In this document: piece by piece, positions 1 to 64,000 of the stretch
Position numbering within the stretch: position 1 is the first letter of the stretch
Layout of the letters: each line of letters opens with the position of its first letter
Sequence record: MT944117.1
Origin: Escherichia phage PNJ1809-36
Reading direction: 5' to 3' (one strand)
Length of the DNA stretch: 64,000 nucleotides
Translations under genes and position numbers: made by a program
Notes under the pieces: model-generated
What the model was told of the DNA's origin: nothing
Databases searched by the model: none
Seen by the model: the letters and a program-made list of their open reading frames with translations, nothing else

Positions 1-2399
1 CATTCTTCAACTTTAGCAAGGCATTCTTTATCAATTTTCTTTTGTTCTTCAGGATCGTCTACTTTCTTCCAACCTAATGATTCAGGTGAAAACCATTTAA
101 ATTCTACAAGGTTACGAGAAACTTCAAGCTGGGCTTCATCGTGATATGCAATCATTTGTTGCACGAAATCTTTATTCTTCCAGTCATCTTTAAAGAAGTC
201 AACACTTAGTCCTTCTTCTTCGATCATGTCGTCATAAATAACCATTGCACGTTTAGCACAGATAACCCCACCACTTTGGAACAGAGAGTTAAGAATCGCG
301 TGAGCAGAACGAGTAGGAACCTTACGACCGTCAATACCCAAAACATATTGTTTACCAGTCTTAACCCAGAAATCGTTTAAACGTTCTTTAAGACGCGCCA
401 ATGGGAATGCAGCTTCCCAGAAAGCATCAAACACCAATTGACCTGTAAACTTATCGCTACCAATTGTTTTAGCAACCTTGTCGGCTTGTGCACCATAGGT
501 AATACCATACTTAACAGATTTAGCAGGACTACGTTCAAATTTACGTCCGATAGTTTCAGTGATACGTTTTGCCATCATTGTGTGAACATCATTAGGTTTC
601 TCTAACAACAGAGCGTTACAATACTCGTGTGGCTCCGGCTCGTACCGCCAACAGTAGTGTGATTCAATTTTTGCTTCCAAAGAGTCGAAGTCGTAGCCGA
701 TCTGGAAGTATTTAGGAACCTCTACACCAAACAAGTTACGCATCTCCCATCCAAACAAAGATGTGACACGAGGAATATTAGCTACAGACCTATGCTTCAT
801 ACGAGAGGTTGCAGCATCACATGTAGCGGCTGGTGTAGGAATACGCCCATCCGCCCTTACTGCGGCTAAGAAACCTTTATCATATTCTTGATCTTCCTCA
901 TCTTCTTCCCAATCAGCACCGCCACCTAAAATAGAGTTCCTACGATGCTTATACGTTAAGTATTCTACAATCTGTGTAGCATAAGGAAACTTCTCACCCA
1001 AAGCTTGCAGGTTAGGACAAATTTCTTTTTCCTGACCTTTGGTAAAACATGGGTTAGTCAATACTTTAAGACCGCGACCTTTACCTTTTGCTATACGCTC
1101 TTGAATCTTCCTTTCCAAGGTTTCCGGTGTGCACTCCAAATGATCACAACGATCCTGACAAAAATTAGAAGATAAAGTTTGCTCAACGTAAGCTCGAATA
1201 CCTTTCTGAAGTTCTTCCTCGCTCTTTTTAATTTTGGTGCCAGATTTAAGCGTCAAGTCTTTATCTTTATATTCAGACGGTACCCAACCTAATCCTACAA
1301 GCCAGTTTTTAATATGGGTTGTATCGTTCAATGTTGCAGGAATGTTAGGATCACATAGAGGCTCATCTGCTGCAACTGGCAGTTTCCACTCTTTCCCCAA
1401 CATAACTAACCACCAATCGCCATCCCTCTCTTCCAAATGACCATCATGTTTCTTAGCAAAATTGATCATATGGTTAGTTGGCTCTAAGTTCTTTTTAATT
1501 TGCAACTTAGGTGGAATAAAAGCTTTAAGATAACCTTTTGTTGCTGGTTTAGGTGGCAAAATAGGCTCAACGAGTAAACGAAGACGCTCCATTTCTGCAT
1601 CCAAAAAAGCAAGGTTCTCTTCTGCTTGTTTCATGTTAAAAGCAAACCCACGGTGTTCCTGGCGTGTAATAATGTCTGCTACACGTTGTTCAAGTTCAAA
1701 TGGACCTTCCCATTTATCATAATCACCCCATTCTTCCATAAGGTAATTATATACGCTCGTATTGGCTTTGTTGTCATAGATACAGTAATAAAGCATATCC
1801 GCAGCAAAAGTCTTAAATCGATCTTCTTCTGGAATCTCTTTACGGAAATCTATTTTTACATCACCACCTGCTTTTCGAGAAAGTGCTGCCAAGCTATGTC
1901 CTGATTTGCCCTCAATCTTTCGATCTGGGTTTAACACTTTACTCAAAATCAAGGAGTCAATAAGTTTTACCTTATTTTTGCCCCACGTATTATATTTAAC
2001 ACTGTAATCTAATCCATAAAACAGTTTTGTAGCCAACCAGTCGTAGTTGATACCGTTGTGAGCCACAGCCATTTCAACCAGATATTCAGGCTTGTCTTTA
2101 AAATAACCTTCATGATTAATAAAATCTGGGAAATCTTTTAGTTGAAAATGTGTGTAATCTTGCGCCACATACTCTTTAAGAACATATGTGTATTTACCAT
2201 CTGACTCTTCATAAGGACGCCCATCAAAGATGTATTTAGGGCCATCGTGGAAAGCTACTATTTCTCCTGTTTCATGGTTCTCTAAGACAATACAGTGCAT
2301 TTGAAATGTGTCTTTGAGACGATAAGGACTAGCTAAATAATCAATAGTGTCATTATTCAACAATCCGTTTGCTTCAATATCCCATGTAAACTTACTCAC
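1..2399 (-). CDS. DNA polymerase, family A (T7 gp5-like), partial: 3' end runs off window
   Basis: Manual minus-strand translation is open from GTG at 2397-2399 (AAGGAGGA SD upstream, start overlaps methyltransferase stop by 1 nt) to position 1. N-terminus VSKFTWDIEANGLLNND resembles the T7 gp5 exonuclease motif (MIVSDIEANALLE). Downstream motifs YDFDSLEAKI, KSVKYGITYGA and IAYHDEAQLEV fit pol A motifs A, B, C. Not in ORF track because no stop lies in the window. Confidence 0.85.
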   Translation of the reverse strand, partial: MSKFTWDIEANGLLNNDTIDYLASPYRLKDTFQMHCIVLENHETGEIVAFHDGPKYIFDGRPYEESDGKYTYVLKEYVAQDYTHFQLKDFPDFINHEGYFKDKPEYLVEMAVAHNGINYDWLATKLFYGLDYSVKYNTWGKNKVKLIDSLILSKVLNPDRKIEGKSGHSLAALSRKAGGDVKIDFRKEIPEEDRFKTFAADMLYYCIYDNKANTSVYNYLMEEWGDYDKWEGPFELEQRVADIITRQEHRGFAFNMKQAEENLAFLDAEMERLRLLVEPILPPKPATKGYLKAFIPPKLQIKKNLEPTNHMINFAKKHDGHLEERDGDWWLVMLGKEWKLPVAADEPLCDPNIPATLNDTTHIKNWLVGLGWVPSEYKDKDLTLKSGTKIKKSEEELQKGIRAYVEQTLSSNFCQDRCDHLECTPETLERKIQERIAKGKGRGLKVLTNPCFTKGQEKEICPNLQALGEKFPYATQIVEYLTYKHRRNSILGGGADWEEDEEDQEYDKGFLAAVRADGRIPTPAATCDAATSRMKHRSVANIPRVTSLFGWEMRNLFGVEVPKYFQIGYDFDSLEAKIESHYCWRYEPEPHEYCNALLLEKPNDVHTMMAKRITETIGRKFERSPAKSVKYGITYGAQADKVAKTIGSDKFTGQLVFDAFWEAAFPLARLKERLNDFWVKTGKQYVLGIDGRKVPTRSAHAILNSLFQSGGVICAKRAMVIYDDMIEEEGLSVDFFKDDWKNKDFVQQMIAYHDEAQLEVSRNLVEFKWFSPESLGWKKVDDPEEQKKIDKECLAKVEE

Positions 2400-3193
2400 T
2401 ATTCCTCCTTTCTAATGTTCTCCAGAACCCACTGAAGTTCTTTTAAACTTAAACTTCTTACTCCCGCAGTTTTACTAGCTTCAGCTTTAAGTAACGGGTA
2501 AGCCTCAATGATACGCGTTTTAAGATCAGAAGTCAAGGCTTTTAAAAAATAGGTAGATGCTTCAGATAAAGAATCCTCTTCTGATAACACTTTACCTGCA
2601 CTTGCTCCCGCTCTCCTAACGGCTATGTCGTAGTCTTTACTGTTGCCTAATACGAATAGTCGATTTTCTCCTAAAACAACAGGAGAACGCTTCTCGTTGC
2701 GTTTAATCCATATCTGGAATACACAAGGAACATCCCAAGGTTCTCCATGAAGAATAAAAGATCCTTTTGGACATTCTTCTTCGTAAAGAAGATGCATGTG
2801 GGGATTTAGTCTGTGTGCAAAAAAGATTTTTTGAAATGTGCGAGGCAAGATAAAACAAATACCACCTTCGTTATCCAACATTTCAGCACAATGGTTAAAG
2901 AACTTAATGGCAAGACTAGCATTTTTTCCAAACGGAGGATTACCGACAAAAGCAGTTACACTACCAACAGACTCAATAGATTGAGCTAAAAAATCTGCCT
3001 CAATACAATCTTCAAACTTAGGGTCAATATCAAAAGAAGTTATGTTTTTAAAACAAGAAGAGAAAGCCCCTTCTCCCGCAGATGGTTCTACGTAGTTAGC
3101 TTCCTCTCCAAAAATTTCTTTGATCTTATCACATAAGAACCCCGCATAAGCGGGGTTAGTGTAATATTGATCAAGTGTGTTCAACTTGCTCAA
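2399..3193 (-). CDS. DNA amino-methyltransferase (N6-adenine/N4-cytosine class)
   Basis: 264 aa; AdoMet motif VEPSAGEGAF and catalytic NPPF (VGNPPFGKN); N-terminal QYYT. TTG start with AAGGAGGA SD. Confidence 0.7.
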   Translation of the reverse strand: MSKLNTLDQYYTNPAYAGFLCDKIKEIFGEEANYVEPSAGEGAFSSCFKNITSFDIDPKFEDCIEADFLAQSIESVGSVTAFVGNPPFGKNASLAIKFFNHCAEMLDNEGGICFILPRTFQKIFFAHRLNPHMHLLYEEECPKGSFILHGEPWDVPCVFQIWIKRNEKRSPVVLGENRLFVLGNSKDYDIAVRRAGASAGKVLSEEDSLSEASTYFLKALTSDLKTRIIEAYPLLKAEASKTAGVRSLSLKELQWVLENIRKEE

Positions 3194-3202
3194 TAGTCCT
3201 CC

Positions 3203-3634
3203 TTAGTTGTTAGCGAACTCAATAGTGAGGTCAACTTTACCATCGTCAGAAATAACCATGTTTTTGGTATTTTTAAAGATGATATCTACTTTACCTTCAC
3301 TTACACGACAGAATGCAACACCATCTGCAACTTTATCGATATAATATTTGTAAGAAAGAATACCCACTTTACTACGACCAGCACCTTTTGTGAAAGAAGG
3401 GCTTACATCGAAACGGAAACCTTTAGAAGAAACAACACGGTAAGAACGTCCAGTTGGAAGATGTTCAATAACAGAGACATTATTCTCAACAACTTTTACA
3501 GCAAACTCTTCAGGATGATCCTCAACAATCATATGTGGGATGGCAAATGCCAACGCTTGTTTGTGTTTAATAACACCAGCACCCAGAGCACCAGCAGCTT
3601 TAACTTTTGCATTCAGATCGATTGTCATACGCAT
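3203..3634 (-). CDS. hypothetical protein (143 aa), own promoter and upstream terminator
   Basis: ORF track; ATG with AAGAGGAGAAG SD; no motif recognised. Confidence 0.6.
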   Translation of the reverse strand: MRMTIDLNAKVKAAGALGAGVIKHKQALAFAIPHMIVEDHPEEFAVKVVENNVSVIEHLPTGRSYRVVSSKGFRFDVSPSFTKGAGRSKVGILSYKYYIDKVADGVAFCRVSEGKVDIIFKNTKNMVISDDGKVDLTIEFANN

Positions 3635-3667
3635 TTTTACTTCTCCTCTTGTTTGGTTGATGAGACA

Positions 3668-3696
3668 AGTATAAGTCTCTTCCGTAAAGTTGTCAA
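3668..3696 (-). promoter_or_regulatory. consensus sigma70 promoter (TTGACA-17-TATACT) for the 143-aa gene
   Basis: Minus-strand read TTGACAactttacggaagagactTATACT. Confidence 0.6.
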
Positions 3697-3705
3697 CAGG
3701 TATTT

Positions 3706-3726
3706 TTAATAAAAGGGCCGAAGCCC
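3706..3726 (-). terminator. intrinsic terminator after primase-helicase
   Basis: Minus-strand gggc-UUCG-gccc followed by UUUUAUU. Confidence 0.5.
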
Positions 3727-5505
3727 TTAATAGTTGCTATCCGTAGGCAAATTAGCAGGATTGTTGAAATACTGCTCTTTGTCATGCAGAGTTGCAGTTC
3801 TAATGTCATAGTAAAACTGCCCTGCCGGACCAGTTTCTGAGAACTCACGGTTTTTTAGGATAAAGCAATGAGTCGTATTGCGTTCTACAGGGTCTTCAGC
3901 GGCTTTATCTCGTTCCAAAGCCAAGGTAATACCAGCACCTTTAGCCAAGAAACTACTACCCATTGCATCGTCCTCTGTTAAGTGTTCATTGCCACCATTA
4001 GCCGATTTCTTAACGTGTGAGATGACAATAATAGTTATAGCATACTCTTTCATGATGCGCTTCAACCATGTTGCTAACTCTTCCTGGGCTTGAACATCCA
4101 TACCAGAAAGCAAATCAGAATAAGGGTCGATAACAAGAATTGTTACTCCAAAATAGATGATCATCTCCAAAACTTTTTCTTTGATAGACTCCACATCTGC
4201 TCCACGATCATCACACACATAAAAACGTGGTGATCCATCTTCTCTTTCGTAAAAATCTAGGATTTTTTCTTTATTCTCTTCCAAGATTTGAAATTTCTCT
4301 TCCGGTGTTTTCCTGTGTAGAGGAATATGCAGGAACGAGGACAACAGGTTACGAGAATATTTCTTATAAGTTGCTTCCAAGGACAGAATACCTAGGGTAT
4401 GTTCTGGGTGCGCAACAATAATATGTTTGGTGATCTCGTTCACCATCAAAGTTTTACCGATACTGGTCTTTGCCAGGATAACTGTAATCTCTTCCTCTAC
4501 TAAACCACCACCCAGCATGTTTGCAGCTACACGCATAAAAGGAGGCAAGGTAATCATCTTGGATTCCAAGCATTCTAATGCAGCTTCATACAAGACATTA
4601 GAAGCATAAACACCTGCTGGGGTGTATAGACGAGCACTCCAAAAAGCTTTTACGAAATCTTTTGCACGGCCTTCTTCCAGATACTGATTGGCATCCTTTA
4701 GATCCATCTGCATACGGTAGACTTTGTTACGAGGCAGCACCTTAACAATATTTTCAAATGCCTCATTACCTGCTTTGTCATTATCCATGCAAACAATAAT
4801 CTTCTTAAATTTTTCAAAGAAAGGATATTGTGCCTGAACTTGTTTATACATACTGGTTTCACCAGTTGTGCCACTAACTACTGCTGGAAGTTCATATTTG
4901 TTGTCCAAGTTTTCAGACAGCATTTGATAAGCTGCCAGAGCATCGTGTTCACCACCTGTAATTACCACAGTGTGAGAACGGTCTGCAAAACGAATTTGTC
5001 CAAAAAGATCTACATCTTTACCTACTTGACCAATAGGTTTACTGAAATCTTTAGGATGAATACGACGCTTAAAACCAACCAATTCTTTACCGATGGTAGT
5101 CGGATATAAACAACTTTCTACTACCATCTGATCTCCTTCCTGACGGTATTCATAACGAACACCATAGAAAGATGAAACTTTTTCTTTAATGCCTCGATAA
5201 CCACGTGGGTTGGTTGATGTTTCTTGAACAATTTTACGATGAATCTGTTTATTAAATTCCGAACCCACAATCTCCTCCTCTTCTTCTAAAACTTCACCAT
5301 TTTCTCGTAACCATTCTACGCTAGGAATAGTGTATTCACACGCAAAGCACTTAGCACCTTTATGCTCTCCATTAGAATCTAATCCATAAACCATCAGGTT
5401 ATTACGAGAGCGATCCTTGCCATTTTTCATGCAGCGCGGACAACCTGTATGCCCTTCCTTGCTAAGATCAACATCAAATCCATATTTAGTTATAATGTGC
5501 GACAC
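3727..5505 (-). CDS. DNA primase-helicase (T7 gp4-like)
   Basis: 592 aa; N-terminal Cys4 zinc ribbon (CPRC...CFAC), TOPRIM-like VVITGGEHDALAA, C-terminal helicase Walker A ILAKTSIGKT and Walker B LVIDPYSDL; GTG start with AGGAG SD. Confidence 0.8.
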   Translation of the reverse strand: MSHIITKYGFDVDLSKEGHTGCPRCMKNGKDRSRNNLMVYGLDSNGEHKGAKCFACEYTIPSVEWLRENGEVLEEEEEIVGSEFNKQIHRKIVQETSTNPRGYRGIKEKVSSFYGVRYEYRQEGDQMVVESCLYPTTIGKELVGFKRRIHPKDFSKPIGQVGKDVDLFGQIRFADRSHTVVITGGEHDALAAYQMLSENLDNKYELPAVVSGTTGETSMYKQVQAQYPFFEKFKKIIVCMDNDKAGNEAFENIVKVLPRNKVYRMQMDLKDANQYLEEGRAKDFVKAFWSARLYTPAGVYASNVLYEAALECLESKMITLPPFMRVAANMLGGGLVEEEITVILAKTSIGKTLMVNEITKHIIVAHPEHTLGILSLEATYKKYSRNLLSSFLHIPLHRKTPEEKFQILEENKEKILDFYEREDGSPRFYVCDDRGADVESIKEKVLEMIIYFGVTILVIDPYSDLLSGMDVQAQEELATWLKRIMKEYAITIIVISHVKKSANGGNEHLTEDDAMGSSFLAKGAGITLALERDKAAEDPVERNTTHCFILKNREFSETGPAGQFYYDIRTATLHDKEQYFNNPANLPTDSNY

Positions 5506-5517
5506 TTTGTTCTCCTG

Positions 5518-5796
5518 TTAAAATGGTTCGTTAGTCTCCATCATATATTCTGCTTCTAGTTCTTCCATGTGCTTTCTAAATTGGAAAGCAATTTCTGCTA
5601 CAGTTACATTTAAATCTTTTTCAAAAACTTCTGTAGAGCCTTCATAAAAACGAATACCGTCGATTAAAAGCCCTCCGTGGTAATCCCAATCACTTTCACG
5701 AGAAAGCGGGTTAGGCTCTTCATAATAGTAATCCACCTCCACGACTAAGGCTTTCCCGTTACGAGTGGTGTATTCAAAATCAAAAGTGTTAATCAT
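5518..5796 (-). CDS. hypothetical protein (92 aa)
   Basis: ORF track; operon context; no motif recognised. Confidence 0.5.
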   Translation of the reverse strand: MINTFDFEYTTRNGKALVVEVDYYYEEPNPLSRESDWDYHGGLLIDGIRFYEGSTEVFEKDLNVTVAEIAFQFRKHMEELEAEYMMETNEPF

Positions 5797-6740
5797 TATA
5801 GCTCCTCAAATAAAAGTCTACGACGCTCATTCAACACATCAATGTGATAATGAGTCCTGACATACTTAGCTAATGCTAATCCTTTCTCCATGCAAACATC
5901 GGGAGCACTTAATAAGTATTCCGTAATATCTTTCCACTCGGAAGGTGTTTCAGCAAAGAATAACAAATCTTTAAACTCTTGTGTATGATAATTCTCACGA
6001 GGAGAACAGATCAAAGGTAAACCCTTAGCACCTGCCTCAAGAATTTTAAGATTGCTTTTTGCATTATTAAACACGTTATCAATCAATGGCGCAAGACTGA
6101 TTTGATGACCATCGTAAGATTCCATGTAGTTAGCATATGGTCTTACACCTTCATAAACACAAGTTGGTGCTACATTTTCTCTGATTACAGACCATTCACG
6201 ACTACTTAAAACTTCAGAATCCCTACGAAAACCACATATTGTAAGATCTTTACCAAAATCGGGCAAGATAGCCAAGTCTTGTTTATGTGTTTCACTTCCA
6301 GCCCAGACTAATGGAGTTTTGGAGTAGCGATCACGGGTCAACACAAATTGACCTTCATCGTAAGGAAGACCATTAGGGATTATGTGCACATTATCATTGT
6401 ATTGTGAAAGTTCAACTTGCAAAGCAGGTGTCGTAGTTGTAACAAGATCGCTGTGCTCTAAAAACCATTTTAAATGTTCACGAATACCTGATTCAAAAAT
6501 ACCTTCTAACATGTGTCCTTTTGGAATAACTAAAGAGTCATCCAAATCCATAACCATTTTAAAGCCTAGGTTTTTAAGGGCTAAAAAGCCCTCTTTACCT
6601 TTTGTTGGCACTCCGTTAAAAACGAAAACGTTGTGTTTAGGTTGTGAAGAGAACTGCCTTGAGTAAGGCAGCACTACCCTATGGAAATCGCAGACACTAT
6701 AATTGATTCCGTTACGATTGTCAAGAATTATTTGTCCCAT
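5796..6740 (-). CDS. glycosyltransferase-like protein, GT-B type, paralog 1
   Basis: 314 aa; paralog of 6748..7695 (shared DYHRIV, VVWAG, SNLKILEAGAKG-P-I-CS); C-terminal E-x-G-x-x-G-x-P-I pattern typical of GT-B sugar-nucleotide domain. Confidence 0.45.
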   Translation of the reverse strand: MGQIILDNRNGINYSVCDFHRVVLPYSRQFSSQPKHNVFVFNGVPTKGKEGFLALKNLGFKMVMDLDDSLVIPKGHMLEGIFESGIREHLKWFLEHSDLVTTTTPALQVELSQYNDNVHIIPNGLPYDEGQFVLTRDRYSKTPLVWAGSETHKQDLAILPDFGKDLTICGFRRDSEVLSSREWSVIRENVAPTCVYEGVRPYANYMESYDGHQISLAPLIDNVFNNAKSNLKILEAGAKGLPLICSPRENYHTQEFKDLLFFAETPSEWKDITEYLLSAPDVCMEKGLALAKYVRTHYHIDVLNERRRLLFEEL

Positions 6741-6747
6741 ACTTCAC

Positions 6748-7695
6748 CTACAAACTTTCAATAACCTGGCGTCGCAACTCGTTTGCATCTGCCAGATTAT
6801 AATGTGTTCGAACATGTTCAGCCAAGAACAAGCCACGATCTTCCCGATAGTTTGGATTGCGAAGAAGCTTAACAATTTCGTAATGCCATTCTGCTTTATT
6901 CTCTGCGTAAGCAACAGCGCGAGCATCTACAGGGTTAAAATAAGGTAATACCTTAGAACAAACAATTGGAATACCTTTTGCTCCAGCTTCCAGGATTTTG
7001 AGATTACTTTTACAATTATTAAAATCATTATCTACCAAAGGAGCTATAGCAATAGCATGACTTTCGTAAACACTCATGTAATTATCTAAATCTTTTACAG
7101 CGGCTTTATATTTGGCATTTGGTAAATTTCTGCGAATCTTAATCCACTCTTGTCCCGTGATGCTTTGTGATGCTTCATATCCCGCAATAGTAAGAAGTTC
7201 ATCATCGAAAGTATTAGAGACTAGTCGTAAGTCTGGTTCGTGACTAGCACCGCCAGCCCATACAACAGGGGTACCGGATGAACGATCATTTGACAAAGTG
7301 AATTGTCCGCTATCAAAAGGAAGTGCATTTCGGATCACAACAACATTCCTATTTAAGTGACGGATCTTATATGCCAAATATTCCGTAGTCACAATAACCA
7401 CATCAGCAAGCTTAACCATAGCTACAATAGCATGAGTGTTTGACTCGTATAGGCTTGCTAAATAATGTTCTGGATTAAGTTGGTAAAAATCATCTAAGTC
7501 TACAACAACCTTAACACCTTGACGTTTCAAAGATAAAACGTATTCTGCACCTTTAGAGTGGATACGGTTAAACACAACAACATCTTTCTTAGGTTGAATA
7601 TTATTGTTGTTAAATGGTATAACAATACGATGATAGTCACAACCGCTGTGAGGTTTTGCATCAATTTTTAGTTTAGACCATTTTTTATTTGACAT
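6748..7695 (-). CDS. glycosyltransferase-like protein, GT-B type, paralog 2
   Basis: 315 aa; tandem paralog of 5796..6740; KSNLKILEAGAKGIPIVCS. Confidence 0.45.
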   Translation of the reverse strand: MSNKKWSKLKIDAKPHSGCDYHRIVIPFNNNNIQPKKDVVVFNRIHSKGAEYVLSLKRQGVKVVVDLDDFYQLNPEHYLASLYESNTHAIVAMVKLADVVIVTTEYLAYKIRHLNRNVVVIRNALPFDSGQFTLSNDRSSGTPVVWAGGASHEPDLRLVSNTFDDELLTIAGYEASQSITGQEWIKIRRNLPNAKYKAAVKDLDNYMSVYESHAIAIAPLVDNDFNNCKSNLKILEAGAKGIPIVCSKVLPYFNPVDARAVAYAENKAEWHYEIVKLLRNPNYREDRGLFLAEHVRTHYNLADANELRRQVIESL

Positions 7696-8368
7696 GTGCT
7701 AGTGCCTCCTCATAGGAAATTCGGATTTTCCCATTTTTAATATCCTCTAAAGATGCTTTATATTCTTCCCAGTTAATCCCAATAGCAGCCTCTTTCTCTT
7801 CTTTTGTCAGGTTAGCAAAAGGCATAGGATTGTTTCCAAAAACATCGTCTGGGTGGATATAAGCCATGATACGAAGTGGACAAGGTGTTGCCTGAATACC
7901 ATGATTCAAACCAGCAGCTTGCAAACGGTGTCCCCATTCAGCATCTTCAAAACCATAACCGTGAGTGTAAGGACGGAAATAACCCATCTTCTCAACAACA
8001 GCACGAGAATACATTGCAAATTGACACATTGCAAGTTCCCAGAGAATAACTTCTCCTTTGCTTCCAACAACTTTATCTTTGAAGTACTCCGGCATACCAA
8101 AGAAATCCCATCCTCCAGAGACAGCTTGATCTACAAAATATGTTTCCCATCCCTCCATGACTGGGTAGCAATCGTCGTCAAAAATAAACCAATAATCATA
8201 ACCTTCTTCATAAAACTGGTGCATAAGTTCATTCCTGGCATAAGCTACACCTTTACGATCTGGATCGTTGAATACTCGAAAATCTGCACGTGGATCTGTT
8301 ACAAGGTAGTCTTTAAGTGGACGGACACCTACAGTGATAACACCCACTCCGATTTTAATATTTTCCAT
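7685..8368 (-). CDS. glycosyltransferase, GT-A (DxD) type
   Basis: 227 aa; DxD motif WFIFDDDCYP and YGFEDAEWGHR resembling the GT2-family (W/Y)G-x-ED-x-E...R motif; AGGAGAG SD. Confidence 0.5.
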   Translation of the reverse strand: MENIKIGVGVITVGVRPLKDYLVTDPRADFRVFNDPDRKGVAYARNELMHQFYEEGYDYWFIFDDDCYPVMEGWETYFVDQAVSGGWDFFGMPEYFKDKVVGSKGEVILWELAMCQFAMYSRAVVEKMGYFRPYTHGYGFEDAEWGHRLQAAGLNHGIQATPCPLRIMAYIHPDDVFGNNPMPFANLTKEEKEAAIGINWEEYKASLEDIKNGKIRISYEEALAHVK

Positions 8369-8376
8369 TTTCTCTC

Positions 8377-8940
8377 CTAAATAGTTTTACTGTGATCATG
8401 ACAGTGCAATAAATGATGTATAGACCATTGAGGATTTATTTGACCTAATCTGTAAATGTGAAACAGATACATTCCCCGCATCAATCCTAACCTCTTTCCT
8501 TTTTCATGTAAAGTGCGAGAGAAAATTAAGTCGAATTGGATAGATTTTTCTTCGAAAGGAATTTCATTCCACAATGATTTTCTAAAAAGCAAAAAGAAAC
8601 CTGCCAGAGGTGTTCCGAAAGGAACTTCTTCAACACTCACTTTATGATATTCTCTTGCAATCTTAGCATATTCTATATGGTTTAGAATATCGGGATCATC
8701 GTTAATTTGGTTAGAGAAAAGCTGATAACCACTACCTAACCTGTTACAAGTTGCACCTATTACATCAAAAGGCGGGTTTGACATAACAAGCTCTTCAAGC
8801 ATAGATGGTTGATCAGGTAGGAGGAACATTGTATCGGTATCTCTTAAACACACCCAACTATCATCTGGAAGAACGGCAATGGCTTCATTGATAGCCTTGC
8901 CGATATTTCCTGTCAGATAGGGAGTAATATAATAAATCAT
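8377..8940 (-). CDS. putative nucleotide-sugar transferase (GT-A-like)
   Basis: 187 aa; candidate DxD (CLRDTDTMFL); GGAGGGG SD. Weak call. Confidence 0.35.
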   Translation of the reverse strand: MIYYITPYLTGNIGKAINEAIAVLPDDSWVCLRDTDTMFLLPDQPSMLEELVMSNPPFDVIGATCNRLGSGYQLFSNQINDDPDILNHIEYAKIAREYHKVSVEEVPFGTPLAGFFLLFRKSLWNEIPFEEKSIQFDLIFSRTLHEKGKRLGLMRGMYLFHIYRLGQINPQWSIHHLLHCHDHSKTI

Positions 8941-8956
8941 TCTCCCCTCCGTTATA

Positions 8957-9148
8957 TTAACTGTCAGCTACAATCCCACGTTTAATCATTTCTTGTTGGA
9001 TCTGAATCACACGATCTCGTGCTTCCATATATTCTTTAAAAGATTCTTGGAGATGGTCACGGGCTACGTCCCGTAGTTTAATCAGTTTGTCGTTTGTCAC
9101 TTCTTGAAGAGAGATCTCGCCAGTTTCATTGGTCCCAAGCGTTTTCAT
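8957..9148 (-). CDS. hypothetical protein (63 aa)
   Basis: ORF track. Confidence 0.4.
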   Translation of the reverse strand: MKTLGTNETGEISLQEVTNDKLIKLRDVARDHLQESFKEYMEARDRVIQIQQEMIKRGIVADS

Positions 9149-9356
9149 TTACAACCTCCTTAATAGCTACTGCACAGTTCTTACAAATACATTGACCTTT
9201 GTTCTTAGAAATTTCAATGTAAGGTTCATTTTCGTTTTCTCCGCGTCGTGAGTCGTATATTACTGTATTGAAGCAGACAACGCAAATGTTTTTAATAACG
9301 ACATATTTTTGCACTTTCTGTTTAGTGCGAAAATTGACTTCAATGACTTCTCCCAT
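9126..9356 (-). CDS. hypothetical Cys-rich small protein (about 76 aa)
   Basis: ORF track 9126..9404 trimmed to internal ATG whose start overlaps the upstream stop (TGATG); CVVC...CICKNC. Confidence 0.4.
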   Translation of the reverse strand: MGEVIEVNFRTKQKVQKYVVIKNICVVCFNTVIYDSRRGENENEPYIEISKNKGQCICKNCAVAIKEVVNENAWDQ

Positions 9357-9640
9357 CAATGAATCTCCCCTAAAATGTTGTTTTGAGACATTACTGCGGA
9401 GCATTCTACAGCATCATGAGTCCTTGCAAAACGCTCCCACAACACAGCATCTACTTTAAGAACCATACAAGGATAAATACTGTCGTTGATCATGTCAATG
9501 CTATATTTATCTACATCCTTTTCATCTTCCATAAACAAAGTAGCGTATGCTTCTAAATGCTTACGGGTGTAGTATACATCCTCTTCAGTAAGACCGACAA
9601 CCAGGTAACTTGCTACAACAACAGTATTATCTTCTTGCAT
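9356..9640 (-). CDS. hypothetical protein (about 94 aa)
   Basis: ORF track 9356..9703 trimmed to ATG at 9638-9640 with AAGGGGAG SD just after the hydrolase stop. Confidence 0.4.
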   Translation of the reverse strand: MQEDNTVVVASYLVVGLTEEDVYYTRKHLEAYATLFMEDEKDVDKYSIDMINDSIYPCMVLKVDAVLWERFARTHDAVECSAVMSQNNILGEIH

Positions 9641-9641
9641 T

Positions 9642-10163
9642 TTAACTCCCCTTTGGTAGATAGAAACCATGCACTTTATCTCGATAAACAAGACGCATAT
9701 CACGTTCCCAGTGTGTTCTTATATTCCGTTTCTTGAAGTATAGAGCACCTTTAGTAACATCTAAAACAGACCGCAATTCAGGAAAATGTTTCTCTAAATA
9801 AAGTAAACGCTCCGCTATTGCTTTTGCTTCCTGCCATTTATCTTTCTCTGTTACGTTAAAAGTTTTCGCATATGAGAATTGCCCTTTCTGGAACAAGACT
9901 CCTCTGACTGTGTTAGGGAAGTAGGTATCATTTCTTCTGTTGATTACCACATTCCCAACGGCATTCATTCCTTTTTTACCCAGACCGCGACCTTCTGCGT
10001 AAATTGCACAAGCTAATAGAATTTTATCATTATATTGCTTTGTACATTTGTGAACTACTTTAGCGGTTTTTACGTTTGCAGCTTCGGCTTTCGCCACAAC
10101 AGGTGTAAATGTAAAAGCAGTTAAGGATAGTAACGCAACTGTTACAAAGTTTTTTATCAGCAA
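9642..10163 (-). CDS. secreted cell-wall hydrolase, SleB/CwlJ-like (candidate endolysin)
   Basis: 173 aa; signal peptide (MLIKNFVTVALLSLTAFTFTPVVAKA); ACAIYAEGRG...AVGNVVINR matches the Hydrolase_2 N-terminal signature; TTG start with AAAAGGAGG SD. Confidence 0.6.
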   Translation of the reverse strand: MLIKNFVTVALLSLTAFTFTPVVAKAEAANVKTAKVVHKCTKQYNDKILLACAIYAEGRGLGKKGMNAVGNVVINRRNDTYFPNTVRGVLFQKGQFSYAKTFNVTEKDKWQEAKAIAERLLYLEKHFPELRSVLDVTKGALYFKKRNIRTHWERDMRLVYRDKVHGFYLPKGS

Positions 10164-10195
10164 ATTTTGCCTCCTTTTTAAGTTAACGAATTTCT

Positions 10196-10224
10196 AGTAT
10201 AACACGATAGAGGCTTTATTGCAA
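10196..10224 (-). promoter_or_regulatory. sigma70-like promoter for hydrolase gene (TTGCAA-17-TATACT)
   Basis: Minus-strand read TTGCAAtaaagcctctatcgtgtTATACT about 30 nt upstream of the TTG start. Confidence 0.5.
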
Positions 10225-10244
10225 GAGGGGGATTTCTCCCCCTC
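10225..10244 (-). other. perfect 8-bp GC hairpin between TerD stop and hydrolase promoter
   Basis: gagggggaTTTCtccccctc; no U-tract on either strand, so not a canonical intrinsic terminator. Confidence 0.4.
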
Positions 10245-10262
10245 AAAATCATTTGTTAATTA

Positions 10263-10865
10263 TTACGGACATTCATACCATTCTTTTTTACCACCAAAGG
10301 CCATCACCACATCACAAATATCCAGACCAGCTTTACCTACACCATATGCTTTCAGCTTCCATTCCCCATCTTCACGAACCAAGGAAGCCACGTGGCAGAT
10401 TGTGTTGCCAGCTACTTCAGGAGCCAGGAAGTCAAAATCCAGAATTTCCACATTGCGCTCGGAGTCGAAGATTTTAAGCATACCTTCAGAAGCATGACCA
10501 AAACGTTTCAGACCTGTATCATCATCAATGGTCAGAACAAAGGCAATCTCTTGTGCATCAGGAGAGATTTTAGCCAGAGTAATATCAATCTGCTCCATGC
10601 TGCCAGTTCCATCACGAACATCGTCACCAGCGAAGGTAGAACGTTCAGGATCAAACTTGTTAGCATAGCAAACCAGATGACGTGCAGACAGCATTTCAGG
10701 ATTGCCAGCGGCATTGTGACGACAAACCAGTGCACTTACATCCAGATCTAGTTTAGAATCAGATTTCCAAGAGAATTCCAGGCGCAGTTCTTTCAGAGCC
10801 GGAGCAACTTTCTTCAGGGAAATTTTTTCGCTAGAGCCTTTTTTCAGGGAAATTTTATCAGTCAT
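10263..10865 (-). CDS. TerD-family protein
   Basis: 200 aa; N-terminal ISLKKG...ISLKK and GDDVRDGTGSMEQI Ca-binding-like motif typical of TerD/TerE/TerZ. Confidence 0.7.
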   Translation of the reverse strand: MTDKISLKKGSSEKISLKKVAPALKELRLEFSWKSDSKLDLDVSALVCRHNAAGNPEMLSARHLVCYANKFDPERSTFAGDDVRDGTGSMEQIDITLAKISPDAQEIAFVLTIDDDTGLKRFGHASEGMLKIFDSERNVEILDFDFLAPEVAGNTICHVASLVREDGEWKLKAYGVGKAGLDICDVVMAFGGKKEWYECP

Positions 10866-10880
10866 TTTTTGTCTCCTCTA

Positions 10881-11150
10881 TTATTTAAGTGTAATACCAG
10901 TTACAGTCAATTCTACTTCCAAAAGCTTAGATGTGTTTTGGATTGATACTAATTGTGCATGATGGTTTAGTTCTACAGCAGAATAATCATTTTCCCCATC
11001 ATCTACTTTTAAATAAACAATGATTTCACTAAGGTCTAAACCATTTTCGTCAAATGCATTTTCATAGACGAAAGTATCTCCTACATCCAAATCTTTAATG
11101 GTAAGGCATCGTTTATTTACTTTTTGCTCATCAATTTCGAAGTTTAACAC
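10881..11150 (-). CDS. small protein, paralog family A (89 aa)
   Basis: GTG start with GGAGGAAGAA SD; paralog of 12172..12450 (shared DLDVG-TF-Y, C-terminal L-x-VT-x-ITLK). Confidence 0.5.
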   Translation of the reverse strand: MLNFEIDEQKVNKRCLTIKDLDVGDTFVYENAFDENGLDLSEIIVYLKVDDGENDYSAVELNHHAQLVSIQNTSKLLEVELTVTGITLK

Positions 11151-11379
11151 TTCTTCCTCCTAATGTTATCTCCGGTTTGTATATACGAAGAATTATAGCA
11201 TTTTCATTTTCTTTGTCAACCCATTCTTCATAATCAGGCCATACATGAATCTCTACTCTACTTACAATATCTTCCATTCGCACAGTCCCAATGAAATACT
11301 CTTTGAGACTGCGTATAATGAAAGCTTCTCTCTCGCGCCAATAATTTTCTATGACTTGAGAGGCAAGCTCGTCGATCAT
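11131..11379 (-). CDS. hypothetical protein (82 aa)
   Basis: ORF track; start overlaps vWA stop. Confidence 0.45.
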   Translation of the reverse strand: MIDELASQVIENYWREREAFIIRSLKEYFIGTVRMEDIVSRVEIHVWPDYEEWVDKENENAIILRIYKPEITLGGRSVKLRN

Positions 11380-12170
11380 TTTTTAGCACCTACTTTAACA
11401 ACCCACTCTCCGAACTCTTCAGATAAGAGTTTGTCATAAAGCTCTGAATCTGTCAAGTCTAAATCTTTAATGCCAATAAAACCAACATTATCATAAGCAT
11501 TTGCCAGTTCTTTCAGGAAGCCAAACTTCTCATTACCAACGCCAACCATGAACCAATAAATAGGTTTATTCTTATTCTCTTCGATAAGACGACGAACAGC
11601 ACTAGGATCACCATTCTCACCATCAGTCTGGAAGAATACAACACCAGGGGTAACGTCAGCACCTGGTTCAGATACAGCTACAACTTTTTCACGCTCTACA
11701 GACACTGTTTCAGTTTTACCAAGCAGACGATTAAAGAAGCCTTTCTTTGGAGCCTCCTCTTGTACCACTTGTTTAGTGGTAATATATTTAGTAACAGTGC
11801 CAAAATACTCATCGTAGATATCTGCCATTACAGGGGCGTAATTTGTTCCACCTCCGATACGAACATTACGCATACATTTACCAACATAATCGTCGTAAAC
11901 ATTTGCTGTTGCTGGAGTAAGCTCTTGGGAACTCGTATTGAAGGCCCACATATCAATTTGTTGATTATCGTCGAACAGCATACCAAAAGGAAGCAGTTTA
12001 CCTACAAAATCACTCACTACCCCACTAGAATATAGACCATGCATACTACCAGAAATATCTAGAGCACATGCTACACGAAGAACAATCTTACCTTCATTCA
12101 GGTTCTTATTCTTTTTCAGAGAGAAAGCAAGGTTTTCTTGACGTTTTTTCAGGCTGATTTTCTCGGACAT
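11376..12170 (-). CDS. von Willebrand factor A domain protein (TerY-like)
   Basis: 264 aa; MIDAS DISGSM, FFQTDGENG; N-terminal ISLKK repeat as in TerD proteins. Confidence 0.6.
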   Translation of the reverse strand: MSEKISLKKRQENLAFSLKKNKNLNEGKIVLRVACALDISGSMHGLYSSGVVSDFVGKLLPFGMLFDDNQQIDMWAFNTSSQELTPATANVYDDYVGKCMRNVRIGGGTNYAPVMADIYDEYFGTVTKYITTKQVVQEEAPKKGFFNRLLGKTETVSVEREKVVAVSEPGADVTPGVVFFQTDGENGDPSAVRRLIEENKNKPIYWFMVGVGNEKFGFLKELANAYDNVGFIGIKDLDLTDSELYDKLLSEEFGEWVVKVGAKK

Positions 12171-12171
12171 A

Positions 12172-12450
12172 TTATTTCTCCTTCTTAAGTGTAATATTGG
12201 TAACTTCTAAATCTACTTCCACCATATTTGTATCTGGTGGGATGCAATGAGTATAGCCTCGTTGTGCTAGTGATCCATTAATACAAATCGCACTGTTTGT
12301 GGAATTTTTAATGAACACCAAGTTACGGTAGGTATCCAACCCTGCGTCTTCATAGGCATCATAATACATGAATGTGGCCCCTACGTCAAGATCTTCGAAA
12401 GCAATAGGTAAATCCTGACTTTTTTCTTCTTGAATATTGAATCTAAACAC
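12172..12450 (-). CDS. small protein, paralog family A (about 92 aa)
   Basis: ORF track 12172..12516 trimmed to GTG with GAGGAGG SD overlapping upstream stop; paralog of 10881..11150. Confidence 0.45.
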   Translation of the reverse strand: MFRFNIQEEKSQDLPIAFEDLDVGATFMYYDAYEDAGLDTYRNLVFIKNSTNSAICINGSLAQRGYTHCIPPDTNMVEVDLEVTNITLKKEK

Positions 12451-13006
12451 ACATACCTCCTCTACCAATTTTGAAGCCCAAATCGTAAGCTTCCTTAGTG
12501 ATCTTTTGTAACTCACTTATAGGAAGTGTTACAAGAGGATCATCTTCTTCAATTTCCATCTTGTCATCTTCTGTTTCAATGAGAGTATTATGCACTTTGT
12601 GATAAGGGTTGTCAACACGTTTAAACTTATTCTTTTCTGTGCTGAAAAAACAATCTGGATCTTCTTCACCATCACCCCAACCTTGGTTAGGATCTCCGTC
12701 AGATTGTTCTGTAGGGATTTCACCTGTAAAGTACTCTTCCAGCACCATAGCGATACCGTCCCTTGGATTTGAGGAATGCATCAAATCACAAACCTTACCC
12801 CAATCCATAGCCCATTCGAACCGTTCACGAACGCCGTTTTCATCCTCCTTTCCAGAGAAAACACAACCATAACTATCATAGTTGCCATACATCTCTTCAA
12901 TAACAACACCGTCCTTCAAAAGAAAGAGATAACAAGGTGATCCGTCGAAAGAAGTAGAAAGGGCAGCTTTGCCCGATTCTTTGCACAAAAAGCTAAAACA
13001 ACCCAT
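12443..13006 (-). CDS. hypothetical acidic protein (187 aa)
   Basis: ORF track; AGGAGG SD. Confidence 0.5.
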   Translation of the reverse strand: MGCFSFLCKESGKAALSTSFDGSPCYLFLLKDGVVIEEMYGNYDSYGCVFSGKEDENGVRERFEWAMDWGKVCDLMHSSNPRDGIAMVLEEYFTGEIPTEQSDGDPNQGWGDGEEDPDCFFSTEKNKFKRVDNPYHKVHNTLIETEDDKMEIEEDDPLVTLPISELQKITKEAYDLGFKIGRGGMCV

Positions 13007-13404
13007 TACAAACCCTCCTTCAGATTATCAAGAGCTACAGTGGTTTCACAAAATTCTCCATAAGCTTTATGATGTTCCAGAAAAGCTTCGGGTCCACCCC
13101 AGTCATTATCTTGTGTATTCCAGCCATCAATAAAAGCATCTTCAATGATTGTGATCAGTTCCTGTCGAGTCAACGTAATGGTATCAGGTTTCTGCGTAGT
13201 TTCCACACGGAACCCTGGTTCTTCATAAAAACCTTTAGTTACAATGGATTCTAACTCTTCTGCATCACAGAGGAAGTAGCCACAAAGATAACACCAACCG
13301 TCACCATCTTTCATTACTTCATAAACTTCACCACTTGCTAACTTGGTGAAAAGAGTAGGGTCTGTTACTGTAAGTTTTAAAAGAATACCTGTTGGATTAT
13401 ACAT
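13006..13404 (-). CDS. hypothetical protein (132 aa)
   Basis: ORF track; AGGAGGAAGAAG SD. Confidence 0.5.
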   Translation of the reverse strand: MYNPTGILLKLTVTDPTLFTKLASGEVYEVMKDGDGWCYLCGYFLCDAEELESIVTKGFYEEPGFRVETTQKPDTITLTRQELITIIEDAFIDGWNTQDNDWGGPEAFLEHHKAYGEFCETTVALDNLKEGL

Positions 13405-13570
13405 CTTCTTCCTCCTCTAAAATATGGAACCCGTAATTACAATAATCCTGAAAGGTTTCGTGTGCAAGATCTTCTATATCTTCTTGAGACATATCATCTT
13501 CAATTTCGATATCTACAACCTCATTGCATCCACACCAAGCAGTTTCAATATTCACTCGTAATATTTTCAT
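13397..13570 (-). CDS. hypothetical small acidic protein (57 aa)
   Basis: Manual translation MKILRVNIETAWCGCNEVVDIEIEDD...; start and stop overlap neighbouring genes; below ORF-track cutoff. Confidence 0.35.
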   Translation of the reverse strand: MKILRVNIETAWCGCNEVVDIEIEDDMSQEDIEDLAHETFQDYCNYGFHILEEEEDV

Positions 13571-13764
13571 TACTCCTCCTCATTGAAGTCAATATCTGCA
13601 AGGAGTTCGAATTTACGGAAGTTACGACAACCTTCATAAATATAACAATCACGACAAACTGCTAGAACACTTGGGGGATATATGCCTCCCATCGGTGCGA
13701 ATCGTTTTTCGTCATCATAACGGACACCAATGTCTTCATCAATTATATAGATACGGATTCTCAT
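13570..13764 (-). CDS. hypothetical protein (64 aa)
   Basis: ORF track; overlaps TelA-like stop. Confidence 0.4.
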   Translation of the reverse strand: MRIRIYIIDEDIGVRYDDEKRFAPMGGIYPPSVLAVCRDCYIYEGCRNFRKFELLADIDFNEEE

Positions 13765-14873
13765 TTACCAAGCCCTCGTTTCACAGCAGCTACCATCCCG
13801 TCTTCCAGAGATTGAACTTCATTAATATAATCAACACGAGCAGCACGGGCTTCCGTATTGATGCGGTTAGTTTCTTCCAACATCTTAACCAAGTTTTCCT
13901 GATCGTGACGCAGAGTTTCAATATCCAACACTTGACGGTTAGCCAGTGCTGCTGCTTCGATCTGATTCTGTGTGGCAAGATCGCTACCCAGTTTAATTGC
14001 CAGGTTAAATTCATCAAGAACGTTATTCTGCGTCTCTGCTGCTTTCATTTGACGTAAGCTCTCGATATACATTGAGAAGTTAGCAGAGTAAGCAGGAATA
14101 ACATTATTTACTATGTTACGCGCAGATCGCATTAAGCTTGCAGAAACTTTTTGCATACCTTGTACACGCGGTCCCATTTGGACACACAGTAGGCGCAATG
14201 CTTTTAAATCTGCAATACGAATCTCCAGAAGATCCAAAGTATCTCGGATCACTTGTCGCTGTTCTACTGCATCTTCTGGAAGAGCAGCCAAAGCTTGTTC
14301 TTCTTTTTCATAGGTTGCTGTTAGAAGCTGCATATCTCGGTTCAAACTTGCAGCATATTGTCCAATAGCTTGATGTAGCTTTTCAAGATATACCAAGGAA
14401 TCTTCTTCTTTGCGAATATCCATTTGAAGGTTCTTTACCAACTCTTCAATACGGTTATTAACATTATCAAACTCCCCAAACAGATCTTCTTTCATACCCA
14501 TAACTTTTTTAATGAGTTTAGTAATACCCTTGCTTTGTTTAATAGAGTTTGGATCAAGTTGTTTTGCCTGTTTAATCAAAGCTGTGAGTCGTTCACTCAT
14601 CTGATCGCCTTGATTACTACGTTGATGTTTTAATACCTCGGCATTCAAGGAACGCAAGGTTGTTCCTGCCTCTGCCCCAATCTCTTCAATCTCTTGTCGG
14701 GTCATAGAAGGCAAAACTGGAACTTCTTGCGGTGCCGCTGGTGCATAAACAGGACTGGCATCTAACACGCTTGGAGCGAATACAGATTTACTTGCATCGG
14801 TTGTTGCAGCAAATACGCTCATTTCAGGCTTCTTCTGACCACCAGTAGCTGCTTTTAAAAATGGACTTGTCAT
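13761..14873 (-). CDS. TelA/KlaA-like toxic-anion-resistance family protein (tentative)
   Basis: 370 aa, mostly predicted coiled-coil, size and position between TerD and TerC fit TelA; no diagnostic motif verified. Confidence 0.45.
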   Translation of the reverse strand: MTSPFLKAATGGQKKPEMSVFAATTDASKSVFAPSVLDASPVYAPAAPQEVPVLPSMTRQEIEEIGAEAGTTLRSLNAEVLKHQRSNQGDQMSERLTALIKQAKQLDPNSIKQSKGITKLIKKVMGMKEDLFGEFDNVNNRIEELVKNLQMDIRKEEDSLVYLEKLHQAIGQYAASLNRDMQLLTATYEKEEQALAALPEDAVEQRQVIRDTLDLLEIRIADLKALRLLCVQMGPRVQGMQKVSASLMRSARNIVNNVIPAYSANFSMYIESLRQMKAAETQNNVLDEFNLAIKLGSDLATQNQIEAAALANRQVLDIETLRHDQENLVKMLEETNRINTEARAARVDYINEVQSLEDGMVAAVKRGLGK

Positions 14874-15460
14874 TCTTCATTCTCCTCTTCTGCATCTCTT
14901 ATATATGGTGAAACACCGTACTCTTTAGCTACTTTAACCCAATCGTCCCATTTATACAACCATAATTTTCCTTCGGTCCCTTCTTTATCTGATTTCAACC
15001 ACATATTAGGTTGCTTACCTGGGTGCATGCGATTAGGTTTACGATTATAACCTCTAACACATCTTGTCGCAAACCTATCTACCAGAACAAGAACATATTT
15101 ATATTCGTGGTTCAACGGCTCTTTGGAAGTGGCTTTAGGATTAGCCCCTAATTCTGCTGCCAGTTTTTGCCAATGAGCACCGTGCCTACTAAACTTACCC
15201 ATACAACCATCAATAGCATGAGCAATTTCGTGCTTCATTGTATCCACGATCATATCTCTTGTGGAGTTCTTATGCAAGTGCCAATTTACAACAACAATTT
15301 TATCTCGGTAGTTGCACCAACCGAAAGAGTTATTCACTTTGTTTCTAACACAAGCTTTATATCCTGCTTCACGTAACATGTTGTAGTAAACAGGAAAATC
15401 TTCTTTTATTTCCTGCATCACTTCCCACCACAAGAGTTGCAAGTCTCTCTCGGTATACAT
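14870..15460 (-). CDS. SprT-like zinc metalloprotease domain protein
   Basis: 196 aa; HEIAHAIDG (HExxH) followed by HGAHW. Confidence 0.55.
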   Translation of the reverse strand: MYTERDLQLLWWEVMQEIKEDFPVYYNMLREAGYKACVRNKVNNSFGWCNYRDKIVVVNWHLHKNSTRDMIVDTMKHEIAHAIDGCMGKFSRHGAHWQKLAAELGANPKATSKEPLNHEYKYVLVLVDRFATRCVRGYNRKPNRMHPGKQPNMWLKSDKEGTEGKLWLYKWDDWVKVAKEYGVSPYIRDAEEENEE

Positions 15461-15463
15461 AAC

Positions 15464-16057
15464 TTACACCTTAAAAGTGAAATGCGTGGTCGTGGCTTCA
15501 AAATCAGGGCCAGATAAACGTGCACTGAAATCTGAAATATTTGTAATTAAAAAGCTTTTATGCATACCTAACACAGCCACGCTTTCAATATCTTCTACTA
15601 ACATTTCAATCATGTTAGAAACATGGCTGAACGTAGAGTTTTGTTTTTTGATGGTGTAGAAAGAAAGATTCCCACCTGCTGTATAAGATACCTCTTCAAA
15701 ATCTTTAATCGTATATTGTGTACCATCAGTAAAGAAAATGGTAGCTTTATTAGTAGCACGTTTCTTGTTTTTTGGTCCTTTTTTACGTTTACTGCGAGTA
15801 GGCAAACCGTTTGGGAACACCGTAGCTACAAATTCTTCAGGGGAAACCTCCTTACCGAAATCATAATCGTAAGAAACAGCGTCTATACACTCGTCGTCTT
15901 CATTTTTAAAATAATGAAAATAGGGCCAATTTGAGAGATTATCGAGCATCTTATGCGCATCCACAACAGAGAACGTATCCCTCAAAGCACGTGTGATTTG
16001 CAAAGCATTAGGCAAACTTTTAACACCTGTAATGGAAGTACGAATAGAAATTGTCAT
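15464..16057 (-). CDS. hypothetical protein (197 aa)
   Basis: ORF track; AAGGAG SD; lysine-rich patch KRKKGPKNKKR. Confidence 0.5.
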   Translation of the reverse strand: MTISIRTSITGVKSLPNALQITRALRDTFSVVDAHKMLDNLSNWPYFHYFKNEDDECIDAVSYDYDFGKEVSPEEFVATVFPNGLPTRSKRKKGPKNKKRATNKATIFFTDGTQYTIKDFEEVSYTAGGNLSFYTIKKQNSTFSHVSNMIEMLVEDIESVAVLGMHKSFLITNISDFSARLSGPDFEATTTHFTFKV

Positions 16058-16071
16058 TGTTTTTCTCCTTA

Positions 16072-16509
16072 TTAACGTCGCTTGCTACGAGATGAACTCT
16101 TTTTACTTAAAGGGCTATTGTAAGATTTACGAGTTGTATAGCTACTATTTGTTTTAAAAGTTTGTCTCGGCTTTTCATAAGTTTTTATCTCTTGTTTAGG
16201 CTTACCATAAAAATTAGTTTTCGGTTTAGGTGTATTATAATGCTTATTAATAATCGTTCTGTTATCGTTATAATCCCCACTGCTACGATTACTACCACCA
16301 CTCATCATATGCCCTAACAACATACCTGTAGCAAACTCACCAACACCGCTACTACTAGAACCGCCACCATTGTTGATAATAGTTGTATCTCCGTCAGATC
16401 CTTGTTGAGCGTATTGTTGAGGAGGTTGTTGGTATTGTGCAGGATTTGTTTCATCCTCGCAAGCTGTTAAAAAGATACAACCAATTAAAATCAGGGCTAG
16501 TTTTTTCAT
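16072..16509 (-). CDS. lipoprotein (Gly/Ser-rich)
   Basis: ORF track trimmed to ATG with GAGGA SD; MKKLALILIGCIFLTAC has a lipobox (LTAC). Confidence 0.5.
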   Translation of the reverse strand: MKKLALILIGCIFLTACEDETNPAQYQQPPQQYAQQGSDGDTTIINNGGGSSSSGVGEFATGMLLGHMMSGGSNRSSGDYNDNRTIINKHYNTPKPKTNFYGKPKQEIKTYEKPRQTFKTNSSYTTRKSYNSPLSKKSSSRSKRR

Positions 16510-16696
16510 ATTTGCTTTCCTCATTTTGACTATTAATACATCTGTGTTTGAAATCTCCAGAGAAGCAATAAAGTTGCTCTCCATCTCGGTATAAACTCAC
16601 TTTACTGCCGTTGATTACGCTTGTCAATACAAAAATTACAACAAACAACCCTATTGCAAAACAAATATTTTCAAACACAACCAACAAGTATTTCAT
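16451..16696 (-). CDS. possible small membrane protein (81 aa)
   Basis: ORF track; hydrophobic N-terminus; 3' part overlaps lipoprotein gene. Confidence 0.25.
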   Translation of the reverse strand: MKYLLVVFENICFAIGLFVVIFVLTSVINGSKVSLYRDGEQLYCFSGDFKHRCINSQNEESKYEKTSPDFNWLYLFNSLRG

Positions 16697-17043
16697 TTTA
16701 AAAATACCTCATCATCAGTCTCATTATCCCAGAAGAACAAATCCCAACCATTCGGATCATTCCATTTGGCTGCTGGAGAAGTCCATATTTGTTCGATATC
16801 AATATTCAAAACTTCACCGTTTCGTTTTGAAACAGCTTTAGTTAATTCCCAACGAGATACAGGCTCTACTTCCCCTGAACCACTCCCACAACAAGCTACC
16901 ACGTTAGGAGGCAAATTAATTGGATCTTTGGTCACGATCATAACGCTTACCCCAGGGTAAACTTTTGAAAGATAATCTAAAACGTAATCCACATCACCAG
17001 ATAAATCCCAAACAAGTTCTTGAATTTCATCAAAATTATTCAT
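16693..17043 (-). CDS. hypothetical protein (116 aa)
   Basis: ORF track; AGGAGAG SD. Confidence 0.5.
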   Translation of the reverse strand: MNNFDEIQELVWDLSGDVDYVLDYLSKVYPGVSVMIVTKDPINLPPNVVACCGSGSGEVEPVSRWELTKAVSKRNGEVLNIDIEQIWTSPAAKWNDPNGWDLFFWDNETDDEVFLK

Positions 17044-17053
17044 AAGTCTCTCC

Positions 17054-17079
17054 TATAAAATAGCCTCCCGAAGGAGGCT
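17054..17079 (-). terminator. intrinsic terminator after TerC
   Basis: Minus-strand gagccTCC-UUCG-GGAggcu followed by AUUUUAU. Confidence 0.5.
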
Positions 17080-17085
17080 CATCTA

Positions 17086-18060
17086 TTAAACAGCAGCTTC
17101 TTCTTTTTCAGGGAAGATAAAGCTTGCAATAACACCAAGAGCTAATGTGCCTAGAACAATCATCAGACTTACGTTAGGGGAAATATCATGCGGGAGGAAT
17201 GACCACTTGGCATGAAGTGTTTCACCGAACGGGTGATACATAAGTTTAGCACCAACAAACACCAGAACCACAGCAACAGCTTTCTCTAAGTGAACCAGAT
17301 ATTTCACAGCTACACTTAACACAAAGAAAAGTGCACGTAAACCAAGAACAGCCATCAGCATTGCAGAATAAACTAGCAGAGGTTCTTGTGTCACACCGAT
17401 CACAGCCGGAACTGAATCAAAAGAGAAGACAATATCTGTAAGCTCAATAACAAACACACAAAGAATAGCAGGAGTTGCATATTTAATACCATTCTTAATG
17501 GTGATGAACTTTTCACCATCCAGTGCATTGTGCACAGGCAGAACTTTACCTACTAAACGAACAGCCCAATGCTTAGAGTAATCAATATCCTCTTCTTCGT
17601 CACCACCTTTGATGATAGCCACGGCAGACCAAGCTACAATCAAACCGAACAACACTTGGACCGACCAATGAAGGTTAAACAAAGCGGTCCCTGCTGCAAC
17701 AAAAATACCTCGGAAGACAATGGCTCCTGCAATCCCCCAAAGTAAAATCTTATGTTGGAGATGTGTGCTCTTAATTCCAAAGCTTGCAAAAATTGCCATG
17801 AACACCATCAGGTTATCTACAGAAAGACTCTTTTCCAACACATAGCCACTTAGGAAAAGCGCGGCAAACTCTTTACCATGTTCTACCCAAATGAATGCGT
17901 AATATCCTAAAGCTAAAGCAATCCAAAAAACAGACCAAAGCAAAGCAGATTTAATTCCAATTTCTTTATTCTCTTTGTGACCAAAGAAATCAATACCAAT
18001 AGACAATGCTAAAATACCAACTAAAACAACTACATCAATAATTGGGAAACCAAGTTGCAT
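17086..18060 (-). CDS. TerC-family integral membrane protein
   Basis: 324 aa, multi-pass hydrophobic; LEKSLSVDN and FSFDSVPAV match the two TerC DN/DS motifs. Confidence 0.7.
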   Translation of the reverse strand: MQLGFPIIDVVVLVGILALSIGIDFFGHKENKEIGIKSALLWSVFWIALALGYYAFIWVEHGKEFAALFLSGYVLEKSLSVDNLMVFMAIFASFGIKSTHLQHKILLWGIAGAIVFRGIFVAAGTALFNLHWSVQVLFGLIVAWSAVAIIKGGDEEEDIDYSKHWAVRLVGKVLPVHNALDGEKFITIKNGIKYATPAILCVFVIELTDIVFSFDSVPAVIGVTQEPLLVYSAMLMAVLGLRALFFVLSVAVKYLVHLEKAVAVVLVFVGAKLMYHPFGETLHAKWSFLPHDISPNVSLMIVLGTLALGVIASFIFPEKEEAAV

Positions 18061-18077
18061 TCTTTTCTCCTCTCTTT

Positions 18078-18136
18078 GCGGGGAACTATTCCCCGCTTCA
18101 TGTGATATATCTTACTCTTTTTAAGAACTATGTCAA
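18078..18136 (-). promoter_or_regulatory. promoter plus leader-hairpin cassette driving TerC (TTGACA-16-TAAGAT, hairpin gcggggaaTAGttccccgc)
   Basis: Same architecture as the rightward cassettes at 40.3-50 kb, on the minus strand. Confidence 0.55.
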
Positions 18137-18139
18137 CAC

Positions 18140-18361
18140 TTATTTTGTTGAATGAGAGGAAAAGATTCCTCGTAATACAGCCAGAATAAACGAAACACAA
18201 ACCACGGTCCAGAAGGTTACTGGGACAGTGATATCTGCATGACCCATAACTTCAGCAACATAGTTGTAAGCCAGCAACAGTAACCAAGCTGGAATCAAAC
18301 TAAGCATAAAAGCAATAACAAAAAAGCTTACCACTGCAACAATACCTGCAAAAACACCCAT
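18140..18361 (-). CDS. small membrane protein (73 aa)
   Basis: ORF track; two hydrophobic segments; GAGGAG SD. Confidence 0.45.
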   Translation of the reverse strand: MGVFAGIVAVVSFFVIAFMLSLIPAWLLLLAYNYVAEVMGHADITVPVTFWTVVCVSFILAVLRGIFSSHSTK

Positions 18362-18373
18362 ACTAATCTCCTC

Positions 18374-18847
18374 TTAAAGTTTATAAATAGTCACATCGTG
18401 ACCTGTTTTTACTAAAGTTTCTTCAATCATCACTTGGATGATAGCCCAATTACCTCCAGCATATCCAGCGCCAATCATAGGTAAGCCGATCTTACATTTT
18501 TGGTCACGGAGAAGCAAATCGTTAGCCATAGCTATTAGTGCATCGTAAAGTGCATCATAGTCCAACTGACGACCTTTAGCATTGTATCCGTAACGGTATT
18601 GCCCGTATAGATTATATACCAAAGGGTCTGATTGTTCGTCTGGCACCCCTAAACTAAAACAACCTAGTTTACTTTGATCACCAGCCATTGTGTCTAAGTC
18701 TGCTGCATATGCGTAAGGAAATGCTTGTTTGATTTGTGGGGCAATACCTGCCCCCATATTACACATACAGTTGCAACAATGAGCAATAACAGTTACTTCA
18801 CCTGCTTTAGCGGCATCAATAAGATTACCTGTTTTCATTTTAAGCAT
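18374..18847 (-). CDS. macro-domain-like protein
   Basis: ORF track trimmed to ATG with AAGGAG SD right after PRTase stop; GNLIDAAKAGEVTVIAHCCNC...GAGIA and KIGLPMIGAGYAGG resemble the macro-domain N- and C-terminal motifs. Confidence 0.5.
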   Translation of the reverse strand: MLKMKTGNLIDAAKAGEVTVIAHCCNCMCNMGAGIAPQIKQAFPYAYAADLDTMAGDQSKLGCFSLGVPDEQSDPLVYNLYGQYRYGYNAKGRQLDYDALYDALIAMANDLLLRDQKCKIGLPMIGAGYAGGNWAIIQVMIEETLVKTGHDVTIYKL

Positions 18848-18860
18848 TTTTAGCTCCTTA

Positions 18861-19688
18861 TTACAGAATGTGTTGTTTTGTGTAACGATCCAAGAATTCA
18901 AAGTTTTCAGCATACTTTGAAATTCGGTTGTAACCTTCTCCCAAGCATCCAAAGAAAAGTTGCTCTACATAGTAATGTGGCAATTGGCTAAGAATGATTT
19001 TGAAGTCTTCATGATTTTGGCCCATAAGATACTTAATAGGACGAACAAGACACTGTGCATCACGTTCTTCATTAATCATTTTAACAAACGCTTCTGGTGT
19101 ATTAATGTAGTTAAAATTCAGTTTAGCTTCGGTATCTGCTTGATTACCTTCGTATTTTGCAAAATACAAGAAGTAAACATCATTTTTAACTTGATTTTCA
19201 TCAAGGATCTCAATCAGTTTGTCTTCATGCGTTCCAGTGATATTTACATCATCAATGAATACAAGCTTCTTATCACCCCAGAATTCTTTGTTACAGTAGA
19301 ATGTATCCCCATCAATAAGTTTCTTACGACTAGCTTTATCCAAGAAACCATAATCGTTGATATAGCTAACTTTACGATGAATAATGTCCAGTTCTGCTGA
19401 ACGACCTTGATCATATTGTGCTTGCAACATATTAAAGTAATTAATAAAATGATCTGTCATCATTGTTGCAGCATTATGCACATGGTTGTAAGGAGAAGGA
19501 ATGATAACAAATTGTTCCCCAATATGTTTCATTGCCACTTGAGCAAAAAACTGAAGTGCCAATTCTTTACCCATACGACGCGCGGCTTGGTTACTACCAA
19601 ATTTCAATTTTGAATAATCTTGGATATCAAAAGTAGCAGTTTCCAGGTCATCAAATTTATTTGCAAAAATTTGAGTTTGATTACGCAT
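18861..19688 (-). CDS. phosphoribosyltransferase (PRTase) domain protein
   Basis: 275 aa; type I PRTase PRPP-binding motif KLVFIDDVNITGTHED. Confidence 0.6.
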   Translation of the reverse strand: MRNQTQIFANKFDDLETATFDIQDYSKLKFGSNQAARRMGKELALQFFAQVAMKHIGEQFVIIPSPYNHVHNAATMMTDHFINYFNMLQAQYDQGRSAELDIIHRKVSYINDYGFLDKASRKKLIDGDTFYCNKEFWGDKKLVFIDDVNITGTHEDKLIEILDENQVKNDVYFLYFAKYEGNQADTEAKLNFNYINTPEAFVKMINEERDAQCLVRPIKYLMGQNHEDFKIILSQLPHYYVEQLFFGCLGEGYNRISKYAENFEFLDRYTKQHIL

Positions 19689-20337
19689 TTACAATTTCTC
19701 CTCTTTTAAGTTTCTCTAGTAAGTCGTTAGGGTTCTTAATATGACAGAAGTTAAATCCTAAGTCAACACATTTTCCATCATATTCTTCACTATCGCCTAC
19801 GTGCAATACTTCGTGCCCTAACAGAGGGATCGGAGAATACGTGAGCGTGCGAGCAAAGAATCGCGGATCTGGTTTACAAAGTAAAGCTTCATCCGAGAAA
19901 TGGGTGAACTCAAAACAATTCCAACTATCAAACTTACAAGCACGACGCAGGATATCCCCTGATATAAAGTTGGTATTGCTCTTAATACTCAAATCATAAC
20001 GTCCCGAAAGATACAGCAAGTACATCGGCAGATCCACGGCTACGTGTGGTGGAAACTTAAGGAACCACTGTTCACACTCGAAACGAAGCTTTGCAGACTT
20101 CCAAGGTGTTATCCCAAGTTCAGAACCAAGTCTTTCCCAGGCGTATGCTGCACACTCGGCTTTGCCTTGAAGTGCTGCATTATCCAGTTCCTTTTTGATC
20201 TTTTTATAAGCTGCTCTTGCTTCAACTTCCGTAATATCTCCATATTTTGCGATAGTCCAGGCTCGCATGTCTGCGTAATTGGAGTTTGCTGTGATCAGTG
20301 TGTTCCATACATCAAAAGAGATATGTTTAATAGTCAT
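19681..20337 (-). CDS. HAD-superfamily hydrolase (variant motif I)
   Basis: 218 aa; ISFDVWNTLI (second Asp replaced by Trp), KPDP, VLHVGDSEEYD. Confidence 0.55.
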   Translation of the reverse strand: MTIKHISFDVWNTLITANSNYADMRAWTIAKYGDITEVEARAAYKKIKKELDNAALQGKAECAAYAWERLGSELGITPWKSAKLRFECEQWFLKFPPHVAVDLPMYLLYLSGRYDLSIKSNTNFISGDILRRACKFDSWNCFEFTHFSDEALLCKPDPRFFARTLTYSPIPLLGHEVLHVGDSEEYDGKCVDLGFNFCHIKNPNDLLEKLKRGEIVNA

Positions 20338-20338
20338 A

Positions 20339-20944
20339 TTAAGCCCACCATGCGTCTAAGTTAAGATTACTGTCCACTACCACTTGTTCTATGTGGTAGC
20401 CTTTTATCTGTATCCCACTGTTCAAGAGCATATCATACGCTTCATTGAAACGCAACTTATCTTCTGCGGAATATAAGCGAGCATTATAAAATCGGTAATC
20501 AACTTCTTCAGCATTAGAAGAAATACGGAAGAAGTTTGTTTCTACTTCGGGATCACTTGCTGAAGTCTTAATGTGAACTTCTCCGTAATTTTCTTTACTT
20601 AGATCCATGAAAAGAACACAGGCAACATGTTTAAACATTCGTTCCAGTTTGTAACGAACAACATTGAAGCCTGCATTCTCAAGTTTTTCTACACACTGCA
20701 ACATTAAAGTAGTGTCGAGATCGCTTTGATACTTTGTTAACATACGATCACGTTGAGACTTTGTATCCCGATGTAAATCAATTGTTGTGCATTTGGCACC
20801 AATAATCTTAGCTGCTTTCATCAACTCTTCAGAACTAACGTTAGATAAAGTAAGATGAAAATGGGCTTTCCACACTTTTTTAGCAGGGACACCAAAAGAT
20901 TTATCCCCACTATTCGGCATGTTGACTACTACACTATGTTGCAT
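20339..20944 (-). CDS. hypothetical protein (201 aa) co-operonic with HAD/PRTase
   Basis: ORF track; GAGGAG SD. Confidence 0.5.
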   Translation of the reverse strand: MQHSVVVNMPNSGDKSFGVPAKKVWKAHFHLTLSNVSSEELMKAAKIIGAKCTTIDLHRDTKSQRDRMLTKYQSDLDTTLMLQCVEKLENAGFNVVRYKLERMFKHVACVLFMDLSKENYGEVHIKTSASDPEVETNFFRISSNAEEVDYRFYNARLYSAEDKLRFNEAYDMLLNSGIQIKGYHIEQVVVDSNLNLDAWWA

Positions 20945-20959
20945 TACTTATCTCCTCAC

Positions 20960-21151
20960 TTAAAATGGAAGTCTTTGAAGTTCATCTCCTCCGATATCAA
21001 GTAATTTAGCAACATCTCGATCAGAAAGCAACTCTTTTCTTTGTAAAATATCCACAAGGGTTGCAAGAATGTCCTTAACGTCCCGATCACTGTTCTTCAA
21101 AAGTTCTCCTGCCGTCCCTACCCTATCTCCTACAGCAAAATATGTAACCAT
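20960..21151 (-). CDS. hypothetical small protein (about 63 aa)
   Basis: ORF track trimmed to ATG with TAGGAGG SD. Confidence 0.35.
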   Translation of the reverse strand: MVTYFAVGDRVGTAGELLKNSDRDVKDILATLVDILQRKELLSDRDVAKLLDIGGDELQRLPF

Positions 21152-21164
21152 AAAACCTCCTAAG

Positions 21165-21635
21165 TTAATCTGATTGCCAACCACTTGCCGTTTTGGTCCA
21201 TAATCTTTGATTATCTGACCCTCTGAAAGGTTTTGTAGTTGGATTGTTTATTTCATACTTTCCGTCTACAATAATGTCAACAAGATTTTTAATATACAAA
21301 GGCACTTCCTCAAAAGTATATCCTGTATACACCATTATATCTTTGCTTGACCCATAAACGTCTCTAACCTTTTCTATAAGGTTTTTAACATTGTAAATAT
21401 TCTGCGGATCTAATGGCTCTCCTCCTAAAATTGTTAAACCTTTTACAAACGGTCTTGACAAATCTTTTAAAACTTGCTCTACATTTTCGTGAGTAAACGG
21501 TTTCCCATAAGAATAAGACCAAGCTTTTTGGTTAAAACAGCCACGACAACCGTGGCTACAACCACTAACCCAGAGGGAGCACCTAACTCCCTCACCATTA
21601 ATAAGATCTACAGGTTCATATCCTGCAAAATTCAA
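21165..21635 (-). CDS. nrdG: anaerobic ribonucleotide reductase activating protein (radical SAM)
   Basis: 156 aa; CSHGCRGC cluster, GGEPL; TTG start overlapping nrdD stop. Confidence 0.8.
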   Translation of the reverse strand: MNFAGYEPVDLINGEGVRCSLWVSGCSHGCRGCFNQKAWSYSYGKPFTHENVEQVLKDLSRPFVKGLTILGGEPLDPQNIYNVKNLIEKVRDVYGSSKDIMVYTGYTFEEVPLYIKNLVDIIVDGKYEINNPTTKPFRGSDNQRLWTKTASGWQSD

Positions 21636-23446
21636 AGATGTTTCTCCCTTTGCAAAACTTCCTGCATTTTACCTTTGTTGTAAGGCCGTGAATTAGGGGC
21701 AGAAAGATACCCTGATACACGTCTAACTACAGAAATAGTTTCTTCTTCATGGTTGCCACAATCAGGACACTCAAACCCTTTAGCCGTTGCCTTAAATTCT
21801 CCATGAAAACCACACTTAAAGCATTGATCCACGGGCTGATTAATACCAAAATAGTGAATATGTTCATAAGCGTAGTCTACTAAAGTCTCCAAAGCTTCTA
21901 AGTTATTCTTTAAGTTTGGTGTTTCGACATAACTTATGTTACCACCATTACTAATCTGTGCAAAACCTGCTTCATAATCCCATTTTTCAAAAGGATTTGT
22001 TACCAACCACACAGGTTGATGAAAAGAGTTAGTAAGATAGTCTCTTTCTACCAAACCTGGGTATTTTTCATTTAAAGCTGTTGCAAACTTATAGCACAAA
22101 GATTCTGCTGGAGTTCCATAGAGACTAAACGCCAACTTAGATCGTTCTTTAAACACAGCACACACATCTTTCATATGTTGCAGAATGTTTTTACCAAGTT
22201 CCTTTTTATCTTTTTCTTCTGGATAAAGGATTTCCAAAGCTTCGGCAAGACCTACATAACCAATACTAATAGAAGCATAACCACCTTCAAACAAAACACC
22301 AATTTCATCATTGGCATTTAAACGCGCTAAAGCCCCTTCCATGAAAAGAATAGGGTTTTCAGATGCTTTGGTATGTCTGATACGGTTTACACGTAGCATG
22401 TGAGCATCGTAGGCTATCTCCATATGTTTATTAAGGAGATCGGTGAAAGATTCTCCTTTACTTCTCGCTTCCGCAGCGATTAGAGGTAAGTTGATAGAAA
22501 CTACCCCAAGGTTGAATCGTCCATCGTATTTTTCTCCTTGTTCGGTGGCATAGTACGACAAAAAGGAACGACAACCCATACTCGTAACAGTACCCTCTGC
22601 TGATCCCGTAACTTCTTTGTTCAAAGGAACAGAAATAAAATCTGGATAAATACGATCAGCACAACATGCCAAAGCTTGTTGCTTAAGATCGTAGTTAGGA
22701 TCACCAGGTTTCATGTTAACACCTTCTTGTAAAAAGAAAATAACTTTAGGGAATACAGGCGTTACATGATCTTTGCCTAGACCGTTACTATGCACTTTAA
22801 GATAGTTAGCTGTGATCATTCTGCCAAAAACAGAGGTATCCAGACCCATACTGATTGTAATAAAAGGAGATTGTCCATTAACACTCATTAAAGTATTAAC
22901 CTGATACAAGAGAGTTTGCATAGCATCGTATACATCTTGTTCGGTCATTTCTAGGGCTTCTTTCCTTGCATAACAACCGTAGCGACGTTTGGTTATCTCC
23001 ATGTTTTTAAGGAAACTAGCTTCAACATAAGGACTAAGACCTTTATCAATGTGCGCACACGTCTGACCTCCATACTGACTGGAGGCAACAGCTTGGATGA
23101 TTTGAGTTAGCACTGTGGTAGCTACTCCAATAGATTTTGGTTTTTCTATCTGTGCAGCACCGATCTTAAAACCATTTTCTAACATATCTTGATAATTAAC
23201 AAGACAACAGTTTGTAAGAGGAGAGAGCAGATAATCCAAGTCGTGAATATGTCCAAAACCTTCTGTATGCCATTCTGACAAGTTTTTTGGCAGTATCTGT
23301 GTCATTGCCATATGTTTGCTTAAAATCCCCGCCAAGAGATCCCTATGCGTGTTAACGAGGTGGGAAGGTTTGTTTGCATTCTCTCTAGTGTATGTTTCTG
23401 AAGTGCGATCTAAAAAAGAAAAAACATCTTGGTACAAATCTTTCAT
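21632..23446 (-). CDS. nrdD: anaerobic ribonucleoside-triphosphate reductase (class III)
   Basis: 604 aa; C-terminal Zn ribbon CFKCGF...CPDCG and glycyl-radical motif RVSGYL. Confidence 0.85.
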   Translation of the reverse strand: MKDLYQDVFSFLDRTSETYTRENANKPSHLVNTHRDLLAGILSKHMAMTQILPKNLSEWHTEGFGHIHDLDYLLSPLTNCCLVNYQDMLENGFKIGAAQIEKPKSIGVATTVLTQIIQAVASSQYGGQTCAHIDKGLSPYVEASFLKNMEITKRRYGCYARKEALEMTEQDVYDAMQTLLYQVNTLMSVNGQSPFITISMGLDTSVFGRMITANYLKVHSNGLGKDHVTPVFPKVIFFLQEGVNMKPGDPNYDLKQQALACCADRIYPDFISVPLNKEVTGSAEGTVTSMGCRSFLSYYATEQGEKYDGRFNLGVVSINLPLIAAEARSKGESFTDLLNKHMEIAYDAHMLRVNRIRHTKASENPILFMEGALARLNANDEIGVLFEGGYASISIGYVGLAEALEILYPEEKDKKELGKNILQHMKDVCAVFKERSKLAFSLYGTPAESLCYKFATALNEKYPGLVERDYLTNSFHQPVWLVTNPFEKWDYEAGFAQISNGGNISYVETPNLKNNLEALETLVDYAYEHIHYFGINQPVDQCFKCGFHGEFKATAKGFECPDCGNHEEETISVVRRVSGYLSAPNSRPYNKGKMQEVLQREKHL

Positions 23447-23512
23447 TATTAATCCTTATTTTGTGAGTAGAACTATTATTCTACCTCTTCTAACCGAAAA
23501 AAGCTTTGAGGA

Positions 23513-23541
23513 AAATCAAAAAAGGCGCAAAGTGCGCCTTT
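23513..23541 (-). terminator. intrinsic terminator downstream of 472-aa gene
   Basis: Minus-strand aaaggcgca-CUU-ugcgccuuu followed by UUUUUUGAUUUU. Confidence 0.6.
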
Positions 23542-23546
23542 AAGTT

Positions 23547-24935
23547 TTATCGTTTGGAGAGGAATTGTCTTCCCATGATCTTACCGTTCTTTACAGCGGT
23601 CCCATCGTGTCCATTATAATCCCAAGTTCCATCAATGTTACGCAAGAAGCTATCACGAACAGTGTAGGCTTTACCGTTCTCTACTTTACTTTCTTCAACA
23701 ATGATTGCCATAACAAGCTTATTTTCAATTTCGGTAGTAACCGATTCTTTAATACCCTCTGTAACTTCACGATCATATTGGATATAAACTCGCTCCTCGG
23801 TCACTTGCACGTCTACCACATTTTTAAATGTGTATGTCTGCTGTGTAGTGTAAAGGACACGAACAACACTCTTCTTACCTACTGGCGGCTTCTTACGAGG
23901 CTTACGGTAACGTGGTTTAGGGTTGTTAGTTGGAAGCCAACCAACAATATCCCGATCATATCCAACATGACCCCAAGTGAAATGCGTAGCCGATCCACTA
24001 TCCGTAGTTCCGTCACGAAAGAGAACTTCTACGTGACCACCACAAGGGCGGTGTCCACCATTATTATAGTTGTATTTTGCCGTGCGCGGGAGAATGAAGT
24101 ATTCTTTAATCGCCCACTCTTCCAGATTGTCGATATTCCAAGTGAATACTGTTCCCTTAGCAACATCTGTTTGACCATTGTTGAAGCGAACCTGCACGAA
24201 ATCTTCTGAAGGCATAACACCTGTGTTCGGCAGATATTCAAATGCAGTATCTTCCGCTACAAACTGTTCTTCCTCTTGCTCCTCAATACTTGGCACAGGC
24301 GCAGCTTCATCGTATTTCGCAGCAAACATATTTTTAAATTCTTGGGCCGTGACTTCTACAAGGCCGCGATCACCAGTAGCAGCAGAGTGTGGGCGTGGTA
24401 AATCCCCAACTTCAATATGCATTGCATCTAAACCTGCTTGACGATCAAAGAAGATAACCTTGCGGAATTGTTTATCTTTATATTGTGGTAGTTCATACAT
24501 ACTTGGGTCGATTGTCTTCAAACGTTCAGCATCTTCTGGCTTCCAGAAGCTTTTACCTGTTGCAAATCTAAAGTCTACCAGTAGTTTAACAACATCTCCT
24601 AATGATAAACTATCTGCATCTACGAAAACGTCTTCGATTCCCAATAACCCTGATTTCTTAAGAATCAGATCTAACATGTAACCTCCTGTGGTTTGTTCTG
24701 CGTCTGGATAACGATCAACACTGGTGCTGGTTACACCGTTTATTTCACCAGTGGAGGCATTGTAGGAAATATATGGGAAGGTCATATCGTTCATTGCAAA
24801 ATCACCTGAACAGGTTGGATCATCTTCTCCCTCCCAGCCATACACCTTCACAATACCTTCACACAATTTGTCATACACACCAGCGCGACGTGCTGCTTCA
24901 GCAACTTCCTGTTTACGGGCAAATTTATTAATCAT
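23547..24935 (-). CDS. hypothetical protein (about 462 aa)
   Basis: ORF track trimmed to ATG with AGGAGGA SD; basic patch PKPRYRKPRKKPPVGKK. Confidence 0.5.
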   Translation of the reverse strand: MINKFARKQEVAEAARRAGVYDKLCEGIVKVYGWEGEDDPTCSGDFAMNDMTFPYISYNASTGEINGVTSTSVDRYPDAEQTTGGYMLDLILKKSGLLGIEDVFVDADSLSLGDVVKLLVDFRFATGKSFWKPEDAERLKTIDPSMYELPQYKDKQFRKVIFFDRQAGLDAMHIEVGDLPRPHSAATGDRGLVEVTAQEFKNMFAAKYDEAAPVPSIEEQEEEQFVAEDTAFEYLPNTGVMPSEDFVQVRFNNGQTDVAKGTVFTWNIDNLEEWAIKEYFILPRTAKYNYNNGGHRPCGGHVEVLFRDGTTDSGSATHFTWGHVGYDRDIVGWLPTNNPKPRYRKPRKKPPVGKKSVVRVLYTTQQTYTFKNVVDVQVTEERVYIQYDREVTEGIKESVTTEIENKLVMAIIVEESKVENGKAYTVRDSFLRNIDGTWDYNGHDGTAVKNGKIMGRQFLSKR

Positions 24936-25485
24936 GATTCCTCCTGTTAATTGCCATAGATGCACGAGGTTCGGCTATGGCTGTTGCATAAATATATGGA
25001 TGACCTTGTGGGGACAATCTTGTTCCGAATGACCCTAATTCTAAACCATTCATGTCTTCCACGTCAAGCCCTATTTCTGTTTCTACAATTCTTGTTTGGA
25101 CTTTGTAGTAGGTCCAGAAGAAGTATCGCATTTCTTCGGCATACTCTTTCACTTCACCAAAGCTGGGATAGAACTCAATCAACTCCAGTTTCAAGAAGAT
25201 GTTGAAGTGAGAATCATCCAACACTTCCTCTGTGCGGTAACATGGTGTCAGGGCCATGTAGGGATGACCAGCGATAAACTCGTAGCCATCCTTTTCCATT
25301 TGCAAGAATGATTGCTCGGCACTGGCAACATAAAACTTCCCATTAGGATGCCCCAAAGGAGCATCTTCTTTGCCAGGTGGCAGTGTGAATGCCAAAATAT
25401 CTGCATCCACTAAATAAGGAACATCTAACATTTCAGCAAAGCGTCCATAACTCTGGATGGCTTCGGCAATCACACCTGTGTTCAT
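24928..25485 (-). CDS. hypothetical protein (185 aa)
   Basis: ORF track; AGGAGGAAGG SD. Confidence 0.5.
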   Translation of the reverse strand: MNTGVIAEAIQSYGRFAEMLDVPYLVDADILAFTLPPGKEDAPLGHPNGKFYVASAEQSFLQMEKDGYEFIAGHPYMALTPCYRTEEVLDDSHFNIFLKLELIEFYPSFGEVKEYAEEMRYFFWTYYKVQTRIVETEIGLDVEDMNGLELGSFGTRLSPQGHPYIYATAIAEPRASMAINRRNHD

Positions 25486-25733
25486 GACCTTCCTCCTGTG
25501 CGAAACGCACGTTTAGTAATGTTTGACATAATGATCAAATCTTGTAAAGTCATATCTGGGAACTGTTGTTCTAAAACTCCCTCGACAGCACCTATAATAT
25601 CTGACAATTCAACAAGTTGCATTATTTTGCAATCCTGCTCAACAGCATCAAAAAGTTCTTCTACTTCCTCTTTAATCTTTTCTATGCTGCCATAAGGTTG
25701 TTTCTTAATGTCTGTTATGTGATACCCCGCCAT
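25482..25733 (-). CDS. hypothetical protein (83 aa)
   Basis: ORF track; ATG directly after helicase stop. Confidence 0.45.
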   Translation of the reverse strand: MAGYHITDIKKQPYGSIEKIKEEVEELFDAVEQDCKIMQLVELSDIIGAVEGVLEQQFPDMTLQDLIIMSNITKRAFRTGGRS

Positions 25734-27326
25734 TTAACGATCCTCTCTGATTTGATTAATCTTACGAGCAAGGGCAGCTATAAGCTTATCTTCTTCGGAT
25801 ACAGGAGCCGTGCTCTTACCTAAACGATGCATGTCTAAAATCTCTTGAACAGTCCGGTTCCATTGCAGACATTTAATACAACGTGTATGTGCAACATACA
25901 GAAGATTTCGTTCTGATTCTTCAAGACCTACCCACTCACCCTTCTTATCATAATTGGAAGGGAAGTCATTTGCAACAATAACCTGATCCCATTCCAAACC
26001 TTTTGATTTGTGGGCTGTAGTTAAAGTAACTTTAGCCGTTGGAGAGTTACGGTGCATACGTAAAGTATATGCAATATTATTAGCTTTACCAGAAACAACA
26101 ATGTTTAAAAGTCGTTTTGCATCAGGATCTGATTCTGCACACTCTACAAATTCTTCCCAAGAAGTGTAAGGGAGAACTGTCTCATGCTTAACTTTGTCCA
26201 AATCACCTCTACGTAAAGCATTAACACTATCAACCATAGAAATGAAATCTTTGGTATCTACGTTAATAATAATCTCTTCTCCGTTAGCGATTCGGTCCAT
26301 AGCTTCGAGCAACAGAGTCAAATTCTTACGGAAAATAATGGTGTAAGGTTTACTATAATCTACCACATCAGAATGAAAACTTCCAGTGACAGTATCATAA
26401 CCTTTGCCTACCAGCGGATGCTTCAGAGGTGAACGATCAGAAAGGATCGCATTAGCAATTTCCGCAACTTTAGGACCAAAGCGAAAACAAGCTGTCAGAG
26501 GCAACTCAACCCCATATGTAGCCGTTTGCTTCATCATGTTCTGGCTTCCACGGAACTGATAAATACTCTGAAATTCATCACCCACAACAACAATACGTTT
26601 AGCCGATTTAGCATTGCGAAGGATAGACAGGAATGCAGGGTTAACATCCTGGAATTCATCTCCGAAAATAATATCATATCCTAAGTCTTCTTTGCTCAAT
26701 TCAAATAGTTTCACATAGGTGTCATGAGTCATAATTGTTTCTGATTTAGGATCAATACGCTCACGCCAAAGTTGCTTCGCATATTTAACAACTTCGTTAA
26801 TAAGTTTTTGTTCGTTGATGTTTTTACGTTTTAGGTCTGACATGTGCACTTTAGGAAAATGTTTATGTCCAATATGTTCATCGTCAGAAAACTCATATTT
26901 AGCTAAAGTTTGTTTGACCATTAACCCGATCATTGCACGAGTCAGTAGCACTTTACCTTTCTTATCGATCAAGTTCTGAATCTTGAATTTCTTGGCAATC
27001 TCACTACCAGTTCCAGCTACGTTAACATATTGACCTTCTGGACGAGATAATTTGTGTCGAAGGTTTTGTGGAAGACGCTGGTAACAGATAGAATGTAGCG
27101 TTCGGCACATAACATTAGGCGGCATTTTACGTCGAGCTTCCTCTGCCATACTTTTGTTAAATGCCAAGTATAGAATACTATCATTTGTGCCATTAGCCAA
27201 CATATACAGTGTTGACGTTTTACCTGATCCAGATTTAGCTTGAATTGTAACGAAACGATTTTCTTTATACCCGCTTTCAATAGCGTATTGTTCCTCGGTA
27301 GGTGTAAAACTCAATTGTGTAGACAC
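25734..27326 (-). CDS. UvrD/Rep-like superfamily 1 DNA helicase
   Basis: 530 aa; Walker A AKSGSGKTS, motif II FGDEFQDVNP, motif III VGDEFQSIYQFRGS, motif V/VI TAHKSKGLEWD; GTG start with AGGAG SD. Confidence 0.85.
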   Translation of the reverse strand: MSTQLSFTPTEEQYAIESGYKENRFVTIQAKSGSGKTSTLYMLANGTNDSILYLAFNKSMAEEARRKMPPNVMCRTLHSICYQRLPQNLRHKLSRPEGQYVNVAGTGSEIAKKFKIQNLIDKKGKVLLTRAMIGLMVKQTLAKYEFSDDEHIGHKHFPKVHMSDLKRKNINEQKLINEVVKYAKQLWRERIDPKSETIMTHDTYVKLFELSKEDLGYDIIFGDEFQDVNPAFLSILRNAKSAKRIVVVGDEFQSIYQFRGSQNMMKQTATYGVELPLTACFRFGPKVAEIANAILSDRSPLKHPLVGKGYDTVTGSFHSDVVDYSKPYTIIFRKNLTLLLEAMDRIANGEEIIINVDTKDFISMVDSVNALRRGDLDKVKHETVLPYTSWEEFVECAESDPDAKRLLNIVVSGKANNIAYTLRMHRNSPTAKVTLTTAHKSKGLEWDQVIVANDFPSNYDKKGEWVGLEESERNLLYVAHTRCIKCLQWNRTVQEILDMHRLGKSTAPVSEEDKLIAALARKINQIREDR

Positions 27327-27340
27327 GTATTTCTCCTCTC

Positions 27341-27850
27341 TTAATAAAAACTCTTGACAATCCTCATCATTTCCTTAGCTCTGCTGGCATAAGGTTCTTT
27401 TAGATTAGGTGGCAAATGTGCATTAATGTACCCCATTTGTTTTTCCCATGTCCACTTATCTTTAAATCTTGGCATGGTGTCTCCTGCTAAACTGTTTTCT
27501 TTTCGTGTTTGAATAATCCAATTGCATGGAAAATGCACACCACCTTTACGGAAGGGAATATAATGTCCCAATGTGAATGCCTTATTGTTCTTTAAACGTC
27601 CAGCTAAATTAAGATTAACAATAAGACTACGAAACACGTAGTATTGATAAAGATTGTCAACAGTATATACAGAGTAGTATGCTCTAAGTGCATTATCTCT
27701 ACTAAGATTACCAACATCCAAACTGCACCAGTTTAAATTACTTGGATCGTAGTTGTGATTATCAATCCATTCTTCTCTTTCCTCAAATTCTGCATTAACA
27801 GCAGACTGCCCTGCTGTAGATACAAAAAGAGAATTTGCATCAAAGAACAT
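27341..27850 (-). CDS. hypothetical protein (about 169 aa)
   Basis: ORF track trimmed to ATG with GGGGGAG SD. Confidence 0.5.
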   Translation of the reverse strand: MFFDANSLFVSTAGQSAVNAEFEEREEWIDNHNYDPSNLNWCSLDVGNLSRDNALRAYYSVYTVDNLYQYYVFRSLIVNLNLAGRLKNNKAFTLGHYIPFRKGGVHFPCNWIIQTRKENSLAGDTMPRFKDKWTWEKQMGYINAHLPPNLKEPYASRAKEMMRIVKSFY

Positions 27851-27869
27851 ACTCACTCCCCCCCTTTTT

Positions 27870-28223
27870 TTAGTTTACATCGTTTAGAGCATTACCAATC
27901 TTTAAGATAATAACATCATTAAGAGCTTCTTCTCCATTAAGGCCAGAGAAAGCAGGAGTAACGAAAGTTACCATATAATAATGGTCTTCTTGTAGGATTG
28001 CGATAACGCCGTCTAGTTTAACATCTCCTGTGAAACGAAAAACTTTCAACTTTTGTTCTAAAGGAAGATCTCCTTCAACATTTAAAACCATATCTCCGAC
28101 ACCAAACCTTTCTGCCCCGATGTAGATGTAAGCTTGGTCCTCTTTTTTATGATAATACAATGTTGCTTGTTTGTCTTGTAGTGTTGTGATACCAAACACA
28201 TCTACATCAATAATATTTTTCAA
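27870..28223 (-). CDS. hypothetical protein (about 117 aa)
   Basis: ORF track 27870..28280 trimmed to TTG with GGAGGAG SD overlapping upstream stop. Confidence 0.4.
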   Translation of the reverse strand: MKNIIDVDVFGITTLQDKQATLYYHKKEDQAYIYIGAERFGVGDMVLNVEGDLPLEQKLKVFRFTGDVKLDGVIAILQEDHYYMVTFVTPAFSGLNGEEALNDVIILKIGNALNDVN

Positions 28224-28588
28224 AAATTCTCCTCCCAAATCCAATAATTGTCTACATAAGTAGGATGCCTTTTGTCCCACTCTTTTCTAGCCCAAGCTAC
28301 GGCTGCTACCAATACATCTCCATGACAAAGTTGAGGTGAGCAGAAGCAAACTAAATCTTTCCCTTCTAACTCTAATAAATCTTCAAGAGGGATCTTACCA
28401 CAACGAATTTGCTCCCACAACCACTCTTTATACCTTTGTATGGTTGATCCTCGTGGTTCATCATCTTTTAACTTAAAAGGATTTGCAAACTTAGAGGCTT
28501 TTAGTCCCATATGTGGCATTGCTCTACCAATATAAACAGCACCCTCTGGGATTGTTTTGCCTAAATGGTAAAAGTTTAATACCTTCAT
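28220..28588 (-). CDS. DUF4326-like protein
   Basis: 122 aa; GAVYIGR...SKFANPF resembles the DUF4326 signature. Confidence 0.45.
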   Translation of the reverse strand: MKVLNFYHLGKTIPEGAVYIGRAMPHMGLKASKFANPFKLKDDEPRGSTIQRYKEWLWEQIRCGKIPLEDLLELEGKDLVCFCSPQLCHGDVLVAAVAWARKEWDKRHPTYVDNYWIWEENF

Positions 28589-28589
28589 A

Positions 28590-28952
28590 TTAACCTAAAC
28601 ACATACGTGCGATCAGACCCTGGATGAGTTTATCTGCTTCTTCACGATCATAGTCGGTATCTTCTATACCACCATCTTCGTCACGATAAACTTTACCTTC
28701 CAGGTACCCAGCATCGATCAAACCAATAATCAAATCGAACTGCCAGCAAGAGTTACCGAAAGGGCGTTTTCCACTGAAACTATCTTCTTCTTCCTAAAGC
28801 GTAGAGAGCAGTCGTCTGAAATATTCACGCACAGTAACAGTGCCAAGATCATCGTCTTCAAAAACAACATCTAAAGCATCTGGTTCAGCTTTCTCTACAA
28901 CAGGCACATAACGTTGACCATTAATAACAACATCTACGATTGTTTCTCTCAT
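28590..28952 (-). pseudogene. 120-codon reading frame interrupted by a single in-frame TAG (28794-28796)
   Basis: ATG at 28950-28952 overlaps upstream stop; 52 codons, then TAG, then 67 further sense codons in the same frame with no start of their own. Confidence 0.4.
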
Positions 28953-29311
28953 TTTTCCTCCTTTTTGTATTCAATGAACATATCTGTATAGTAAGCTTTA
29001 CGTTCTTCAAATTTAGCAGGGTTTACCACAATGAACAACACCTTTCTGTTGTCTTGTGGTTCTTTGACTGTAATATATAAATCTTTTGTGCAATAGAAAC
29101 CTGTGGCTTTGTAAGCGTCACCCCAATTATCCACTCCACGATCTATACGATCAAACTTGCAGTTATACTTTTTATCATCCACCTGGTAGACAGCCTCCCC
29201 ACCATACCAAGTGAAGAATTGGCTACCTTCCACCCCAATCTTGAAACCATCACGGGCGGCTGTAGCATTGGTGGCAATCATCAACATAAGGACACAAAGT
29301 AGCCTTTTCAT
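28949..29311 (-). CDS. secreted protein (120 aa)
   Basis: ORF track; signal peptide MKRLLCVLMLMIATNATAA. Confidence 0.5.
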   Translation of the reverse strand: MKRLLCVLMLMIATNATAARDGFKIGVEGSQFFTWYGGEAVYQVDDKKYNCKFDRIDRGVDNWGDAYKATGFYCTKDLYITVKEPQDNRKVLFIVVNPAKFEERKAYYTDMFIEYKKEEK

Positions 29312-29617
29312 TTAGAATTCCTCTTCAGTCTTCTGTCGGTTTTTGAAGAATACTACGTCATATACCTCTCCGTAACCATCTTTTACACAAAACATAATAA
29401 AACGATCATCTTCTGCTGTTGGTGCACGATGTTCAAGTTCAAAACTTTCAATAAAACCGCGTGAATTTACGTAGTAGATTTCATCCTCACCAGAGAACAT
29501 CCAATCCCTGTCTATCAGATAGAAAGCTAAACTCACAGGCGACAACTCATCCTTCACAGAATCATTGTACAGCATGTGGGCTGCAACTGCCAAACTTAAA
29601 GTCGTATTGTGCCGCAT
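29312..29617 (-). CDS. small protein, paralog family B (101 aa)
   Basis: ORF track; paralog of 29617..29925 (TLSLAV, YELE-RAP, DEDD-YIM-YV). Confidence 0.5.
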   Translation of the reverse strand: MRHNTTLSLAVAAHMLYNDSVKDELSPVSLAFYLIDRDWMFSGEDEIYYVNSRGFIESFELEHRAPTAEDDRFIMFCVKDGYGEVYDVVFFKNRQKTEEEF

Positions 29618-29925
29618 TACATCTCCTCGTCGGACTTCAAGGCTTTAGAGAATACTACATTAAACATTTCACCGCAACCATTATTAACATAATACATGAT
29701 GTAATTATCATCTTCGTCTACAGGCGCACGATACTCCAGTTCATAACTATACAAATTAGAATCACTTGTGCAACCTTGTGGATACCAAAAGTAGAGTTCA
29801 TCCCCAGATTCTACCCATTTAAGACCAGTCCGATCTTCAAACACCAATGTAGAAGGGTTTTCTGAATCTTTCACAGCTTCTTCATACTGTTGATGTACCA
29901 TAACTGCTAATGATAATGTACTCAT
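29617..29925 (-). CDS. small protein, paralog family B (about 102 aa)
   Basis: ORF track trimmed from GTG to adjacent ATG. Confidence 0.5.
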   Translation of the reverse strand: MSTLSLAVMVHQQYEEAVKDSENPSTLVFEDRTGLKWVESGDELYFWYPQGCTSDSNLYSYELEYRAPVDEDDNYIMYYVNNGCGEMFNVVFSKALKSDEEM

Positions 29926-30098
29926 CACGCCTCCAAATAGTGTTTACAAATGACAAAACGCCATGTTTGTTTGTAATAGTCTCTTTTTTCAAGAGCCTCT
30001 TTGTAAGAGGGTATACGTTGCGACAGAAGCATCCATTCACAATCTGCACCCATTCTTCCATAAAGCGCGTAACGGATGTTACTTTGTTTATCTCCCAT
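29925..30098 (-). CDS. hypothetical protein (57 aa)
   Basis: Manual translation MGDKQSNIRYALYGRMGADCEWML...; AAGGAGG SD; stop overlaps next start. Confidence 0.4.
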   Translation of the reverse strand: MGDKQSNIRYALYGRMGADCEWMLLSQRIPSYKEALEKRDYYKQTWRFVICKHYLEA

Positions 30099-30141
30099 AA
30101 ATGCCTCCTTAATCTTGTTTACAAGTATACCCTCTAATTAG

Positions 30142-30339
30142 TTACACTTTTTCCCAAGTACCAAAAGCACAGGAAGGGTAGATTCCAACTTGAGGGTTTC
30201 CGTTATCATCTTTGAAAGTAAAACTGTTGTTGTCTTTATCAAGAACTGTAGAATAAATCTTACCAACAGTAACGCAGTTGGAAGCTTGACCCAGTTCAGT
30301 GAGAGTAAGACATTTCATTTTCTGTTTCTTTGTAGCCAT
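30142..30339 (-). CDS. hypothetical protein (65 aa)
   Basis: ORF track; own promoter upstream. Confidence 0.45.
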   Translation of the reverse strand: MATKKQKMKCLTLTELGQASNCVTVGKIYSTVLDKDNNSFTFKDDNGNPQVGIYPSCAFGTWEKV

Positions 30340-30369
30340 TTATAAAATCTCCTTAGTAAGTGAATCTTT

Positions 30370-30399
30370 ATTCTACACAAAGAGCTTTGCACATGTCAA
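30370..30399 (-). promoter_or_regulatory. sigma70-like promoter (TTGACA-18-TAGAAT) whose -35 is flanked by an 8-bp inverted repeat
   Basis: Minus-strand read acaaagagttacTTGACAtgtgcaaagctctttgtgTAGAAT. Confidence 0.45.
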
Positions 30400-30421
30400 G
30401 TAACTCTTTGTCAGATTAGTC

Positions 30422-30691
30422 TTAATGATTGGTGATGTTGATGACAATCTTAGTTTCAACCTTAGCCCAACAGTAATCTGCTTCATTAAAACGACTAGTC
30501 ACAATGTATTCTCCTGCACGAGAACCTGTTAAGCACACTGCACCTGTATCTGTAGCTAAGTAGTAGTCCCGTTCTTGTTCACTTACTTCTGAATCGTAGT
30601 AGTAGAAAACAGACATAGGTTCAATTTCAGATAAACGGTATAACTTTGGAACAGGGGATTTCTCGATAAACTCAACAGAAGTTTTACTCAT
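30422..30691 (-). CDS. hypothetical protein (89 aa)
   Basis: ORF track; TAGGAGAAAA SD. Confidence 0.45.
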   Translation of the reverse strand: MSKTSVEFIEKSPVPKLYRLSEIEPMSVFYYYDSEVSEQERDYYLATDTGAVCLTGSRAGEYIVTSRFNEADYCWAKVETKIVINITNH

Positions 30692-30885
30692 TTGTTTTCT
30701 CCTAGATCTAAACTAATTAAGAAGTCACGAAGGATGATCATTTGTTCTGTAGACAATGATAATACACCTTCTCCATAAATATCACCAGACCATTCAGCAG
30801 TTAGATCTAGTGTACCAGTACCAGGAAACCAATCAACAGTGATCTGATTACCATTAGAGTCAGGTAGTATTCCACTGACTAACAT
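30688..30885 (-). CDS. hypothetical protein (about 65 aa)
   Basis: ORF track 30688..30924 trimmed to ATG with AGGAGAG SD. Confidence 0.4.
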   Translation of the reverse strand: MLVSGILPDSNGNQITVDWFPGTGTLDLTAEWSGDIYGEGVLSLSTEQMIILRDFLISLDLGENK

Positions 30886-31054
30886 AACACACTCTCCTAT
30901 TATTGTTCTTGATCTTACGATCATCTACCGATAAGAACAAGTACTTAAATCTCTGTTCTTCGAACATCTAACGATAGAGATTAATCTATTACATAATCTA
31001 TACTCGCTATCGCTCGACCCTTCGGGGTTAGGGTAGCATATTTTTTGAAAAAAG

Positions 31055-31378
31055 TCAACACTTATTTTTGGTAAGTAGATAAATCAATTGTTCACCTGCC
31101 TCTGGTGCATATAGTGCTTTAGTATCGAAGTCAAAGAAGTGAGTGACCCCTGTTACTTTGGATGCCTGAATAGATAATCGTGCAAGCTTAAGCAGATTAT
31201 CCATTTCCGCAATCTTTGCACGAAACACTGCACGTGTAGCGTCAAAAGCTGCATGTGGCATGTATTTACGATTTAGACTACTACGTTTAAATTTACGATA
31301 ATCTGCAATGATCCTGTTACGTTCTTTGTTTAAGTGCTTTACCAGTGCAGTATATACATGTGGTTCTTTGTTAGCCAT
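31055..31378 (-). CDS. hypothetical basic protein (about 107 aa)
   Basis: ORF track trimmed to ATG with AGGAGA SD. Confidence 0.45.
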   Translation of the reverse strand: MANKEPHVYTALVKHLNKERNRIIADYRKFKRSSLNRKYMPHAAFDATRAVFRAKIAEMDNLLKLARLSIQASKVTGVTHFFDFDTKALYAPEAGEQLIYLLTKNKC

Positions 31379-31583
31379 TGTTAATCTCCTCTTCATATGT
31401 TGGTAGTGCATGGTATGCGATCACAGGTGCCAAGTCAAAATAAAAATGACCATTGATAACAGCTATCGTGCCATTGCATGTTTTGTTAACTTCACAGAAT
31501 CCCTTCTTGCCGTTTGCCATGATTACAAGCCACTCTCCGATAGGAACATCCTCAGTACCAGATACTTTAATCCATCCACTCAC
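31371..31583 (-). CDS. hypothetical protein (70 aa)
   Basis: ORF track. Confidence 0.45.
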   Translation of the reverse strand: MSGWIKVSGTEDVPIGEWLVIMANGKKGFCEVNKTCNGTIAVINGHFYFDLAPVIAYHALPTYEEEINNG

Positions 31584-31840
31584 TTTACTTCCCCTTTGTA
31601 ATCGGACACTATACCAGGTCTTACTTTTGCCTTAAGATGTTTCAACTCTGCCATAGGAGTTGCCACTTGTATAAGGTTAATAATTTCAACCTCGTAGATA
31701 GTATACTCATAACCCGCATACTTCCCGATGGAATGCAGGTATTTGATAGCATGTTCAGGTGAATCTGCTTCAACATACCCCAAATCTTTTGTAGTGCGGC
31801 CTTCACAGTCGCCTTCTGTAGTTACGTGATAAAGTGTCAT
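31580..31840 (-). CDS. hypothetical protein (86 aa)
   Basis: ORF track. Confidence 0.45.
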   Translation of the reverse strand: MTLYHVTTEGDCEGRTTKDLGYVEADSPEHAIKYLHSIGKYAGYEYTIYEVEIINLIQVATPMAELKHLKAKVRPGIVSDYKGEVK

Positions 31841-32160
31841 AAAACCTCCTTCTTGTTGGCTGCTTCAATCATAGCGTTAAGAGTCTCCATACCGCTTTCA
31901 ACTGCTTGAGCAATCTCTTGGAACACAGACTTCTTAAAGATGTATAAAGACCCTGCCTGTAAGCGTTGCACACAACATAAAATCGCTTGGTGATCCATCA
32001 GGAAGTCGCCGTAGGCTGAATCAATCTTACCTGTAATTGGGTTCTCTCGTGAACGAGGATCGTATTCTAATGTGATATGCGTTACACCAGGTAAAGTAAC
32101 AAACTGACAACGGATGTTGACACGTGGTGCAATTGACACGCTAAACAGGCTGTTTGACAT
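31837..32160 (-). CDS. hypothetical protein (107 aa)
   Basis: ORF track. Confidence 0.45.
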   Translation of the reverse strand: MSNSLFSVSIAPRVNIRCQFVTLPGVTHITLEYDPRSRENPITGKIDSAYGDFLMDHQAILCCVQRLQAGSLYIFKKSVFQEIAQAVESGMETLNAMIEAANKKEVL

Positions 32161-32307
32161 TTAAACCTCCTCGTAGTAAGGCAAAGCTTTAATCAATTGT
32201 TCTGAAGTACCATTCTCTATCCACGTAGCCCCGTTGTCAAGAGAAACATACCCTTTCTTATCGATAAATTTACGGAGACAGCCAGTGAACTTGTTTTTGT
32301 AGATCAT
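32161..32307 (-). CDS. hypothetical small protein (48 aa)
   Basis: Manual translation MIYKNKFTGCLRKFIDKKGYVSLDNG...; start overlaps upstream stop (ATGA). Confidence 0.3.
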   Translation of the reverse strand: MIYKNKFTGCLRKFIDKKGYVSLDNGATWIENGTSEQLIKALPYYEEV

Positions 32308-32747
32308 TTCTTCTTTCCTTTCTTTAATTTGTTGTGACCTTTACCCTTATAAAGCTTGTGATTACGAGCAGACGGGTTATTTTGGTTCTCCAGTCGGCTA
32401 ACAGGTGTATTCCAAAGGTTTCCTGCTACAAAAGATGCTGCCACAAGTTCTTCCAGGTATACAAAATCCAAAGCAGGTATCTTTGTTTCCCTCATCTCGC
32501 GTTCTACATTAGACAACACGCCTTCTTCCTTACTATCTTCTTTTTCAATTACAGACCAACCCTCTTCCTGCCAAGCTTCCCCTCTGAACCAAGTTTCCAT
32601 GTTATAACCTTGTTCGTCGAGAATAACACCATCTCGCATCTCAAACCATTCGCCACCACAAAAATGGCGGTGCTCAACACGTCTACCTTCCTTCATTGCT
32701 TCTTTAGCTTCGAGCCAAGTCAGTTTGATGTTTTGGATGTTTTGCAT
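32304..32747 (-). CDS. hypothetical protein (147 aa), first gene of leftward operon
   Basis: ORF track; GGAGAA SD; lysine-rich C-terminus. Confidence 0.5.
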   Translation of the reverse strand: MQNIQNIKLTWLEAKEAMKEGRRVEHRHFCGGEWFEMRDGVILDEQGYNMETWFRGEAWQEEGWSVIEKEDSKEEGVLSNVEREMRETKIPALDFVYLEELVAASFVAGNLWNTPVSRLENQNNPSARNHKLYKGKGHNKLKKGKKK

Positions 32748-32777
32748 TTGTTTTCTCCTTTTGTTTGGTAGGAGTTG

Positions 32778-32805
32778 ATCTTAACAAGATTAAAAAGTAT
32801 GTCAA
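32778..32805 (-). promoter_or_regulatory. leftward sigma70-like promoter (TTGACA-16-TAAGAT)
   Basis: In the 114-bp divergent intergenic region; minus-strand read. Confidence 0.5.
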
Positions 32806-32808
32806 TAC

Positions 32809-32836
32809 TTGATCTGAAATTATTTTCAGGTATCAT
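32809..32836 (+). promoter_or_regulatory. rightward sigma70-like promoter (TTGATC-16-TATCAT)
   Basis: About 25 nt upstream of the ATG at 32862. Confidence 0.4.
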
Positions 32837-32861
32837 GTATGAACATTAACAAGAGAGGTAG

Positions 32862-33155
32862 ATGATGAACATTACTTTAGCAACTAAGAATATTTCTGAA
32901 ACAATTAACGGTTTTGGTGTTATTGTAGCCTTGCACGGTAACAACGAGAAATGGTTGGCTTCTTTTGAAGAGGATCGTCAACACAATATCATTTTAGACG
33001 CTCCTATAAAAGTTATGCATATCCTTGGTGAAAACAAAGTGCTCACTTCCTCCCGTTCAAAGGAACAAATTACAAACGAATTAGTAAAACTGCTTGACAA
33101 TGTTCTTAACATGTTCGATAATGCACCTATCGACACAAAACGTGTCTTAATGTGA
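32862..33155 (+). CDS. hypothetical protein (97 aa)
   Basis: ORF track; AGAGAGG SD. Confidence 0.5.
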   Translation: MMNITLATKNISETINGFGVIVALHGNNEKWLASFEEDRQHNIILDAPIKVMHILGENKVLTSSRSKEQITNELVKLLDNVLNMFDNAPIDTKRVLM

Positions 33156-33167
33156 AAGGAGAATATA

Positions 33168-33659
33168 ATGGCTTACCCTGATTACATTGACGAACGTGCT
33201 ATGGGTTTCTTCCGTAACTTCTTGGTTGGTCGTTCTCACGGAGACAACGGTTCCAGTTATAAAACAAGCTGGGATAGTCAATGTGGCGCTAAGGCTACCA
33301 AAACTTTGAAAATGCCAGGTCGTCCGTTGTGCGCGTATTGTGGTAATGAAGCCTTAGCTCTTCAACCTGGTATTGAACATGGTGATTATACTATTAAAGG
33401 TTACACTTGTGTCTGCAAAGGTGCAATGGACGAGGCGGATTGGGTAAAAGAAAAAGCAGAGATGGAGGAACGCCATAAACGAGAAGTTTATGAAATGGAA
33501 AAACGTATGCCTGTTCCAGATTTGCAAGTTAAGAAAAATATTGTTGCGAAAATGATGGAAAAAGTCCAGAAAGCAGAGACGGAAGAAGACCTAAACCGTG
33601 CACTGGAAAACTTGCGTAATTTTAAAGAAGAAAAAGAGTTGCGCGAGATTATGTGGTAA
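33168..33659 (+). CDS. hypothetical Cys-containing protein (163 aa)
   Basis: ORF track; CAYCG...CVCKG; AAAGGAGAA SD. Confidence 0.5.
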   Translation: MAYPDYIDERAMGFFRNFLVGRSHGDNGSSYKTSWDSQCGAKATKTLKMPGRPLCAYCGNEALALQPGIEHGDYTIKGYTCVCKGAMDEADWVKEKAEMEERHKREVYEMEKRMPVPDLQVKKNIVAKMMEKVQKAETEEDLNRALENLRNFKEEKELREIMW

Positions 33660-33696
33660 GGTATACTATTTCCATCAATTAAGAGAGGAGAACCAA

Positions 33697-33984
33697 ATGT
33701 ATTATTCACAAGATGAAGTAGCAAACATTAAACTGGCAGTGGGCGATCTTATTGTGTCACCTAACTACTATTGGGATAACACAGATTTGGTTGAAGTAGT
33801 AACCTATGTTGGAGTTGAAGGTATTGTGCTCTACACACTAGGTGGAGGTGTTGTTGGGGAAATGGAACGTTATACGACAACGAAGAAACTGGTAAGCTCT
33901 TATCACATGTTTTTACACCAAGGTTCGGAAGAGTATACAGCTTTCTTGTTGAAATTAGATGCAGATCGGGAGAAGGCACGATGA
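33697..33984 (+). CDS. hypothetical protein (about 95 aa)
   Basis: ORF track 33598..33984 trimmed to ATG with AGAGAGGAGAA SD. Confidence 0.45.
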   Translation: MYYSQDEVANIKLAVGDLIVSPNYYWDNTDLVEVVTYVGVEGIVLYTLGGGVVGEMERYTTTKKLVSSYHMFLHQGSEEYTAFLLKLDADREKAR

Positions 33985-34337
33985 AAATTGTACACGATGA
34001 AATTCAAATAGAAGAAAGTGACCTGATGGATTTGGATGCAGCTTTGGGGAAGGTAATCTATGCAGGAATTAAAGCCTTCCGTGAGAAGGCAAACAATAGC
34101 ACGTTTGTCATGATCCCCACTAAACTGATGCGTGTTTTGTATCCAAATAGAAGTGCGCCGTATACAGATGAAGAAGAGGAGACAGGTAGAAGAGAGTGGT
34201 TAAATATTTTAGAAAAGATGGAGAATGCTTTTATTGATAGTGGTAATCCAGAAATCGTGTATGCTGAAGATCAAAGGAAGGCACGGTTAGAGGGCCGTCT
34301 TTTATTCGCTAGTTATTTTGATAATCTTTGGAGCTAA
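33981..34337 (+). CDS. hypothetical protein (118 aa)
   Basis: ORF track. Confidence 0.45.
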   Translation: MKIVHDEIQIEESDLMDLDAALGKVIYAGIKAFREKANNSTFVMIPTKLMRVLYPNRSAPYTDEEEETGRREWLNILEKMENAFIDSGNPEIVYAEDQRKARLEGRLLFASYFDNLWS

Positions 34338-34339
34338 AT

Positions 34340-34516
34340 ATGTCTGAATTCTTCACAATGGCTTTCTTAGGGATCTATCTGATTATTAGTGCTGTTGGCT
34401 TAATCATGTCTCTAATAGAGGAAATGGGGATTAAGTGGAATTGTGCATTCGGTATAGCTCTTATGCTCACTCCAGTTTGGATTTACATTTGCAAATCGGT
34501 TGAACTAATTGGTTAA
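34340..34516 (+). CDS. small membrane protein (about 58 aa)
   Basis: ORF track trimmed to ATG; two hydrophobic segments. Confidence 0.4.
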   Translation: MSEFFTMAFLGIYLIISAVGLIMSLIEEMGIKWNCAFGIALMLTPVWIYICKSVELIG

Positions 34517-34526
34517 TGGAGGTAAT

Positions 34527-34865
34527 ATGTTTAGTAAAGAAATGAGAGAGGTAATCGCTACTCTGGTAGTTGATCATGGTGTTGAAGTTGAGCGTCACGT
34601 TTGGAAAGACGAGCCTCCTTTCTTTGATTTGGCATCACGGGCTAAAAGTCACATGTATCTCCTTGAAGATGATAAGGATTTTATTCTGCGTATGCGTTAT
34701 GATCGAGAGTTTAGAATTCCTCTTGACACAGATCCTGATGATGTAGTATTGTGGTTGGCAGAGCATTTCGCATTTAACGCTCTACATGGAAGAAGTTTTG
34801 GTAATGAACGTTGGGATACCATTTGTCGTAAACATAATATTGAACCAGAATACGGGAGTATGTAA
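34527..34865 (+). CDS. hypothetical protein (about 112 aa)
   Basis: ORF track trimmed to ATG with GGAGG SD. Confidence 0.45.
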   Translation: MFSKEMREVIATLVVDHGVEVERHVWKDEPPFFDLASRAKSHMYLLEDDKDFILRMRYDREFRIPLDTDPDDVVLWLAEHFAFNALHGRSFGNERWDTICRKHNIEPEYGSM

Positions 34866-35116
34866 TGTTAAGTATCAAACCTAAAATGATTACTGAAGAT
34901 CAAAAAGATTACATTTATAAATGTGGTCGGGTGTGGAAAGAATACACTAAAGGTAATGAAGTTATTGTAGTTACGGAACATGCTATTTCTTTATCAGATC
35001 TTTTTGGTGATTATTTGCAAGTCATTAAAATTGGTATTGACAGAGGTTTGGTGCAGGTGTTAACATTATCCCAAGTTGAAGCAGAACACTTAGACAAAAT
35101 CATTGTCGAGTTCTAA
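34865..35116 (+). CDS. hypothetical protein (83 aa)
   Basis: ORF track. Confidence 0.45.
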   Translation: MLSIKPKMITEDQKDYIYKCGRVWKEYTKGNEVIVVTEHAISLSDLFGDYLQVIKIGIDRGLVQVLTLSQVEAEHLDKIIVEF

Positions 35117-35129
35117 GAGGAGAAAGAAT

Positions 35130-35294
35130 ATGATCTCTTTAGAATCAATAGCTTTTAAGAAAGGGTATACCGCAGGGTTCAAGTTTGGTATGTTTAATAA
35201 AGTAAATCCATATTGTCCAATGACACACAAAAAGGAATTCGAAGAATGGGAAGATGGATTTTCTAAAGGCTATCAGGCAAAAGGTTGGTTGTAA
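35130..35294 (+). CDS. hypothetical protein (about 54 aa)
   Basis: ORF track trimmed to ATG with AAGAGGAGAAAG SD. Confidence 0.4.
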   Translation: MISLESIAFKKGYTAGFKFGMFNKVNPYCPMTHKKEFEEWEDGFSKGYQAKGWL

Positions 35295-35303
35295 GGAGAG
35301 AAT

Positions 35304-35468
35304 ATGATTTTAAACTTCATCATCAACTTGTGTTTGACATTGGGATTACTCTGTGCAATAGTATCCCCTCTGGTTGGTGAATATTGTTCTGAACTGGCGA
35401 TGTTTATAGTTCTTGGTGCGGCTATTGCTAATATGTTTATCGCTGCGATTTGTATGTTGTGGGAATAG
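35304..35468 (+). CDS. small membrane protein (54 aa)
   Basis: Manual translation MILNFIINLCLTLGLLCAIVSPLV...; AAGGAGAG SD. Confidence 0.4.
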   Translation: MILNFIINLCLTLGLLCAIVSPLVGEYCSELAMFIVLGAAIANMFIAAICMLWE

Positions 35469-35479
35469 GAGGGAAGTTT

Positions 35480-35836
35480 ATGAAAAAACTAATCTTAGCC
35501 ACATTGCTGGCTACCGTAAGCTTCACCACTTACGCTCAAAAATTTGTAGCAGTTAAAACGGATATTGGTAAAGATGTTGTGATCACAGGCAACAAATTTT
35601 ACTATACACCTGGGAATGGTGTTCTAGAAGAGTGCCAAGATGTTGAGGCATATACAGGAAAAGAAGATAACACGGAACGTCCTTTTTATTCGATTATAGC
35701 TACTTGCAAAAATGAAATAGTAGCTATTAAACAATACAAAGATGCCCCTGGAGGAGAGTACTTGTTAGTCAAGAATATTAAGAGTGAAAAAACTGCAAAG
35801 TTTACAGTAATTATTTTAAAAGGAGAAACGTTCTAA
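35480..35836 (+). CDS. secreted protein (about 118 aa)
   Basis: ORF track trimmed to ATG with GGAGGGAAG SD; signal peptide MKKLILATLLATVSFTTYAQ. Confidence 0.45.
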   Translation: MKKLILATLLATVSFTTYAQKFVAVKTDIGKDVVITGNKFYYTPGNGVLEECQDVEAYTGKEDNTERPFYSIIATCKNEIVAIKQYKDAPGGEYLLVKNIKSEKTAKFTVIILKGETF

Positions 35837-36975
35837 TGAAATACACTATTTTTGGAGATGTAGCTGTTGTAAATAAGGAATATGGCGTTGAAGCTAATAA
35901 ACTTCCTGCTGGAGTTTGGGTTGTCAACTGCGATCCGCACGGTAACTACTCTTTAGTGCGTGGCGAAAGTTTCTCTCTTCCGAACACTCTTTATGGGGAA
36001 ACTAAAGATCGCGCCGCACATGTTATTAAAACATTTGCTCGTCGTAGTAAAGAAGGTAAAAATACTGGGGTGTTACTGACAGGGACAAAAGGCAGTGGTA
36101 AGACGATGTTAGCTAAACTGATTAGCATGTCTCTAATGTCCACAGAAGGTTTAGGTATTCCAACCATTTTGGTTACACAGCCTTACACAGATGCTGGATT
36201 CTTAGAATTTATGAGTAAAATTACAGATCGTGCTGTTGTTTTATTTGACGAATTTGATAAAGTGTATGCTAAGAAAGAAGATCAGGAAGCACTGTTGACC
36301 TTGTTGGATGGAACAGGAAGTGGGAATAAACTTTACATCCTCACTAAAAATAGTGGTTATATCTCGGAATATTTTGTAAACCGTCCTAGTCGTATCTACT
36401 ACAGTTTCAATTACGATAAACTGTCTAGTGAAACTATGTTAGATTACTTGGATAAGAACTTGGTAAATAAAAAACACGTAGATAACTTCCAACGTTTATG
36501 GGATGTTAGCACAGAGTTGTCTTTCGATGTTATTCAAGGCATTGTAGAAGAATTGAATTTCTATCCAAAAATGACTTTTAAAGAATGTCTTGAAATGATG
36601 GGTATTTCTTTAGGCAATGATGCTAAATGGAATGTGGTTTCTATTGTAGCTAATGGCAAAACCTTGAAGGTGAATTGGATCAATAACTGGCACGACTTTA
36701 CCCCTACTAAGTTTTTGTCGGGTGCTTGTTCCTTGAACATCTATCTACAAAGCTTGAAAGATGATGAAGTGGAAGCAATGGAAACCAATAGTTATGTTAT
36801 CCTAGACGAAGATGGCGACCCACATATTGATCTATGTGCAACTGCTGATGGTCTAACTTGTGATCTGATTGAAGGTGGTAAGATCCTGGTGATGAGCACT
36901 ACACCAGGAAACACTCTGCGAGTGGTGCTGGAGCCTGTAACGCAGCGATCTACCACACTGGGTAGCGTATTCTGA
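35836..36975 (+). CDS. AAA+ ATPase
   Basis: 379 aa; Walker A GTKGSGKT, Walker B VVLFDEFDK. Confidence 0.55.
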   Translation: MKYTIFGDVAVVNKEYGVEANKLPAGVWVVNCDPHGNYSLVRGESFSLPNTLYGETKDRAAHVIKTFARRSKEGKNTGVLLTGTKGSGKTMLAKLISMSLMSTEGLGIPTILVTQPYTDAGFLEFMSKITDRAVVLFDEFDKVYAKKEDQEALLTLLDGTGSGNKLYILTKNSGYISEYFVNRPSRIYYSFNYDKLSSETMLDYLDKNLVNKKHVDNFQRLWDVSTELSFDVIQGIVEELNFYPKMTFKECLEMMGISLGNDAKWNVVSIVANGKTLKVNWINNWHDFTPTKFLSGACSLNIYLQSLKDDEVEAMETNSYVILDEDGDPHIDLCATADGLTCDLIEGGKILVMSTTPGNTLRVVLEPVTQRSTTLGSVF

Positions 36976-36991
36976 TACAGCACAAATAGCT

Positions 36992-37016
36992 AAACCCGCT
37001 TCGGCGGGTTTTGTTA
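36992..37016 (+). terminator. intrinsic terminator after AAA+ ATPase gene
   Basis: aaacccgc-UUCG-gcggguuu followed by U-tract. Confidence 0.65.
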
Positions 37017-37053
37017 TATTGATTTCAGTTTAATAGGAAGAGAATTGTTAGAT

Positions 37054-38052
37054 ATGCCAGTAAAGAAGAGTATTGAAACATATATGGAAGAATGTAAGCC
37101 GATAGCTGAGGCTAAAGGGATTACCATTCTCGGCACGTATGGAGAAGATAAAGGTGTGCATACGAAGATGATCAATCGTTGTGAGCATGGTCATGAATGG
37201 AATACTACAACGTTTCACAGTTTTAAAGATGGTCGAGGTTGTCCTAAGTGCGCCTACAGGGAACGTTCGAAAAAGAGAAGCAAAGCTATCACTATTCCAG
37301 ACCAGCAACACATACAAGATTTTATGAAGGTAGGTAAATTTAAGGAAGGCACTATTTTCACCAATACAGGAGAACGTAAAGGGTGTGATATAGTATGGAT
37401 GGTTGAATGTCCTGTTTGCTCTCATGATGAATATGTGGAAGCTGGGGTGTGTGATGGTAAATTCTATGCTACCGGAAGTCATCTTAAACGTGGGTGTCTC
37501 CCTTGCCGCTGTTCTACAAGTTACAAATACACAGAGGATCAGACCACCTATAGAACAAGAAAGGAAGTAGAAAGGAGAGGATATATATGGGTAGGATGGA
37601 TCGGTAAACCTTCAACAATGGGTAAGTTTAAATATGGATGTAAGGAGCACGGGGAACAGATAGGGCGTGCAGATGGTTTGCTACATAAGGGGAGTGGGTG
37701 TCCGCAGTGCGGGGGCCAAAACCAACAACAATGTTACATTAATCATATTTATGATGAAGATGGTATTCTTTGTGCACTGAAGTTTGGTATTGCCAATAGT
37801 AGTGATCGCCGTATCAAAGAACAGAATAGCCGCAATGTGTTTACTATGAGACAAGTTCAAGTGTGGCAGTTCCCCACTGTGAAGCAGTGCAAAAATTCAG
37901 AAAAGTATTGCAAAAAGGTGTTAGACACAGAAGCAGTGAGCAAATATGCTATGCCAGACGGCTACACAGAAACAGTGGAGCTATCTTGTCTGGCATCAAT
38001 ACAAAACATTTATAAACTTTATGGTGGAATATTACAGGAGGAAACATGTTAG
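37054..38052 (+). CDS. Cys-rich protein with repeated CxxC pairs (about 332 aa)
   Basis: ORF track trimmed to ATG with AGGAAGAG SD; GCPKC, CPVC, CLPCRC, GCPQCGG suggest several zinc ribbons; fold unknown. Confidence 0.5.
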   Translation: MPVKKSIETYMEECKPIAEAKGITILGTYGEDKGVHTKMINRCEHGHEWNTTTFHSFKDGRGCPKCAYRERSKKRSKAITIPDQQHIQDFMKVGKFKEGTIFTNTGERKGCDIVWMVECPVCSHDEYVEAGVCDGKFYATGSHLKRGCLPCRCSTSYKYTEDQTTYRTRKEVERRGYIWVGWIGKPSTMGKFKYGCKEHGEQIGRADGLLHKGSGCPQCGGQNQQQCYINHIYDEDGILCALKFGIANSSDRRIKEQNSRNVFTMRQVQVWQFPTVKQCKNSEKYCKKVLDTEAVSKYAMPDGYTETVELSCLASIQNIYKLYGGILQEETC

Positions 38053-38411
38053 TTGACGTTCAAATTATGCGCAACGAAAGAATGGACTTCTTTGAAGCAG
38101 TAGAGAAACATCTGATCAGATGGGACTATGAATTTGTTCCTGCTGGATGTGGACCAGTAGAGCATTTAGCGGAAGACGATGATGTATACATGATCATTCG
38201 TCAAGTGTACCAGACAGACCAGTGTGAAGAAACTCCCGAACTGATTTTGTTTGAGTGTAAAGATCTTGCAAAATATTTTGACTATGGCGGAAAAGAGGGT
38301 CATAATCTCTCCAGATACAATAAACGTCTACTTATCTTAGACTACATGCGGAACAACAAACACAAACTCATCGACGCAGACGCAGTTTATGGCTACTGGT
38401 GGATGGATTAA
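38046..38411 (+). CDS. hypothetical protein (121 aa)
   Basis: ORF track; GGAGGA SD. Confidence 0.45.
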   Translation: MLVDVQIMRNERMDFFEAVEKHLIRWDYEFVPAGCGPVEHLAEDDDVYMIIRQVYQTDQCEETPELILFECKDLAKYFDYGGKEGHNLSRYNKRLLILDYMRNNKHKLIDADAVYGYWWMD

Positions 38412-38424
38412 CAAAGGAGAAACT

Positions 38425-38613
38425 ATGGCACGTTTAGCAGATAACCCTGTATTCTACCCCGTTCTTGATCTTTATGATGAATTGACATATGTTGTGGAGC
38501 GGTATAATTACAATGAAGACCTCTTGGAGACAAACCTTAAAGTAGTTCTGATGAAAGCCTATCAGCAAGGGCAACGTGAAATTTTGGAGAGTATGAAAAA
38601 TGCGAATAACTGA
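38425..38613 (+). CDS. hypothetical protein (about 62 aa)
   Basis: ORF track trimmed to ATG with AAAGGAGAAA SD. Confidence 0.4.
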   Translation: MARLADNPVFYPVLDLYDELTYVVERYNYNEDLLETNLKVVLMKAYQQGQREILESMKNANN

Positions 38614-39142
38614 TGATTATGTATTCTTCTTTTCACATAAAGATGTTTTTAGTAATTGGTATATTGCACCCTTTACAGAAACCGAACCAAGTTACAATCA
38701 GACATTTAATTGTGTCGAACAATACATGATGTGGCGTAAAGCTTTGCTTTTTAATGATCACAACACTGCACAGGCTATTCTGACTCATAGCTTAAAACGA
38801 GAAGATGAGAAGATACAAGCTTATTACAAACGTATGGGTAGGGCAGTAGCAGGTTTCGATAACAAAATATGGGAAGAGAATCGTGAGCGTATTGTTATGC
38901 GAGGTTTATGCTTGAAGTATGTACAGAATCCAGACTTGTATGCCGATTTACGTCTATATCAATACAAAACATTTGTTGAAGCAAGTCCTTACGATAAGGT
39001 ATACGGAATTGGAATGGGGATGTATGAACCAGGGGTGCTAAACCCTGCCACCTGGAAAGGGCAGAATCTTTTAGGCAAATATCATAACAAACTGATCGAA
39101 ATACTTTTCCCAGACAAAATACCGCAAAGACGATATTTGTGA
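38600..39142 (+). CDS. NADAR (DUF1768, YbiA-like) domain protein
   Basis: 180 aa; FFFSHKDVFSNW, NCVEQYMMWRKALLF and ASPYDKVYGIGMG...GQNLLGKYHNKL parallel the E. coli YbiA/NADAR motifs (FSNF, EHYFQAQKF, DAYWGDG...GKNRLG). Confidence 0.7.
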   Translation: MRITDDYVFFFSHKDVFSNWYIAPFTETEPSYNQTFNCVEQYMMWRKALLFNDHNTAQAILTHSLKREDEKIQAYYKRMGRAVAGFDNKIWEENRERIVMRGLCLKYVQNPDLYADLRLYQYKTFVEASPYDKVYGIGMGMYEPGVLNPATWKGQNLLGKYHNKLIEILFPDKIPQRRYL

Positions 39143-39197
39143 TATTTTAACTTTTTTCATTTTTAGAACAAAGGTGTCACTTTGTAGCACAGAAATA

Positions 39198-39234
39198 AGG
39201 CTCCTACAGCACCGTAGAGAGCCTGTTATTTTGT
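39198..39234 (+). terminator. intrinsic terminator after NADAR gene
   Basis: aggcuccuac-AGCACC-guagagagccu followed by GUUAUUUUGU. Confidence 0.5.
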
Positions 39235-39365
39235 CCTATACAAACCCTTATCTTTTTCAGTTTGCATCACTAGGATTCGATCTAAGTGGGTTCCTGAAGG
39301 TTTACCAATAAGATTAAAGGTTATCTCAAATTCCCACTACCTATTATCTCAAAAATCCCTCAAAT

Positions 39366-39431
39366 TATTTAAACTTTTTAAGAATTTACAAAAGTGAAAG
39401 TTGAAAACCAAAATTTAAAGTTTAGGAAAAT
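39366..39431. repeat. direct repeat copy 1 (about 65 bp, AT-rich)
   Basis: atttaaac...tttacaaaagtgaaagttgaaaaccaaaatttaaagtttaggaaaatt, imperfect copy of 39505..39570. Confidence 0.6.
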
Positions 39432-39504
39432 TATCTTAAAATGTTAGATACAAAACAAAACTCAAAAGTCAAGGAAAATTTTAAAAATTTTGCGCGCCCA
39501 CAGT

Positions 39505-39570
39505 ATTTAAAGTTTTTTTGCTTTTACAAAAATGAAAGTACAAAAGCAAAATTTAAAGTTTACAAAAATT
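39505..39570. repeat. direct repeat copy 2
   Basis: atttaaag...tttacaaaaatgaaagtacaaaagcaaaatttaaagtttacaaaaattt. Confidence 0.6.
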
Positions 39571-39610
39571 TATGCAGATGGGAATGAGAAGAGTTCTCAT
39601 ATGGAAATGC

Positions 39611-39631
39611 AAATGATAATGATTCGCATTT
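39611..39631. promoter_or_regulatory. Fur-box-like operator A
   Basis: aaATGATAATGATTcgCATTt versus E. coli Fur consensus GATAATGATAATCATTATC. Confidence 0.4.
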
Positions 39632-39668
39632 AGGTTTATAAATGAGATTGATTCTTATTTGATAAGGT

Positions 39669-39689
39669 AAATGATAATCATTCTCATTT
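39669..39689. promoter_or_regulatory. Fur-box-like operator B
   Basis: aAATGATAATCATTcTCATTt. Confidence 0.45.
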
Positions 39690-39915
39690 AGAGAATGACG
39701 CGCAGGGGCGGTGTTTGTCTCGCGCTCCCGTGTCCCCTCGCCATGTAATAAGAATAACAGATCCAGCCAGGAAAGCAAGCGATTATTTTATCTTTACATT
39801 TCTTTACAAATATATAGCGCCCAGCCTACCGGCGATCAACCTTCCAACCAGCGCCCTGGTATGTTAGCCCCGCCTTTACGCCGTGGGGTGGCGCTTCCTC
39901 TTCTGTATGTAAAAC

Positions 39916-39944
39916 AGTATAAGCCCGATCCCTGGGCTTGTCAA
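39916..39944 (-). promoter_or_regulatory. consensus sigma70 promoter (TTGACA-17-TATACT) firing leftward into ORF-poor GC-rich DNA
   Basis: Minus-strand read TTGACAagcccagggatcgggctTATACT; spacer holds the palindrome agccc/gggct. Confidence 0.55.
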
Positions 39945-39946
39945 GA

Positions 39947-40213
39947 TTATTTTTTGTTTTCTTGCCAGGAAAGGACACCTAACCAAAAATGCATATCGCC
40001 CCGCGCCCCTGGTGGGATCTTGCTTTCCCCGCCGCCACTGCAAGCCCATAAATAACCATCAGCAAACGGATCAAAATGGTCTATCTCTTCCACCTTATGA
40101 TCGCCCAGGTTGAGAACGGTTTCAACCTTTAAGCCCGTTGCGCTTGCTACCTGGTGCACCGTGCCGCCTTGCCAGCCCAATGAGTGCATAAGGTGTAATG
40201 TAGTATTTGTCAT
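39947..40213 (-). CDS. hypothetical protein (88 aa) in GC-rich island
   Basis: ORF track; coding-like composition; upstream promoter TTGCTA-17-TATCAT at 40261..40289 and a GC leader hairpin. Confidence 0.35.
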   Translation of the reverse strand: MTNTTLHLMHSLGWQGGTVHQVASATGLKVETVLNLGDHKVEEIDHFDPFADGYLWACSGGGESKIPPGARGDMHFWLGVLSWQENKK

Positions 40214-40260
40214 GGTGTCGCCCTTTCTTTGTTGTGCGCCCTGGTTGGCGCGGTAGAAAG

Positions 40261-40289
40261 ATGATAGCCCTTTCTTTTATATATAGCAA
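40261..40289 (-). promoter_or_regulatory. sigma70-like promoter (TTGCTA-17-TATCAT) for the 88-aa gene
   Basis: Minus-strand read; followed by GC hairpin gcgcc-AACCAG-ggcgc. Confidence 0.4.
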
Positions 40290-40322
40290 GCAAAAAGAAA
40301 ATAAAAAAGATTGAAAAAGTGA

Positions 40323-40381
40323 TTGACGTTCGCCAGGTGGCGGCATAATATTTACCACGTAGGGCGGCAATGGTGCCGCTC
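40323..40381 (+). promoter_or_regulatory. promoter-hairpin cassette U1 (TTGACG-17-TAATAT, leader hairpin gggcggcAAUGGUgccgcuc)
   Basis: -35/-10 then a GC hairpin at the predicted transcript 5' end, then SD and ATG at 40401. Confidence 0.6.
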
Positions 40382-40400
40382 ATTATTTGGAGTTAAGATC

Positions 40401-40598
40401 ATGGCAACATTGCACATTGTGGCGAAAGCTGGACAAATCAACGTAATAGTAAACGGTTTTACTGAGTTCAGTCATCCCCAGGATGATCATGAAACGGTTT
40501 TATCTTTCATTGATTCACTGTTAGAAATGGGAGTAATTACAGAAGATCAGCATACTGCAAAATGCAAGCGCGTTAAGCAGATTGCAGGAATAGAATAA
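40401..40598 (+). CDS. hypothetical protein (about 65 aa)
   Basis: ORF track 40323..40598 trimmed to ATG after SD; the track start is the TTG of the -35 box. Confidence 0.45.
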   Translation: MATLHIVAKAGQINVIVNGFTEFSHPQDDHETVLSFIDSLLEMGVITEDQHTAKCKRVKQIAGIE

Positions 40599-40603
40599 AA
40601 GTC

Positions 40604-40666
40604 TTGACAACAAGCCACAACCTGATAAGATGTATCACATAGGGCGGCGGAATGGTCCAGCCGCTC
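40604..40666 (+). promoter_or_regulatory. promoter-hairpin cassette U2 (TTGACA-16-TAAGAT)
   Basis: Hairpin gggcggcggAAUGGUccagccgcuc. Confidence 0.6.
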
Positions 40667-40689
40667 ACAACAGAAGAGAGATTATAATC

Positions 40690-40962
40690 ATGGCATCATA
40701 TAGCGCAACAATGATCGTAGCTGGCACAACTGGTAAACCTATGAGCGGTGGCGGATCTTTCGCTAATATCAATATTGACGGGCGTTTATCCCTGGACGCA
40801 GCGATTGCCATTGCACGGGAAACATTTAAGAAAGAATGTAATTTCAACAAGCAAGATTATCTCGGTTTCGCTATTGAAAAAACCGCGCGCTTTGTTGATT
40901 ATAAAAGCCCGAAAATGGTTGATACTACACTAAAAGCGCAAGATGTAGCGTTTTTGCTTTAA
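40690..40962 (+). CDS. hypothetical protein (about 90 aa)
   Basis: ORF track trimmed to ATG with AGAAGAGAG SD. Confidence 0.45.
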   Translation: MASYSATMIVAGTTGKPMSGGGSFANINIDGRLSLDAAIAIARETFKKECNFNKQDYLGFAIEKTARFVDYKSPKMVDTTLKAQDVAFLL

Positions 40963-40965
40963 GGC

Positions 40966-41020
40966 TTGACATTAACGAATAATTTGTTAATATGTTACAT
41001 AAAGCGGGAATAGTTCCCGC
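40966..41020 (+). promoter_or_regulatory. promoter-hairpin cassette U3 (TTGACA-16-TAATAT)
   Basis: Hairpin gcgggaAUAGUUcccgc. Confidence 0.6.
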
Positions 41021-41038
41021 TATTTGTAAGGTGGTAGA

Positions 41039-41296
41039 ATGTTTTACATCAAATTAAAAGGTCACGTGATCGCGTTCAAAGATAACGCTTTTTACAGATT
41101 AGCAAAATATGCGTTAATACATCCCCACTATGTTTATATAAGGGGGCGTGATGAAATAAATATCTTTGATCAAACAACATGCGAGAACATCGAGATCCGC
41201 AAGGTTGGCGTACGTGATTATCGTACATCTTTCTACCCTTGCAAGGATTCAGCAAGTCTTTTTAAAGTATGCCAATTGTTGAAAAAAGGTGGTTAA
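41039..41296 (+). CDS. hypothetical protein (85 aa)
   Basis: ORF track. Confidence 0.45.
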   Translation: MFYIKLKGHVIAFKDNAFYRLAKYALIHPHYVYIRGRDEINIFDQTTCENIEIRKVGVRDYRTSFYPCKDSASLFKVCQLLKKGG

Positions 41297-41297
41297 T

Positions 41298-41855
41298 ATG
41301 GGCCGCGAATATGTGATCCAGTCTTGGGTAAAACATGAAGCAGATGATCCGCGCATCATTCCCGATCATCTTATCGATGAATCCACGGGATATAGCGGTG
41401 AGCAAATAGGTAACAGATTAGCACGTAGTAACGGCAACGTAAAAGCGCGTTATGTGCGCCCTGGCTGGCTGGCAAATGGTAACGCTGATTTATCCAGTGC
41501 GGAAGATGCGAGCGACGGCGCGAAAGATAATCCTTTGTACAAAGTTGATCCGGCTTTTCGTGTCCTGGATGAATACCCCAGCAAGATAGCGGCGCTTGAT
41601 GAAGCATTAGAAAGTAAGCGCATAACCTGGACCGCTTACAACATGGCAAAAAACGTACTTGATGGTAAATTGATTCAAGCCGAAAGAAAATTAGCCAAAA
41701 TTGCAGCCATAGCCCAGGAGGAAGACGAGGAGACAACGGAAGAGGAAGAGTACGAAGAGATCCCGCCGTTGTTGTGTATTGATGCTTTTCCTGATTATCA
41801 GCCGACAGAGGAAGAAAAAAGGATCGCACTAGAAAACTTTGAAAATAGTCTTTGA
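41298..41855 (+). CDS. hypothetical protein with acidic C-terminus (about 185 aa)
   Basis: ORF track trimmed to ATG; no own promoter. Confidence 0.45.
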   Translation: MGREYVIQSWVKHEADDPRIIPDHLIDESTGYSGEQIGNRLARSNGNVKARYVRPGWLANGNADLSSAEDASDGAKDNPLYKVDPAFRVLDEYPSKIAALDEALESKRITWTAYNMAKNVLDGKLIQAERKLAKIAAIAQEEDEETTEEEEYEEIPPLLCIDAFPDYQPTEEEKRIALENFENSL

Positions 41856-41910
41856 CATATCGCCGCCACTGGTATAATATTTACCACGTAGGGCGGCAAT
41901 GGTGCCGCTC
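41852..41910 (+). promoter_or_regulatory. promoter-hairpin cassette U4 (TTGACA-15-TATAAT)
   Basis: -35 overlaps upstream stop; hairpin identical to U1. Confidence 0.6.
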
Positions 41911-41937
41911 ATAGTGAAATTATGCAAGAGGTTTACA

Positions 41938-42033
41938 ATGATTAATAAAGAAAATAGCTTGACGGTTGGAACGATTAACGCTATCATTTTCGCCGTTCCA
42001 TTTTGGGTTGTAGTAGCGGCTATTATTTTCTAA
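41938..42033 (+). CDS. small hydrophobic peptide (31 aa)
   Basis: Manual translation MINKENSLTVGTINAIIFAVPFWVVVAAIIF; sole ORF behind cassette U4. Confidence 0.3.
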   Translation: MINKENSLTVGTINAIIFAVPFWVVVAAIIF

Positions 42034-42041
42034 AAATATTC

Positions 42042-42102
42042 TTGACAACGTTTTTTAATCTGATAAGATGTATCACATAGGGCGGCGGAATACTTCCCCG
42101 CC
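42042..42102 (+). promoter_or_regulatory. promoter-hairpin cassette U5 (TTGACA-16-TAAGAT)
   Basis: Hairpin gggcggcggaaUACuuccccgcc. Confidence 0.6.
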
Positions 42103-42123
42103 AAAACAAAAAAGGGTAACACA

Positions 42124-42486
42124 ATGAGCAAGCAAATCAATACTATCATGTTTAATCTGGTATCTTTCCGCGATGATATGAAAAATTTACCACGTGAAAC
42201 GGTTGATATTCATGTTTCAGCTTATCGCGCCCTTATTGATATGTTACCGCTAAAACGTGATCAACATGCCGCTAATATGATGCTTAATGCTATGCTTAAA
42301 AAGATGATTCAAACGGATCTTACTCTGGCGTATGAGTATCAAGGGCGCTTATATGCTACTTACAACAAGGCGGTACCTGGTCTGGGAAGTACCGAAGAGT
42401 TGCACGGCTTAAACTTGGATCAGAACACTTGGGATAGTATGCGCCGCGTTATGGTATGGGCCGAAAGCGGTAAAATTTACGAATAA
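42124..42486 (+). CDS. hypothetical protein (120 aa)
   Basis: ORF track. Confidence 0.45.
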   Translation: MSKQINTIMFNLVSFRDDMKNLPRETVDIHVSAYRALIDMLPLKRDQHAANMMLNAMLKKMIQTDLTLAYEYQGRLYATYNKAVPGLGSTEELHGLNLDQNTWDSMRRVMVWAESGKIYE

Positions 42487-42492
42487 AAACGG

Positions 42493-42552
42493 TTGACACT
42501 GTTTAAAATTCCGGTATAGTTTACCACATAGGGCGGGAAGTGGTTTCCCGCC
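42493..42552 (+). promoter_or_regulatory. promoter-hairpin cassette U6 (TTGACA-16-TATAGT)
   Basis: Hairpin gggcgggaaGUGGUuucccgcc. Confidence 0.6.
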
Positions 42553-42574
42553 AACAATGAAAAAGGTTATCATC

Positions 42575-42940
42575 ATGGCTATTAATATTAATGTTTCCTC
42601 TTATGCTACCCTGGCTAACACGGCTAAAATTGAATTATCCAGCATTGAGGCGGTGCATATTAGCGCCCGTCGCTGGTTTCAACAGTCCTACGGTAACACA
42701 TATTTTTCTTTAATGGTTGACGTTGAGATCGGCGGTAAACTGATCGAGGTGGTTAACGTTCCGTTTCAATATGGCTATGGTGATCATTTTGATACCGTCG
42801 CCCTGGAAGAATTTAGCAAGGTTATCAACCTTGAGGGCAAGGAATTTTCACGCGGCGCGTATCTTTCCCGTTTTTGCCGTGACAATGGGATCACTGTATA
42901 CAGTCATGCAAGCGATGTTAAACGTAAAAAAGATCTATAA
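42575..42940 (+). CDS. hypothetical protein (about 121 aa)
   Basis: ORF track 42557..42940 trimmed to second ATG (MAININ) by analogy with 43447. Confidence 0.4.
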   Translation: MAININVSSYATLANTAKIELSSIEAVHISARRWFQQSYGNTYFSLMVDVEIGGKLIEVVNVPFQYGYGDHFDTVALEEFSKVINLEGKEFSRGAYLSRFCRDNGITVYSHASDVKRKKDL

Positions 42941-42946
42941 AAAGCA

Positions 42947-43008
42947 TTGACAGCACGAATAAAAAGAGTAAACTGTATTACATAGAGAGCGGGAACACTT
43001 CCCGCCTC
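42947..43008 (+). promoter_or_regulatory. promoter-hairpin cassette U7 (TTGACA-16-TAAACT)
   Basis: Hairpin gcgggaaCACuucccgc. Confidence 0.6.
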
Positions 43009-43029
43009 ACTGAAAAAGAGAGAAAAATC

Positions 43030-43269
43030 ATGGCTAAATCTAAAATGTACAACGGTCACAAAAACAAAACTCATTGGAATGTAAGCCTGTGGATTAATAA
43101 CGATGAGGGATTGTATCGGTTTGCATTGGGATTGATCAATGAGTGCGGTAATAAAGATCAGGCGGCTGATTTAATGTGCTACCGTTTGAAACAGGATGGA
43201 ATCACTACAACGCCAGACGGCTTTAAGTATAGTAAAACTGCAATCCGCGCCGCTATGGTTGGAATGTAA
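43030..43269 (+). CDS. hypothetical protein (79 aa)
   Basis: ORF track. Confidence 0.45.
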   Translation: MAKSKMYNGHKNKTHWNVSLWINNDEGLYRFALGLINECGNKDQAADLMCYRLKQDGITTTPDGFKYSKTAIRAAMVGM

Positions 43270-43282
43270 AGGAGACATAAAA

Positions 43283-43363
43283 ATGAAACATCGTTCGACC
43301 TATCTCACAAAACGTTTTAGCTTAGATCATAAATTGGGCTATTACGGAAGAAATAGAAAATAA
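43283..43363 (+). CDS. possible 26-aa peptide
   Basis: AAGGAGACATAAAA then ATG; MKHRSTYLTKRFSLDHKLGYYGRNRK; very short. Confidence 0.2.
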   Translation: MKHRSTYLTKRFSLDHKLGYYGRNRK

Positions 43364-43364
43364 T

Positions 43365-43424
43365 TTGACAACGTTTAAAATTAGTGTAAGATGTATCACA
43401 TAGGGCGGGAAGTGGTTTCCCGCC
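43365..43424 (+). promoter_or_regulatory. promoter-hairpin cassette U8 (TTGACA-16-TAAGAT)
   Basis: Hairpin identical to U6. Confidence 0.6.
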
Positions 43425-43446
43425 AACAACAGAGAGATTAAAGATT

Positions 43447-43674
43447 ATGGCTATCAATATTGTTCGTGTATCCGGCACCGTTGGCAGTTCCCAGGTTGTA
43501 GCAGTTGTAACAAACAAAAAGATTAATGATGTATGTGAGATCTTGAATAAGTGGGCTATTGCTAATTTTGGAGAATATGCGAGCGTCGAGTACATCGAAT
43601 CCTACCAGGTGCCAACCATCAGCCTAACCGATCTCAACGTTGATCGCCTGTTATGCCTGGATGAATTAATCTGA
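43447..43674 (+). CDS. hypothetical protein (75 aa)
   Basis: ORF track. Confidence 0.45.
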   Translation: MAINIVRVSGTVGSSQVVAVVTNKKINDVCEILNKWAIANFGEYASVEYIESYQVPTISLTDLNVDRLLCLDELI

Positions 43675-43683
43675 AAAAGATTG

Positions 43684-43741
43684 TTGACACGGGAAAGAAA
43701 AAGAGTAAACTGTATTACGTAGGGCGGCAATGGTGCCGCTC
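43684..43741 (+). promoter_or_regulatory. promoter-hairpin cassette U9 (TTGACA-16-TAAACT)
   Basis: Hairpin identical to U1. Confidence 0.6.
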
Positions 43742-43764
43742 ACAACAGAAGAGAGATTATCACG

Positions 43765-43980
43765 ATGGCTAATATCCGCACACTGTTAAAAAATGCAAGT
43801 CAAGTTTTATTTTCAGATGACGAGTATTTCAATAAAGACATTACGGGCGTAAAAAGTCTTAAAGATGTAAAGGATGTAATAGGTATTCGCGGATCTTTAC
43901 GTAAGGGCGATTACTACGGTAACAAGGTGCAATATAAACTGTCAAAAGATTATGATTTTACTTTGACAATTATCAACTAA
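43765..43980 (+). CDS. hypothetical protein (71 aa)
   Basis: ORF track. Confidence 0.45.
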   Translation: MANIRTLLKNASQVLFSDDEYFNKDITGVKSLKDVKDVIGIRGSLRKGDYYGNKVQYKLSKDYDFTLTIIN

Positions 43981-43991
43981 GGGATCACAAA

Positions 43992-44150
43992 ATGAAAACT
44001 TGCCAATGTGGTAAAAAGTCTATCTCTGGTTTAAAACGTGGCGTTGCTCTTTGTCAATACCACTATAACGCTCAAACGTGGGGTAAGCAGTGGGCGGATC
44101 AGGTGGAAGAGGCAAAGAAAGAAAATATAAAAGTAGTTGCAAAGAAATAA
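43992..44150 (+). CDS. hypothetical small Cys-containing protein (52 aa)
   Basis: Manual translation MKTCQCGKKSISGLKRGVALCQYHYN... Confidence 0.35.
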   Translation: MKTCQCGKKSISGLKRGVALCQYHYNAQTWGKQWADQVEEAKKENIKVVAKK

Positions 44151-44199
44151 AAATAGAGTAAACTGTATTACATCAAGGCGGCGGAATGGTCCACCGCCT
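44137..44199 (+). promoter_or_regulatory. promoter-hairpin cassette U10 (TTGCAA-16-TAAACT)
   Basis: Hairpin ggcggcggAAUGGUccaccgcc. Confidence 0.5.
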
Positions 44200-44222
44200 A
44201 ACAAAGAGAAGAGGAAAATATC

Positions 44223-44390
44223 ATGATCACTTTCGCTACCCGTGAAGCCGCTCGCAACGTTGCACGTAAAGTTAACGCCGCCAACTTGGGCGCTACGCTT
44301 AAAGCCCCTGTAAAAGATGAATCAGGAAAATGGATCTTACCTGGTCTGCGTCATGCTGACAAGTTAGGTACTTTAAGCCTTAAAAAATAA
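44223..44390 (+). CDS. hypothetical basic protein (55 aa)
   Basis: Manual translation MITFATREAARNVARKVNAANLG... Confidence 0.4.
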   Translation: MITFATREAARNVARKVNAANLGATLKAPVKDESGKWILPGLRHADKLGTLSLKK

Positions 44391-44393
44391 TCG

Positions 44394-44431
44394 TTGACTT
44401 TTCGTTATAGCGCCTTATAATGGGCGCTATA
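44394..44431 (+). promoter_or_regulatory. promoter U11 (TTGACT-16-TATAAT) with -10 inside the loop of a 9-bp palindrome
   Basis: tatagcgccTTATAATGggcgctata. Confidence 0.5.
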
Positions 44432-44464
44432 GAGAAGAGAAACCACTATTAACAAGGAAACATC

Positions 44465-44686
44465 ATGATTACTTTTGCTATTGTCGCCGTTGTTGCTGGT
44501 CAGGTTTACGTAAACGAGACATTTACTACAGAAGACAAGGCCGCAGGAGATATAACCGCCGTTTACAATGAGTGCAAGGCAGTAGAAAGGATGTTATCGC
44601 CTTGTATGCTAATGAGTGAACGTCAGGATGGGATAACAGTATTTACTAACATTGAAACAGGGTACCAAATGGTAGTAACAAAATAA
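44465..44686 (+). CDS. hypothetical protein (73 aa)
   Basis: ORF track. Confidence 0.45.
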   Translation: MITFAIVAVVAGQVYVNETFTTEDKAAGDITAVYNECKAVERMLSPCMLMSERQDGITVFTNIETGYQMVVTK

Positions 44687-44689
44687 AGC

Positions 44690-44747
44690 TTGACACGTAT
44701 TTAATTTTCAGTAAACTGTTACACGTAGGGCGGGAATAGTTCCCGCT
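44690..44747 (+). promoter_or_regulatory. promoter-hairpin cassette U12 (TTGACA-16-TAAACT)
   Basis: Hairpin gggcgggaAUAGUUcccgcu. Confidence 0.6.
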
Positions 44748-44764
44748 AAAAAGAGAGAAAGACC

Positions 44765-45118
44765 ATGAAAGCACAAAATGCAATTAAAGAGTACATCCTT
44801 GCCGCTATCGATTTTAATGATTATGGTATTACAACCGAAAAAGAGAAGATCGCGGAATTGATGCGCCGTTTTAATTCCGAGTACTGGTACCCTGATAACC
44901 AATCACGTTTTAATTATAGTATTGTTAAAGCACTTGCATCATGGTTACAAGGTTTGCCATCAGATATTAATATCGCTTTCGAATATTGGGAAATTGATCG
45001 CTTGTTAACATCCTGGGGATACATTAAAGAGAATAGCAGCGATGATAAAATCCAACGAGAAAGGGAAAATTATTGGCTTTATATTGCAGGCGTGATCCTT
45101 GCTTGCTCTTATGAATGA
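44765..45118 (+). CDS. hypothetical protein (117 aa)
   Basis: ORF track. Confidence 0.45.
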   Translation: MKAQNAIKEYILAAIDFNDYGITTEKEKIAELMRRFNSEYWYPDNQSRFNYSIVKALASWLQGLPSDINIAFEYWEIDRLLTSWGYIKENSSDDKIQRERENYWLYIAGVILACSYE

Positions 45119-45124
45119 TAAACC

Positions 45125-45178
45125 TTGACAATTTTACAAAACAGTTTAAATTAATAATATAGCGGCAATGGTGCCGCT
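45125..45178 (+). promoter_or_regulatory. promoter-hairpin cassette U13 (TTGACA, AT-rich -10 region)
   Basis: Hairpin agcggcAAUGGUgccgcu; exact -10 register ambiguous. Confidence 0.5.
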
Positions 45179-45197
45179 CATATAAAGAGGAAACAAA

Positions 45198-45344
45198 ATG
45201 AATACATCTAATCGCGCAGAAAAAATTCAATCTTCCAAGATCCGCAAGGCCTGGAATGAGGAAGTGATCCGCAAAGGCGACAAGCGCAATAAAACAAAGC
45301 GCGGGAAGAGTGACAAATATAATTGGATGGATTTAGAGAATTAA
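45198..45344 (+). CDS. hypothetical basic protein (48 aa)
   Basis: Manual translation MNTSNRAEKIQSSKIRKAWNEEVIRKG... Confidence 0.4.
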   Translation: MNTSNRAEKIQSSKIRKAWNEEVIRKGDKRNKTKRGKSDKYNWMDLEN

Positions 45345-45350
45345 CATAAC

Positions 45351-45378
45351 AAGGGCGCACCAAGCGCCCTTTCTTTTT
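45351..45378 (+). terminator. intrinsic terminator, copy 1 of a duplicated 28-mer
   Basis: aagggcgcACCAAgcgcccuu followed by UCUUUUU; same sequence at 50806..50833. Confidence 0.7.
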
Positions 45379-45399
45379 ACATGTAGAGGATAAACAAAA

Positions 45400-45585
45400 A
45401 TGACTTTAAACGAGCTTAAAACAGCCTATAACGCAACATTAAAAATAGCCGTGCGTTACCGTGACGAATACGGTTTTATTGCGCAGGGCGTGATCCTGGG
45501 CTTTTCTGACGATGGTTTGATCTATGTTGATGCACATCACAACAAGGTTAAACTTGAAAACGTCATTAGCATAAAATATCTTTAA
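45400..45585 (+). CDS. hypothetical protein (61 aa)
   Basis: ORF track. Confidence 0.4.
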   Translation: MTLNELKTAYNATLKIAVRYRDEYGFIAQGVILGFSDDGLIYVDAHHNKVKLENVISIKYL

Positions 45586-45591
45586 AAGTGG

Positions 45592-45651
45592 TTGACACCA
45601 TAACCGGACCTGTTAAACTGTATTACATCAGGCGGGGAATAGTTCCCCACC
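45592..45651 (+). promoter_or_regulatory. promoter-hairpin cassette U14 (TTGACA-16-TAAACT)
   Basis: Hairpin ggcggggaAUAGuuccccacc. Confidence 0.55.
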
Positions 45652-45670
45652 ATACAAAAAGGTAAATATT

Positions 45671-45877
45671 ATGATCACCGCAAAACAAGAAAAAATCATT
45701 ATCGACGTTGCAGCCGTTGCCGCTATTGCTATTATCGGTACCTACTATGACACCGCGCGTCCTTCCTCCTTGCATGAGATCGCCGCCGTTGCATCAGTTG
45801 GCGTGCTGTTTTACGTTGGTAAACGTTATTTATCACCAATGATTAACAAGCTGACACCGTGGAAAAATAAAGGTTGA
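45671..45877 (+). CDS. small membrane protein (68 aa)
   Basis: ORF track; hydrophobic segments. Confidence 0.45.
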   Translation: MITAKQEKIIIDVAAVAAIAIIGTYYDTARPSSLHEIAAVASVGVLFYVGKRYLSPMINKLTPWKNKG

Positions 45878-45932
45878 TCCTGTTTTATATTGTGTTATAG
45901 TTATCGTGTAGGGCGGCAATGGTGCCGCGCCC
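45874..45932 (+). promoter_or_regulatory. promoter-hairpin cassette U15 (TTGATC-16-TATAGT)
   Basis: Hairpin gggcggcAAUGGUgccgcgccc. Confidence 0.5.
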
Positions 45933-45948
45933 CTTTGAGGATGCAATC

Positions 45949-46233
45949 ATGAGTAAAGCTAACACCGTGCTAATGTTTTCCCTGATTAATGATCCCGCTT
46001 ACTTGTCCAACATGACGCAGGAGGGTAACACATTAACGGCAACATTCACCAATAAGCTTGACCGAGTGATCATCATCTCACTGAAAACAGTTAGTAAAGG
46101 CTTTTACTCGTTAGCTTATCATTGGATCACTGATACCGATGAGACAAGCCAGGACTATAGCGCCCCTTTCCCTGAATCAATGGCACGGGAGATCATCGCC
46201 GCCGTTGTAAATGATGGTTTGTTTACTGCATAA
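45949..46233 (+). CDS. hypothetical protein (about 94 aa)
   Basis: ORF track 45919..46233 trimmed; the track start is the AUG inside the hairpin loop. Confidence 0.45.
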   Translation: MSKANTVLMFSLINDPAYLSNMTQEGNTLTATFTNKLDRVIIISLKTVSKGFYSLAYHWITDTDETSQDYSAPFPESMAREIIAAVVNDGLFTA

Positions 46234-46251
46234 AATAATTTAGAAAAAGGC

Positions 46252-46308
46252 TTGCAATCATTTTGAGATAGTGTATATTTAATTCATAGGGCGGCGGGAA
46301 TAGTTCCC
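46252..46308 (+). promoter_or_regulatory. promoter-hairpin cassette U16 (TTGCAA-16-TATATT)
   Basis: Hairpin gggaaUAGuuccc with 5' gggcggc extension. Confidence 0.5.
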
Positions 46309-46331
46309 AAAGCAAACGAGAGGATTACACG

Positions 46332-46451
46332 ATGAGCAAGTACACAGTAGAATACACGGTAGAGAATCCGGTAGTATCCGAAGGTAAAAAGATGACATTT
46401 GCCATCAGTATAATCGCTTTCGTTGTCACTATCTTATCAATCATCTTATAA
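46332..46451 (+). CDS. small membrane-anchored protein (39 aa)
   Basis: Manual translation MSKYTVEYTVENPVVSEGKKMTFAISIIAFVVTILSIIL. Confidence 0.35.
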   Translation: MSKYTVEYTVENPVVSEGKKMTFAISIIAFVVTILSIIL

Positions 46452-46461
46452 GGTGCACACC

Positions 46462-46623
46462 ATGAAAATAACAGACATTATCAAAGAGATCGCCCTTGCC
46501 GCTGGCGTTGAAGTCGAGGAAGTGATCGCGCTCAATCTTACAGAAAACGATCTGCGCAACTATGAAGCGGAAAGCGTGAAAGCAAGCGGCGCGGTCCTGG
46601 TATATGATCCGGCTAACAAGTAA
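46462..46623 (+). CDS. hypothetical protein (about 53 aa)
   Basis: ORF track 46423..46623 trimmed to ATG with AAGGTG SD. Confidence 0.4.
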   Translation: MKITDIIKEIALAAGVEVEEVIALNLTENDLRNYEAESVKASGAVLVYDPANK

Positions 46624-46632
46624 GGGGATAAC

Positions 46633-46743
46633 ATGAATCCGAAAGATATGCAAGCATGGAAAGGGTACGACGATCTAAGCGCCTTGCGCAATAAGTCAAG
46701 CCGTAACCTTAGACGGTTGGAAGCAAAGAAAAAGAAAAAATAG
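46633..46743 (+). CDS. possible basic peptide (36 aa)
   Basis: Manual translation MNPKDMQAWKGYDDLSALRNKSSRNLRRLEAKKKKK. Confidence 0.3.
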   Translation: MNPKDMQAWKGYDDLSALRNKSSRNLRRLEAKKKKK

Positions 46744-46744
46744 T

Positions 46745-46802
46745 TTGACAAGTCCGCGTAGTCTGATAATATGTATCTTGTAGCGCGGCAATGGTGCCGC
46801 TC
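46745..46802 (+). promoter_or_regulatory. promoter-hairpin cassette U17 (TTGACA-16-TAATAT)
   Basis: Hairpin gcgcggcAAUGGUgccgcuc. Confidence 0.6.
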
Positions 46803-46821
46803 ACAAGAAGAGAGAAAAATC

Positions 46822-47106
46822 ATGAAAATTACAAAAAGCCTAACTAATTATGCAGCACGTCGCGGATTATGCTTAACCGTTGAAAACTTAGGGAAAGAAG
46901 ACTTTTTGTGTTTTTGGGAGCTTGAGAATGATTGCGAGTGGATGTTTTCTTATTCTATCTGCGAAGATCAAAACGGTTGTTTGTTAACCTGGCGCGGTAA
47001 TATCTATTTACCGGAAGAAATTAAAGAAGAGTTACCAGGTACGATCATGACAGAGAGACAGCTTAAGGAAGTGATCAATTTTGTAGGGCAAAACATTAAA
47101 AAATAA
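46822..47106 (+). CDS. hypothetical protein (about 94 aa)
   Basis: ORF track 46771..47106 trimmed to ATG. Confidence 0.45.
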   Translation: MKITKSLTNYAARRGLCLTVENLGKEDFLCFWELENDCEWMFSYSICEDQNGCLLTWRGNIYLPEEIKEELPGTIMTERQLKEVINFVGQNIKK

Positions 47107-47107
47107 T

Positions 47108-47170
47108 TTGACAGTAGGCAAACAACGTAGTAAAGTTTATTACATAGAGCGGCGGAATGGTCCACCGCTC
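47108..47170 (+). promoter_or_regulatory. promoter-hairpin cassette U18 (TTGACA-17-TAAAGT)
   Basis: Hairpin gagcggcggAAUGGUccaccgcuc. Confidence 0.6.
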
Positions 47171-47191
47171 ACAACAGAAGAGAAACAAATC

Positions 47192-47362
47192 ATGATCCCG
47201 ACTATGTTTTATGTATCGCGCAAAGGTCACAATATTTTTTGGTCTGAAGATTTAAATGAAGCTATGACGTTTGCCCGTGATCGTGTTGCTATCGGTGGCG
47301 TTAACATCACCGTAACCGATGAAAATGGCATTGAATACTATAACGGCGACGATGAAGAATAA
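47192..47362 (+). CDS. hypothetical protein (about 56 aa)
   Basis: ORF track 47108..47362 trimmed; the track start is the -35 TTG. Confidence 0.4.
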   Translation: MIPTMFYVSRKGHNIFWSEDLNEAMTFARDRVAIGGVNITVTDENGIEYYNGDDEE

Positions 47363-47369
47363 TTAATGA

Positions 47370-47390
47370 GGCGGGGGAGTATTCCCCGCC
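47370..47390 (+). other. intercistronic GC hairpin without promoter
   Basis: ggcggggGAGUAUUccccgcc between the stop at 47362 and the next SD. Confidence 0.45.
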
Positions 47391-47409
47391 GTCAATAAAG
47401 AGGTAAATC

Positions 47410-47679
47410 ATGAAAATATCATTAGACGTTGCAATCAAGGCCATCGAATCTGGTTACATCCTGGTAAAAGATGATAAGGCTAAAATAGTGCATCATGTTA
47501 ACAAGGAAACAGGTGAAAGCATGATCACATATAAAGCCGCCTACTTTCTCCAATCAGTAGCAGATCCGCGCGTACAACGCCAGGTTACGGCGGCTATTGC
47601 TAAAAAATTATGTGCTTTACAGGGTACAAGTTTTAACGAGATCGCCCCGTGTTTTGAGTGGTCAAGCTTGAAAAAATAA
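47410..47679 (+). CDS. hypothetical protein (89 aa)
   Basis: ORF track. Confidence 0.45.
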   Translation: MKISLDVAIKAIESGYILVKDDKAKIVHHVNKETGESMITYKAAYFLQSVADPRVQRQVTAAIAKKLCALQGTSFNEIAPCFEWSSLKK

Positions 47680-47680
47680 T

Positions 47681-47742
47681 TTGACAACAATTATAAATCG
47701 GGTAGAATGTATTTCGTAGGGCGGGGCAATAAGGCAACGCCC
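47681..47742 (+). promoter_or_regulatory. promoter-hairpin cassette U19 (TTGACA-16-TAGAAT)
   Basis: Hairpin gggcg-(14-nt loop)-cgccc. Confidence 0.5.
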
Positions 47743-47760
47743 ATTAATGAGGGTAGAATC

Positions 47761-47865
47761 ATGTTAGAGAAAATTTTCACGGTCGTAGTAGTGGGCCTGG
47801 CGTTATCGGTTGGAGTGGTTGCGACTATGGCTAACATGATCCTATCTTCCCACGGTATCGGCTAA
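47761..47865 (+). CDS. small hydrophobic peptide (34 aa)
   Basis: Manual translation MLEKIFTVVVVGLALSVGVVATMANMILSSHGIG. Confidence 0.3.
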   Translation: MLEKIFTVVVVGLALSVGVVATMANMILSSHGIG

Positions 47866-47879
47866 AAGAGAGACACAAC

Positions 47880-48266
47880 ATGAAAACAGAAATCATTATT
47901 GAAATCATCAACGGCTATAAAGAAGCCTTTATTTTTGCTGAATCAGCAAGGGATCATGAAGGTAATTTTATTGATAACTTAGACGATTATGATTTTTCTC
48001 CTAGCGCGGACGAACGGATCGCCCAGGATGTAACAGCCTTTATTAATGCTAATCTTGCCGCTATCTCTGAGGCAATGAGCGACGGCGCAACAGCCAACCA
48101 GATCGGGAATGATTTACATTTTACCCGTAACAGTCACGGCGTAGGCTTTTGGGATCGCCCTGAAATATACACCACTAACACAGCCAACCGCCTAACCAAT
48201 GCAGCTAAGTTTATGCCGAACGTGTCGGCTTACATTGGTGAAGATAATTTGATTTATATTGAATAA
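47880..48266 (+). CDS. hypothetical acidic protein (128 aa)
   Basis: ORF track. Confidence 0.45.
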   Translation: MKTEIIIEIINGYKEAFIFAESARDHEGNFIDNLDDYDFSPSADERIAQDVTAFINANLAAISEAMSDGATANQIGNDLHFTRNSHGVGFWDRPEIYTTNTANRLTNAAKFMPNVSAYIGEDNLIYIE

Positions 48267-48272
48267 AAAGTA

Positions 48273-48329
48273 TTGACACAGATCGCCAGTGTGCTAATAT
48301 TTACCACGTAGGGCGGCAATGGTGCCGCC
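48273..48329 (+). promoter_or_regulatory. promoter-hairpin cassette U20 (TTGACA-16-TAATAT)
   Basis: Hairpin gggcggcAAUGGUgccgcc (no wobble pair). Confidence 0.6.
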
Positions 48330-48347
48330 GATAATGAGGAAAGTAAA

Positions 48348-48647
48348 ATGGAAACTATCGCTATTGTTACCGTAGAAAAACTGGTTGTTGGTGATGTATT
48401 CGCGTTAATGGTGCCTAACAGCAGCAAGCTGGGCGCTTATGAAGTAATGGATCATAAAAATGAATCATTTGGCGACGGTTGCACAATGGCGGTAAAATCC
48501 TTAAAGGATGGAATCATCCGTCAAGCTAATTGGCACAAAGGGAATCAAGTCGGATTAATATCAGCTAATTTCTTGCCAGAAGAGCAAACGTTAGACCAAC
48601 TATCAGGCGGTAAGACGTTAGCCGAACTACTGGAAACAGCGATCTAA
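48348..48647 (+). CDS. hypothetical protein (99 aa)
   Basis: ORF track. Confidence 0.45.
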   Translation: METIAIVTVEKLVVGDVFALMVPNSSKLGAYEVMDHKNESFGDGCTMAVKSLKDGIIRQANWHKGNQVGLISANFLPEEQTLDQLSGGKTLAELLETAI

Positions 48648-48655
48648 TCAACAAA

Positions 48656-48669
48656 GGGCGGCAACGCCC
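48656..48669 (+). other. intercistronic GNRA-tetraloop hairpin
   Basis: gggcgGCAAcgccc. Confidence 0.45.
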
Positions 48670-48690
48670 CACATCAGAAAGGAAAAGATT

Positions 48691-48927
48691 ATGAGTATTG
48701 CAACAGTATTAACCGCCGTTAAAACCGCTGAATCATCCGGCTTGCATGTTGAGCTTATAGATCAACCAGGTGGCGATCTCCTTGTCCAGGTTTACCCGCC
48801 GAAAGTAGGAGATGATTATTATTGGTGCTATTCTGATACGTTCGAACAAGTAGACACGAAAGCGATCACGGCTTTTATTTTAAAAGCTGTTGAAGAAAAT
48901 AACTTTCATTATAACATCAATCAATAA
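48691..48927 (+). CDS. hypothetical protein (78 aa)
   Basis: ORF track. Confidence 0.45.
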   Translation: MSIATVLTAVKTAESSGLHVELIDQPGGDLLVQVYPPKVGDDYYWCYSDTFEQVDTKAITAFILKAVEENNFHYNINQ

Positions 48928-48937
48928 ACTTTAAGCA

Positions 48938-48951
48938 GGGCGGTAACGCCC
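48938..48951 (+). other. intercistronic GNRA-tetraloop hairpin
   Basis: gggcgGUAAcgccc. Confidence 0.45.
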
Positions 48952-48982
48952 TATTAAACGCAATAGGAAGAGGATAGAAAGC

Positions 48983-49273
48983 ATGAAAAAGATGATCGCA
49001 GTAGTTGCCCTGGTTGTTGGTATTAACGCGCCTGCAATGGCTAATGATTTGCCTGAATCCATCACGTTAACCGATATCAACGCGGTAAACCGGATCGGTG
49101 TTAATTATCGCCTATGCCTTGCCGCTAAAACTTTCCAGGACGGCACGACAGAATACCACGGATTCGAGGGTATCCGCTGCGGTGAGCTTGCACGCGACCT
49201 TAAGGAAGATCCAGACCTTGAGGCCATACCGATGACCGTAAACGGTAAAGCTTACGTAAACCGCCAACAATGA
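48983..49273 (+). CDS. secreted protein (96 aa)
   Basis: ORF track; signal peptide MKKMIAVVALVVGINAPAMA. Confidence 0.45.
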   Translation: MKKMIAVVALVVGINAPAMANDLPESITLTDINAVNRIGVNYRLCLAAKTFQDGTTEYHGFEGIRCGELARDLKEDPDLEAIPMTVNGKAYVNRQQ

Positions 49274-49284
49274 GAAAGGTAATC

Positions 49285-49404
49285 ATGACAATGGGGATCA
49301 TAGTAGCAACGCTGGCGCTGATCCCCTTCCTGGTTGAATATGTGCTGATTAGTGTTGTCCTGGTAGTCAGTGACTTATTGGAAACGGTTGGCACCTGGTT
49401 TTAA
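49285..49404 (+). CDS. small membrane protein (39 aa)
   Basis: Manual translation MTMGIIVATLALIPFLVEYVLISVVLVVSDLLETVGTWF. Confidence 0.35.
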   Translation: MTMGIIVATLALIPFLVEYVLISVVLVVSDLLETVGTWF

Positions 49405-49416
49405 GGAGTAATAAAA

Positions 49417-49608
49417 ATGAATGCAGAACAAGTTAGAAAGGTATTAGCAGCGTTGCGGTATCACAACCATAGCAAGGTAAAGAATGATCCTGATTATGTG
49501 GATTCAAGCCTGGAAGAAGACACATTGCAAGCTATAAGCCATATGCAAGAATTGTTTAAGCGTATGACAGAGAAAAACAGATCTGATTATATAGGTGACG
49601 AGATCTAA
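49417..49608 (+). CDS. hypothetical protein (63 aa)
   Basis: ORF track. Confidence 0.45.
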   Translation: MNAEQVRKVLAALRYHNHSKVKNDPDYVDSSLEEDTLQAISHMQELFKRMTEKNRSDYIGDEI

Positions 49609-49614
49609 TCCTTA

Positions 49615-49647
49615 CAAAAACAGGGCTTGCTTTTGTCCTGTTTTTTG
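49615..49647 (+). terminator. intrinsic terminator
   Basis: aaaacagg-(12-nt loop)-ccuguuuu followed by UUG. Confidence 0.5.
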
Positions 49648-49785
49648 TTATACTTATTGAACGGGCGGCACCTGGTAGCAGGGGAAGATAATCACCGGAC
49701 GACCCCGCTATATATTGATAGCTAACATCTATCAAACAACAAAACATCAAAGAAATAAACTATCAAATCTTTACAATGCTACCTA

Positions 49786-49846
49786 TTGACACCGGATCAC
49801 GCTTACATTATTATTTATCACGTAGGGCGAGCAATACAGCAAGCCC
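49786..49846 (+). promoter_or_regulatory. promoter-hairpin cassette U21 (TTGACA-17-TATTAT)
   Basis: Hairpin gggcgagcAAUACagcaagccc. Confidence 0.5.
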
Positions 49847-49863
49847 ACAAAGAGGAAAATAAA

Positions 49864-50232
49864 ATGAGCAAATCAGCAATTAAAGCACTTGAAAAAGCAC
49901 AAGAAGTGATCGCAACGTCAACCACTGGCGCAAAGGTTAATCTCGTTGGTTATCTGACAGATGAAACTATCCGTAAAAATTGGCGTAATGCTGATTTACT
50001 GGCTTGCTTATTGATTAATAGTGTCGCTAATGCTTTCCAGTGTGAAACAGCCGAGAGCCTGGAGGCAAACTTGTTCGACAGTATGGATCAAGCCATTGAA
50101 ACCTATATTCAATCAAATTTAGATAGCTGGAACAATAAAACATGGCCCGACAACTTACGCGATACAACTGATCAACTGATCCGCCTTGCCGTGATGGTTG
50201 AACGCGATAACGTTCACAACCGCACAAAGTAA
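49864..50232 (+). CDS. hypothetical protein (about 122 aa)
   Basis: ORF track 49786..50232 trimmed to ATG with AAAGAGGAAA SD. Confidence 0.45.
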   Translation: MSKSAIKALEKAQEVIATSTTGAKVNLVGYLTDETIRKNWRNADLLACLLINSVANAFQCETAESLEANLFDSMDQAIETYIQSNLDSWNNKTWPDNLRDTTDQLIRLAVMVERDNVHNRTK

Positions 50233-50241
50233 GATTATACA

Positions 50242-50263
50242 AGGGGCGCACTAAGCGCCCTTT
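50242..50263 (+). other. GC hairpin after gene (weak terminator)
   Basis: aggggcgcACUAAgcgcccuu with only a short U run. Confidence 0.35.
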
Positions 50264-50290
50264 AACGTAAAGAAATGTAAATAATGCGCT

Positions 50291-50327
50291 ATCCCCTATT
50301 GACAGGGGATCGGCGTTATATTATATT
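50291..50327 (+). promoter_or_regulatory. promoter (TTGACA-17-TATATT) with -35 embedded in a perfect 7-bp inverted repeat (operator-like)
   Basis: atcccctATTGACaggggat. Confidence 0.5.
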
Positions 50328-50372
50328 TAACTCACTGGCAGCAAACAACGAAACGAAACAAAGGACAACACC

Positions 50373-50792
50373 ATGAACATTAAATCAAATAATCCAGCTT
50401 ACTCCTTCGATAACGCTTTTTGTCACGGTAGCGCCGCCAAAGGCTTCGAAATCGATGGTAAATTGGTTATCGTGAACGTTGACGGGGAAGAGGTTGCAGT
50501 ATATCCGGTAAACGATGTTAAAAGCCGTTTACAATGCCGCATGGATGTTACCGCATATCAGCTTGATCCGGTCCGTGTAGTTGCCCTGGTATTAGAGGAA
50601 GAGATCAAAGCAATGCATCATAGTAATAAGTTTATTGGTGACGCGCAGGATAATATGAACGTTTGCCGCCATAAAGTTAATGAAGCCTTGAAAGAATGCG
50701 GTTTTAAGGATCTGATGATTAAACGTGATGAAAAATTCCGCTTTCGTAATGACCTGGCAAACCGGATCTACTCAATCTATGAAGCGTTATAA
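50373..50792 (+). CDS. hypothetical protein (139 aa)
   Basis: ORF track. Confidence 0.45.
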   Translation: MNIKSNNPAYSFDNAFCHGSAAKGFEIDGKLVIVNVDGEEVAVYPVNDVKSRLQCRMDVTAYQLDPVRVVALVLEEEIKAMHHSNKFIGDAQDNMNVCRHKVNEALKECGFKDLMIKRDEKFRFRNDLANRIYSIYEAL

Positions 50793-50805
50793 TTGACAAC
50801 AAAAC

Positions 50806-50833
50806 AAGGGCGCACCAAGCGCCCTTTCTTTTT
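50806..50833 (+). terminator. intrinsic terminator, copy 2 of the duplicated 28-mer
   Basis: aagggcgcACCAAgcgcccuu followed by UCUUUUU. Confidence 0.7.
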
Positions 50834-51038
50834 GCCCGAATAATGTTGATAGATTCCGCCTATGAAAAACCGACACAGAACAAAACTGAATAGATCGCGG
50901 TATCGAGCTAATCAACCATTAAACGAATAACCATACCTCCCAGGGTAACAGGTTGTTAGAGAGCCATTTAGAGCGGTTAAAATCGATCAACAACCAACAA
51001 CAAACCATCAAAAACACCCTTTTACCTCCTTTCTAGTG

Positions 51039-51058
51039 CAATGATAACCATTATCATC
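51039..51058. promoter_or_regulatory. Fur-box-like operator C
   Basis: gcAATGATAAcCATTATCatc. Confidence 0.45.
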
Positions 51059-51383
51059 TATCCATGTTTATCTATGCAATATAAGTGCATAACTATAATG
51101 TTGATAATAGTTCGCAACAACTAACTAACCAACAACCTAAAACAATAAGCAAACTAATCATAATCAAAGGAATAATAGCAAGATGATTGATAACGACAAA
51201 CAATCAAACCATGATGAATACTAAGCAAGATAACGATAACACGACAAAACAACCAACTAACGAACAATAACAAACGAAACCATTAAAATAACAACTATTA
51301 GCAAAATAGTGCCTGAATGAAATCATTACAAAACGAATCATTCACAGGATCATCATTAGCACGCTATGCCGGACACATAGCGA

Positions 51384-51511
51384 GCTAATAATAAGCCAAC
51401 TACACCCCAACAATCATAACCATCGGTGATGGTTATTTCTTGTTACTGCGTAGCTTGCAATAATTGCAAGCGTAATGACGCTTACACTTATTGCGCTGGC
51501 TTATTATTAGC
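51384..51511. repeat. nested inverted repeats
   Basis: Outer arms gctaataataagccaac / gctggcttattattagc; inner palindromes aaccatcGGTgatggtt, cttgcaataattgcaag, agcgtaatgacgct. Confidence 0.55.
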
Positions 51512-51826
51512 ATTATATGTAATTACCAAGATCATAACATTAGCGCAATAACAATAATCATTGTGGTAATTACAAGATGAAATAATCGCTATCGCTCAAA
51601 GATTATTAGCAAGATGAATAATTGCACGTAGCAACATGAGCGAATAGCGACAGGTTGCATAGTGTGCACATAGATGTACACGCAGTGTATAAACATACAG
51701 GAAAATAAAGGCTAATCTTTTGGGGGCGAATACTATCGCGTAGCGATATGTTGAGCATCTTCTCTTAAACGTAAATAAAATCAGAAAATTCTTGATTTAT
51801 TTTAATTTTTATGTTAATAAACGTTT

Positions 51827-51845
51827 AAATAATAATCATTCTCAT
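51827..51845. promoter_or_regulatory. Fur-box-like operator D
   Basis: taAATAATAATCATTcTCat. Confidence 0.35.
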
Positions 51846-52006
51846 ATGAATAATAGTCTGCTTGTCATGAGCGGGATTAGTTGACAATGTTCCGTCATAT
51901 GATGAGGTTGCCAAACCATTGATAAATAAGTGTTTGTGTGATTTATAATCAAGCGGCCCACCTTGTCGCTATGTTGGCATGAGCCTTGCATAAGTCATTG
52001 AATACG

Positions 52007-52025
52007 AATGATAATTATTCTCATT
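52007..52025. promoter_or_regulatory. Fur-box-like operator E
   Basis: AATGATAATtATTcTCATT. Confidence 0.4.
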
Positions 52026-52284
52026 CGCATGATATTTGGGAATTGTCGCTGCGTGGACCTGACGGCCCGAAAATTCGCGTTAAGCACTTCTTACGTATGT
52101 GCCATGATTTTTGCCATATGATATTGATTCTACTAGATATTCTTGCCATGATTGCCATGAAACAGGGTGTCCCGAAATAATCTCTCCCTGTAGATATTTT
52201 GGGTTACTTTTTATACAAGAGTGGGGTGTCAAAAATAATTGGTATATATGGGATAATTGATAGGAATCCCCTATGATAATTCGA

Positions 52285-52313
52285 TTGTAATTCCCTAAGA
52301 TTGATCGTATGAT
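52285..52313 (+). promoter_or_regulatory. candidate sigma70-like promoter (TTGTAA-17-TATGAT)
   Basis: About 55 nt upstream of the ATG at 52367. Confidence 0.35.
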
Positions 52314-52366
52314 GTTGGTGATTGATGATTGCCATGAAAGATGGCTAACGATGAGAGGAGATTATC

Positions 52367-52741
52367 ATGCAAGAGAGTAAAAATGTTCCGTTGAGTAGTG
52401 CAACATTGCTTCGCTTCTATAAAGCATGGATTGCCAACTATCCTGCAATGAATCGCACAACGAGTGGCTTATGTGGTTGTCTGGTAGATTATGTAGATGA
52501 TTTTGTTGGTGAGACAACTAGAGAAGAAGATAGAAGATGGCGTGATCATTTGTTGGACCGTTTGAAATATGAAATGAGGAAACAATTTACATGTGCAGGG
52601 CTGGACTACAATCTTCCGTTCAATGCAGATTGCATGGATTACCTTTCAGAGTGTATAAACTTGGCGTGTCATACCAACACGTTACGTCTTCAATGGGTGA
52701 AAGACAGAATCGAAGATGCAAATAATGCTTGCATTGAATAA
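52367..52741 (+). CDS. paralog family C member 1 (124 aa)
   Basis: ORF track; shares FY-x-W...GLC-C-L...EM...AGL...PF...L-x-W-VKDR with 57054, 60283, 61048. Confidence 0.5.
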   Translation: MQESKNVPLSSATLLRFYKAWIANYPAMNRTTSGLCGCLVDYVDDFVGETTREEDRRWRDHLLDRLKYEMRKQFTCAGLDYNLPFNADCMDYLSECINLACHTNTLRLQWVKDRIEDANNACIE

Positions 52742-52812
52742 AAATGTCTGTATGATGGTTTGCATGAGAGGTGCGATATCGCGCATAACAAACAGCTAAT
52801 GAGGAGATTGGA

Positions 52813-53025
52813 ATGCATAGCATGAAACGCATGAAAATTCGTATTGAGAATGATGGTGGTTATAAAGGATTGGCACATGCAAAATTTCCACTTGTGCTGG
52901 AAGCTACGGTGGAATACAGTGGGCTTGCTCATGTGCGATTCTCGAAGATGATGGAAGTGCAGGAGTGGTTTTGGGACGAGATAGATGCACGAGAAGGGGG
53001 AAGATTATGTTTTCTTTCCTCATGA
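52813..53025 (+). CDS. hypothetical protein (70 aa)
   Basis: ORF track. Confidence 0.45.
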   Translation: MHSMKRMKIRIENDGGYKGLAHAKFPLVLEATVEYSGLAHVRFSKMMEVQEWFWDEIDAREGGRLCFLSS

Positions 53026-53056
53026 ATATGAAATCGTTTATTAAAGGTTGTGTGCA

Positions 53057-53296
53057 ATGATCACACCACAACAGAATGAAGCAGCAATGGATCTTCTTGA
53101 TAGTTTGTATTTCGATAATTGGTACTCTGAATGTGAATGGATGAATATGCAAACTCTGAAAGAGAAGACAGAAGCGTTGATTACCGTAGATCAATTTCTT
53201 GCAGAGACGGAAAGAATGAATTATGATATGGCATCTCGCGCACGACGCGTTTCCATTTTCAATAAAATGTTAGCATTATGGGGAGGTAGAAAATGA
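53057..53296 (+). CDS. hypothetical protein (about 79 aa)
   Basis: ORF track trimmed from TTG to ATG. Confidence 0.45.
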   Translation: MITPQQNEAAMDLLDSLYFDNWYSECEWMNMQTLKEKTEALITVDQFLAETERMNYDMASRARRVSIFNKMLALWGGRK

Positions 53297-53754
53297 GACA
53301 ATTCACTATACTGGCAGCTTATGTGCAATGTGTTCACGATTATGTTAGTGCTCATACAGGTTTGCTGGAAGTTAATAGTAAAATTGAAGGCAATATGGGT
53401 ACTGTCTATGTGCAACATACTTTATCTAACGTGCCGTATAAAGTGTTCACTGTTGTAGCTGCCGATTACAATCGTGTAGATGTGCGTTTCTTGGATCATA
53501 ATTTTCGTAACGCACTAGATAATATCGAAGATTATCTTCCCGTGAAACCTTTGTCATTTCCACCGAGTCGTGCAAATAATGTAGTGACAAACCTTAATGA
53601 AAGGAATGTGGCTATGCACAAAAAAGTCCGTCAACTGAAAACGCTGATGGAAATGCAAGAAGAGATTGAAAAAGAACTGAAAGAAGATTTTGGTATGCTT
53701 CCAAAAGACGCTTTGAAATGGTATGATGAACTAGGAGGAGAAAGTTATGAATAA
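53293..53754 (+). CDS. hypothetical protein (153 aa)
   Basis: ORF track. Confidence 0.45.
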   Translation: MRQFTILAAYVQCVHDYVSAHTGLLEVNSKIEGNMGTVYVQHTLSNVPYKVFTVVAADYNRVDVRFLDHNFRNALDNIEDYLPVKPLSFPPSRANNVVTNLNERNVAMHKKVRQLKTLMEMQEEIEKELKEDFGMLPKDALKWYDELGGESYE

Positions 53755-53777
53755 AGAGACTACTGTATATTTAGTGA

Positions 53778-53921
53778 CTAAGAACACCCCAGGTTGGAAT
53801 CAGTGCTCAACACCTCGAAAAAATTCTCTCCAATGATAGCAGCAATACTGTTATCAAAGGTAGAATATAGTCGCATATAATCTTCATCCTGGAAACGGTA
53901 GACATGACCTTCTTTAAACAT
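53778..53921 (-). CDS. antisense-oriented small protein (about 47 aa)
   Basis: ORF track 53778..54002 trimmed to ATG with AAGGAG SD; only leftward gene in this block. Confidence 0.35.
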   Translation of the reverse strand: MFKEGHVYRFQDEDYMRLYSTFDNSIAAIIGENFFEVLSTDSNLGCS

Positions 53922-54005
53922 TGTATGCTCCTTCTTGTTCAAGAGTGAAAGGAATGATTTCACCATAGCTGTATCGCATAGCATCAACTTCTGCTTCTGC
54001 ACGTT

Positions 54006-54389
54006 GTGCTAGTTCTAGTGTTGCACAGATTTTATATGGGGTTGTTGAGCACTGATGCAAATGGTAATATCTTGTCAATTGTTGTGATAGGGAGAGACGG
54101 TATTATCACTGCTAGTGATGGGGATCGTTACATAATCAATTCTGCTCATATAGATTATTTTGTTGACGGTGGTATTCGTGGTGGTCGTGGAAAACCCCAA
54201 GAAGAACCTGTTGATACAACAAAAGAAGAGTGGTATGTTGTAATGACTGATGACACCTGTATTTCTGGATTTGAAAGTTATGAAGAAGCTTTGAAAGAAG
54301 CAGCAGAGCATAAAATGGCTAATCCTACAGAAGAGGTTGAAGTTTATAAACGTTTGGTTGTTGCTACCATCGGCGTATCTTTTGTTTAA
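54006..54389 (+). CDS. hypothetical protein (up to 127 aa, start uncertain)
   Basis: ORF track; no convincing SD at GTG 54006 or ATG 54036. Confidence 0.35.
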   Translation: MLVLVLHRFYMGLLSTDANGNILSIVVIGRDGIITASDGDRYIINSAHIDYFVDGGIRGGRGKPQEEPVDTTKEEWYVVMTDDTCISGFESYEEALKEAAEHKMANPTEEVEVYKRLVVATIGVSFV

Positions 54390-54401
54390 AAGGGGAATGT
54401 T

Positions 54402-54839
54402 ATGTTTAAAGTTAATGCTGTTTACTGTTTCAAAACTAAAGCTGCCCGTGAAGCTTTCTCTATGATCTCTGATGAAAATTTCAAAATGGCAGCTTTGATT
54501 GAAGGGTCTTGTTTCCGCGTCGAAGATGTTAGTGAATCAGGCTCTGTTTGCTCATTGACTTTATTGGACAGCGGGGATATTATTGAAGCTGGACAGTATC
54601 CGTTCAGAAGTTGGGGGATATTGTTAGCTCGCGGAGAGCGTAACTTTTTTATGTGCGTGTCTGCGGGGGAAGTTGTGAAAGAAACTAAGGATGTTTCTGT
54701 TTACAATTCTGAATTTATAAGTTATAGTGAGTATCAACATCTGGAAGGCATTGTTGGTCACTTGTTATCTCTGATTAATATTGAATGTGACTTGCCTGAA
54801 TCATTGAAAGAAGAGTTGAAAGCATTAGATCTGCTATAA
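54402..54839 (+). CDS. hypothetical protein (145 aa)
   Basis: ORF track. Confidence 0.45.
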   Translation: MFKVNAVYCFKTKAAREAFSMISDENFKMAALIEGSCFRVEDVSESGSVCSLTLLDSGDIIEAGQYPFRSWGILLARGERNFFMCVSAGEVVKETKDVSVYNSEFISYSEYQHLEGIVGHLLSLINIECDLPESLKEELKALDLL

Positions 54840-54866
54840 TGTTTCACACAACGAAAGGAGAATAAG

Positions 54867-55166
54867 ATGAATCTGACTGAACAGTTACGCCGTATTGCAA
54901 AAGAAGCTTCCTTCAACTTCCCTGTTGAAGAAGTGATCGAGACATGTTTTGCTGAAGCACGAGCGGGAAACTCTTCAAGAAATTTCACGCCATCTGATTT
55001 TGGTTTGGATAATTCTCCTACTCACCCAGGGGAAATCTACAATCAGGTGAAATGGATGGATGAAGCAGTAGCAATTCTTCGTGAGCGTGGGCTTATTGTT
55101 TATAAAGAAATGGATCTGAACGGGGCATACGAGTGGATCACTATTGATTGGTCGGAGGTGAAATAA
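54867..55166 (+). CDS. hypothetical protein (99 aa)
   Basis: ORF track. Confidence 0.45.
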   Translation: MNLTEQLRRIAKEASFNFPVEEVIETCFAEARAGNSSRNFTPSDFGLDNSPTHPGEIYNQVKWMDEAVAILRERGLIVYKEMDLNGAYEWITIDWSEVK

Positions 55167-55375
55167 TGGTTACTATCACGTTGACAGTTACACAAGAGCA
55201 AGCAGAAGAATTACGTGATGCACTGGCATATATGGGACGCGCTTATTATATGCCTCACAAATCTCAAGATGTTTTTGCTACAGCCGTTGAGAAAGCTTTA
55301 AACAAATACCGAGAAACTCATGCCGTTCCTAAAGTATCAGCGGAAGAGTTTGGCACTTGGCACGAAGTTCACTGA
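55166..55375 (+). CDS. hypothetical protein (about 69 aa)
   Basis: ORF track trimmed to ATG. Confidence 0.4.
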   Translation: MVTITLTVTQEQAEELRDALAYMGRAYYMPHKSQDVFATAVEKALNKYRETHAVPKVSAEEFGTWHEVH

Positions 55376-55385
55376 GGAGGTTTCG

Positions 55386-55619
55386 ATGAAAGGTAACAAG
55401 ATGAAAGTTAATCAAGTGCCGAGCGCATACACTTTGTGGCTTGCGCGAGCGTTACACCAGACGATCAAAAACCCTAAGAAGCCAATGAAGAGCGGGAAGA
55501 AGTTTATGTCTAAGGGCAAAACAACCTTTGGCTTCACTCGTATGTCTGTTAAGATGAAAAGACTGGGGTACAAGCCAAACTACGCTCGTTACCCTTCTGA
55601 ATACAACTGGTTTGACTAA
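55386..55619 (+). CDS. hypothetical basic protein (about 77 aa)
   Basis: ORF track trimmed to ATG with GAGGAGG SD. Confidence 0.45.
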   Translation: MKGNKMKVNQVPSAYTLWLARALHQTIKNPKKPMKSGKKFMSKGKTTFGFTRMSVKMKRLGYKPNYARYPSEYNWFD

Positions 55620-55631
55620 AAGGAGAAAGCA

Positions 55632-56105
55632 ATGGCAGGTTTGAAACTGGAGATGTTGACAAAGCAAGAATTTGTTCCCGAACACGGTGAAACTTACATT
55701 GCTTTCTTGATTAGTGATTTTTATGGGGATTTAGAGTATGTTGAACTGGAGTGTGAGTTTCACTACCAAATGATTGACGCAGAAACTGGTTATTGTTTGG
55801 GTACGTCTGCGGTGTATAATGGTGATAATGGCATTCCTTTTCATACCCCAATGAGGTACGAAGCGAAAAGCCGATTCAAACTTCTCACAGAAGAAGAAAA
55901 AGAGACATATAAATATCACGAAGAGGAGGATCAACGCTTCTGGTGGGAGAAAACTTGGTTCCTGTCTGATCGCCGTAATCTTCAGATTCACCCAGAAGAA
56001 CTGGATGAAATGTCCATCGGGATTATGAAGAAGAAAGACTTCATGTACCAGGTGAGAGAAGCTAATAAGTTCCGTGTTGCAACTAAAGAGGAGAACAAAA
56101 CATGA
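55632..56105 (+). CDS. hypothetical protein (157 aa)
   Basis: ORF track. Confidence 0.45.
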   Translation: MAGLKLEMLTKQEFVPEHGETYIAFLISDFYGDLEYVELECEFHYQMIDAETGYCLGTSAVYNGDNGIPFHTPMRYEAKSRFKLLTEEEKETYKYHEEEDQRFWWEKTWFLSDRRNLQIHPEELDEMSIGIMKKKDFMYQVREANKFRVATKEENKT

Positions 56106-56320
56106 AAACATTTATTCGCGTAAAACATGATCCAAACAGCAGTTACCCATACGCGTATGTTGAACGTCATGAAGGAGCCTATTACACCATAAAACGTAAA
56201 GTCCCAACTGATACAGGGTTTAACTTTGATGTTATTGCGCTGGATGATCAAGGTGTTGATAATCTGGTGAATGCATTACTCGCATTGAAGGAAGTACGAT
56301 ATGAAAATCAGACTAATTGA
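56102..56320 (+). CDS. hypothetical protein (72 aa)
   Basis: ORF track. Confidence 0.45.
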   Translation: MKTFIRVKHDPNSSYPYAYVERHEGAYYTIKRKVPTDTGFNFDVIALDDQGVDNLVNALLALKEVRYENQTN

Positions 56321-56492
56321 AAAGGGTGATACCATCTTCGAAACCCGTAAAGGTGAAATCACAGAGATTCCAGAAGAAAGATCAACAATCCTTGTCGATG
56401 GTGTTTTGAAATATTGCTGTAGTGTCTATAAATCTTACGAGAAGGATCAGTATGGCGATCCAGAAATCTGGTTTGTAGGAGATGTGTATTAA
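56301..56492 (+). CDS. hypothetical protein (63 aa)
   Basis: ORF track. Confidence 0.4.
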   Translation: MKIRLIEKGDTIFETRKGEITEIPEERSTILVDGVLKYCCSVYKSYEKDQYGDPEIWFVGDVY

Positions 56493-56501
56493 GGGGGTAA
56501 A

Positions 56502-56861
56502 ATGAGCGGAGAATTTCGTAAAGTAAAAGATATCTCCTTGTTTGAAGGAGATGTTGTTAGGATGAACGGAAGATTGTTAAAATTTCACCAGTTGATGCAT
56601 CCAAGCACAACACGTAACGTGATGGTCATCTTCCAGGATGCTTTTGCTGCCAGCGATTACACTCCATATTCAGCAGAAACTGAAGTATATTTTGAAGGAT
56701 ATGTTGATCGACCACTTGCAAAAGAGATGTGGGACAAGTATCATATAAACATTACAGATTCACGGGGTGTCTTCTGGAACTACCCTAGTGAAGGTAAAGT
56801 GGCTTTCGATTCTTGTGATCGTTTAGCCGAAGAGATTGCCGAATGGCGCGATACTCACTAA
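56502..56861 (+). CDS. hypothetical protein (119 aa)
   Basis: ORF track. Confidence 0.45.
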   Translation: MSGEFRKVKDISLFEGDVVRMNGRLLKFHQLMHPSTTRNVMVIFQDAFAASDYTPYSAETEVYFEGYVDRPLAKEMWDKYHINITDSRGVFWNYPSEGKVAFDSCDRLAEEIAEWRDTH

Positions 56862-56876
56862 AACAGGAGAAAGATT

Positions 56877-57053
56877 ATGGCTACTTTTCAACAACTGAAA
56901 GATGTTTCACGTTTAGTAAGAAAAATCCGAGAAGCAGACGCTGCTGTGCGGAATGCATTAACGCCAGCAGAGCGTGAAGATCTTGAAGAGGAGGTGAAAA
57001 CAGCCGAGAATGCTTTTGCTGCGTATCTTTCAACACTGTACACAGGAGGTTAA
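56877..57053 (+). CDS. hypothetical protein (58 aa)
   Basis: Manual translation MATFQQLKDVSRLVRKIREADAAVRNALTPAERED... Confidence 0.4.
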   Translation: MATFQQLKDVSRLVRKIREADAAVRNALTPAEREDLEEEVKTAENAFAAYLSTLYTGG

Positions 57054-57368
57054 ATGTCAGAAGAACTAAAAGAATTTTATCAGGCATATCATAACTGGCT
57101 GTTAGCTGGCGCTCCAGATAATAATCCTTTCTGGCACGATAAAGGATTATGTAGTTGCCTCTACCTTTGGACTGGTGGTTACGATGATCTAAATTATGAA
57201 ATGCAAATGCAATTTCGAGAAGCAGGGTTGTCTGAAGAATACCCGTTTGATGACGGAGACTGGTTTAAATATGATTTTGCACAAAGAAACGGGCTATTGC
57301 ATTTGAATGCTGCCCGTATAAAATGGGTAAAAGATCATGCTACACAGGAGGATGTGCAATGCCAATAG
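57054..57368 (+). CDS. paralog family C member 2 (104 aa)
   Basis: ORF track; FYQAYHNWLLAGAP...GLCSCL...PF...IKWVKD. Confidence 0.5.
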   Translation: MSEELKEFYQAYHNWLLAGAPDNNPFWHDKGLCSCLYLWTGGYDDLNYEMQMQFREAGLSEEYPFDDGDWFKYDFAQRNGLLHLNAARIKWVKDHATQEDVQCQ

Positions 57369-57559
57369 TGTTTAGTTTCTTGGTAATTGTTATGGTTGTT
57401 CTTTTCGCGGCATGGCTTTGGGATTTTGACCCAGGAGCAGCGCAGCAAAGAGCTACAGACTGGAAAGAACAGTGTATTGTGCTCAAACATGAACGAAATG
57501 CGGAGAAATTTCTTGACCTGGAGTGTGATCGCCTTGTAAGATACAAGCAAGATAAATAA
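57359..57559 (+). CDS. small membrane-anchored protein (about 66 aa)
   Basis: ORF track trimmed to ATG with AGGAGGA SD. Confidence 0.4.
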   Translation: MPIVFSFLVIVMVVLFAAWLWDFDPGAAQQRATDWKEQCIVLKHERNAEKFLDLECDRLVRYKQDK

Positions 57560-57573
57560 CCTTGAGGTGCAAA

Positions 57574-57762
57574 ATGGTAATTGAGATTAAACTTGAATAT
57601 GCTGGGGCTGTTGCCCTGATCGCACAAATGTTGGGAGCAAAGATTGAAGAAGTGTATATCAATGCCTGGAGTGTAGAGATTGATGTTCCTATGGATAACA
57701 TTGCTAATCGCTTGCTGGTGGCAGAGTGTGAACGCACCAACATAATCTACAAAGGAGCATAA
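57574..57762 (+). CDS. hypothetical protein (about 62 aa)
   Basis: ORF track trimmed to ATG. Confidence 0.4.
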   Translation: MVIEIKLEYAGAVALIAQMLGAKIEEVYINAWSVEIDVPMDNIANRLLVAECERTNIIYKGA

Positions 57763-57763
57763 T

Positions 57764-57985
57764 ATGAAAATCAGAGTTTGTGATGTATTGGGTTATGTTG
57801 GTTTTAAGAATGTTCAGATTCCTTTTGTTGTTGAAGCACATCTTGTTAGCGATGATATGACAACATTCTTTGTTACGATAGAAGAAATGTCCAAAGTTGA
57901 GGGATGGGAGTGGTTTGAAGAAGATGTTTGGGAAGGTTGTGATTACGTATTTTTCTCTGATGAAGTGAATGTTCTTTCGGAGTAG
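57764..57985 (+). CDS. hypothetical protein (73 aa)
   Basis: ORF track. Confidence 0.45.
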   Translation: MKIRVCDVLGYVGFKNVQIPFVVEAHLVSDDMTTFFVTIEEMSKVEGWEWFEEDVWEGCDYVFFSDEVNVLSE

Positions 57986-57987
57986 GT

Positions 57988-58194
57988 ATGTCTTGTTTTA
58001 CAAAAGCAGTATCCATATGTAAGAAACAGTATGAAAGTGATTACGGGATATTTAATATTCCAGCGGATCATACGGAGTATTGTTCATGTGGTGGCAGAAT
58101 GAAGAAAACAGTGATTTATGCGGATAATGAAGATGAACTTGTTCCGGTTATGGTTTGCAAAGCTTGTCATTCTGTTAAAACATTAAAAGCGTAA
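57988..58194 (+). CDS. small zinc-ribbon-like protein (68 aa)
   Basis: ORF track; CSCGG...CKAC. Confidence 0.45.
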   Translation: MSCFTKAVSICKKQYESDYGIFNIPADHTEYCSCGGRMKKTVIYADNEDELVPVMVCKACHSVKTLKA

Positions 58195-58289
58195 GGAGTC
58201 GGGACACCCGACGATTGGAGCTAAAAATTTTGCGTACAACCCTTTCCGCCCAACAGGGGCGCGTCGGGTAAATAAAGAGGAGAGTTTAT

Positions 58290-58688
58290 ATGAAAAAGAT
58301 CATCGTAGGTTTATTGTTACTCATTGCATCACTCGGAACAGCAAATGCGTCTCAAGTTTATGAGTGTGTGTCAGATGTGGTTGTTAAAAATCTGAAAGGT
58401 GAAGTGATTTCTGGTCCTAAGAAAATGGCTTCTGTTGTCATTAATAAAGATAACTCCTTTATCCTTAAAAATTCAGGTGGTGCTTTGATGAGTGGCATTC
58501 TGCAATACACAGGAGAAAAAAGTAAAGATGGTAGTGCTATGTATGGTTCACAACAGTTTATTGGCACTACTGAAGTTGTGATGATGCGCACAGAGTATCG
58601 AGACACTTTAGCTTGGTTTGCATTTCTAAAAAATGATAAAACAATAACGAATGTTCTTACTCTAGAAGCTGATTGTACGCAACGATAA
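58290..58688 (+). CDS. secreted protein (132 aa)
   Basis: ORF track; signal peptide MKKIIVGLLLLIASLGTANA. Confidence 0.5.
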   Translation: MKKIIVGLLLLIASLGTANASQVYECVSDVVVKNLKGEVISGPKKMASVVINKDNSFILKNSGGALMSGILQYTGEKSKDGSAMYGSQQFIGTTEVVMMRTEYRDTLAWFAFLKNDKTITNVLTLEADCTQR

Positions 58689-58697
58689 GGGGGATTT

Positions 58698-59153
58698 ATG
58701 ACTAAAATGAGACATTACGCTGTAAACTGCAACGATGCTTGGCGTTTGTGTCCTGATGATCCGACAGAAGGTACATTTGTAAGATATGAGGATTATAAAG
58801 AGTTATCGGATGCTGTAATCGCATTGTTAACTGATATCCGTTCACGTTATCCAGGACAAGATTTCACTTGCCCTCACATCAAACTTCTTGCTTGCCTGGT
58901 AGAAGGTGAGAAAGAAGTGGAAGATGGCTTCAAGCGTGTAGAGTATCAAGGTGAAACTTTAGATGTTCCTGAATTTGTTAATTATATTGCAACAGATTCA
59001 AGTGGCGAGCGTTATGGTTACACTCATAAACCGGAGATTCCAGATTTCGCTTATGCGTGGCGTATTCCTTATGAAGTTTTTAATGTTGCAGATTGCTGGT
59101 ATTTAGGAGAAGGAAACAACCTTAATTGGCGTGATTCCTTGGTTCAGGTTTAA
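58698..59153 (+). CDS. hypothetical protein (151 aa)
   Basis: ORF track. Confidence 0.45.
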   Translation: MTKMRHYAVNCNDAWRLCPDDPTEGTFVRYEDYKELSDAVIALLTDIRSRYPGQDFTCPHIKLLACLVEGEKEVEDGFKRVEYQGETLDVPEFVNYIATDSSGERYGYTHKPEIPDFAYAWRIPYEVFNVADCWYLGEGNNLNWRDSLVQV

Positions 59154-59157
59154 CAAT

Positions 59158-59421
59158 ATGAAAGAGACATTGCCAGCAGCATACCGTTTGAATGATGAAC
59201 GTATTTGGGAGTGGACCGACGTTTCTTGTTTTTACCCTGAAATAGTTCAATATTGGCGAGCAAAAGGGTGTGTTGTAGTTATCAACCCATGTGGACCAGT
59301 GGATGAAGATTGCTTGTATCTCGATGGAAAGTGGCACAGTTATTGTCGCTGGCCTTTTGAGTGGATGTGTAAAGAAGATCTCCCAGAGGGTTGGGAGTAT
59401 CCAAAAGCAAATAGGAGATAA
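59158..59421 (+). CDS. hypothetical protein (about 87 aa)
   Basis: ORF track trimmed to ATG. Confidence 0.4.
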   Translation: MKETLPAAYRLNDERIWEWTDVSCFYPEIVQYWRAKGCVVVINPCGPVDEDCLYLDGKWHSYCRWPFEWMCKEDLPEGWEYPKANRR

Positions 59422-59422
59422 T

Positions 59423-59785
59423 ATGTCTGAAGATTTTGTTGAAGTGTTTGTCAAAGACGAAGAAACTGGTTTAGGCACAGGTTTCATTTGTGAAGAAACC
59501 TTTAAACGTGAACAAGAAAAAGCTATTCTTATGCGAAACTATGATCACGCATTAGAACAATGGAAAAATGCAGAACAAAAATGCAAAAACCTTTATGCAG
59601 AAAATAGAAAACTACAAGATCAAATGGAGTTGTTAGCTATCAGTTTACGATCTCTCATTTTGGCTGTAGAAGATGGTTTTAAAAATCCAGATGGTTTTCC
59701 TGTGAGCGATATTGAACATGATTTGTATCTTGCTCGTGGTGCTTACTTCTATGTTAAACAGAAGTCTGTAGAAGGAGAGAAGTGA
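59423..59785 (+). CDS. hypothetical coiled-coil protein (about 120 aa)
   Basis: ORF track 59291..59785 trimmed to ATG with AGGAGA SD. Confidence 0.45.
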   Translation: MSEDFVEVFVKDEETGLGTGFICEETFKREQEKAILMRNYDHALEQWKNAEQKCKNLYAENRKLQDQMELLAISLRSLILAVEDGFKNPDGFPVSDIEHDLYLARGAYFYVKQKSVEGEK

Positions 59786-59982
59786 TGGAAGAAAAACTGG
59801 AACGTATTATCGAGTTAGCCATGTCTATTGGCTACGACGATTGTTTTCTCCAAACTATTGGAGAAACAGAGAACGATTACGACTCTTGGGTGAAAGAGTT
59901 GGAAGAACTTAAAACTTCCTTGATTGCTGACTTTGCTGAAGCAGAGGATAAAGCAGATCGTTACAACTATCTGTGTCGATAA
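59785..59982 (+). CDS. hypothetical acidic protein (about 65 aa)
   Basis: ORF track. Confidence 0.4.
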   Translation: MEEKLERIIELAMSIGYDDCFLQTIGETENDYDSWVKELEELKTSLIADFAEAEDKADRYNYLCR

Positions 59983-59985
59983 GCC

Positions 59986-60013
59986 TTGACATTTATTTTA
60001 TGTATGGTATACA
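59986..60013 (+). promoter_or_regulatory. sigma70-like promoter (TTGACA-16-TATACA)
   Basis: Directly after the stop at 59982, about 30 nt upstream of the ATG at 60045. Confidence 0.5.
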
Positions 60014-60044
60014 TACATTATCAACGTGAGCAAGGTGGTGTAAT

Positions 60045-60317
60045 ATGAATAAAGATCGGTTTCTTTCTTTAGTCGCGGAAGCTCCTTTTGATGTTCTTGG
60101 GGTGAGATTATGGAAAGACAGAAACTATGGGTTAGATGTTCAAACATACTCTCTTTGGTTGGTTGGGGAGCACAGTTTAGATGAAAGCTTGTGCATGGGT
60201 AGGGATTCTCGTTCCCTCTGTTTAAAGTTCAGAAGCTTAGAACGCGCAAACAAAGAGCAAGAAAAACTAACGAGGTGGCTAAATGAAAACAAGCGCAAGG
60301 TTGATGGAGTTTTATAA
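60045..60317 (+). CDS. hypothetical protein (90 aa)
   Basis: ORF track. Confidence 0.45.
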   Translation: MNKDRFLSLVAEAPFDVLGVRLWKDRNYGLDVQTYSLWLVGEHSLDESLCMGRDSRSLCLKFRSLERANKEQEKLTRWLNENKRKVDGVL

Positions 60318-60609
60318 AATTTATTTAGCATGGATTGATGTTGGTGCTCCTGATGGTAAACCTTTTCGGCGGGATTGCGGTTTGTGTGCCAACTTATTCG
60401 ACTATGTGCACGCGGATGGCTACAATCCCCTTATAACAACCTTGTCAGATGAAATGCACGCACAGTTTTACCACAAAGGGTTGAGTCAAGAATTACCCTT
60501 CAATGAGAACTACGATGCATATGTCTTAGAATCAGATGCAGAGGTATGTCACCTGAATGTGGACAGGATTAATTGGGTAAGAGATCGTATTGCAGAGGAG
60601 GATGAATAA
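60283..60609 (+). CDS. paralog family C member 3 (108 aa)
   Basis: ORF track; FYKIYLAWIDVGAP...GLCANL...PF...INWVRDR. Confidence 0.5.
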   Translation: MKTSARLMEFYKIYLAWIDVGAPDGKPFRRDCGLCANLFDYVHADGYNPLITTLSDEMHAQFYHKGLSQELPFNENYDAYVLESDAEVCHLNVDRINWVRDRIAEEDE

Positions 60610-60836
60610 TGTCGGATTATAACTGGTATGAACTTGAGGCTGTTTGTCAGTTTTATGACTCAATAGTTCTGCGTGATCCAATCTGTCAAGAATTGAGTCG
60701 CCGTGCAAGTGCATTGGCAATCCGTGTTAAAATAAACGGTTGGAACGCAGATTTGGAAAAAGAGTTGGAATTTCTCTTAGAAAACACGCGGGTCTTCCGC
60801 AAAGTGTTCCCTGAATGGTTTGAGATGGAAGAATGA
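60609..60836 (+). CDS. hypothetical protein (75 aa)
   Basis: ORF track. Confidence 0.45.
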   Translation: MSDYNWYELEAVCQFYDSIVLRDPICQELSRRASALAIRVKINGWNADLEKELEFLLENTRVFRKVFPEWFEMEE

Positions 60837-61051
60837 TCATGTGGATTGTGCGTCTTAAGTATGATGGCAAGTTTCCGTGGGAGAAAGATGTTTGTGCTTG
60901 TGATTCGGCAGCACATGCCAAAGCAGCGGGTCAGGCAGTAGTTGACATGTATAACAACACTTCCGTTGATCCAGAAATGGCAGGTGTTACAATGAGCATG
61001 TTCACTTACTATTCTTTTGAGGTTTACTATCATGAAGGAGAGTGGAAATGA
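60833..61051 (+). CDS. hypothetical protein (72 aa)
   Basis: ORF track. Confidence 0.4.
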   Translation: MIMWIVRLKYDGKFPWEKDVCACDSAAHAKAAGQAVVDMYNNTSVDPEMAGVTMSMFTYYSFEVYYHEGEWK

Positions 61052-61368
61052 GCGAAGAACTATTAACATTTTACCGCACGTATTTGGCATGGTTGGAAGC
61101 TGGTGCTCCTGAAGGCGAACCGTTCACCCGTTGCACAGGTTTGTGCTCGAACCTCTATCATTTTTACGATATGGGTGAAAGCGAACGATACGAACCCGTA
61201 CTGGATGAAATGCATGAGCAGTTCTACCGCAAAGGTTTGGTTATGGTGTTGCCTTTCAACAGTAATTTTGGAAAGTACACCTTAGAAGCGGAAAAAAGCC
61301 GCTGTCACTTGAATGTGGATCGTGTGAACTGGGTAAAAGAACGTGTAGCAGAAGAAATAATTGGTTGA
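61048..61368 (+). CDS. paralog family C member 4 (about 106 aa)
   Basis: ORF track trimmed to ATG with AAGGAGAG SD; FYRTYLAWLEAGAP...GLCSNL...PF...VNWVKER. Confidence 0.5.
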   Translation: MSEELLTFYRTYLAWLEAGAPEGEPFTRCTGLCSNLYHFYDMGESERYEPVLDEMHEQFYRKGLVMVLPFNSNFGKYTLEAEKSRCHLNVDRVNWVKERVAEEIIG

Positions 61369-61393
61369 CAGAGGGATCTGTCTTTGTCATAAT
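61365..61393 (+). promoter_or_regulatory. sigma70-like promoter (TTGACA-17-CATAAT)
   Basis: -35 overlaps the stop at 61368; spacer holds gacag/ctgtc inverted repeat. Confidence 0.45.
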
Positions 61394-61422
61394 CATCTCA
61401 TCGAAACAGAGAGGAGAGAATC

Positions 61423-61836
61423 ATGAAAAAGTTTATTTGCACCCGTTCCACTAACAGTGATATCCTTGTAGGTAAGGTTATCAAAGGAGAACTCTTCCAT
61501 GCAAACGGTAAGAAATATATTCTGCTGAAAGATTCTTTCAACGGGGAATATCCGCGCTGCACTTTCTTCAATTACAACACTCCATTTGCTTTAGAAGGAG
61601 ATGCTTGGGACTGGGCTGAACTCAATCCTTGTTGTGAGGAAGAAGAATCTATGTTCTTAGGTTTAAACGTTTACCGTGTAGATTACACCATGTGCGGAGC
61701 GGAACATTCTGTTCGCGTAGAAGCCGAATCCAAGCTACAAGCACCTTTCAAGGCGGGATTGCCTTTGGGTCATTGTTTGGCAAACATTGAAGATGTTGTG
61801 ATCCAAAGAGTTGTTTTAGAGAAAGGGGCTATTTGA
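61423..61836 (+). CDS. hypothetical protein (137 aa)
   Basis: ORF track. Confidence 0.45.
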   Translation: MKKFICTRSTNSDILVGKVIKGELFHANGKKYILLKDSFNGEYPRCTFFNYNTPFALEGDAWDWAELNPCCEEEESMFLGLNVYRVDYTMCGAEHSVRVEAESKLQAPFKAGLPLGHCLANIEDVVIQRVVLEKGAI

Positions 61837-61889
61837 CAGAAAACGGTACAATATTTAAAATATAAAGATTAACCACAAAAGGAGAGAAA

Positions 61890-62189
61890 ATGCAAGTTGA
61901 AGACCTGATCCAGATTCTGAATAGAGCCAAAGAGAAGGGTGCTATCAAAGACTGGAAACGTGAAACGAGTGAAGACCTATCTCACTGTTGCCGAGAATTT
62001 TACATCGAAGGTATTGCTGACGATCATTATACTATCGAATGGTATATCAACTTAATGACCCTTAAGCACGGTTCATTTGAGATTTGGTTTGATGACATTG
62101 ATGTAAATGGTTTTCATCCTGGCTATAAAATCGCTATGCAGTTATCTTATCGTAGAGAAGTTGTAGCACATTTGGGTTTACATAACTAA
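61890..62189 (+). CDS. hypothetical protein (99 aa)
   Basis: ORF track. Confidence 0.45.
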   Translation: MQVEDLIQILNRAKEKGAIKDWKRETSEDLSHCCREFYIEGIADDHYTIEWYINLMTLKHGSFEIWFDDIDVNGFHPGYKIAMQLSYRREVVAHLGLHN

Positions 62190-62199
62190 GGAGAAAAGA

Positions 62200-62523
62200 A
62201 TGCAAGCAGTTGTTAACGAAGCTATTATGAACTTATCCTTCTTGTTAGCTGGTTTAGGAGGTGTTCTCATAGGTTTGGGTCTTATCTGGTGTATTCGTCG
62301 ATTAATCGGGTACCGACAAAAAGGTGTTTCATGTTTTGTATCTTACAATTTTACAACTGCTTACAGCAATGAAGTTGGATCTGGTAATGCTCAAGCATTT
62401 TTACCAACATATCCTCCTACGGTGGAAGATATTCGAAACTTGGAAGTACAACTTATGGGACTAGGTGATAACTATACATCTCTAGTTATTCAAAATATTT
62501 TTCGACTAAAACAGGGGGCGTGA
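62200..62523 (+). CDS. membrane-anchored protein (107 aa)
   Basis: ORF track; N-terminal transmembrane segment. Confidence 0.45.
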   Translation: MQAVVNEAIMNLSFLLAGLGGVLIGLGLIWCIRRLIGYRQKGVSCFVSYNFTTAYSNEVGSGNAQAFLPTYPPTVEDIRNLEVQLMGLGDNYTSLVIQNIFRLKQGA

Positions 62524-62736
62524 ATGAAGGTACATTACCCTCATCCCTTTGATCCTAAAAACAAAGCCGTAATTCTTCGTCAGTGGCAACGGGTTTGTCG
62601 TACTAAATGTCCAATCAATAGCCCACACAATGTAGACAAGGACTATCTTGGTACATTTGTTGAATACACTTACATAGACAAAAACAAGCGTAAACAACAT
62701 GTCGAGGAATACTGCTTAAGAGTAGAATGGCTGTAA
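62524..62736 (+). CDS. hypothetical protein (70 aa)
   Basis: ORF track. Confidence 0.45.
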   Translation: MKVHYPHPFDPKNKAVILRQWQRVCRTKCPINSPHNVDKDYLGTFVEYTYIDKNKRKQHVEEYCLRVEWL

Positions 62737-62748
62737 ATAATAAATACC

Positions 62749-62777
62749 TTGACAAGTGTTTATTCGTTTTGTAAAGT
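62749..62777 (+). promoter_or_regulatory. sigma70-like promoter (TTGACA-17-TAAAGT) for recombinase gene
   Basis: About 30 nt upstream of the ATG at 62807. Confidence 0.5.
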
Positions 62778-62806
62778 GGGAATACAGCAATGGTTTAGGA
62801 GTGGTT

Positions 62807-63478
62807 ATGAAAAAGTTTGTTGTTTACAGTCGTCTTTCTAAACAGAAAAAAGGTGAGGCACAATATGGTATGGAGAGCCAAGAGAATGATATCCGTTACT
62901 TCTTAGACTCTGTGCCTGATGCGGAAGTTATTGGTCAATTTTCTGAATACTATTCGGGTAAGGGCGATTGGAAGCAACGTAAGGAACTGGTTAAAGCGGT
63001 TGAAATGTGTAAAGCTACCGGAGCAACTTTATTGGTAGCTAAAGTTGACCGCTTGGGTCGTAACAACGCCTCTGTAGCAACTCTTCTAGAGATGATCGAT
63101 GTTAAGATAGCCATCATGCCAGACGCAGATAAAATGGTTATACAGCTTCTGTCTGTTCTGGCTGAACAAGAAGTTAGAGGTATTGCTGATCGTATTAAAA
63201 AGGGTCTTGCTGTAGCAAAAAGCAAAGGTGTTTTATTAGGCAGTGCTAATCCTAAAACTGCCGCTGCACGTAGAAAAGGGAAAATGGAATACAACTCTGT
63301 TAAAGCAGACGCTTTTGCAGAGACATTCCGTGAACGCTTGGAGATCCTTAGAGATTTAAATACACCTTACAAAACTATTGCTGAAAAATTCAATAGTAAG
63401 AAAATAGCAACAGCACGTGGTGGTAAATGGGATGCTAAAACTGTTTCTCGTTTGTGTGCCAGACTGAACATTAAATAG
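62807..63478 (+). CDS. small serine recombinase (resolvase/invertase family)
   Basis: ORF track 62756..63478 trimmed to ATG; N-terminal VVYSRLSKQKKGE resembles the catalytic-Ser motif; VAKVDRLGRN. Confidence 0.6.
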   Translation: MKKFVVYSRLSKQKKGEAQYGMESQENDIRYFLDSVPDAEVIGQFSEYYSGKGDWKQRKELVKAVEMCKATGATLLVAKVDRLGRNNASVATLLEMIDVKIAIMPDADKMVIQLLSVLAEQEVRGIADRIKKGLAVAKSKGVLLGSANPKTAAARRKGKMEYNSVKADAFAETFRERLEILRDLNTPYKTIAEKFNSKKIATARGGKWDAKTVSRLCARLNIK

Positions 63479-63486
63479 GAGAGGAT

Positions 63487-63909
63487 ATGAAACAAGAAAA
63501 TGAATCTGTAGATCACTTAATCATGCTGTCAGCCCTTTTTGCCGGATGGGACGTATTTTTTGAAAATTTGTTCAATTCTTCTACAGATGGTTCCGATTTT
63601 ATGCGCCAGTTTAAACGACGAACTGTTGAGGACTATGCTTTCTATTCAGGTCGGATTGAAAAAGGTTACGAAGATACAAATACAACACTCACCATTAAAG
63701 TTTTAGATGTGATGTTTAGTGTTATAGATGCTATCGACGAAAGTCTTCCGATCCTAGACAATTGTAATACGAAAGCCTATGTTTACAAAATAGCTCGTGC
63801 TTATGTGTCTGCAAACAGTTGTCTTCTTTCCACCCAGATTGCCGTGAACAATCTTGCCAACTTGTTTGATGAAGGAGAAACTTTTTATGACAATCGATTT
63901 GAAGTGTAA
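63487..63909 (+). CDS. hypothetical protein (140 aa)
   Basis: ORF track; AGGAGAGG SD. Confidence 0.45.
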   Translation: MKQENESVDHLIMLSALFAGWDVFFENLFNSSTDGSDFMRQFKRRTVEDYAFYSGRIEKGYEDTNTTLTIKVLDVMFSVIDAIDESLPILDNCNTKAYVYKIARAYVSANSCLLSTQIAVNNLANLFDEGETFYDNRFEV

Positions 63910-64000
63910 GAGGATTCTTTTAGATTTCTATAATAATTGGTTAGAACACCTCCGTCTCTTTCCAAGAGAAAGTGGTTACGCTGATGTTGGCTTATGCCGA

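Follow-up and report, generated by a model that had tools for sequence, protein, structure and literature searches.

The window analysed here, a stretch of 64,000 nucleotides from Escherichia phage PNJ1809-36 (MT944117.1; a Phapecoctavirus of the phAPEC8 type, 98-99% identical to phAPEC8), carries between positions 10263 and 20944 an abbreviated form, in a virulent phage, of the Ter system by which bacteria meet membrane stress and exclude phages; its gene set is real and conserved. All 22 ORFs of this interval lie on the minus strand; the families encoded are TerD, TerF-type vWA, TelA, SprT-like, Alx-type TerC, macro, PRTase_3 and HAD (Table 1). The run adjoins nrdG and nrdD, in agreement with the position in the replication region given in an earlier note on this DNA. 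Matches were found in 104 phage records, 61 of which keep at least 80% of the region in one piece; phi92 and a Klebsiella phage share the gene order (protein identity 49-88%), so that the linkage, which the earlier note had proposed to check in related phages, is not a chance grouping. The order is retained in all seven Stephanstirmvirinae loci. Between genera, Ter and PRTase proteins (TerD 81%, TelA 79%, TerC 71%, vWA 66%, PRTase 65% identity) are as highly conserved as NrdD (78-81%, two segments) and NrdG (69%). The conserved core comprises six genes: HAD, PRTase_3, TerD, TerF-type vWA, TelA and Alx-type TerC.

Table 1. Features of the Ter region and its surroundings (positions in the window)
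Feature	Position	Strand	Basis or remark
TerD-domain protein, 200 aa	10263..10865	-	Pfam PF02342
89-aa protein, paralogue of 12172-12450	10881..11150	-	phrog_11278, E 7e-45
82-aa protein	11131..11379	-	phrog_22387
vWA protein, TerF C-terminal type	11376..12170	-	Pfam PF10138 and MIDAS DISGS
92-aa protein, paralogue of 10881-11150	12172..12450	-	phrog_11278, E 4e-51
187-aa protein	12443..13006	-	phrog_14928
TelA-family protein, 370 aa	13761..14873	-	Pfam PF05816
SprT-like zinc metalloprotease, HEIAH	14870..15460	-	Pfam PF10263
Overlapping gene pair: 81-aa membrane protein (16451-16696) and 145-aa lipoprotein (16072-16509)	16072..16696	-	
Terminator-like GC hairpin, then T-rich tail	17062..17079	-	directly 3' of TerC stop codon
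TerC/Alx-type integral membrane protein, 324 aa	17086..18060	-	Pfam PF03741, TIGR03718
TerC 5' UTR stem-loop	18096-18078	-	dG -14.6, z -3.9
TerC promoter-like site	18136-18109	-	TTGACA-16-TAAGAT
73-aa hydrophobic protein (probably a membrane protein), encoded 5' of TerC	18140..18361	-	translation
Macro-domain protein, Poa1p/TARG1/DarG/SCO6735 class	18374..18847	-	PDB 5e3b, PADLOC DarG
PRTase_3, ComF-like type I phosphoribosyltransferase	18861..19688	-	Pfam PF15610
HAD hydrolase, motif I SFDVWNTL (Trp at Asp+2)	19681..20337	-	profile and motif alignment
201-aa protein, tandem ferredoxin-like fold	20339..20944	-	AF2 model
nrdG and nrdD	21165-23446		adjoin the 10263-20944 gene run

Six of the families were recovered by Pfam, all on the minus strand and where the earlier note had placed them: TerD (98.9 bits against a cut-off of 25.3, E 3e-28), the vWA protein (vWA-TerF-like, 130.3 bits, E 1e-37), TelA (115.7 bits, E 3e-33), the SprT-like protein (36.7 bits, E 4e-9, with HEIAH present), TerC (137.7 bits, E 5e-40) and the PRTase (143.9 bits, E 8e-42). 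TerC also scored 318.9 bits with TIGR03718 (TerC/Alx; cut-off 246.4). Of the motifs that had been pointed out, LEKSLSVDN is present in TerC, and the DISGSM of the vWA protein corresponds to a MIDAS motif readable as D-I-S-G-S in the translation. TerD, which matched PDB 2kxt at E 1.5e-15, is 81-86% identical in phi92 and the Klebsiella phage, and TelA 74-79%. The Ca-binding-like motif proposed for TerD fared less well: the family assignment stood, but alignment of the motif (GDDVRDGTGSMEQ in the window versus GDNRTGEGDGDDE in the Klebsiella TerD structure 2kxt) shows it to be degenerate and largely lost.

The earlier note gave TerC a promoter-hairpin cassette of its own, and this is supported. 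In the 5' UTR stem, five of eight pairs are compensatory among six relatives, and 93.8% of cells are paired as against 56-72% in slid controls (six phages). At the level of sequence pattern, promoter and hairpin are real. No Rfam family matched the stem-loop, no Mn riboswitch was found upstream of TerC, and the TerC DNA had no similarity to E. coli genomes. In every Stephanstirmvirinae locus TerC is flanked by three small hydrophobic or lipoprotein genes, with the 73-aa protein kept throughout and the 81-aa/145-aa pair (lipobox LTAC in the translation of the latter) always downstream. Among the other small ORFs, the 89-aa protein, whose gene has a perfect sigma-70-like promoter match just upstream (11219-11192), is limited to close relatives; its 92-aa paralogue is kept in phi92, from which the 82-aa protein is absent. 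The 187-aa protein has a counterpart of 76% identity in phi92 and none in the Klebsiella phage.

The HAD protein scored 21.2 bits with Pfam, under the cut-off of 26.4, yet the fold call is backed by the match of a profile of phage homologues to the HAD protein 2om6 in the PDB (E 2e-15) and by conservation of all four HAD motifs (invariant D9, S/T of motif II, K155 and D182/D187). The catalytic motifs of the PRTase are likewise intact: its PRPP loop reads IDDVNITGTHE, and an alignment of homologues shows DDVxITGxHE in this loop and R105, S108 and Y109 in the flexible loop to be invariant. An AF2 model (pLDDT 93) gave HGXPRT/HGPRT and ComF as best fold matches; since the enzyme thus resembles purine-base PRTases and ComF, a heterocycle is a likelier acceptor than a glycan. 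The HAD gene and the start of the PRTase gene share 8 nt, and HAD lies directly upstream of PRTase in 30/30 phage-type loci and 52/55 bacterial loci; in 3 of the 55 the two are fused into a single polypeptide. HAD and PRTase are an obligate pair.

When every ORF was clustered across 22 neighbourhoods, wide recurrence was seen only for HAD, PRTase, TerD, vWA, TelA and TerC. In 11 of about 21 other, unrelated phage lineages the HAD-PRTase pair has TerD, TerC, TelA or vWA as an immediate neighbour, in differing arrangements; vWA adjoins the pair in 7 phage-type loci besides that of the window, and TelA is found again near it in other phages and in Bacteroidota. Ter genes adjoin an orthologous pair, in differing orders, in 18 Bacteroidota clusters. 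A full Ter cluster in Dysgonomonas contains, in this order, three TerD genes, TelA, three vWA genes (one with TerY_C), PP2C, a kinase, HAD and PRTase, followed directly by a P-type cation ATPase. Orthologous pairs thus occur inside bacterial Ter clusters, and the phage pair is a member of the Ter-associated biosynthetic family, as had been supposed.

The earlier note had joined eight families into one module. Six of them form the recurrent core; the macro and SprT-like genes are linked to it only inside Stephanstirmvirinae. The macro call, at 21.8 bits just under the Pfam cut-off of 22, is backed by PDB searches (macrodomain 5e3b at E 3.5e-12, with TARG1 and DarG also matched) and by PADLOC (DarG, 4e-10), so that with HAD it completes the recovery of the predicted Ter, PRTase, HAD and macro folds; the protein also belongs to phrog_335, labelled 'phosphatase'. 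No macro gene adjoins HAD-PRTase in the approximately 21 other phage lineages or the 55 bacterial loci. The SprT-like gene, absent in phi92 and never adjoining the pair in the same lineages and loci, is probably a lineage-specific neighbour outside the Ter unit. The 201-aa protein had no Pfam match and hit PADLOC 'AbiEi' models at E 4e-13; its AF2 model (pLDDT 83) gave no convincing match in a fold search, and distant homologues occur in other contexts, one beside Acb1. It too is absent in phi92 and not found beside HAD-PRTase in those lineages and loci, and it is not part of the Ter unit. The three genes are treated here as separate neighbours, specific to the lineage.

Our preferred reading, offered tentatively, is that PRTase and HAD may make a riboside ligand for a membrane complex of TerD, vWA, TelA and TerC, which would shield infected cells against superinfection or damage to the envelope. 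Transcription of the genes during infection would accompany that of the replication and nucleotide-metabolism arm; TerC would additionally be expressed from its own promoter, with a 5' hairpin for stability and a terminator. PRTase would convert PRPP and a heterocyclic base to a ribonucleoside 5'-monophosphate, from which HAD would strip the 5'-phosphate to leave a nucleoside-like product. TerD, vWA and TelA would assemble with TerC along the membrane's inner face, and the complex might respond to the product by altering cation flux or membrane state. The cell could thereby become refractory to a second insult (DNA entry of a superinfecting phage, pore-forming colicins, metal or oxidative stress) and stay so until the phage is done. 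In bacteria, phage inhibition and colicin resistance need terC, terD and terZ, and deletion of terC lowers phage resistance (PMC12054061); superinfection exclusion has been proposed as a role of phage Ter systems (Iyer et al. 2021, PMC7824862, section 3.4.10). Among Ter configurations, the two-enzyme module of PRTase and HAD is an established one, and its predicted product is a ribonucleoside, according to the summary of Anantharaman 2012 in PMC11994780. Counting against such a complex are the degenerate calcium motif, the lack of TerB among the Pfam matches here (TerB nearly always accompanies the bacterial biosynthetic module; PMC11994780) and the failure of any PADLOC defence model, TerY models included in the case of vWA, to match the phage TerD, vWA, TelA or TerC. 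Moreover, two phage genome papers call the function of ter genes in infection unknown (PMC11162368, PMC9796965).

In a rather unlikely alternative, the region would be no single system but a mosaic of accessory genes that are independent of one another, with TerC, TerD, TelA and vWA acting on the envelope, a self-contained HAD-PRTase serving, for example, salvage or a free metabolite, and macro, SprT-like and 201-aa genes acting separately in anti-defence or repair. HAD-PRTase without Ter genes within 10-20 kb is indeed found in XaC1 and Rhizobium phages, in seven Rhizobiaceae genome loci (full flanks) and in two Rhizobiaceae plasmids, and it is solitary in several IMG/VR contigs; in CcrColossus and vB_BpoS-Bambus, the two phiCbK-type phages compared, it lies 28-40 kb from TerD. 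These cases count against the complex, and a mosaic would also agree with the lack of co-conservation of macro, SprT and 201-aa genes and the unrelated contexts of the 201-aa homologues. However, 11 phage arrangements, independent of one another, and 18 Bacteroidota clusters have Ter genes directly abutting the pair, and both families are rare, a match to the window's TerD or PRTase being present in about 0.3% of phage records. Without some functional connection, such frequent adjacency of rare families would be difficult to account for.

Metal-ion management for the benefit of the phage itself seems improbable. An Alx-type TerC would export Mn2+ or another cation, or supply metal to exported proteins, and TerD, vWA and TelA would buffer or sense metal during replication beside the ribonucleotide reductases. 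The Alx 'metal homeostasis' subfamily to which TerC belongs, the Zn and Mn resistance conferred by K. pneumoniae terC (PMC12054061) and the position of the Dysgonomonas ATPase are consistent with this, but the nucleoside-making pair is left without a role, the TerD calcium site is degenerate, TerC is not preceded by an Mn riboswitch and the nrdDG adjacency is not kept outside Stephanstirmvirinae. Distinctly improbable is a counter-defence pathway of PRTase, HAD and macro with NAD or ADP-ribose at its centre, akin to NARP1-AP and repairing or removing ADP-ribose derivatives produced by host immunity. Poa1p-class macro proteins are ADPR-1''-phosphate phosphatases that defeat aRES defence (bioRxiv 10.64898/2026.01.28.702374), the window's macro protein falls in the same broad class as NARP1-AP Adpp and the DarG/TARG1 hydrolases and matches DarG models, and NAMPT or NMNAT genes lie near HAD-PRTase in some phages. 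Yet by sequence the macro protein has SCO6735 (5e3b) as its closest structural relative, it is not beside an Adps, Namat or DarT-like gene (no Adps or Namat is annotated in the stretch of a close relative that covers the window), and it adjoins the pair only in Stephanstirmvirinae; furthermore, PRTase_3 is not of the NAMPT family, and dephosphorylation of NMN would oppose the rebuilding of NAD. Scarcely credible, finally, is a PRPP-dependent ribofuranosyl transferase-phosphatase altering a host envelope glycan together with four downstream glycosyltransferase genes (about 5.9-8.9 kb in the window): these genes are close by, and ribofuranosyl transferases (7shg; PMC11127046) share the phosphoribosyl transfer from PRPP followed by removal of the 5'-phosphate, the order of HAD before PRT, also seen in the fused bacterial proteins, and a weakly similar phosphoribose-phosphatase (PRP) domain (E 4e-5), but HAD is nearer to 2om6 and HDHD3, the transferase domain of 7shg is unrelated in sequence to the phage PRTase, which matches nucleobase PRTases, and the glycosyltransferase genes are unlinked to the pair in other lineages.

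The TerD, TerC, TelA, TerF-type vWA, PF15610 PRTase and HAD of the phage module match families of the bacterial Ter clusters (terZABCDEF, telA, PRTase and HAD) as these are summarised from Anantharaman, Iyer and Aravind 2012 in PMC7824862 and PMC11994780. Set against the clusters so summarised, the phage biosynthetic module is of the two-enzyme form; TerB, the TerZ/A/E paralogues, the TerY-P triad, the ATP-grasp enzyme and the TIM-barrel enzyme are missing; the single TerD has a degenerate calcium motif; TerC is of the Alx subtype, with its own promoter and hairpin; and the module sits in the replication arm of a virulent phage. The suggestion that this was an undescribed phage system did not survive. 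GenBank records already label these genes, and Iyer et al. 2021 (PMC7824862) described phage Ter systems in the Acinetobacter jumbo phage ME3 (PRTase and HAD), in Caulobacter jumbo phages and in 'related smaller tailed phages'. Ter genes were also noted in phi92-like phages (PMC11162368), and phi92 is a direct relative sharing the gene order. The window has the same kind of module and the same families as these systems and the ter genes of phi92, phiPsa374 and phiKp34; it is another member of the described phage Ter systems, and nothing essential differs. The present analysis adds that HAD invariably precedes PRTase or is fused to it, that arrangements are scattered among the lineages, that TerC has a conserved 5' hairpin and that the macro, SprT and 201-aa genes are specific to their lineage.

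The region 10263-20944 found DNA matches in 104 phage records, 61 of which carry 80% or more of it as a single piece. The best matches (phAPEC8, ETEC-TG, anhysbys and others) are 98-99% identical, which assigns PNJ1809-36 to the genus Phapecoctavirus in the Stephanstirmvirinae. Every gene of the region is on the minus strand, in a long leftward arm that starts at a UvrD-type helicase gene, continues through nrdD, nrdG and the Ter genes and, beyond these, comprises genes for a SleB-type endolysin, four glycosyltransferases, a primase/helicase and a DNA polymerase. The nrdD gene is a single intact ORF, unlike that of phi92, a relative within the subfamily, whose interrupted nrdD is annotated as two ORFs plus a spliced variant. 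The stretch between nrdD and the upstream 472-aa gene holds what resembles a bidirectional terminator: a GC-rich, palindromic hairpin with a perfect 9-bp stem and runs of T on both strands. Some related records carry unexpected host names: Campylobacter phages B15 and C3 and Acinetobacter phage ABPW7 (records MG065650.1, MG065656.1 and OP562383.1), and a 13-kb contig, 99% identical to PNJ1809-36, binned in a "Proteobacteria bacterium" MAG. Over the region B15 and ABPW7 are 98-99% identical in DNA to these E. coli phages, while C3 matches at the level of phi92 (protein identity 81% for TerD, 65% for the PRTase). These host labels are likely errors or derive from contaminating phages.

Pfam placed six protein families well above their cut-offs: TerD (PF02342, 98.9 bits against 25.3, E = 3e-28; PDB entry 2kxt at E = 1.5e-15), a TerF-like vWA protein (PF10138, 130.3 bits against 29.4, E = 1e-37), TelA (PF05816, 115.7 bits against 30, E = 3e-33), a SprT-like protein (PF10263, 36.7 bits against 25.6, E = 4e-9), the integral membrane protein family TerC (PF03741, 137.7 bits, E = 5e-40) and PRTase_3 (PF15610, 143.9 bits against 28.7, E = 8e-42). 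A sequence search with TelA against the PDB gave no match. The Ter, PRTase, HAD and macro folds predicted from sequence in the earlier note were thus all recovered, the HAD and macro calls resting on searches other than Pfam, and its motifs DISGS (the MIDAS motif of the vWA protein) and LEKSLSVDN, as well as HExxH (HEIAH in the SprT-like protein), are present in the translations.

The linkage of these genes was followed in related phages by tblastn and phmmer with all window proteins. The order HAD, PRTase, macro, small membrane gene, TerC, membrane gene and lipoprotein, TelA, vWA, TerD, endolysin is shared by phi92, a Klebsiella phage and five IMG/VR contigs of the Stephanstirmvirinae; the SprT-like and 201-aa genes are missing from phi92. 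Farther afield, the PRTase matched 156 phage records by tblastn, including Xanthomonas jumbo phage XaC1, Rhizobium phages, and Caulobacter and Brevundimonas jumbo phages. In all 30 phage-type loci compared, the gene immediately before PRTase, on the same strand, codes for HAD, and TerD, TerC, TelA or vWA directly flanks the pair in 11 of about 21 phage lineages outside the Stephanstirmvirinae, in differing arrangements (TerD-HAD-PRT-vWA-TerC; TelA-HAD-PRT-vWA; TerC-x-TerD-x-vWA-HAD-PRT). When all ORFs of 22 neighbourhoods were clustered, only HAD, PRTase, TerC, TerD, TelA and vWA recurred widely; RNA ligase and NAMPT appeared in four loci each, and the macro, SprT-like and 201-aa proteins showed no recurrence. 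The eight-family set proposed at the outset accordingly shrinks to six linked families, SprT falling away and the macro gene being ruled out as a member of the conserved unit by this clustering. In XaC1, the Rhizobium phages, CcrColossus and several contigs the 10-20 kb around the pair hold no Ter gene, and in the XaC1, Caulobacter and Brevundimonas genomes (three compared) TerD is found 28-165 kb away from it. In XaC1 a 528-aa DUF2828/DUF7788 protein, not a Ter gene product, comes next after the pair. Separations of this kind could reflect a mosaic of independent accessory genes, a reading that we regard as rather unlikely in view of the recurrent linkage across lineages.

Positions of the features discussed, in PNJ1809-36 and in comparison loci
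Sequence	Feature	Position	Strand
PNJ1809-36	TerD gene	10263-10865	minus
PNJ1809-36	phrog_11278 gene, 89 aa	10881-11150	minus
PNJ1809-36	sigma-70 consensus match, 12/12, extended -10	11219-11192	minus
PNJ1809-36	vWA gene	11376-12170	minus
PNJ1809-36	phrog_11278 gene, 92 aa	12172-12450	minus
PNJ1809-36	sigma-70 consensus match, 11/12	12615-12587	minus
PNJ1809-36	TelA gene	13761-14873	minus
PNJ1809-36	membrane protein and lipoprotein genes	16072-16696	minus
PNJ1809-36	terminator-like hairpin after TerC stop codon	17079-17062	minus
PNJ1809-36	TerC gene	17086-18060	minus
PNJ1809-36	stem-loop in TerC 5'UTR	18078-18096	
PNJ1809-36	TerC sigma-70-like promoter	18136-18109	minus
PNJ1809-36	PRTase gene	18861-19688	minus
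PNJ1809-36	HAD gene	19681-20337	minus
PNJ1809-36	201-aa protein gene	20339-20944	minus
PNJ1809-36	nrdD, 604 aa	21632-23446	
PNJ1809-36	palindromic hairpin	23521-23541	
L003 (phi92)	interrupted nrdD	9218-11296	
L005 (XaC1)	HAD-PRTase pair	14941-16527	
L086	HAD-PRTase fusion	2131-3780	
L087	HAD-PRTase fusion	9242-10828	
L091	HAD-PRTase fusion	9230-10588	
L034 (pRL10)	Rhizobiaceae pair	8346-9819	
L035	Rhizobiaceae pair	8370-9840	
L043-L050 (plasmids and chromosomes)	Rhizobiaceae pair		

A scan of bacteria, with one genome per species, yielded 55 loci with the pair. In 52 of them HAD immediately precedes PRTase; the remaining three (Flavobacterium and Bacteroidota MAGs) encode both in a single fused polypeptide with HAD N-terminal, which measures about 530-550 aa for L086 and L087 and 453 aa for the shorter reading frame of L091. 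TerC directly follows the L087 fusion. Eighteen Bacteroidota loci have TerD (2-4 copies), TelA or TerC within 10 kb of the pair, and a Dysgonomonas cluster runs through three TerD genes, TelA, three vWA genes (one with TerY_C), PP2C and a kinase to HAD, PRTase_3 and then a P-type cation ATPase. In seven Rhizobiaceae loci with full flanks and on plasmid pRL10 the pair stands alone, with Ter genes absent within 10 kb; the PRTases there are 37-41% identical to the phage protein, and the HAD motif SFDVWNTL is the same. Phage pair and Ter-linked pair are thus orthologues, although HAD-PRTase is also able to move on its own.

The Ter proteins of the phage depart in several respects from bacterial systems. 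According to a summary of the 2012 model (PMC11994780), the biosynthetic module consists of two or five enzymes, PRTase and HAD always being present, TerB nearly always accompanies it, and its predicted product is a pyrimidine-derived ribonucleoside. In contrast, the phage module is without TerB (no Pfam match among 27 minus-strand ORFs scanned between 9642 and 24965) and without the TerY-P triad of vWA TerY, PP2C and Ser/Thr kinase: PADLOC was silent on the phage vWA protein, and neither PP2C nor kinase turned up with Pfam in the region. A bacterial relative (L058) does have the triad. The phage's only TerD, moreover, carries a degenerate metal site, and the phage TerC is an Alx-type protein (TIGR03718, 318.9 bits against a cut-off of 246.4). 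The calcium motif, canonically GDN(R/L)TGEGDGDDE and called Ca-binding-like in the earlier note, reads GDDVRDGTGSMEQ in the window where the Klebsiella TerD structure 2kxt has GDNRTGEGDGDDE, several acidic positions being replaced in the alignment. Metal management serving phage replication, a reading against which the degenerate TerD site speaks, appears quite unlikely. PADLOC had no match for TerD, vWA, TelA, TerC, PRTase or HAD, which ruled out the Ter proteins as catalogued defence genes. The host alx gene was rejected as a recent source of TerC, no DNA similarity being found in 5,426 E. coli genomes.

The promoter-hairpin cassette ascribed to TerC proved real as a sequence pattern. A sigma-70-like promoter (TTGACA-16-TAAGAT) is followed, in a 5'UTR of about 45 nt, by a simple 8-bp stem-loop (dG -14.6, z -3.9), and a terminator-like hairpin follows the gene. 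Among six Stephanstirmvirinae the stem shows compensatory changes in five of its eight pairs (variants GCGGGGAA, GCGGAGGA, AGAGGGAG and GGGAGAG), with 93.8% of cells paired against 56-72% when partners were slid. The stem-loop matches no Rfam family; a riboswitch upstream of TerC, considered because Alx genes are labelled "R_switched", was rejected, Rfam having no match in the window at gathering thresholds. Elsewhere in the region, two paralogous small genes (phrog_11278) lie immediately upstream of TerD and vWA, and the region's two best sigma-70 consensus matches precede the start codons of these two small genes by 42 and 137 nt. Adjoining TerC in all Stephanstirmvirinae is an 81-aa membrane protein gene overlapping that of a 145-aa lipoprotein (lipobox LTAC; tail rich in Gln, Pro, Ser and Gly), a layout like that of two-component spanins, although no coiled coil is evident in the membrane protein.

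The macro protein scored 21.8 bits in Pfam, just below the cut-off of 22, and matched PDB entry 5e3b (E = 3.5e-12), TARG1 and DarG (1e-5 to 3e-6) and BT1257, together with DarG models in PADLOC and NCBIfam. By sequence comparison it has a macro fold of the Poa1p/TARG1/DarG class with an ADP-ribose binding site. Its analogy to Adpp (bioRxiv 10.64898/2026.01.28.702374) might suggest an NAD/ADP-ribose counter-defence pathway; however, in NARP1-AP (Adps, Adpp and Namat) the macro phosphatase lies within two genes of Adps and Namat, whereas here the macro gene is flanked by PRTase_3 and by the gene of a small hydrophobic protein that probably resides in the membrane, and neither Adps nor Namat is annotated in a close relative over the stretch covering the window. 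Such a pathway is very unlikely. The 201-aa protein belongs to no Pfam family and had no PDB sequence match and no convincing fold match, and two PADLOC "AbiEi" models hit it at about 1e-13 (PDLC02277 over nearly its full length, E = 3.6e-13). AbiEi proteins are expected to have an N-terminal winged helix; the AF2 model (pLDDT 83) has tandem ferredoxin-like beta-alpha-beta units and no winged helix. Many of its His, Lys, Arg and Glu residues are invariant, several at alternate positions (H28/H30/T32, R97/K99/E101, E122/H124/K126). Distant homologues occur in other phage contexts, one of them (in L038, 36% identical) directly upstream of the anti-CBASS gene Acb1. The protein is best regarded as the product of a separate gene, possibly with an anti-defence role.

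Both enzymes of the pair retain their active-site motifs. In the PRTase the PRPP-binding loop is intact (IDDVNITGTHE in the window; DDVxITGxHE is invariant), and R105, S108, Y109 and D112 of the flexible-loop segment are invariant or nearly so. The AF2 model (pLDDT 93) combines a type I PRTase core and a helical domain at the C-terminus, the best fold matches being HGXPRT/HGPRT and ComF. The HAD protein falls just under the Pfam cut-off; the phage HAD profile matches the archaeal protein 2om6 (2e-15) and HDHD3, and motifs I-IV are kept (nucleophile Asp, motif II Ser, motif III Lys, motif IV acids). Motif I always reads D-[VF]-W-[NK]-T, a form shared with 2om6, with Trp in place of the Asp+2 acid/base residue; phosphatases usually carry the acid/base Asp at that place. 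The HAD protein also matches, weakly, the phosphoribose-phosphatase (PRP) domain of the ribofuranosyl transferase 7shg; in that enzyme class, phosphoribose transfer from PRPP is followed by removal of the 5'-phosphate (PMC11127046). The HAD-PRTase pair follows the same two-step logic but belongs to a different family: the PRTase profile did not match 7shg and had no glycan-PRT similarity, and this result, with the HGPRT/ComF folds, led to rejection of a glycan PRT. It is highly improbable that the pair uses PRPP to ribofuranosylate an envelope glycan together with the nearby glycosyltransferases.

Ter modules in phages are already known. Comparative genomics described them in jumbo phage ME3, with PRTase and HAD, and in "certain other related smaller tailed phages" (Iyer et al. 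2021, PMC7824862), and Ter genes were noted in phi92-like phages (PMC11162368), phiPsa374 (PMC9796965) and phiKp34 (PMC8386662). The label of an undescribed phage system therefore has to be dropped, since that work and GenBank annotation precede it; the earlier observation is confirmed and its interpretation partly supported, in that the linkage of Ter, PRTase and HAD across lineages stands, the undescribed status does not, and the calcium motif is degenerate. Ter gene function during infection is called unknown in PMC11162368 and PMC9796965, and our literature search found no experimental study on any phage Ter gene, nor, from 2022 on, a paper combining TerD, anti-phage and tellurite. Competition with superinfecting phages has been proposed as the role (PMC7824862). 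In bacteria, phage inhibition and colicin resistance need terC, terD and terZ, and deletion of terC lowers phage resistance (PMC12054061).

The best-supported reading, which we hold tentatively, is that PRTase and HAD make a riboside while TerD, vWA, TelA and TerC act at the membrane to shield the infected cell. PRTase and HAD would convert PRPP and a heterocycle to a riboside, in line with the nucleoside-like metabolite predicted as the module's product in PMC7824862 and PMC11994780. TerD, vWA and TelA, together with TerC at the inner membrane, would alter cation flux or membrane state, and this change would guard the cell against superinfection or envelope damage. The analysis establishes the gene identities, the intact active sites, the obligate coupling of HAD to PRTase and the recurrent linkage to Ter genes; product, ligand-receptor relation and phenotype are inferred. 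It seems conceivable, though on the whole unlikely, that the riboside is itself the switch of the membrane device, sealing the host against competing phages and toxins. If the riboside does act as such a switch, a virulent phage would exert small-molecule control over the sealing of its host.

Pathogens widely carry Ter clusters, whose link to resistance to tellurite, phages and colicins dates from 1995; the "nucleoside-like metabolite" predicted for them since 2012 has never been found. The six-gene core is conserved as well as ribonucleotide reductase and so must benefit a virulent phage within one infection cycle, which makes phAPEC8 and phi92 compact, genetically tractable Ter models. Since the cassette, of E. 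coli phage origin, consists of no more than two genes that are sometimes fused, it would, if the reading is true, be the simplest handle so far for the Ter metabolite. The finding's worth lies in a sharper definition of the unit's genes and in an entry to experiments, by a compact route, on this long-predicted product.

Follow-up and report, generated by a model that had tools for sequence, protein, structure and literature searches.

Of the systems described so far, the one closest to the locus considered here is the PeSL (promoter-early stem-loop) cassette, known from T4-like phages (Arbiol et al. 2010, PMC2839356; Comeau et al. 2014, PMC4122927). PeSLs are characterized by a strong sigma-70-like promoter, an AT-rich sequence upstream of it and a G/C stem-loop, and they are located between the stop codon of one ORFan and the Shine-Dalgarno sequence of the next. 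These elements are clustered in plastic regions of the genome, with a few copies near auxiliary genes, and they have been described as recombination linkers (PMC2839356, PMC4122927).

In this work, we describe a promoter-hairpin cassette that stands ahead of a TerC-family gene of Escherichia phage PNJ1809-36 (sequence record MT944117.1), in a stretch of 64,000 nucleotides referred to here as the window. The usual leader of bacterial TerC-family genes, such as alx and ykoY, is the yybP-ykoY Mn2+ riboswitch. Among the Rfam families, including RF00080 (yybP-ykoY), no match reached the gathering score in the window, and none was found at E up to 10 in positions 17900-18450. We favor, with a probability of roughly 0.55, the reading that a copy of an early-gene cassette stands ahead of TerC, that it is transcribed by the host sigma-70 polymerase, and that its hairpin acts as a 5' structure of the RNA.

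The source is a phAPEC8-like E. coli myovirus. The 8-kb stretch around the TerC site is 98.8-99.3% identical to the Phapecoctavirus phages iGC_PHA_EC001, phAPEC8, ESCO13 and others; this genus belongs to Stephanstirmvirinae and comprises myoviruses of about 148 kb. The window corresponds approximately to phAPEC8 from 103.8 kb through the end of the record to about 20 kb. The TerC unit consists of the following parts:

18142-18140, minus strand: TAA stop codon of the upstream 73-aa ORF
18136-18131, minus strand: -35 hexamer TTGACA, 3 nt past the TAA of the upstream ORF
18114-18109, minus strand: -10 hexamer TAAGAT, separated from the -35 hexamer by a 16-nt spacer
Between the -10 TAAGAT and the hairpin, minus strand: the 12 nt ATATCACATGAA
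18103-18101, minus strand: predicted transcription start, from sigma-70 geometry and the array motif CACATAG/CACGTAG
18096-18078, minus strand: hairpin GCGGGGAA-TAG-TTCCCCGC with a perfect 8-bp stem, in RNA form GCGGGGAA-UAG-UUCCCCGC
18077-18061, minus strand: purine-rich leader AAAGAGAGGAGAAAAGA between the hairpin and the TerC ATG
18071-18067, minus strand: Shine-Dalgarno sequence AGGAG inside the leader, 6 nt ahead of the ATG
18060, minus strand: TerC start codon ATG
17086-18060, minus strand: gene for a TerC-family integral membrane protein of 324 aa (Pfam PF03741, E 4.7e-40)
17079-17055, minus strand: intrinsic terminator AGCCTCCTTCGGGAGGCT followed by ATTTTAT, beginning 6 nt past the TerC stop

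The promoter of this unit (TTGACA/16/TAAGAT) is of the near-consensus E. coli sigma-70 type, and the 30 nt upstream of it contain 70% A+T (mean over 33 units, 72%; genome, 61%). Because of the usual sigma-70 geometry and the conserved C-A step, the start of the TerC transcript is placed at about 18101; it is most likely the A at 18101 in CAC-A-TG, the eighth nucleotide past the -10 hexamer. The mRNA would then open with 5'-AUGAA and continue directly into the hairpin, leaving 5 unpaired nucleotides, while most units of the early array presented below would leave 3. In the classic ompA work, 5 unpaired nucleotides are said to be the upper edge of the protective range. The TerC-unit hairpin folds with about -13 to -14.6 kcal/mol, and the 67-nt TerC leader folds better than shuffled sequences (z = -2.8).

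The array that supplies the family for comparison is located in the early region of the window and is encoded on the other strand:

40323-49851, plus strand: main array with 18 full promoter-hairpin-SD units and 3 degenerate units
45874-45935, 46252-46320 and 47331-47396, plus strand: the degenerate units, in which hairpin, leader and Shine-Dalgarno sequence are kept and the -35/-10 hexamers are degenerate or missing

Each unit of the array stands ahead of a small ORF, and these ORFs all belong to PHROGs without known function. The units are characterized by a common architecture of TTGACA, 16 nt, TAnnnT, GTATyACRTAG, a G+C hairpin, a purine-rich leader, a Shine-Dalgarno sequence and an ATG. 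The hairpin starts 8-12 nt past the -10 hexamer in every full unit and is followed by CAACAG, TCACAAC or TAAAAAG, whereas stem length, loop size and the spacing from GCGG to CCGC vary inside one genome. Pairing is found in 96.7% of the cells of the array stems and compensatory changes occur in 5 of 8 pairs, counts that are flattered by an alignment fitted to the model. The distance of the hairpin from the -10 hexamer is fixed in all units and lineages and the stem sequence is free, as would suit a generic RNA structure whose place is set by the 5' end. The retention of the hairpin in units with a degenerate promoter counts against this reading, since it shows that some role is left to the hairpin inside a longer transcript as well. 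The sense RNA folds only slightly better than the antisense RNA (21 units against 12, p = 0.09), and action of the hairpin at the RNA level is favored as the more probable view. In blastn searches with an array unit, matches came almost exclusively from Phapecoctavirus and Justusliebigvirus records.

Several other repeated sequences were observed around this region. An 18-bp palindrome, AATGAtAATnATTcTCAT, occurs at 7 sites, giving 12 strand matches where 0.6 are expected, in ORF-poor stretches that flank the early array:

39583-39688: four tandem copies of the palindrome with 29-nt spacing
51040-51058, 51828-51845 and 52007-52025: further sites of the palindrome

One copy of AATGAtAATnATTcTCAT agrees with the Fur-box consensus of E. 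coli in 16 of its 19 positions. The palindromes could form a protein-binding array, for example an origin, a Fur titration site or a regulator site. The non-coding stretch upstream of the array also contains a 72-nt direct repeat that is 82% identical between its copies (39361-39432 and 39499-39570), and three paralogous small ORFs of 104-108 aa are found at 57054-57368, 60283-60609 and 61042-61368, in DNA segments that are 60-80% identical.

The TerC site truly belongs to the cassette family of the array. MAFFT alignments of all units (A1-A3) placed the stems out of register and returned a consensus of 3 pairs only; because stem register was lost in this way, a covariance model (R1) was bootstrapped from five array units of the same geometry (alignment A4), with the TerC site excluded. 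In a search with filters off, R1 gave the TerC site 53.0 bits (E 2.4e-10), which ranks it seventh among the matches of the window, and also recovered the remaining array units there. A second model, R2, for which Infernal realigned 17 array units (A6), gave the site 49.7 bits (E 3.3e-10), above several true array units; the R2 scores of the array range from 34.7 to 73.8 bits. It is the high score from a model built without the site that establishes the membership. The order and spacing of the parts are shared as well, with TTGACA, 16 nt, TAnnnT, 8-12 nt containing CACRT, a G+C hairpin, a purine-rich leader with a Shine-Dalgarno sequence, and an ATG, and the phAPEC8 allele of the TerC unit carries the exact array discriminator GTATCACAT.

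These results also bear on an accidental resemblance, in which a promoter-like string and a GC-rich palindrome would have come to stand before TerC by chance. Hexamer pairs resembling promoters are indeed common in this AT-rich genome and show no enrichment, with 61 found in 18 kb against 48 expected. The composite promoter-hairpin pattern, however, is expected only 0.08 times by chance in the window, the hairpin pattern was found 3 times against 0.02 expected, and the E value of R1 comes from a model blind to the site, which is itself conserved in several lineages with compensatory changes. The probability of accident is negligible, and we regard it as already refuted. The sequence-only reading of this DNA had described a promoter, a hairpin and a Shine-Dalgarno sequence upstream of TerC, and all of them are present on the minus strand at the positions listed above. 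Its further claim that this is the same cassette as in the array units is borne out by both covariance models, and the cassette is placed and oriented so as to drive TerC. That reading was also right about the orientation opposite to the array; the distance, which it had put at 20 kb, is really 22 kb, as the array begins at 40323.

Outside 39.8-49.9 kb, R2 gave no match at E < 0.1 in the window other than the TerC unit. In the complete phAPEC8 genome (147.7 kb; R2, filters off), the array was found at 143676-147569 and 240-4538, and the only significant non-array match is the TerC unit at 121904-121969 (53.7 bits). In Justusliebigvirus VEcB, R2 recovered one array of about 15 units and only one match outside it, which is the TerC unit (36.3 bits). 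The window also contains at least seven intergenic promoters of the TTGACA type without a hairpin:

3696, 11219, 30399 and 32805, minus strand: hairpin-free TTGACA-type promoters
50299, 61833 and 62749, plus strand: hairpin-free TTGACA-type promoters

The other phAPEC8 promoter annotated with MEME, which corresponds to the one at about 3696 of the window on the minus strand, consists of a terminator and a plain promoter with no hairpin. The existence of strong promoters without a hairpin, taken with matches confined to the array and TerC, indicates two classes of host-type promoter, and the hairpin-coupled class is limited to the early array and TerC. The description of the cassette as a genome-wide regulatory module has to be abandoned, given that the whole-genome covariance searches of phAPEC8 and VEcB return the array and a single TerC copy only. 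In the genomes searched, TerC is the only non-array gene with the cassette, a state that is conserved in at least two genera and is mildly surprising. In the literature, we met with no description that connects the TerC site with the array family or notes TerC as its only non-array carrier.

Two weaker matches were recorded in these searches. In phAPEC8, the sequence at 45628-45695 on the minus strand (18.9 bits, E 0.023), located upstream of phAPEC8_00112, contains TTGACT, 16 nt and TATAAT followed by the hairpin TGGGAGGAG-gtgagt-CCTCCCA, which includes the Shine-Dalgarno sequence; it was rejected as a family member, since the hairpin is a different one. In Klebsiella phage phi1_175008, a second weak cassette-like match (18.5 bits, E 0.009) is located upstream of the small ORF that precedes TerC.

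The TerC gene belongs to PHROG 7180, in the category 'moron, auxiliary metabolic gene and host takeover'. Its neighbors are a TelA-like gene (PHROG 5890, 'tellurite resistance'), a ComF-like PRTase (PF15610), a HAD hydrolase and a Macro-domain gene, and the same list of components has been given for phage Ter systems (PMC7824862). With such neighbors, the earlier description of this region as a Ter-like block is reasonable. The proposal that TerC is separately promoted within it also looks correct, as the gene has its own promoter and leader and its own terminator, both of which are conserved while the flanks diverge. At the sequence level, TerC thus carries the two marks of a moron, its own promoter (18136-18061) and its own terminator (17079-17055). 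The possession of its own cassette and its own intrinsic terminator makes TerC self-contained and moron-like, and the gene most likely constitutes a self-contained early transcription unit. No terminator was found between the upstream ORF (stop at 18140) and the TerC-unit cassette, so that TerC may also be expressed by read-through.

The promoter, hairpin, leader and terminator are all present at the TerC locus of ESCO37, phiWec190, phi92, VEcB (Justusliebigvirus) and Klebsiella phage phi1_175008, as well as in four IMG/VR contigs, and in two of these the hairpin is a new variant. In Escherichia phage EP57, TerC is split into two ORFs by a frameshift or as a pseudogene, and the cassette and the terminator are intact. 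The -35 hexamer is kept as TTGACA or TTGACT in all units of TerC orthologues, and the spacing of 16 nt is kept with a different spacer sequence in phi92 (-10 TATAGT), Klebsiella phi1_175008 (TAATAT) and two IMG/VR contigs (TAGAAT, TAAAGT). The hexamers and their spacing are thus retained where the identity of the spacer and of the upstream sequence falls to 14-50%, which points to selection on the promoter. Identity to phi92 is 14-50% upstream of the cassette and 78-95% over the hairpin, the leader and the 5' end of TerC; between the genera, conservation is highest over the leader and the TerC 5' end. The terminator, too, persists in phi92, phiWec190, the Klebsiella phage and the IMG/VR contigs, where its stem shows compensatory changes.

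Six distinct stems were found at the TerC locus, namely GCGGGGAA, GCGGGGAG, GCGGAGGA, AGAGGGGG, AGGGAGAG and AGAGGGAG. In these stems, 94% of the cells are paired, compared with 53-74% in slid controls; compensatory changes occur in 5 of 9 pairs, and the folding energies of the orthologous hairpins range from -13.4 to -15.0 kcal/mol. The stem sequence has been changed repeatedly while pairing was kept, which indicates selection on structure at this locus. Concerted evolution of the TerC and array hairpins was tested and none was found, since the stems differ in the Klebsiella phage, where hairpins of the GGCGGGAA type occur in the array and the AGAGGGGG stem is found at TerC. The TerC stems of the IMG/VR contigs have no sequence in common with their array stems. 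As far as these sequences can tell, structure and not stem sequence is what matters.

The same comparisons are relevant to a view of the cassette as a recombination linker or relic, that is, a patch of DNA homology by which modules of a cassette and an ORF are moved, TerC having arrived in this way with a hairpin that is idle at its new place. No cassette of this kind precedes TerC in Klebsiella phage KP13-16 or Cronobacter phage GAP52, which points to lineage-specific acquisition, and the nucleotide homology with phi92 starts inside the cassette and stops at the terminator. In the array, 5 of 8 breakpoints (indel or replacement) relative to phAPEC8, a small sample, are no more than about 40 nt away from a cassette:

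42006, 43357, 44149, 47397 and 47717: breakpoints near cassettes, window compared with phAPEC8

An idle hairpin would sit poorly with a stem that changed its sequence and yet kept its pairing at TerC under selection on the structure. Moreover, the local recombination joint is located elsewhere: in the mosaic stretch at about 17940-18420 of the window, the sequence agrees with that of ESCO37 at every position of the upstream ORF, the cassette and about the first 120 nt of TerC (100% identity), and past this joint, up to the terminator, it is about 100% phAPEC8-like and 55-85% ESCO37-like. The cassette as the recombination breakpoint at TerC was rejected because the joint lies about 120 nt inside the gene. 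As the explanation of the feature, a linker is quite unlikely, but it is compatible with the favored reading of an early-gene cassette with a 5' RNA structure, and both can hold.

The hairpin has also been interpreted as a terminator. The record of phage ASO2A annotates a promoter at the TerC site, calls the hairpin a rho-independent 'terminator' (WebGeSTer), and annotates the terminator after TerC too. No U- or T-tract follows the TerC-unit hairpin on either strand (AAAGAGAGG on the sense strand, TTCATGTG on the other), and a terminator scan did not report this hairpin, whereas it did report the site after TerC. An intrinsic terminator was rejected because the T-run is missing. A related proposal would make the hairpin a PeSL-type insulator that attenuates or terminates RNA polymerase arriving from upstream, with the units expressed from their own promoters only and the place of the hairpin in its own transcript incidental. 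Such an activity has a precedent in the cassette stem-loop of T4-like phi1/RB49, which lowered lacZ expression about as much as rrnB T1 did (PMC2839356), and it would agree with the ASO2A label, with the hairpin-only units of the array and with the lack of any other terminator between the upstream ORF and TerC. Yet the hairpin lies downstream of its own promoter, where an efficient terminator would stop its own transcript too; U-tracts are missing after the array hairpins as well as at TerC; and the genuine T-run terminators (after TerC and at 45.35, 50.24 and 50.80 kb) are separate from the hairpins. We consider this proposal unlikely, though worth keeping in view. In the same context, a symmetric hairpin, AAAGGCGCAnnnTGCGCCTTT, with T-runs on both strands was observed at 23521-23541 between nrdD and the next gene, where it resembles a bidirectional terminator.

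The loops of the hairpins were compared in a set of 41 from three phages (the window, Justusliebigvirus VEcB and Klebsiella phage phi1_175008). The apical sequence AAURGUU (AUGG or AUAG) is present in 27 of them, with variable lower stems, and a U-N-G apical motif in 32, including all TerC orthologues. Such an apex could be read as the binding site of a trans-acting factor, with a protein recognizing either the RNA loop or, as a DNA operator, the inverted repeat at +5 to +25, so that the early genes and TerC would be switched jointly. A position just past the start site is a classic one for an operator. A rigid dimeric DNA binder is nevertheless difficult to reconcile with the variable stem, loop and GCGG-CCGC spacing, the TerC stems of the Klebsiella phage and the IMG/VR contigs are unlike their array stems, and the conservation of the loop may reflect common descent or gene conversion. 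No candidate protein was found among the array and neighboring ORFs, all of which fall in PHROGs of unknown function, and we hold such a factor to be very improbable.

A related and more speculative idea, which we consider doubtful, would treat the apical AAURGUU or U-N-G loop as the address tag of a post-transcriptional immediate-early regulon. An RNA-binding factor, either of the phage or hijacked from the host, would stabilize, translate or shut off the tagged mRNAs, and TerC would be the sole gene of a known family enrolled. If this were true, a membrane or metal-homeostasis function of the TerC type would be needed in the first minutes of infection, for example in superinfection exclusion or ion balance.

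In the favored reading, the cassette comprises a near-consensus host sigma-70 promoter with an AT-rich upstream sequence and a conserved CACAT start region. The G+C-rich stem-loop would be the mRNA's first structured element, with 3-5 nt between it and the 5' end; downstream of it lie an unstructured purine-rich leader, which contains a strong Shine-Dalgarno sequence, and then the start codon. The small early ORFs are preceded by about 20 tandem copies, and one extra copy is placed before TerC, which would form a moron-like unit inside a long leftward block of replication and nucleotide-metabolism genes. Unmodified host RNA polymerase would probably transcribe TerC from the onset of infection, alongside the early genes. 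The hairpin would most likely shield the 5' end from 5'-end-dependent attack and scanning by RNase E, and it may also partly insulate the unit against read-through from upstream.

The protective role is favored because of what has been reported for E. coli mRNAs, whose life is prolonged by 5'-terminal stem-loops (Emory, Bouvet and Belasco 1992, as cited in PMC7509114) and on which structured obstacles hinder the scanning of RNase E from the 5' end (Richards and Belasco, PMC9943677). An Srd-like activator of RNase E has been reported for gp11 of phage rV5 (PMC3606486). When such an activator was sought among the ORFs at 32.3-39.1 kb and those of the array, all were assigned to PHROGs without known function. 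The literature yielded neither a transcriptome nor mapped start sites for Stephanstirmvirinae, and no account of phage TerC being expressed early.

For the widespread coliphages of the genera Phapecoctavirus and Justusliebigvirus, which are candidates for therapy, this reading gives a testable prediction, namely that TerC, as the only gene of a recognizable family to do so, shares its expression cassette with the earliest host-takeover genes and is insulated by a terminator of its own. Its confirmation would indicate an early role for the phage TerC protein and would extend the PeSL idea of units for regulation and shuffling beyond the T4-like phages, in a variant with the stem-loop in the mRNA. 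Public annotation is affected too. The phAPEC8 GenBank record (JX561091.1) labels the TerC site as a 'putative host dependent promoter determined with MEME', and its 20-nt features called 'putative promoter determined with PHIRE' directly follow or overlap sigma-70 promoters and coincide, in the phAPEC8 array, with the part of the cassettes that is the hairpin. The PHIRE features are probably misannotated as phage-specific promoters; they and the ASO2A 'terminator' before TerC can be corrected to the hairpin part of the cassette.

Compared with known systems, the locus shares with the yybP-ykoY riboswitch a structured RNA leader ahead of a TerC-family gene, but the phage leader is only about 40 nt long and contains one simple hairpin. 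It resembles the hairpin of the ompA 5' UTR in having a stable hairpin a few nucleotides from the predicted 5' end, with a strong ribosome-binding site next to it; in contrast to stabilizers of the ompA type, its function is read here from geometry, and with 5 unpaired nucleotides the protection may be incomplete. Like the lambdoid morons (Hendrix et al. 2000, as discussed in PMC2839356), TerC is a lone accessory gene that has a promoter and a terminator to itself inside a larger block. Unlike them, it is carried by a virulent phage, so that expression from a prophage does not arise, it is oriented as its neighbors are, and its promoter is the phage's own early cassette.

The similarity to PeSLs is the broadest. 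Both have a near-consensus sigma-70 promoter, an AT-rich upstream sequence and a stem-loop of a G-run and a C-run, with a stop codon just before the cassette and a Shine-Dalgarno sequence and start codon just after it. Both occur in many copies in a plastic region of small ORFs and in few copies beside auxiliary genes (nrdD and hoc in T4-like phages, TerC here), and in both, indel breakpoints of close relatives are found at cassettes, although the TerC copy itself is not at one. The present cassettes differ in belonging to Stephanstirmvirinae and not to T4-like phages, and they have no sequence homology to the T4-like cassettes. The PeSL kind is further defined by demonstrated activity as promoter and terminator and by the formation of mini-circles. 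The PeSL stem-loop is variable in position (five subclasses), is located at or before the start, and has been described as a terminator (PMC2839356), whereas the stem-loop described here, known from sequence alone, is fixed 8-12 nt past the -10 hexamer and would be part of the transcript. The feature is real and conserved, and it is of a PeSL-like kind that was already known and has been partly annotated.

Follow-up and report, generated by a model that had tools for sequence, protein, structure and literature searches.

A small gene of Escherichia phage PNJ1809-36 was found to be interrupted by a single in-frame amber codon, and this interruption probably arose by a recent TGG-to-TAG nonsense mutation that made a new pseudogene of a conserved accessory gene, with the changed base itself taken to be real. 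The analysis covered a 64,000-nucleotide stretch (the window) of sequence record MT944117.1, the complete PNJ1809-36 genome being 152,343 bp. The affected gene lies on the minus strand at 28590-28952, where the coding sequence (CDS) bounds of relatives and collinear DNA define an ancestral 363-nt gene of 120 codons plus TAA belonging to the family phrog_15618. It is interrupted at codon 53 by TAG at 28794-28796, which reads CTA on the plus strand. The region is 97-99% identical to the genomes of the Phapecoctavirus members P3322, tuntematon, ASO2A and SKA64, which are phAPEC8-like E. coli myoviruses of ca. 150 kb. SKA64 was the top match to the window in a phage search and is given as the phage closest to PNJ1809-36 by its own authors in a passage of PMC10282059. 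PNJ1809-36 is the K1-capsule-dependent phage of Gong et al. 2021, as cited in passages of PMC12488582 and PMC11641727.

The start codon of the interrupted gene is an ATG at 28952-28950, and its frame ends with TAA at 28592-28590 on the minus strand. The TGA of an upstream gene encoding 120 amino acids overlaps this ATG (ATGA, 28951-28949), and a Shine-Dalgarno sequence, AGGAGG (28957-28962, minus strand), was read 4 nt 5' of the ATG. The 52-codon open reading frame (ORF) with a coupled ATG described in the initial annotation was thus confirmed on the minus strand; together with its TAG it occupies 28794-28952, and an exact look-up identified its product as GenBank QPI12788.1. The TAG and the 67 same-frame sense codons reported to follow it were likewise recovered on that strand, the latter forming a C-terminal remnant that ends in TAA (28590-28793, minus strand). 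The initial annotation had added that these 67 codons hold no start of their own. In the literal sense this was incorrect, as a TTG occurs at codon 20 (28733) and an ATG at codon 63 of the distal stretch; the claim stood in so far as no Shine-Dalgarno sequence could be read before either of them. From the TTG, a 47-aa ORF without an upstream Shine-Dalgarno sequence runs on the minus strand over 28590-28733 and corresponds to GenBank QPI12787.1. The next gene downstream on the minus strand (28220-28588, QPI12786.1) encodes a DUF4326 protein (PF14216, E=4e-20), and its ATG at 28588 is one base past the TAA of the interrupted gene. The DUF4326 product has 122 aa and belongs to phrog_464; in several RefSeq phage records it carries the label 'ribonucleotide reductase NrdA-like', a name that looks like a propagated misnomer.

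The gene was compared with its counterparts in related phages, as the initial annotation had proposed. Tuntematon, P3322 and phAPEC8 each annotate a single unbroken 363-nt CDS whose bounds correspond exactly to 28590-28952, and in a four-way DNA alignment of these phages with the window the sequences were collinear with zero indels, all three relatives having TGG at codon 53 and running past the TAG site to the same TAA. The orthologues G377_gp036 of phAPEC8 (YP_007348598.1) and gp077 of tuntematon (YP_009986453.1) have the same locus and the same length as the window copy, which shares 99-100% amino-acid identity with its phrog_15618 orthologues outside codon 53 but, unlike them, is interrupted. 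The changed base is window position 28795, which is T on the plus strand versus C in the relatives, so that TGG becomes TAG on the coding strand and Trp53 becomes a stop. TGG was also found at codon 53 in the metagenome contig OBRO01000001.1 and in two Logan contigs. Codon 53 was the sole private difference of the window in the alignment of orthologue DNA. Seven other codons varied among five close DNA orthologues, and since the variation was synonymous in all seven, the gene appears otherwise to be under purifying selection. The distal 67 codons are undegraded, contain no indels and keep the amino acids of the orthologues. By our own arithmetic, 67 stop-free codons have a probability of ca. 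1% by chance at 39.4% GC; evidently chance does not account for the open distal frame, whose codons specify precisely the residues seen in the intact orthologues.

The distribution of the amber allele was then traced in sequence collections. A 61-nt probe centred on codon 53 matched 28 phage records, none of which was identical to it. An exact-pattern scan that allowed any base at the variable position matched one metagenome contig, which carries TGG, and the same kind of scan gave no match in viral_contigs, genome_contigs or complete E. coli genomes. Two Logan contigs encoding a DUF4326 protein identical to that of the window both have the intact 120-aa gene with TGG. Logan contig ERR11438078_41 (run ERR11438078) is 99.93% identical to window positions 26219-30588 (4,370 bp). 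The two differ in three places only: the amber base 28795 and position 29288 are substituted, and position 27865 has a 1-nt indel; the substitution at 29288 sits in the upstream gene and the indel is intergenic. The proteins of both fragments were singletons among ca. 15 billion proteins, with PNJ1809-36 as their sole source; the 52-aa product had no entry in the gene-position index, and its exact cluster look-up returned a singleton cluster. As judged from these comparisons, the TAG is private to the PNJ1809-36 record. Since the distal 67 codons are undamaged and a phage that is 99.93% identical still has TGG, the change would also be very recent. A recent nonsense mutation and a sequencing error had both been offered as readings in the initial annotation, and both draw support from the TGG of the orthologues and from the restriction of the change to one record.

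In the second of these readings, the T at plus-strand position 28795 results from a mistake in sequencing, assembly or consensus calling, or was picked up as a minority variant of the lysate, while the phage population has TGG and an intact gene. We regard this as rather unlikely, and as less likely than a real mutation. It agrees with the occurrence of the allele in one record only and with the TGG of a near-identical independent contig, and the affected base is the final C of a CCC run in the relatives; however, the change is a substitution and not a (homopolymer) indel, and base 28795 lies outside Dcm (CCWGG) and Dam (GATC) sites. A C-to-T change giving TGG to TAG is, moreover, the classic way in which genuine amber mutants arise, whether spontaneously or by deamination. 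The quality of the surrounding sequence bears on the same question. Within the shared ca. 64 kb, every P3322 ORF of 45 or more codons was screened against the window for stops and frameshifts, and the flagged ORFs were matched to annotated CDSs. Among annotated genes, the interrupted one alone had an internal stop, and no P3322 annotated orthologue in the shared ca. 64 kb was broken by a stop or frameshift apart from the flagged cases, which speaks against a generally faulty record. A second apparent broken gene, at 50284-50789, was rejected as such: it was accounted for by a 5-bp indel in the 5' untranslated region and a different annotated start in P3322, with no disruption. A third flagged annotated gene, the homologue of XRL27566.1, is split by a 242-bp inversion. 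This inversion, private to the same record and bordered by short inverted repeats, is possibly an assembly artefact and slightly lowers trust in the assembly.

The inverted segment occupies 53799-54040 (242 bp) relative to P3322, and collinear coverage of it was found in none of 110 related phage records, so that it appears private to the PNJ1809-36 record. Imperfect inverted repeats with a shared 14-nt exact core, ATCAGTGCTCAACA, border it at 53794-53823 and 54032-54061. The inversion breaks the homologue of P3322 XRL27566.1 into two ORFs, one on the minus strand (53778-54002) and the other on the plus strand (54006-54389). The inversion could be real or a misassembly. At window positions 50240-50375, a near-consensus promoter (TTGACA, 17 nt, TATATT) was observed upstream of the gene at 50373-50792, and the window differs from P3322 there by a 5-bp insertion (an AACGA repeat) in the 5' untranslated region of this gene. 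The annotated start of its P3322 counterpart appears to be too far upstream.

The position of the stop within the protein was assessed using the family as a guide. An intact orthologue that differs from the window protein at codon 53 only matched the phrog_15618 profile over positions 1-120 of 120 (E=9.7e-77). The intact protein gave 39 homologue clusters (E 8e-74 to 1.5e-14) with identity as low as 41%, and the family is widespread among phages. In an alignment of 40 sequences, comprising these 39 clusters and the P3322 orthologue as the query, Trp53 was invariant (40/40), as were L52, F59, G61, K62, R63, P64, F65, G66, N67, S68 and W70; the stop sits at the head of the conserved core LWxEExxFSGKRPFGNSCW. 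An AlphaFold2 model of the intact protein (pLDDT 85.7, pTM 0.76) consisted of one compact alpha/beta domain with residue 53 near the end of a helix (41-55). Beyond the stop, the model placed the conserved loop, a helix (72-81), a hairpin (86-101) and a further helix (103-119), more than half of the fold being downstream of Trp53. The stop therefore falls inside a single compact domain just before the invariant core motif, and the upstream part is not a complete unit. Searches of phrog_15618 against Pfam, NCBIfam models and PDB folds yielded no match in any of them. The neighbourhoods of three distant homologues were all modules of DNA or nucleotide metabolism (RNA ligase with DnaB-primase; RNase H with dUTPase and ThyA; ThyX with RNR), and no partner gene was common to the three.

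It had also been suggested that the amber codon is decoded deliberately, by programmed readthrough or by a suppressor tRNA of the phage or host, to give isoforms of 52 and 120 aa. The distal frame is indeed wholly open and undamaged, as such decoding would leave it; however, the stop is absent from all 39 homologue clusters, from the P3322 query and from the DNA orthologues examined, which have Trp (TGG), and it replaces the invariant Trp within the folded core rather than lying between two modules or at a domain boundary. The residue inserted by known E. coli amber suppressors is Gln, Tyr, Ser or Leu, which counts against readthrough at a position where Trp is invariant. The folding of 106 nt around and after the stop showed no stimulatory RNA structure 3' of it, as the minimum free energy was -18.6 kcal/mol versus a mean of -24.8 kcal/mol for shuffled controls (z=+1.73), i.e., the controls were the more structured. 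Furthermore, the window has 136 non-overlapping ORFs with 50 or more codons, of which 17 terminate in TAG, and the same holds for 10 of the 89 window ORFs of at least 100 codons. Since TAG serves as an ordinary ORF terminator, the standard genetic code is in use in the window.

A tRNA able to read the codon was searched for as well. The Phapecoctavirus cluster of ca. 10-12 tRNA genes includes Gln-UUG and, in some annotations, Tyr-GUA, and both lend some plausibility to suppression: Tyr-GUA is one anticodon change from the amber suppressor CUA, and a single change would turn Gln-UUG into UUA, an ochre-type suppressor able to read UAG as well. ARAGORN detected no tRNA in the 64-kb window, the tRNA cluster of PNJ1809-36 itself lying outside the window. 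When ARAGORN was applied to P3322 (bases 1-150,000) and to the SKA64 and ASO2A clusters, no CUA anticodon was found; each of the three gave an identical set of ten tRNAs, namely Met, Ile, Pro, Gln-UUG, Gly, Thr, Asn, Ser, Arg and Met. The annotation of ASO2A adds Tyr-GUA and Ser-UGA to these ten, and these two come from tRNAscan-based annotations and are marked pseudo in some records. The cluster (P3322 41988-43909) is 98-99.5% conserved across the genus. The search for an amber-suppressor tRNA advised in the initial annotation was hence negative in the window and in three close relatives. With a stop that is not conserved, a hit in the core at an invariant Trp, TAG as a normal terminator and an unstructured RNA, programmed readthrough or suppression with two isoforms did not hold up. 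None of the testable defining features of programmed readthrough or codon reassignment was found, these are not supported, and we consider deliberate decoding very improbable.

In the GenBank record of PNJ1809-36, each half of the gene has its own entry as a hypothetical protein, QPI12788 (52 aa) for the proximal and QPI12787 (47 aa) for the distal part. The consecutive entries QPI12786-QPI12790 were exact matches to the DUF4326, 47-aa and 52-aa ORFs and the next two upstream proteins, and the BFVD match A0A7S9XCN5 (47 aa), present also in UniRef, was 100% identical to the distal ORF. If this naming as two hypothetical proteins were taken at face value, the halves would be two working genes, one for a 52-aa protein and the other for a 47-aa protein restarting at TTG 28733. 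Yet no Shine-Dalgarno sequence precedes this TTG, residues 53-72 would be lost with invariant family residues among them, all other family members are unsplit, and each of the two fragments is a singleton. Two working genes are accordingly a scarcely credible reading, and split genes and readthrough or suppression are highly unlikely even when taken jointly. QPI12787 is best regarded as a gene-caller artefact that picked up leftover coding signal.

Comparison with known systems places the gene beside the classical amber mutants of T4, lambda and T7, in which a G:C-to-A:T transition converts TGG or CAG into TAG. The features shared with those mutants are a single transition, an otherwise undamaged coding sequence, a change confined to one stock, and a product that is cut short in any host lacking an amber suppressor. 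Unlike theirs, this allele came about spontaneously, or through an error, in a natural isolate, and it lies in an evidently dispensable gene. Programmed readthrough, as for Q-beta A1 at UGA and MuLV gag-pol at UAG, likewise involves a long same-frame opening past the stop. In those systems, however, the stop is conserved, the upstream protein is complete and a defined context or structure promotes readthrough, whereas in the window gene the stop is private, a single domain is cut at an invariant Trp and there is no downstream structure. Amber reassignment in some crAss-like and Lak phages, where TAG is read as Gln with a phage suppressor tRNA, similarly places TAG within conserved genes. In contrast to these phages, PNJ1809-36 has one such TAG in ca. 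64 kb and uses TAG as a normal terminator, no suppressor tRNA was found among the genus members searched, and its host is E. coli with the standard code.

Based on these results, the course of events under the preferred reading, a recent nonsense mutation, is proposed to be as follows. The TGG of Trp53 would have become TAG through one transition, from G to A on the coding strand (C to T at plus-strand position 28795). Translation would still initiate normally at the coupled ATG and would terminate after 52 residues, and the truncated product would lack the invariant FSGKRPFGNSCW loop, two helices and the beta-hairpin. As most of the fold is missing from the 52-residue product, it is reasonable to expect that its function is lost. 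Full-length product would be made only through background near-cognate misreading or when the phage grows in a host with an amber suppressor. Provided that the base is real, the interruption hints that the gene is dispensable for lytic laboratory growth of a Phapecoctavirus.

Effects on the downstream gene were also considered. The 204 nt past the stop would be left untranslated. Rho-dependent polarity on that gene was set aside: with 28% G and 15% C, this stretch is rich in G and poor in C, which makes a rut site unlikely, and strong Rho polarity is therefore not expected. The early stop may weaken translational coupling into the DUF4326 gene, which would then rely on its own weak ribosome-binding site, AGG.

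An isolate-specific amber nonsense mutation is a kind of feature that is already known, and its biological weight here is small, as it is either one isolate-specific knockout or a database error. For curation, QPI12787 and QPI12788 represent one disrupted gene, both now being singleton families in protein databases, and the record should carry one pseudogene feature in their place. It is improbable, though of more consequence for the family, that the amber is both real and selected, i.e., that losing the phrog_15618 protein helped growth on the K1-capsulated APEC host; an example would be a host defence that senses the protein, with a nonsense 'escape' allele becoming fixed. If the loss were selected in this way, the private knockout would hint at a phenotype for the uncharacterised phrog_15618 family of nucleotide-metabolism and replication modules.
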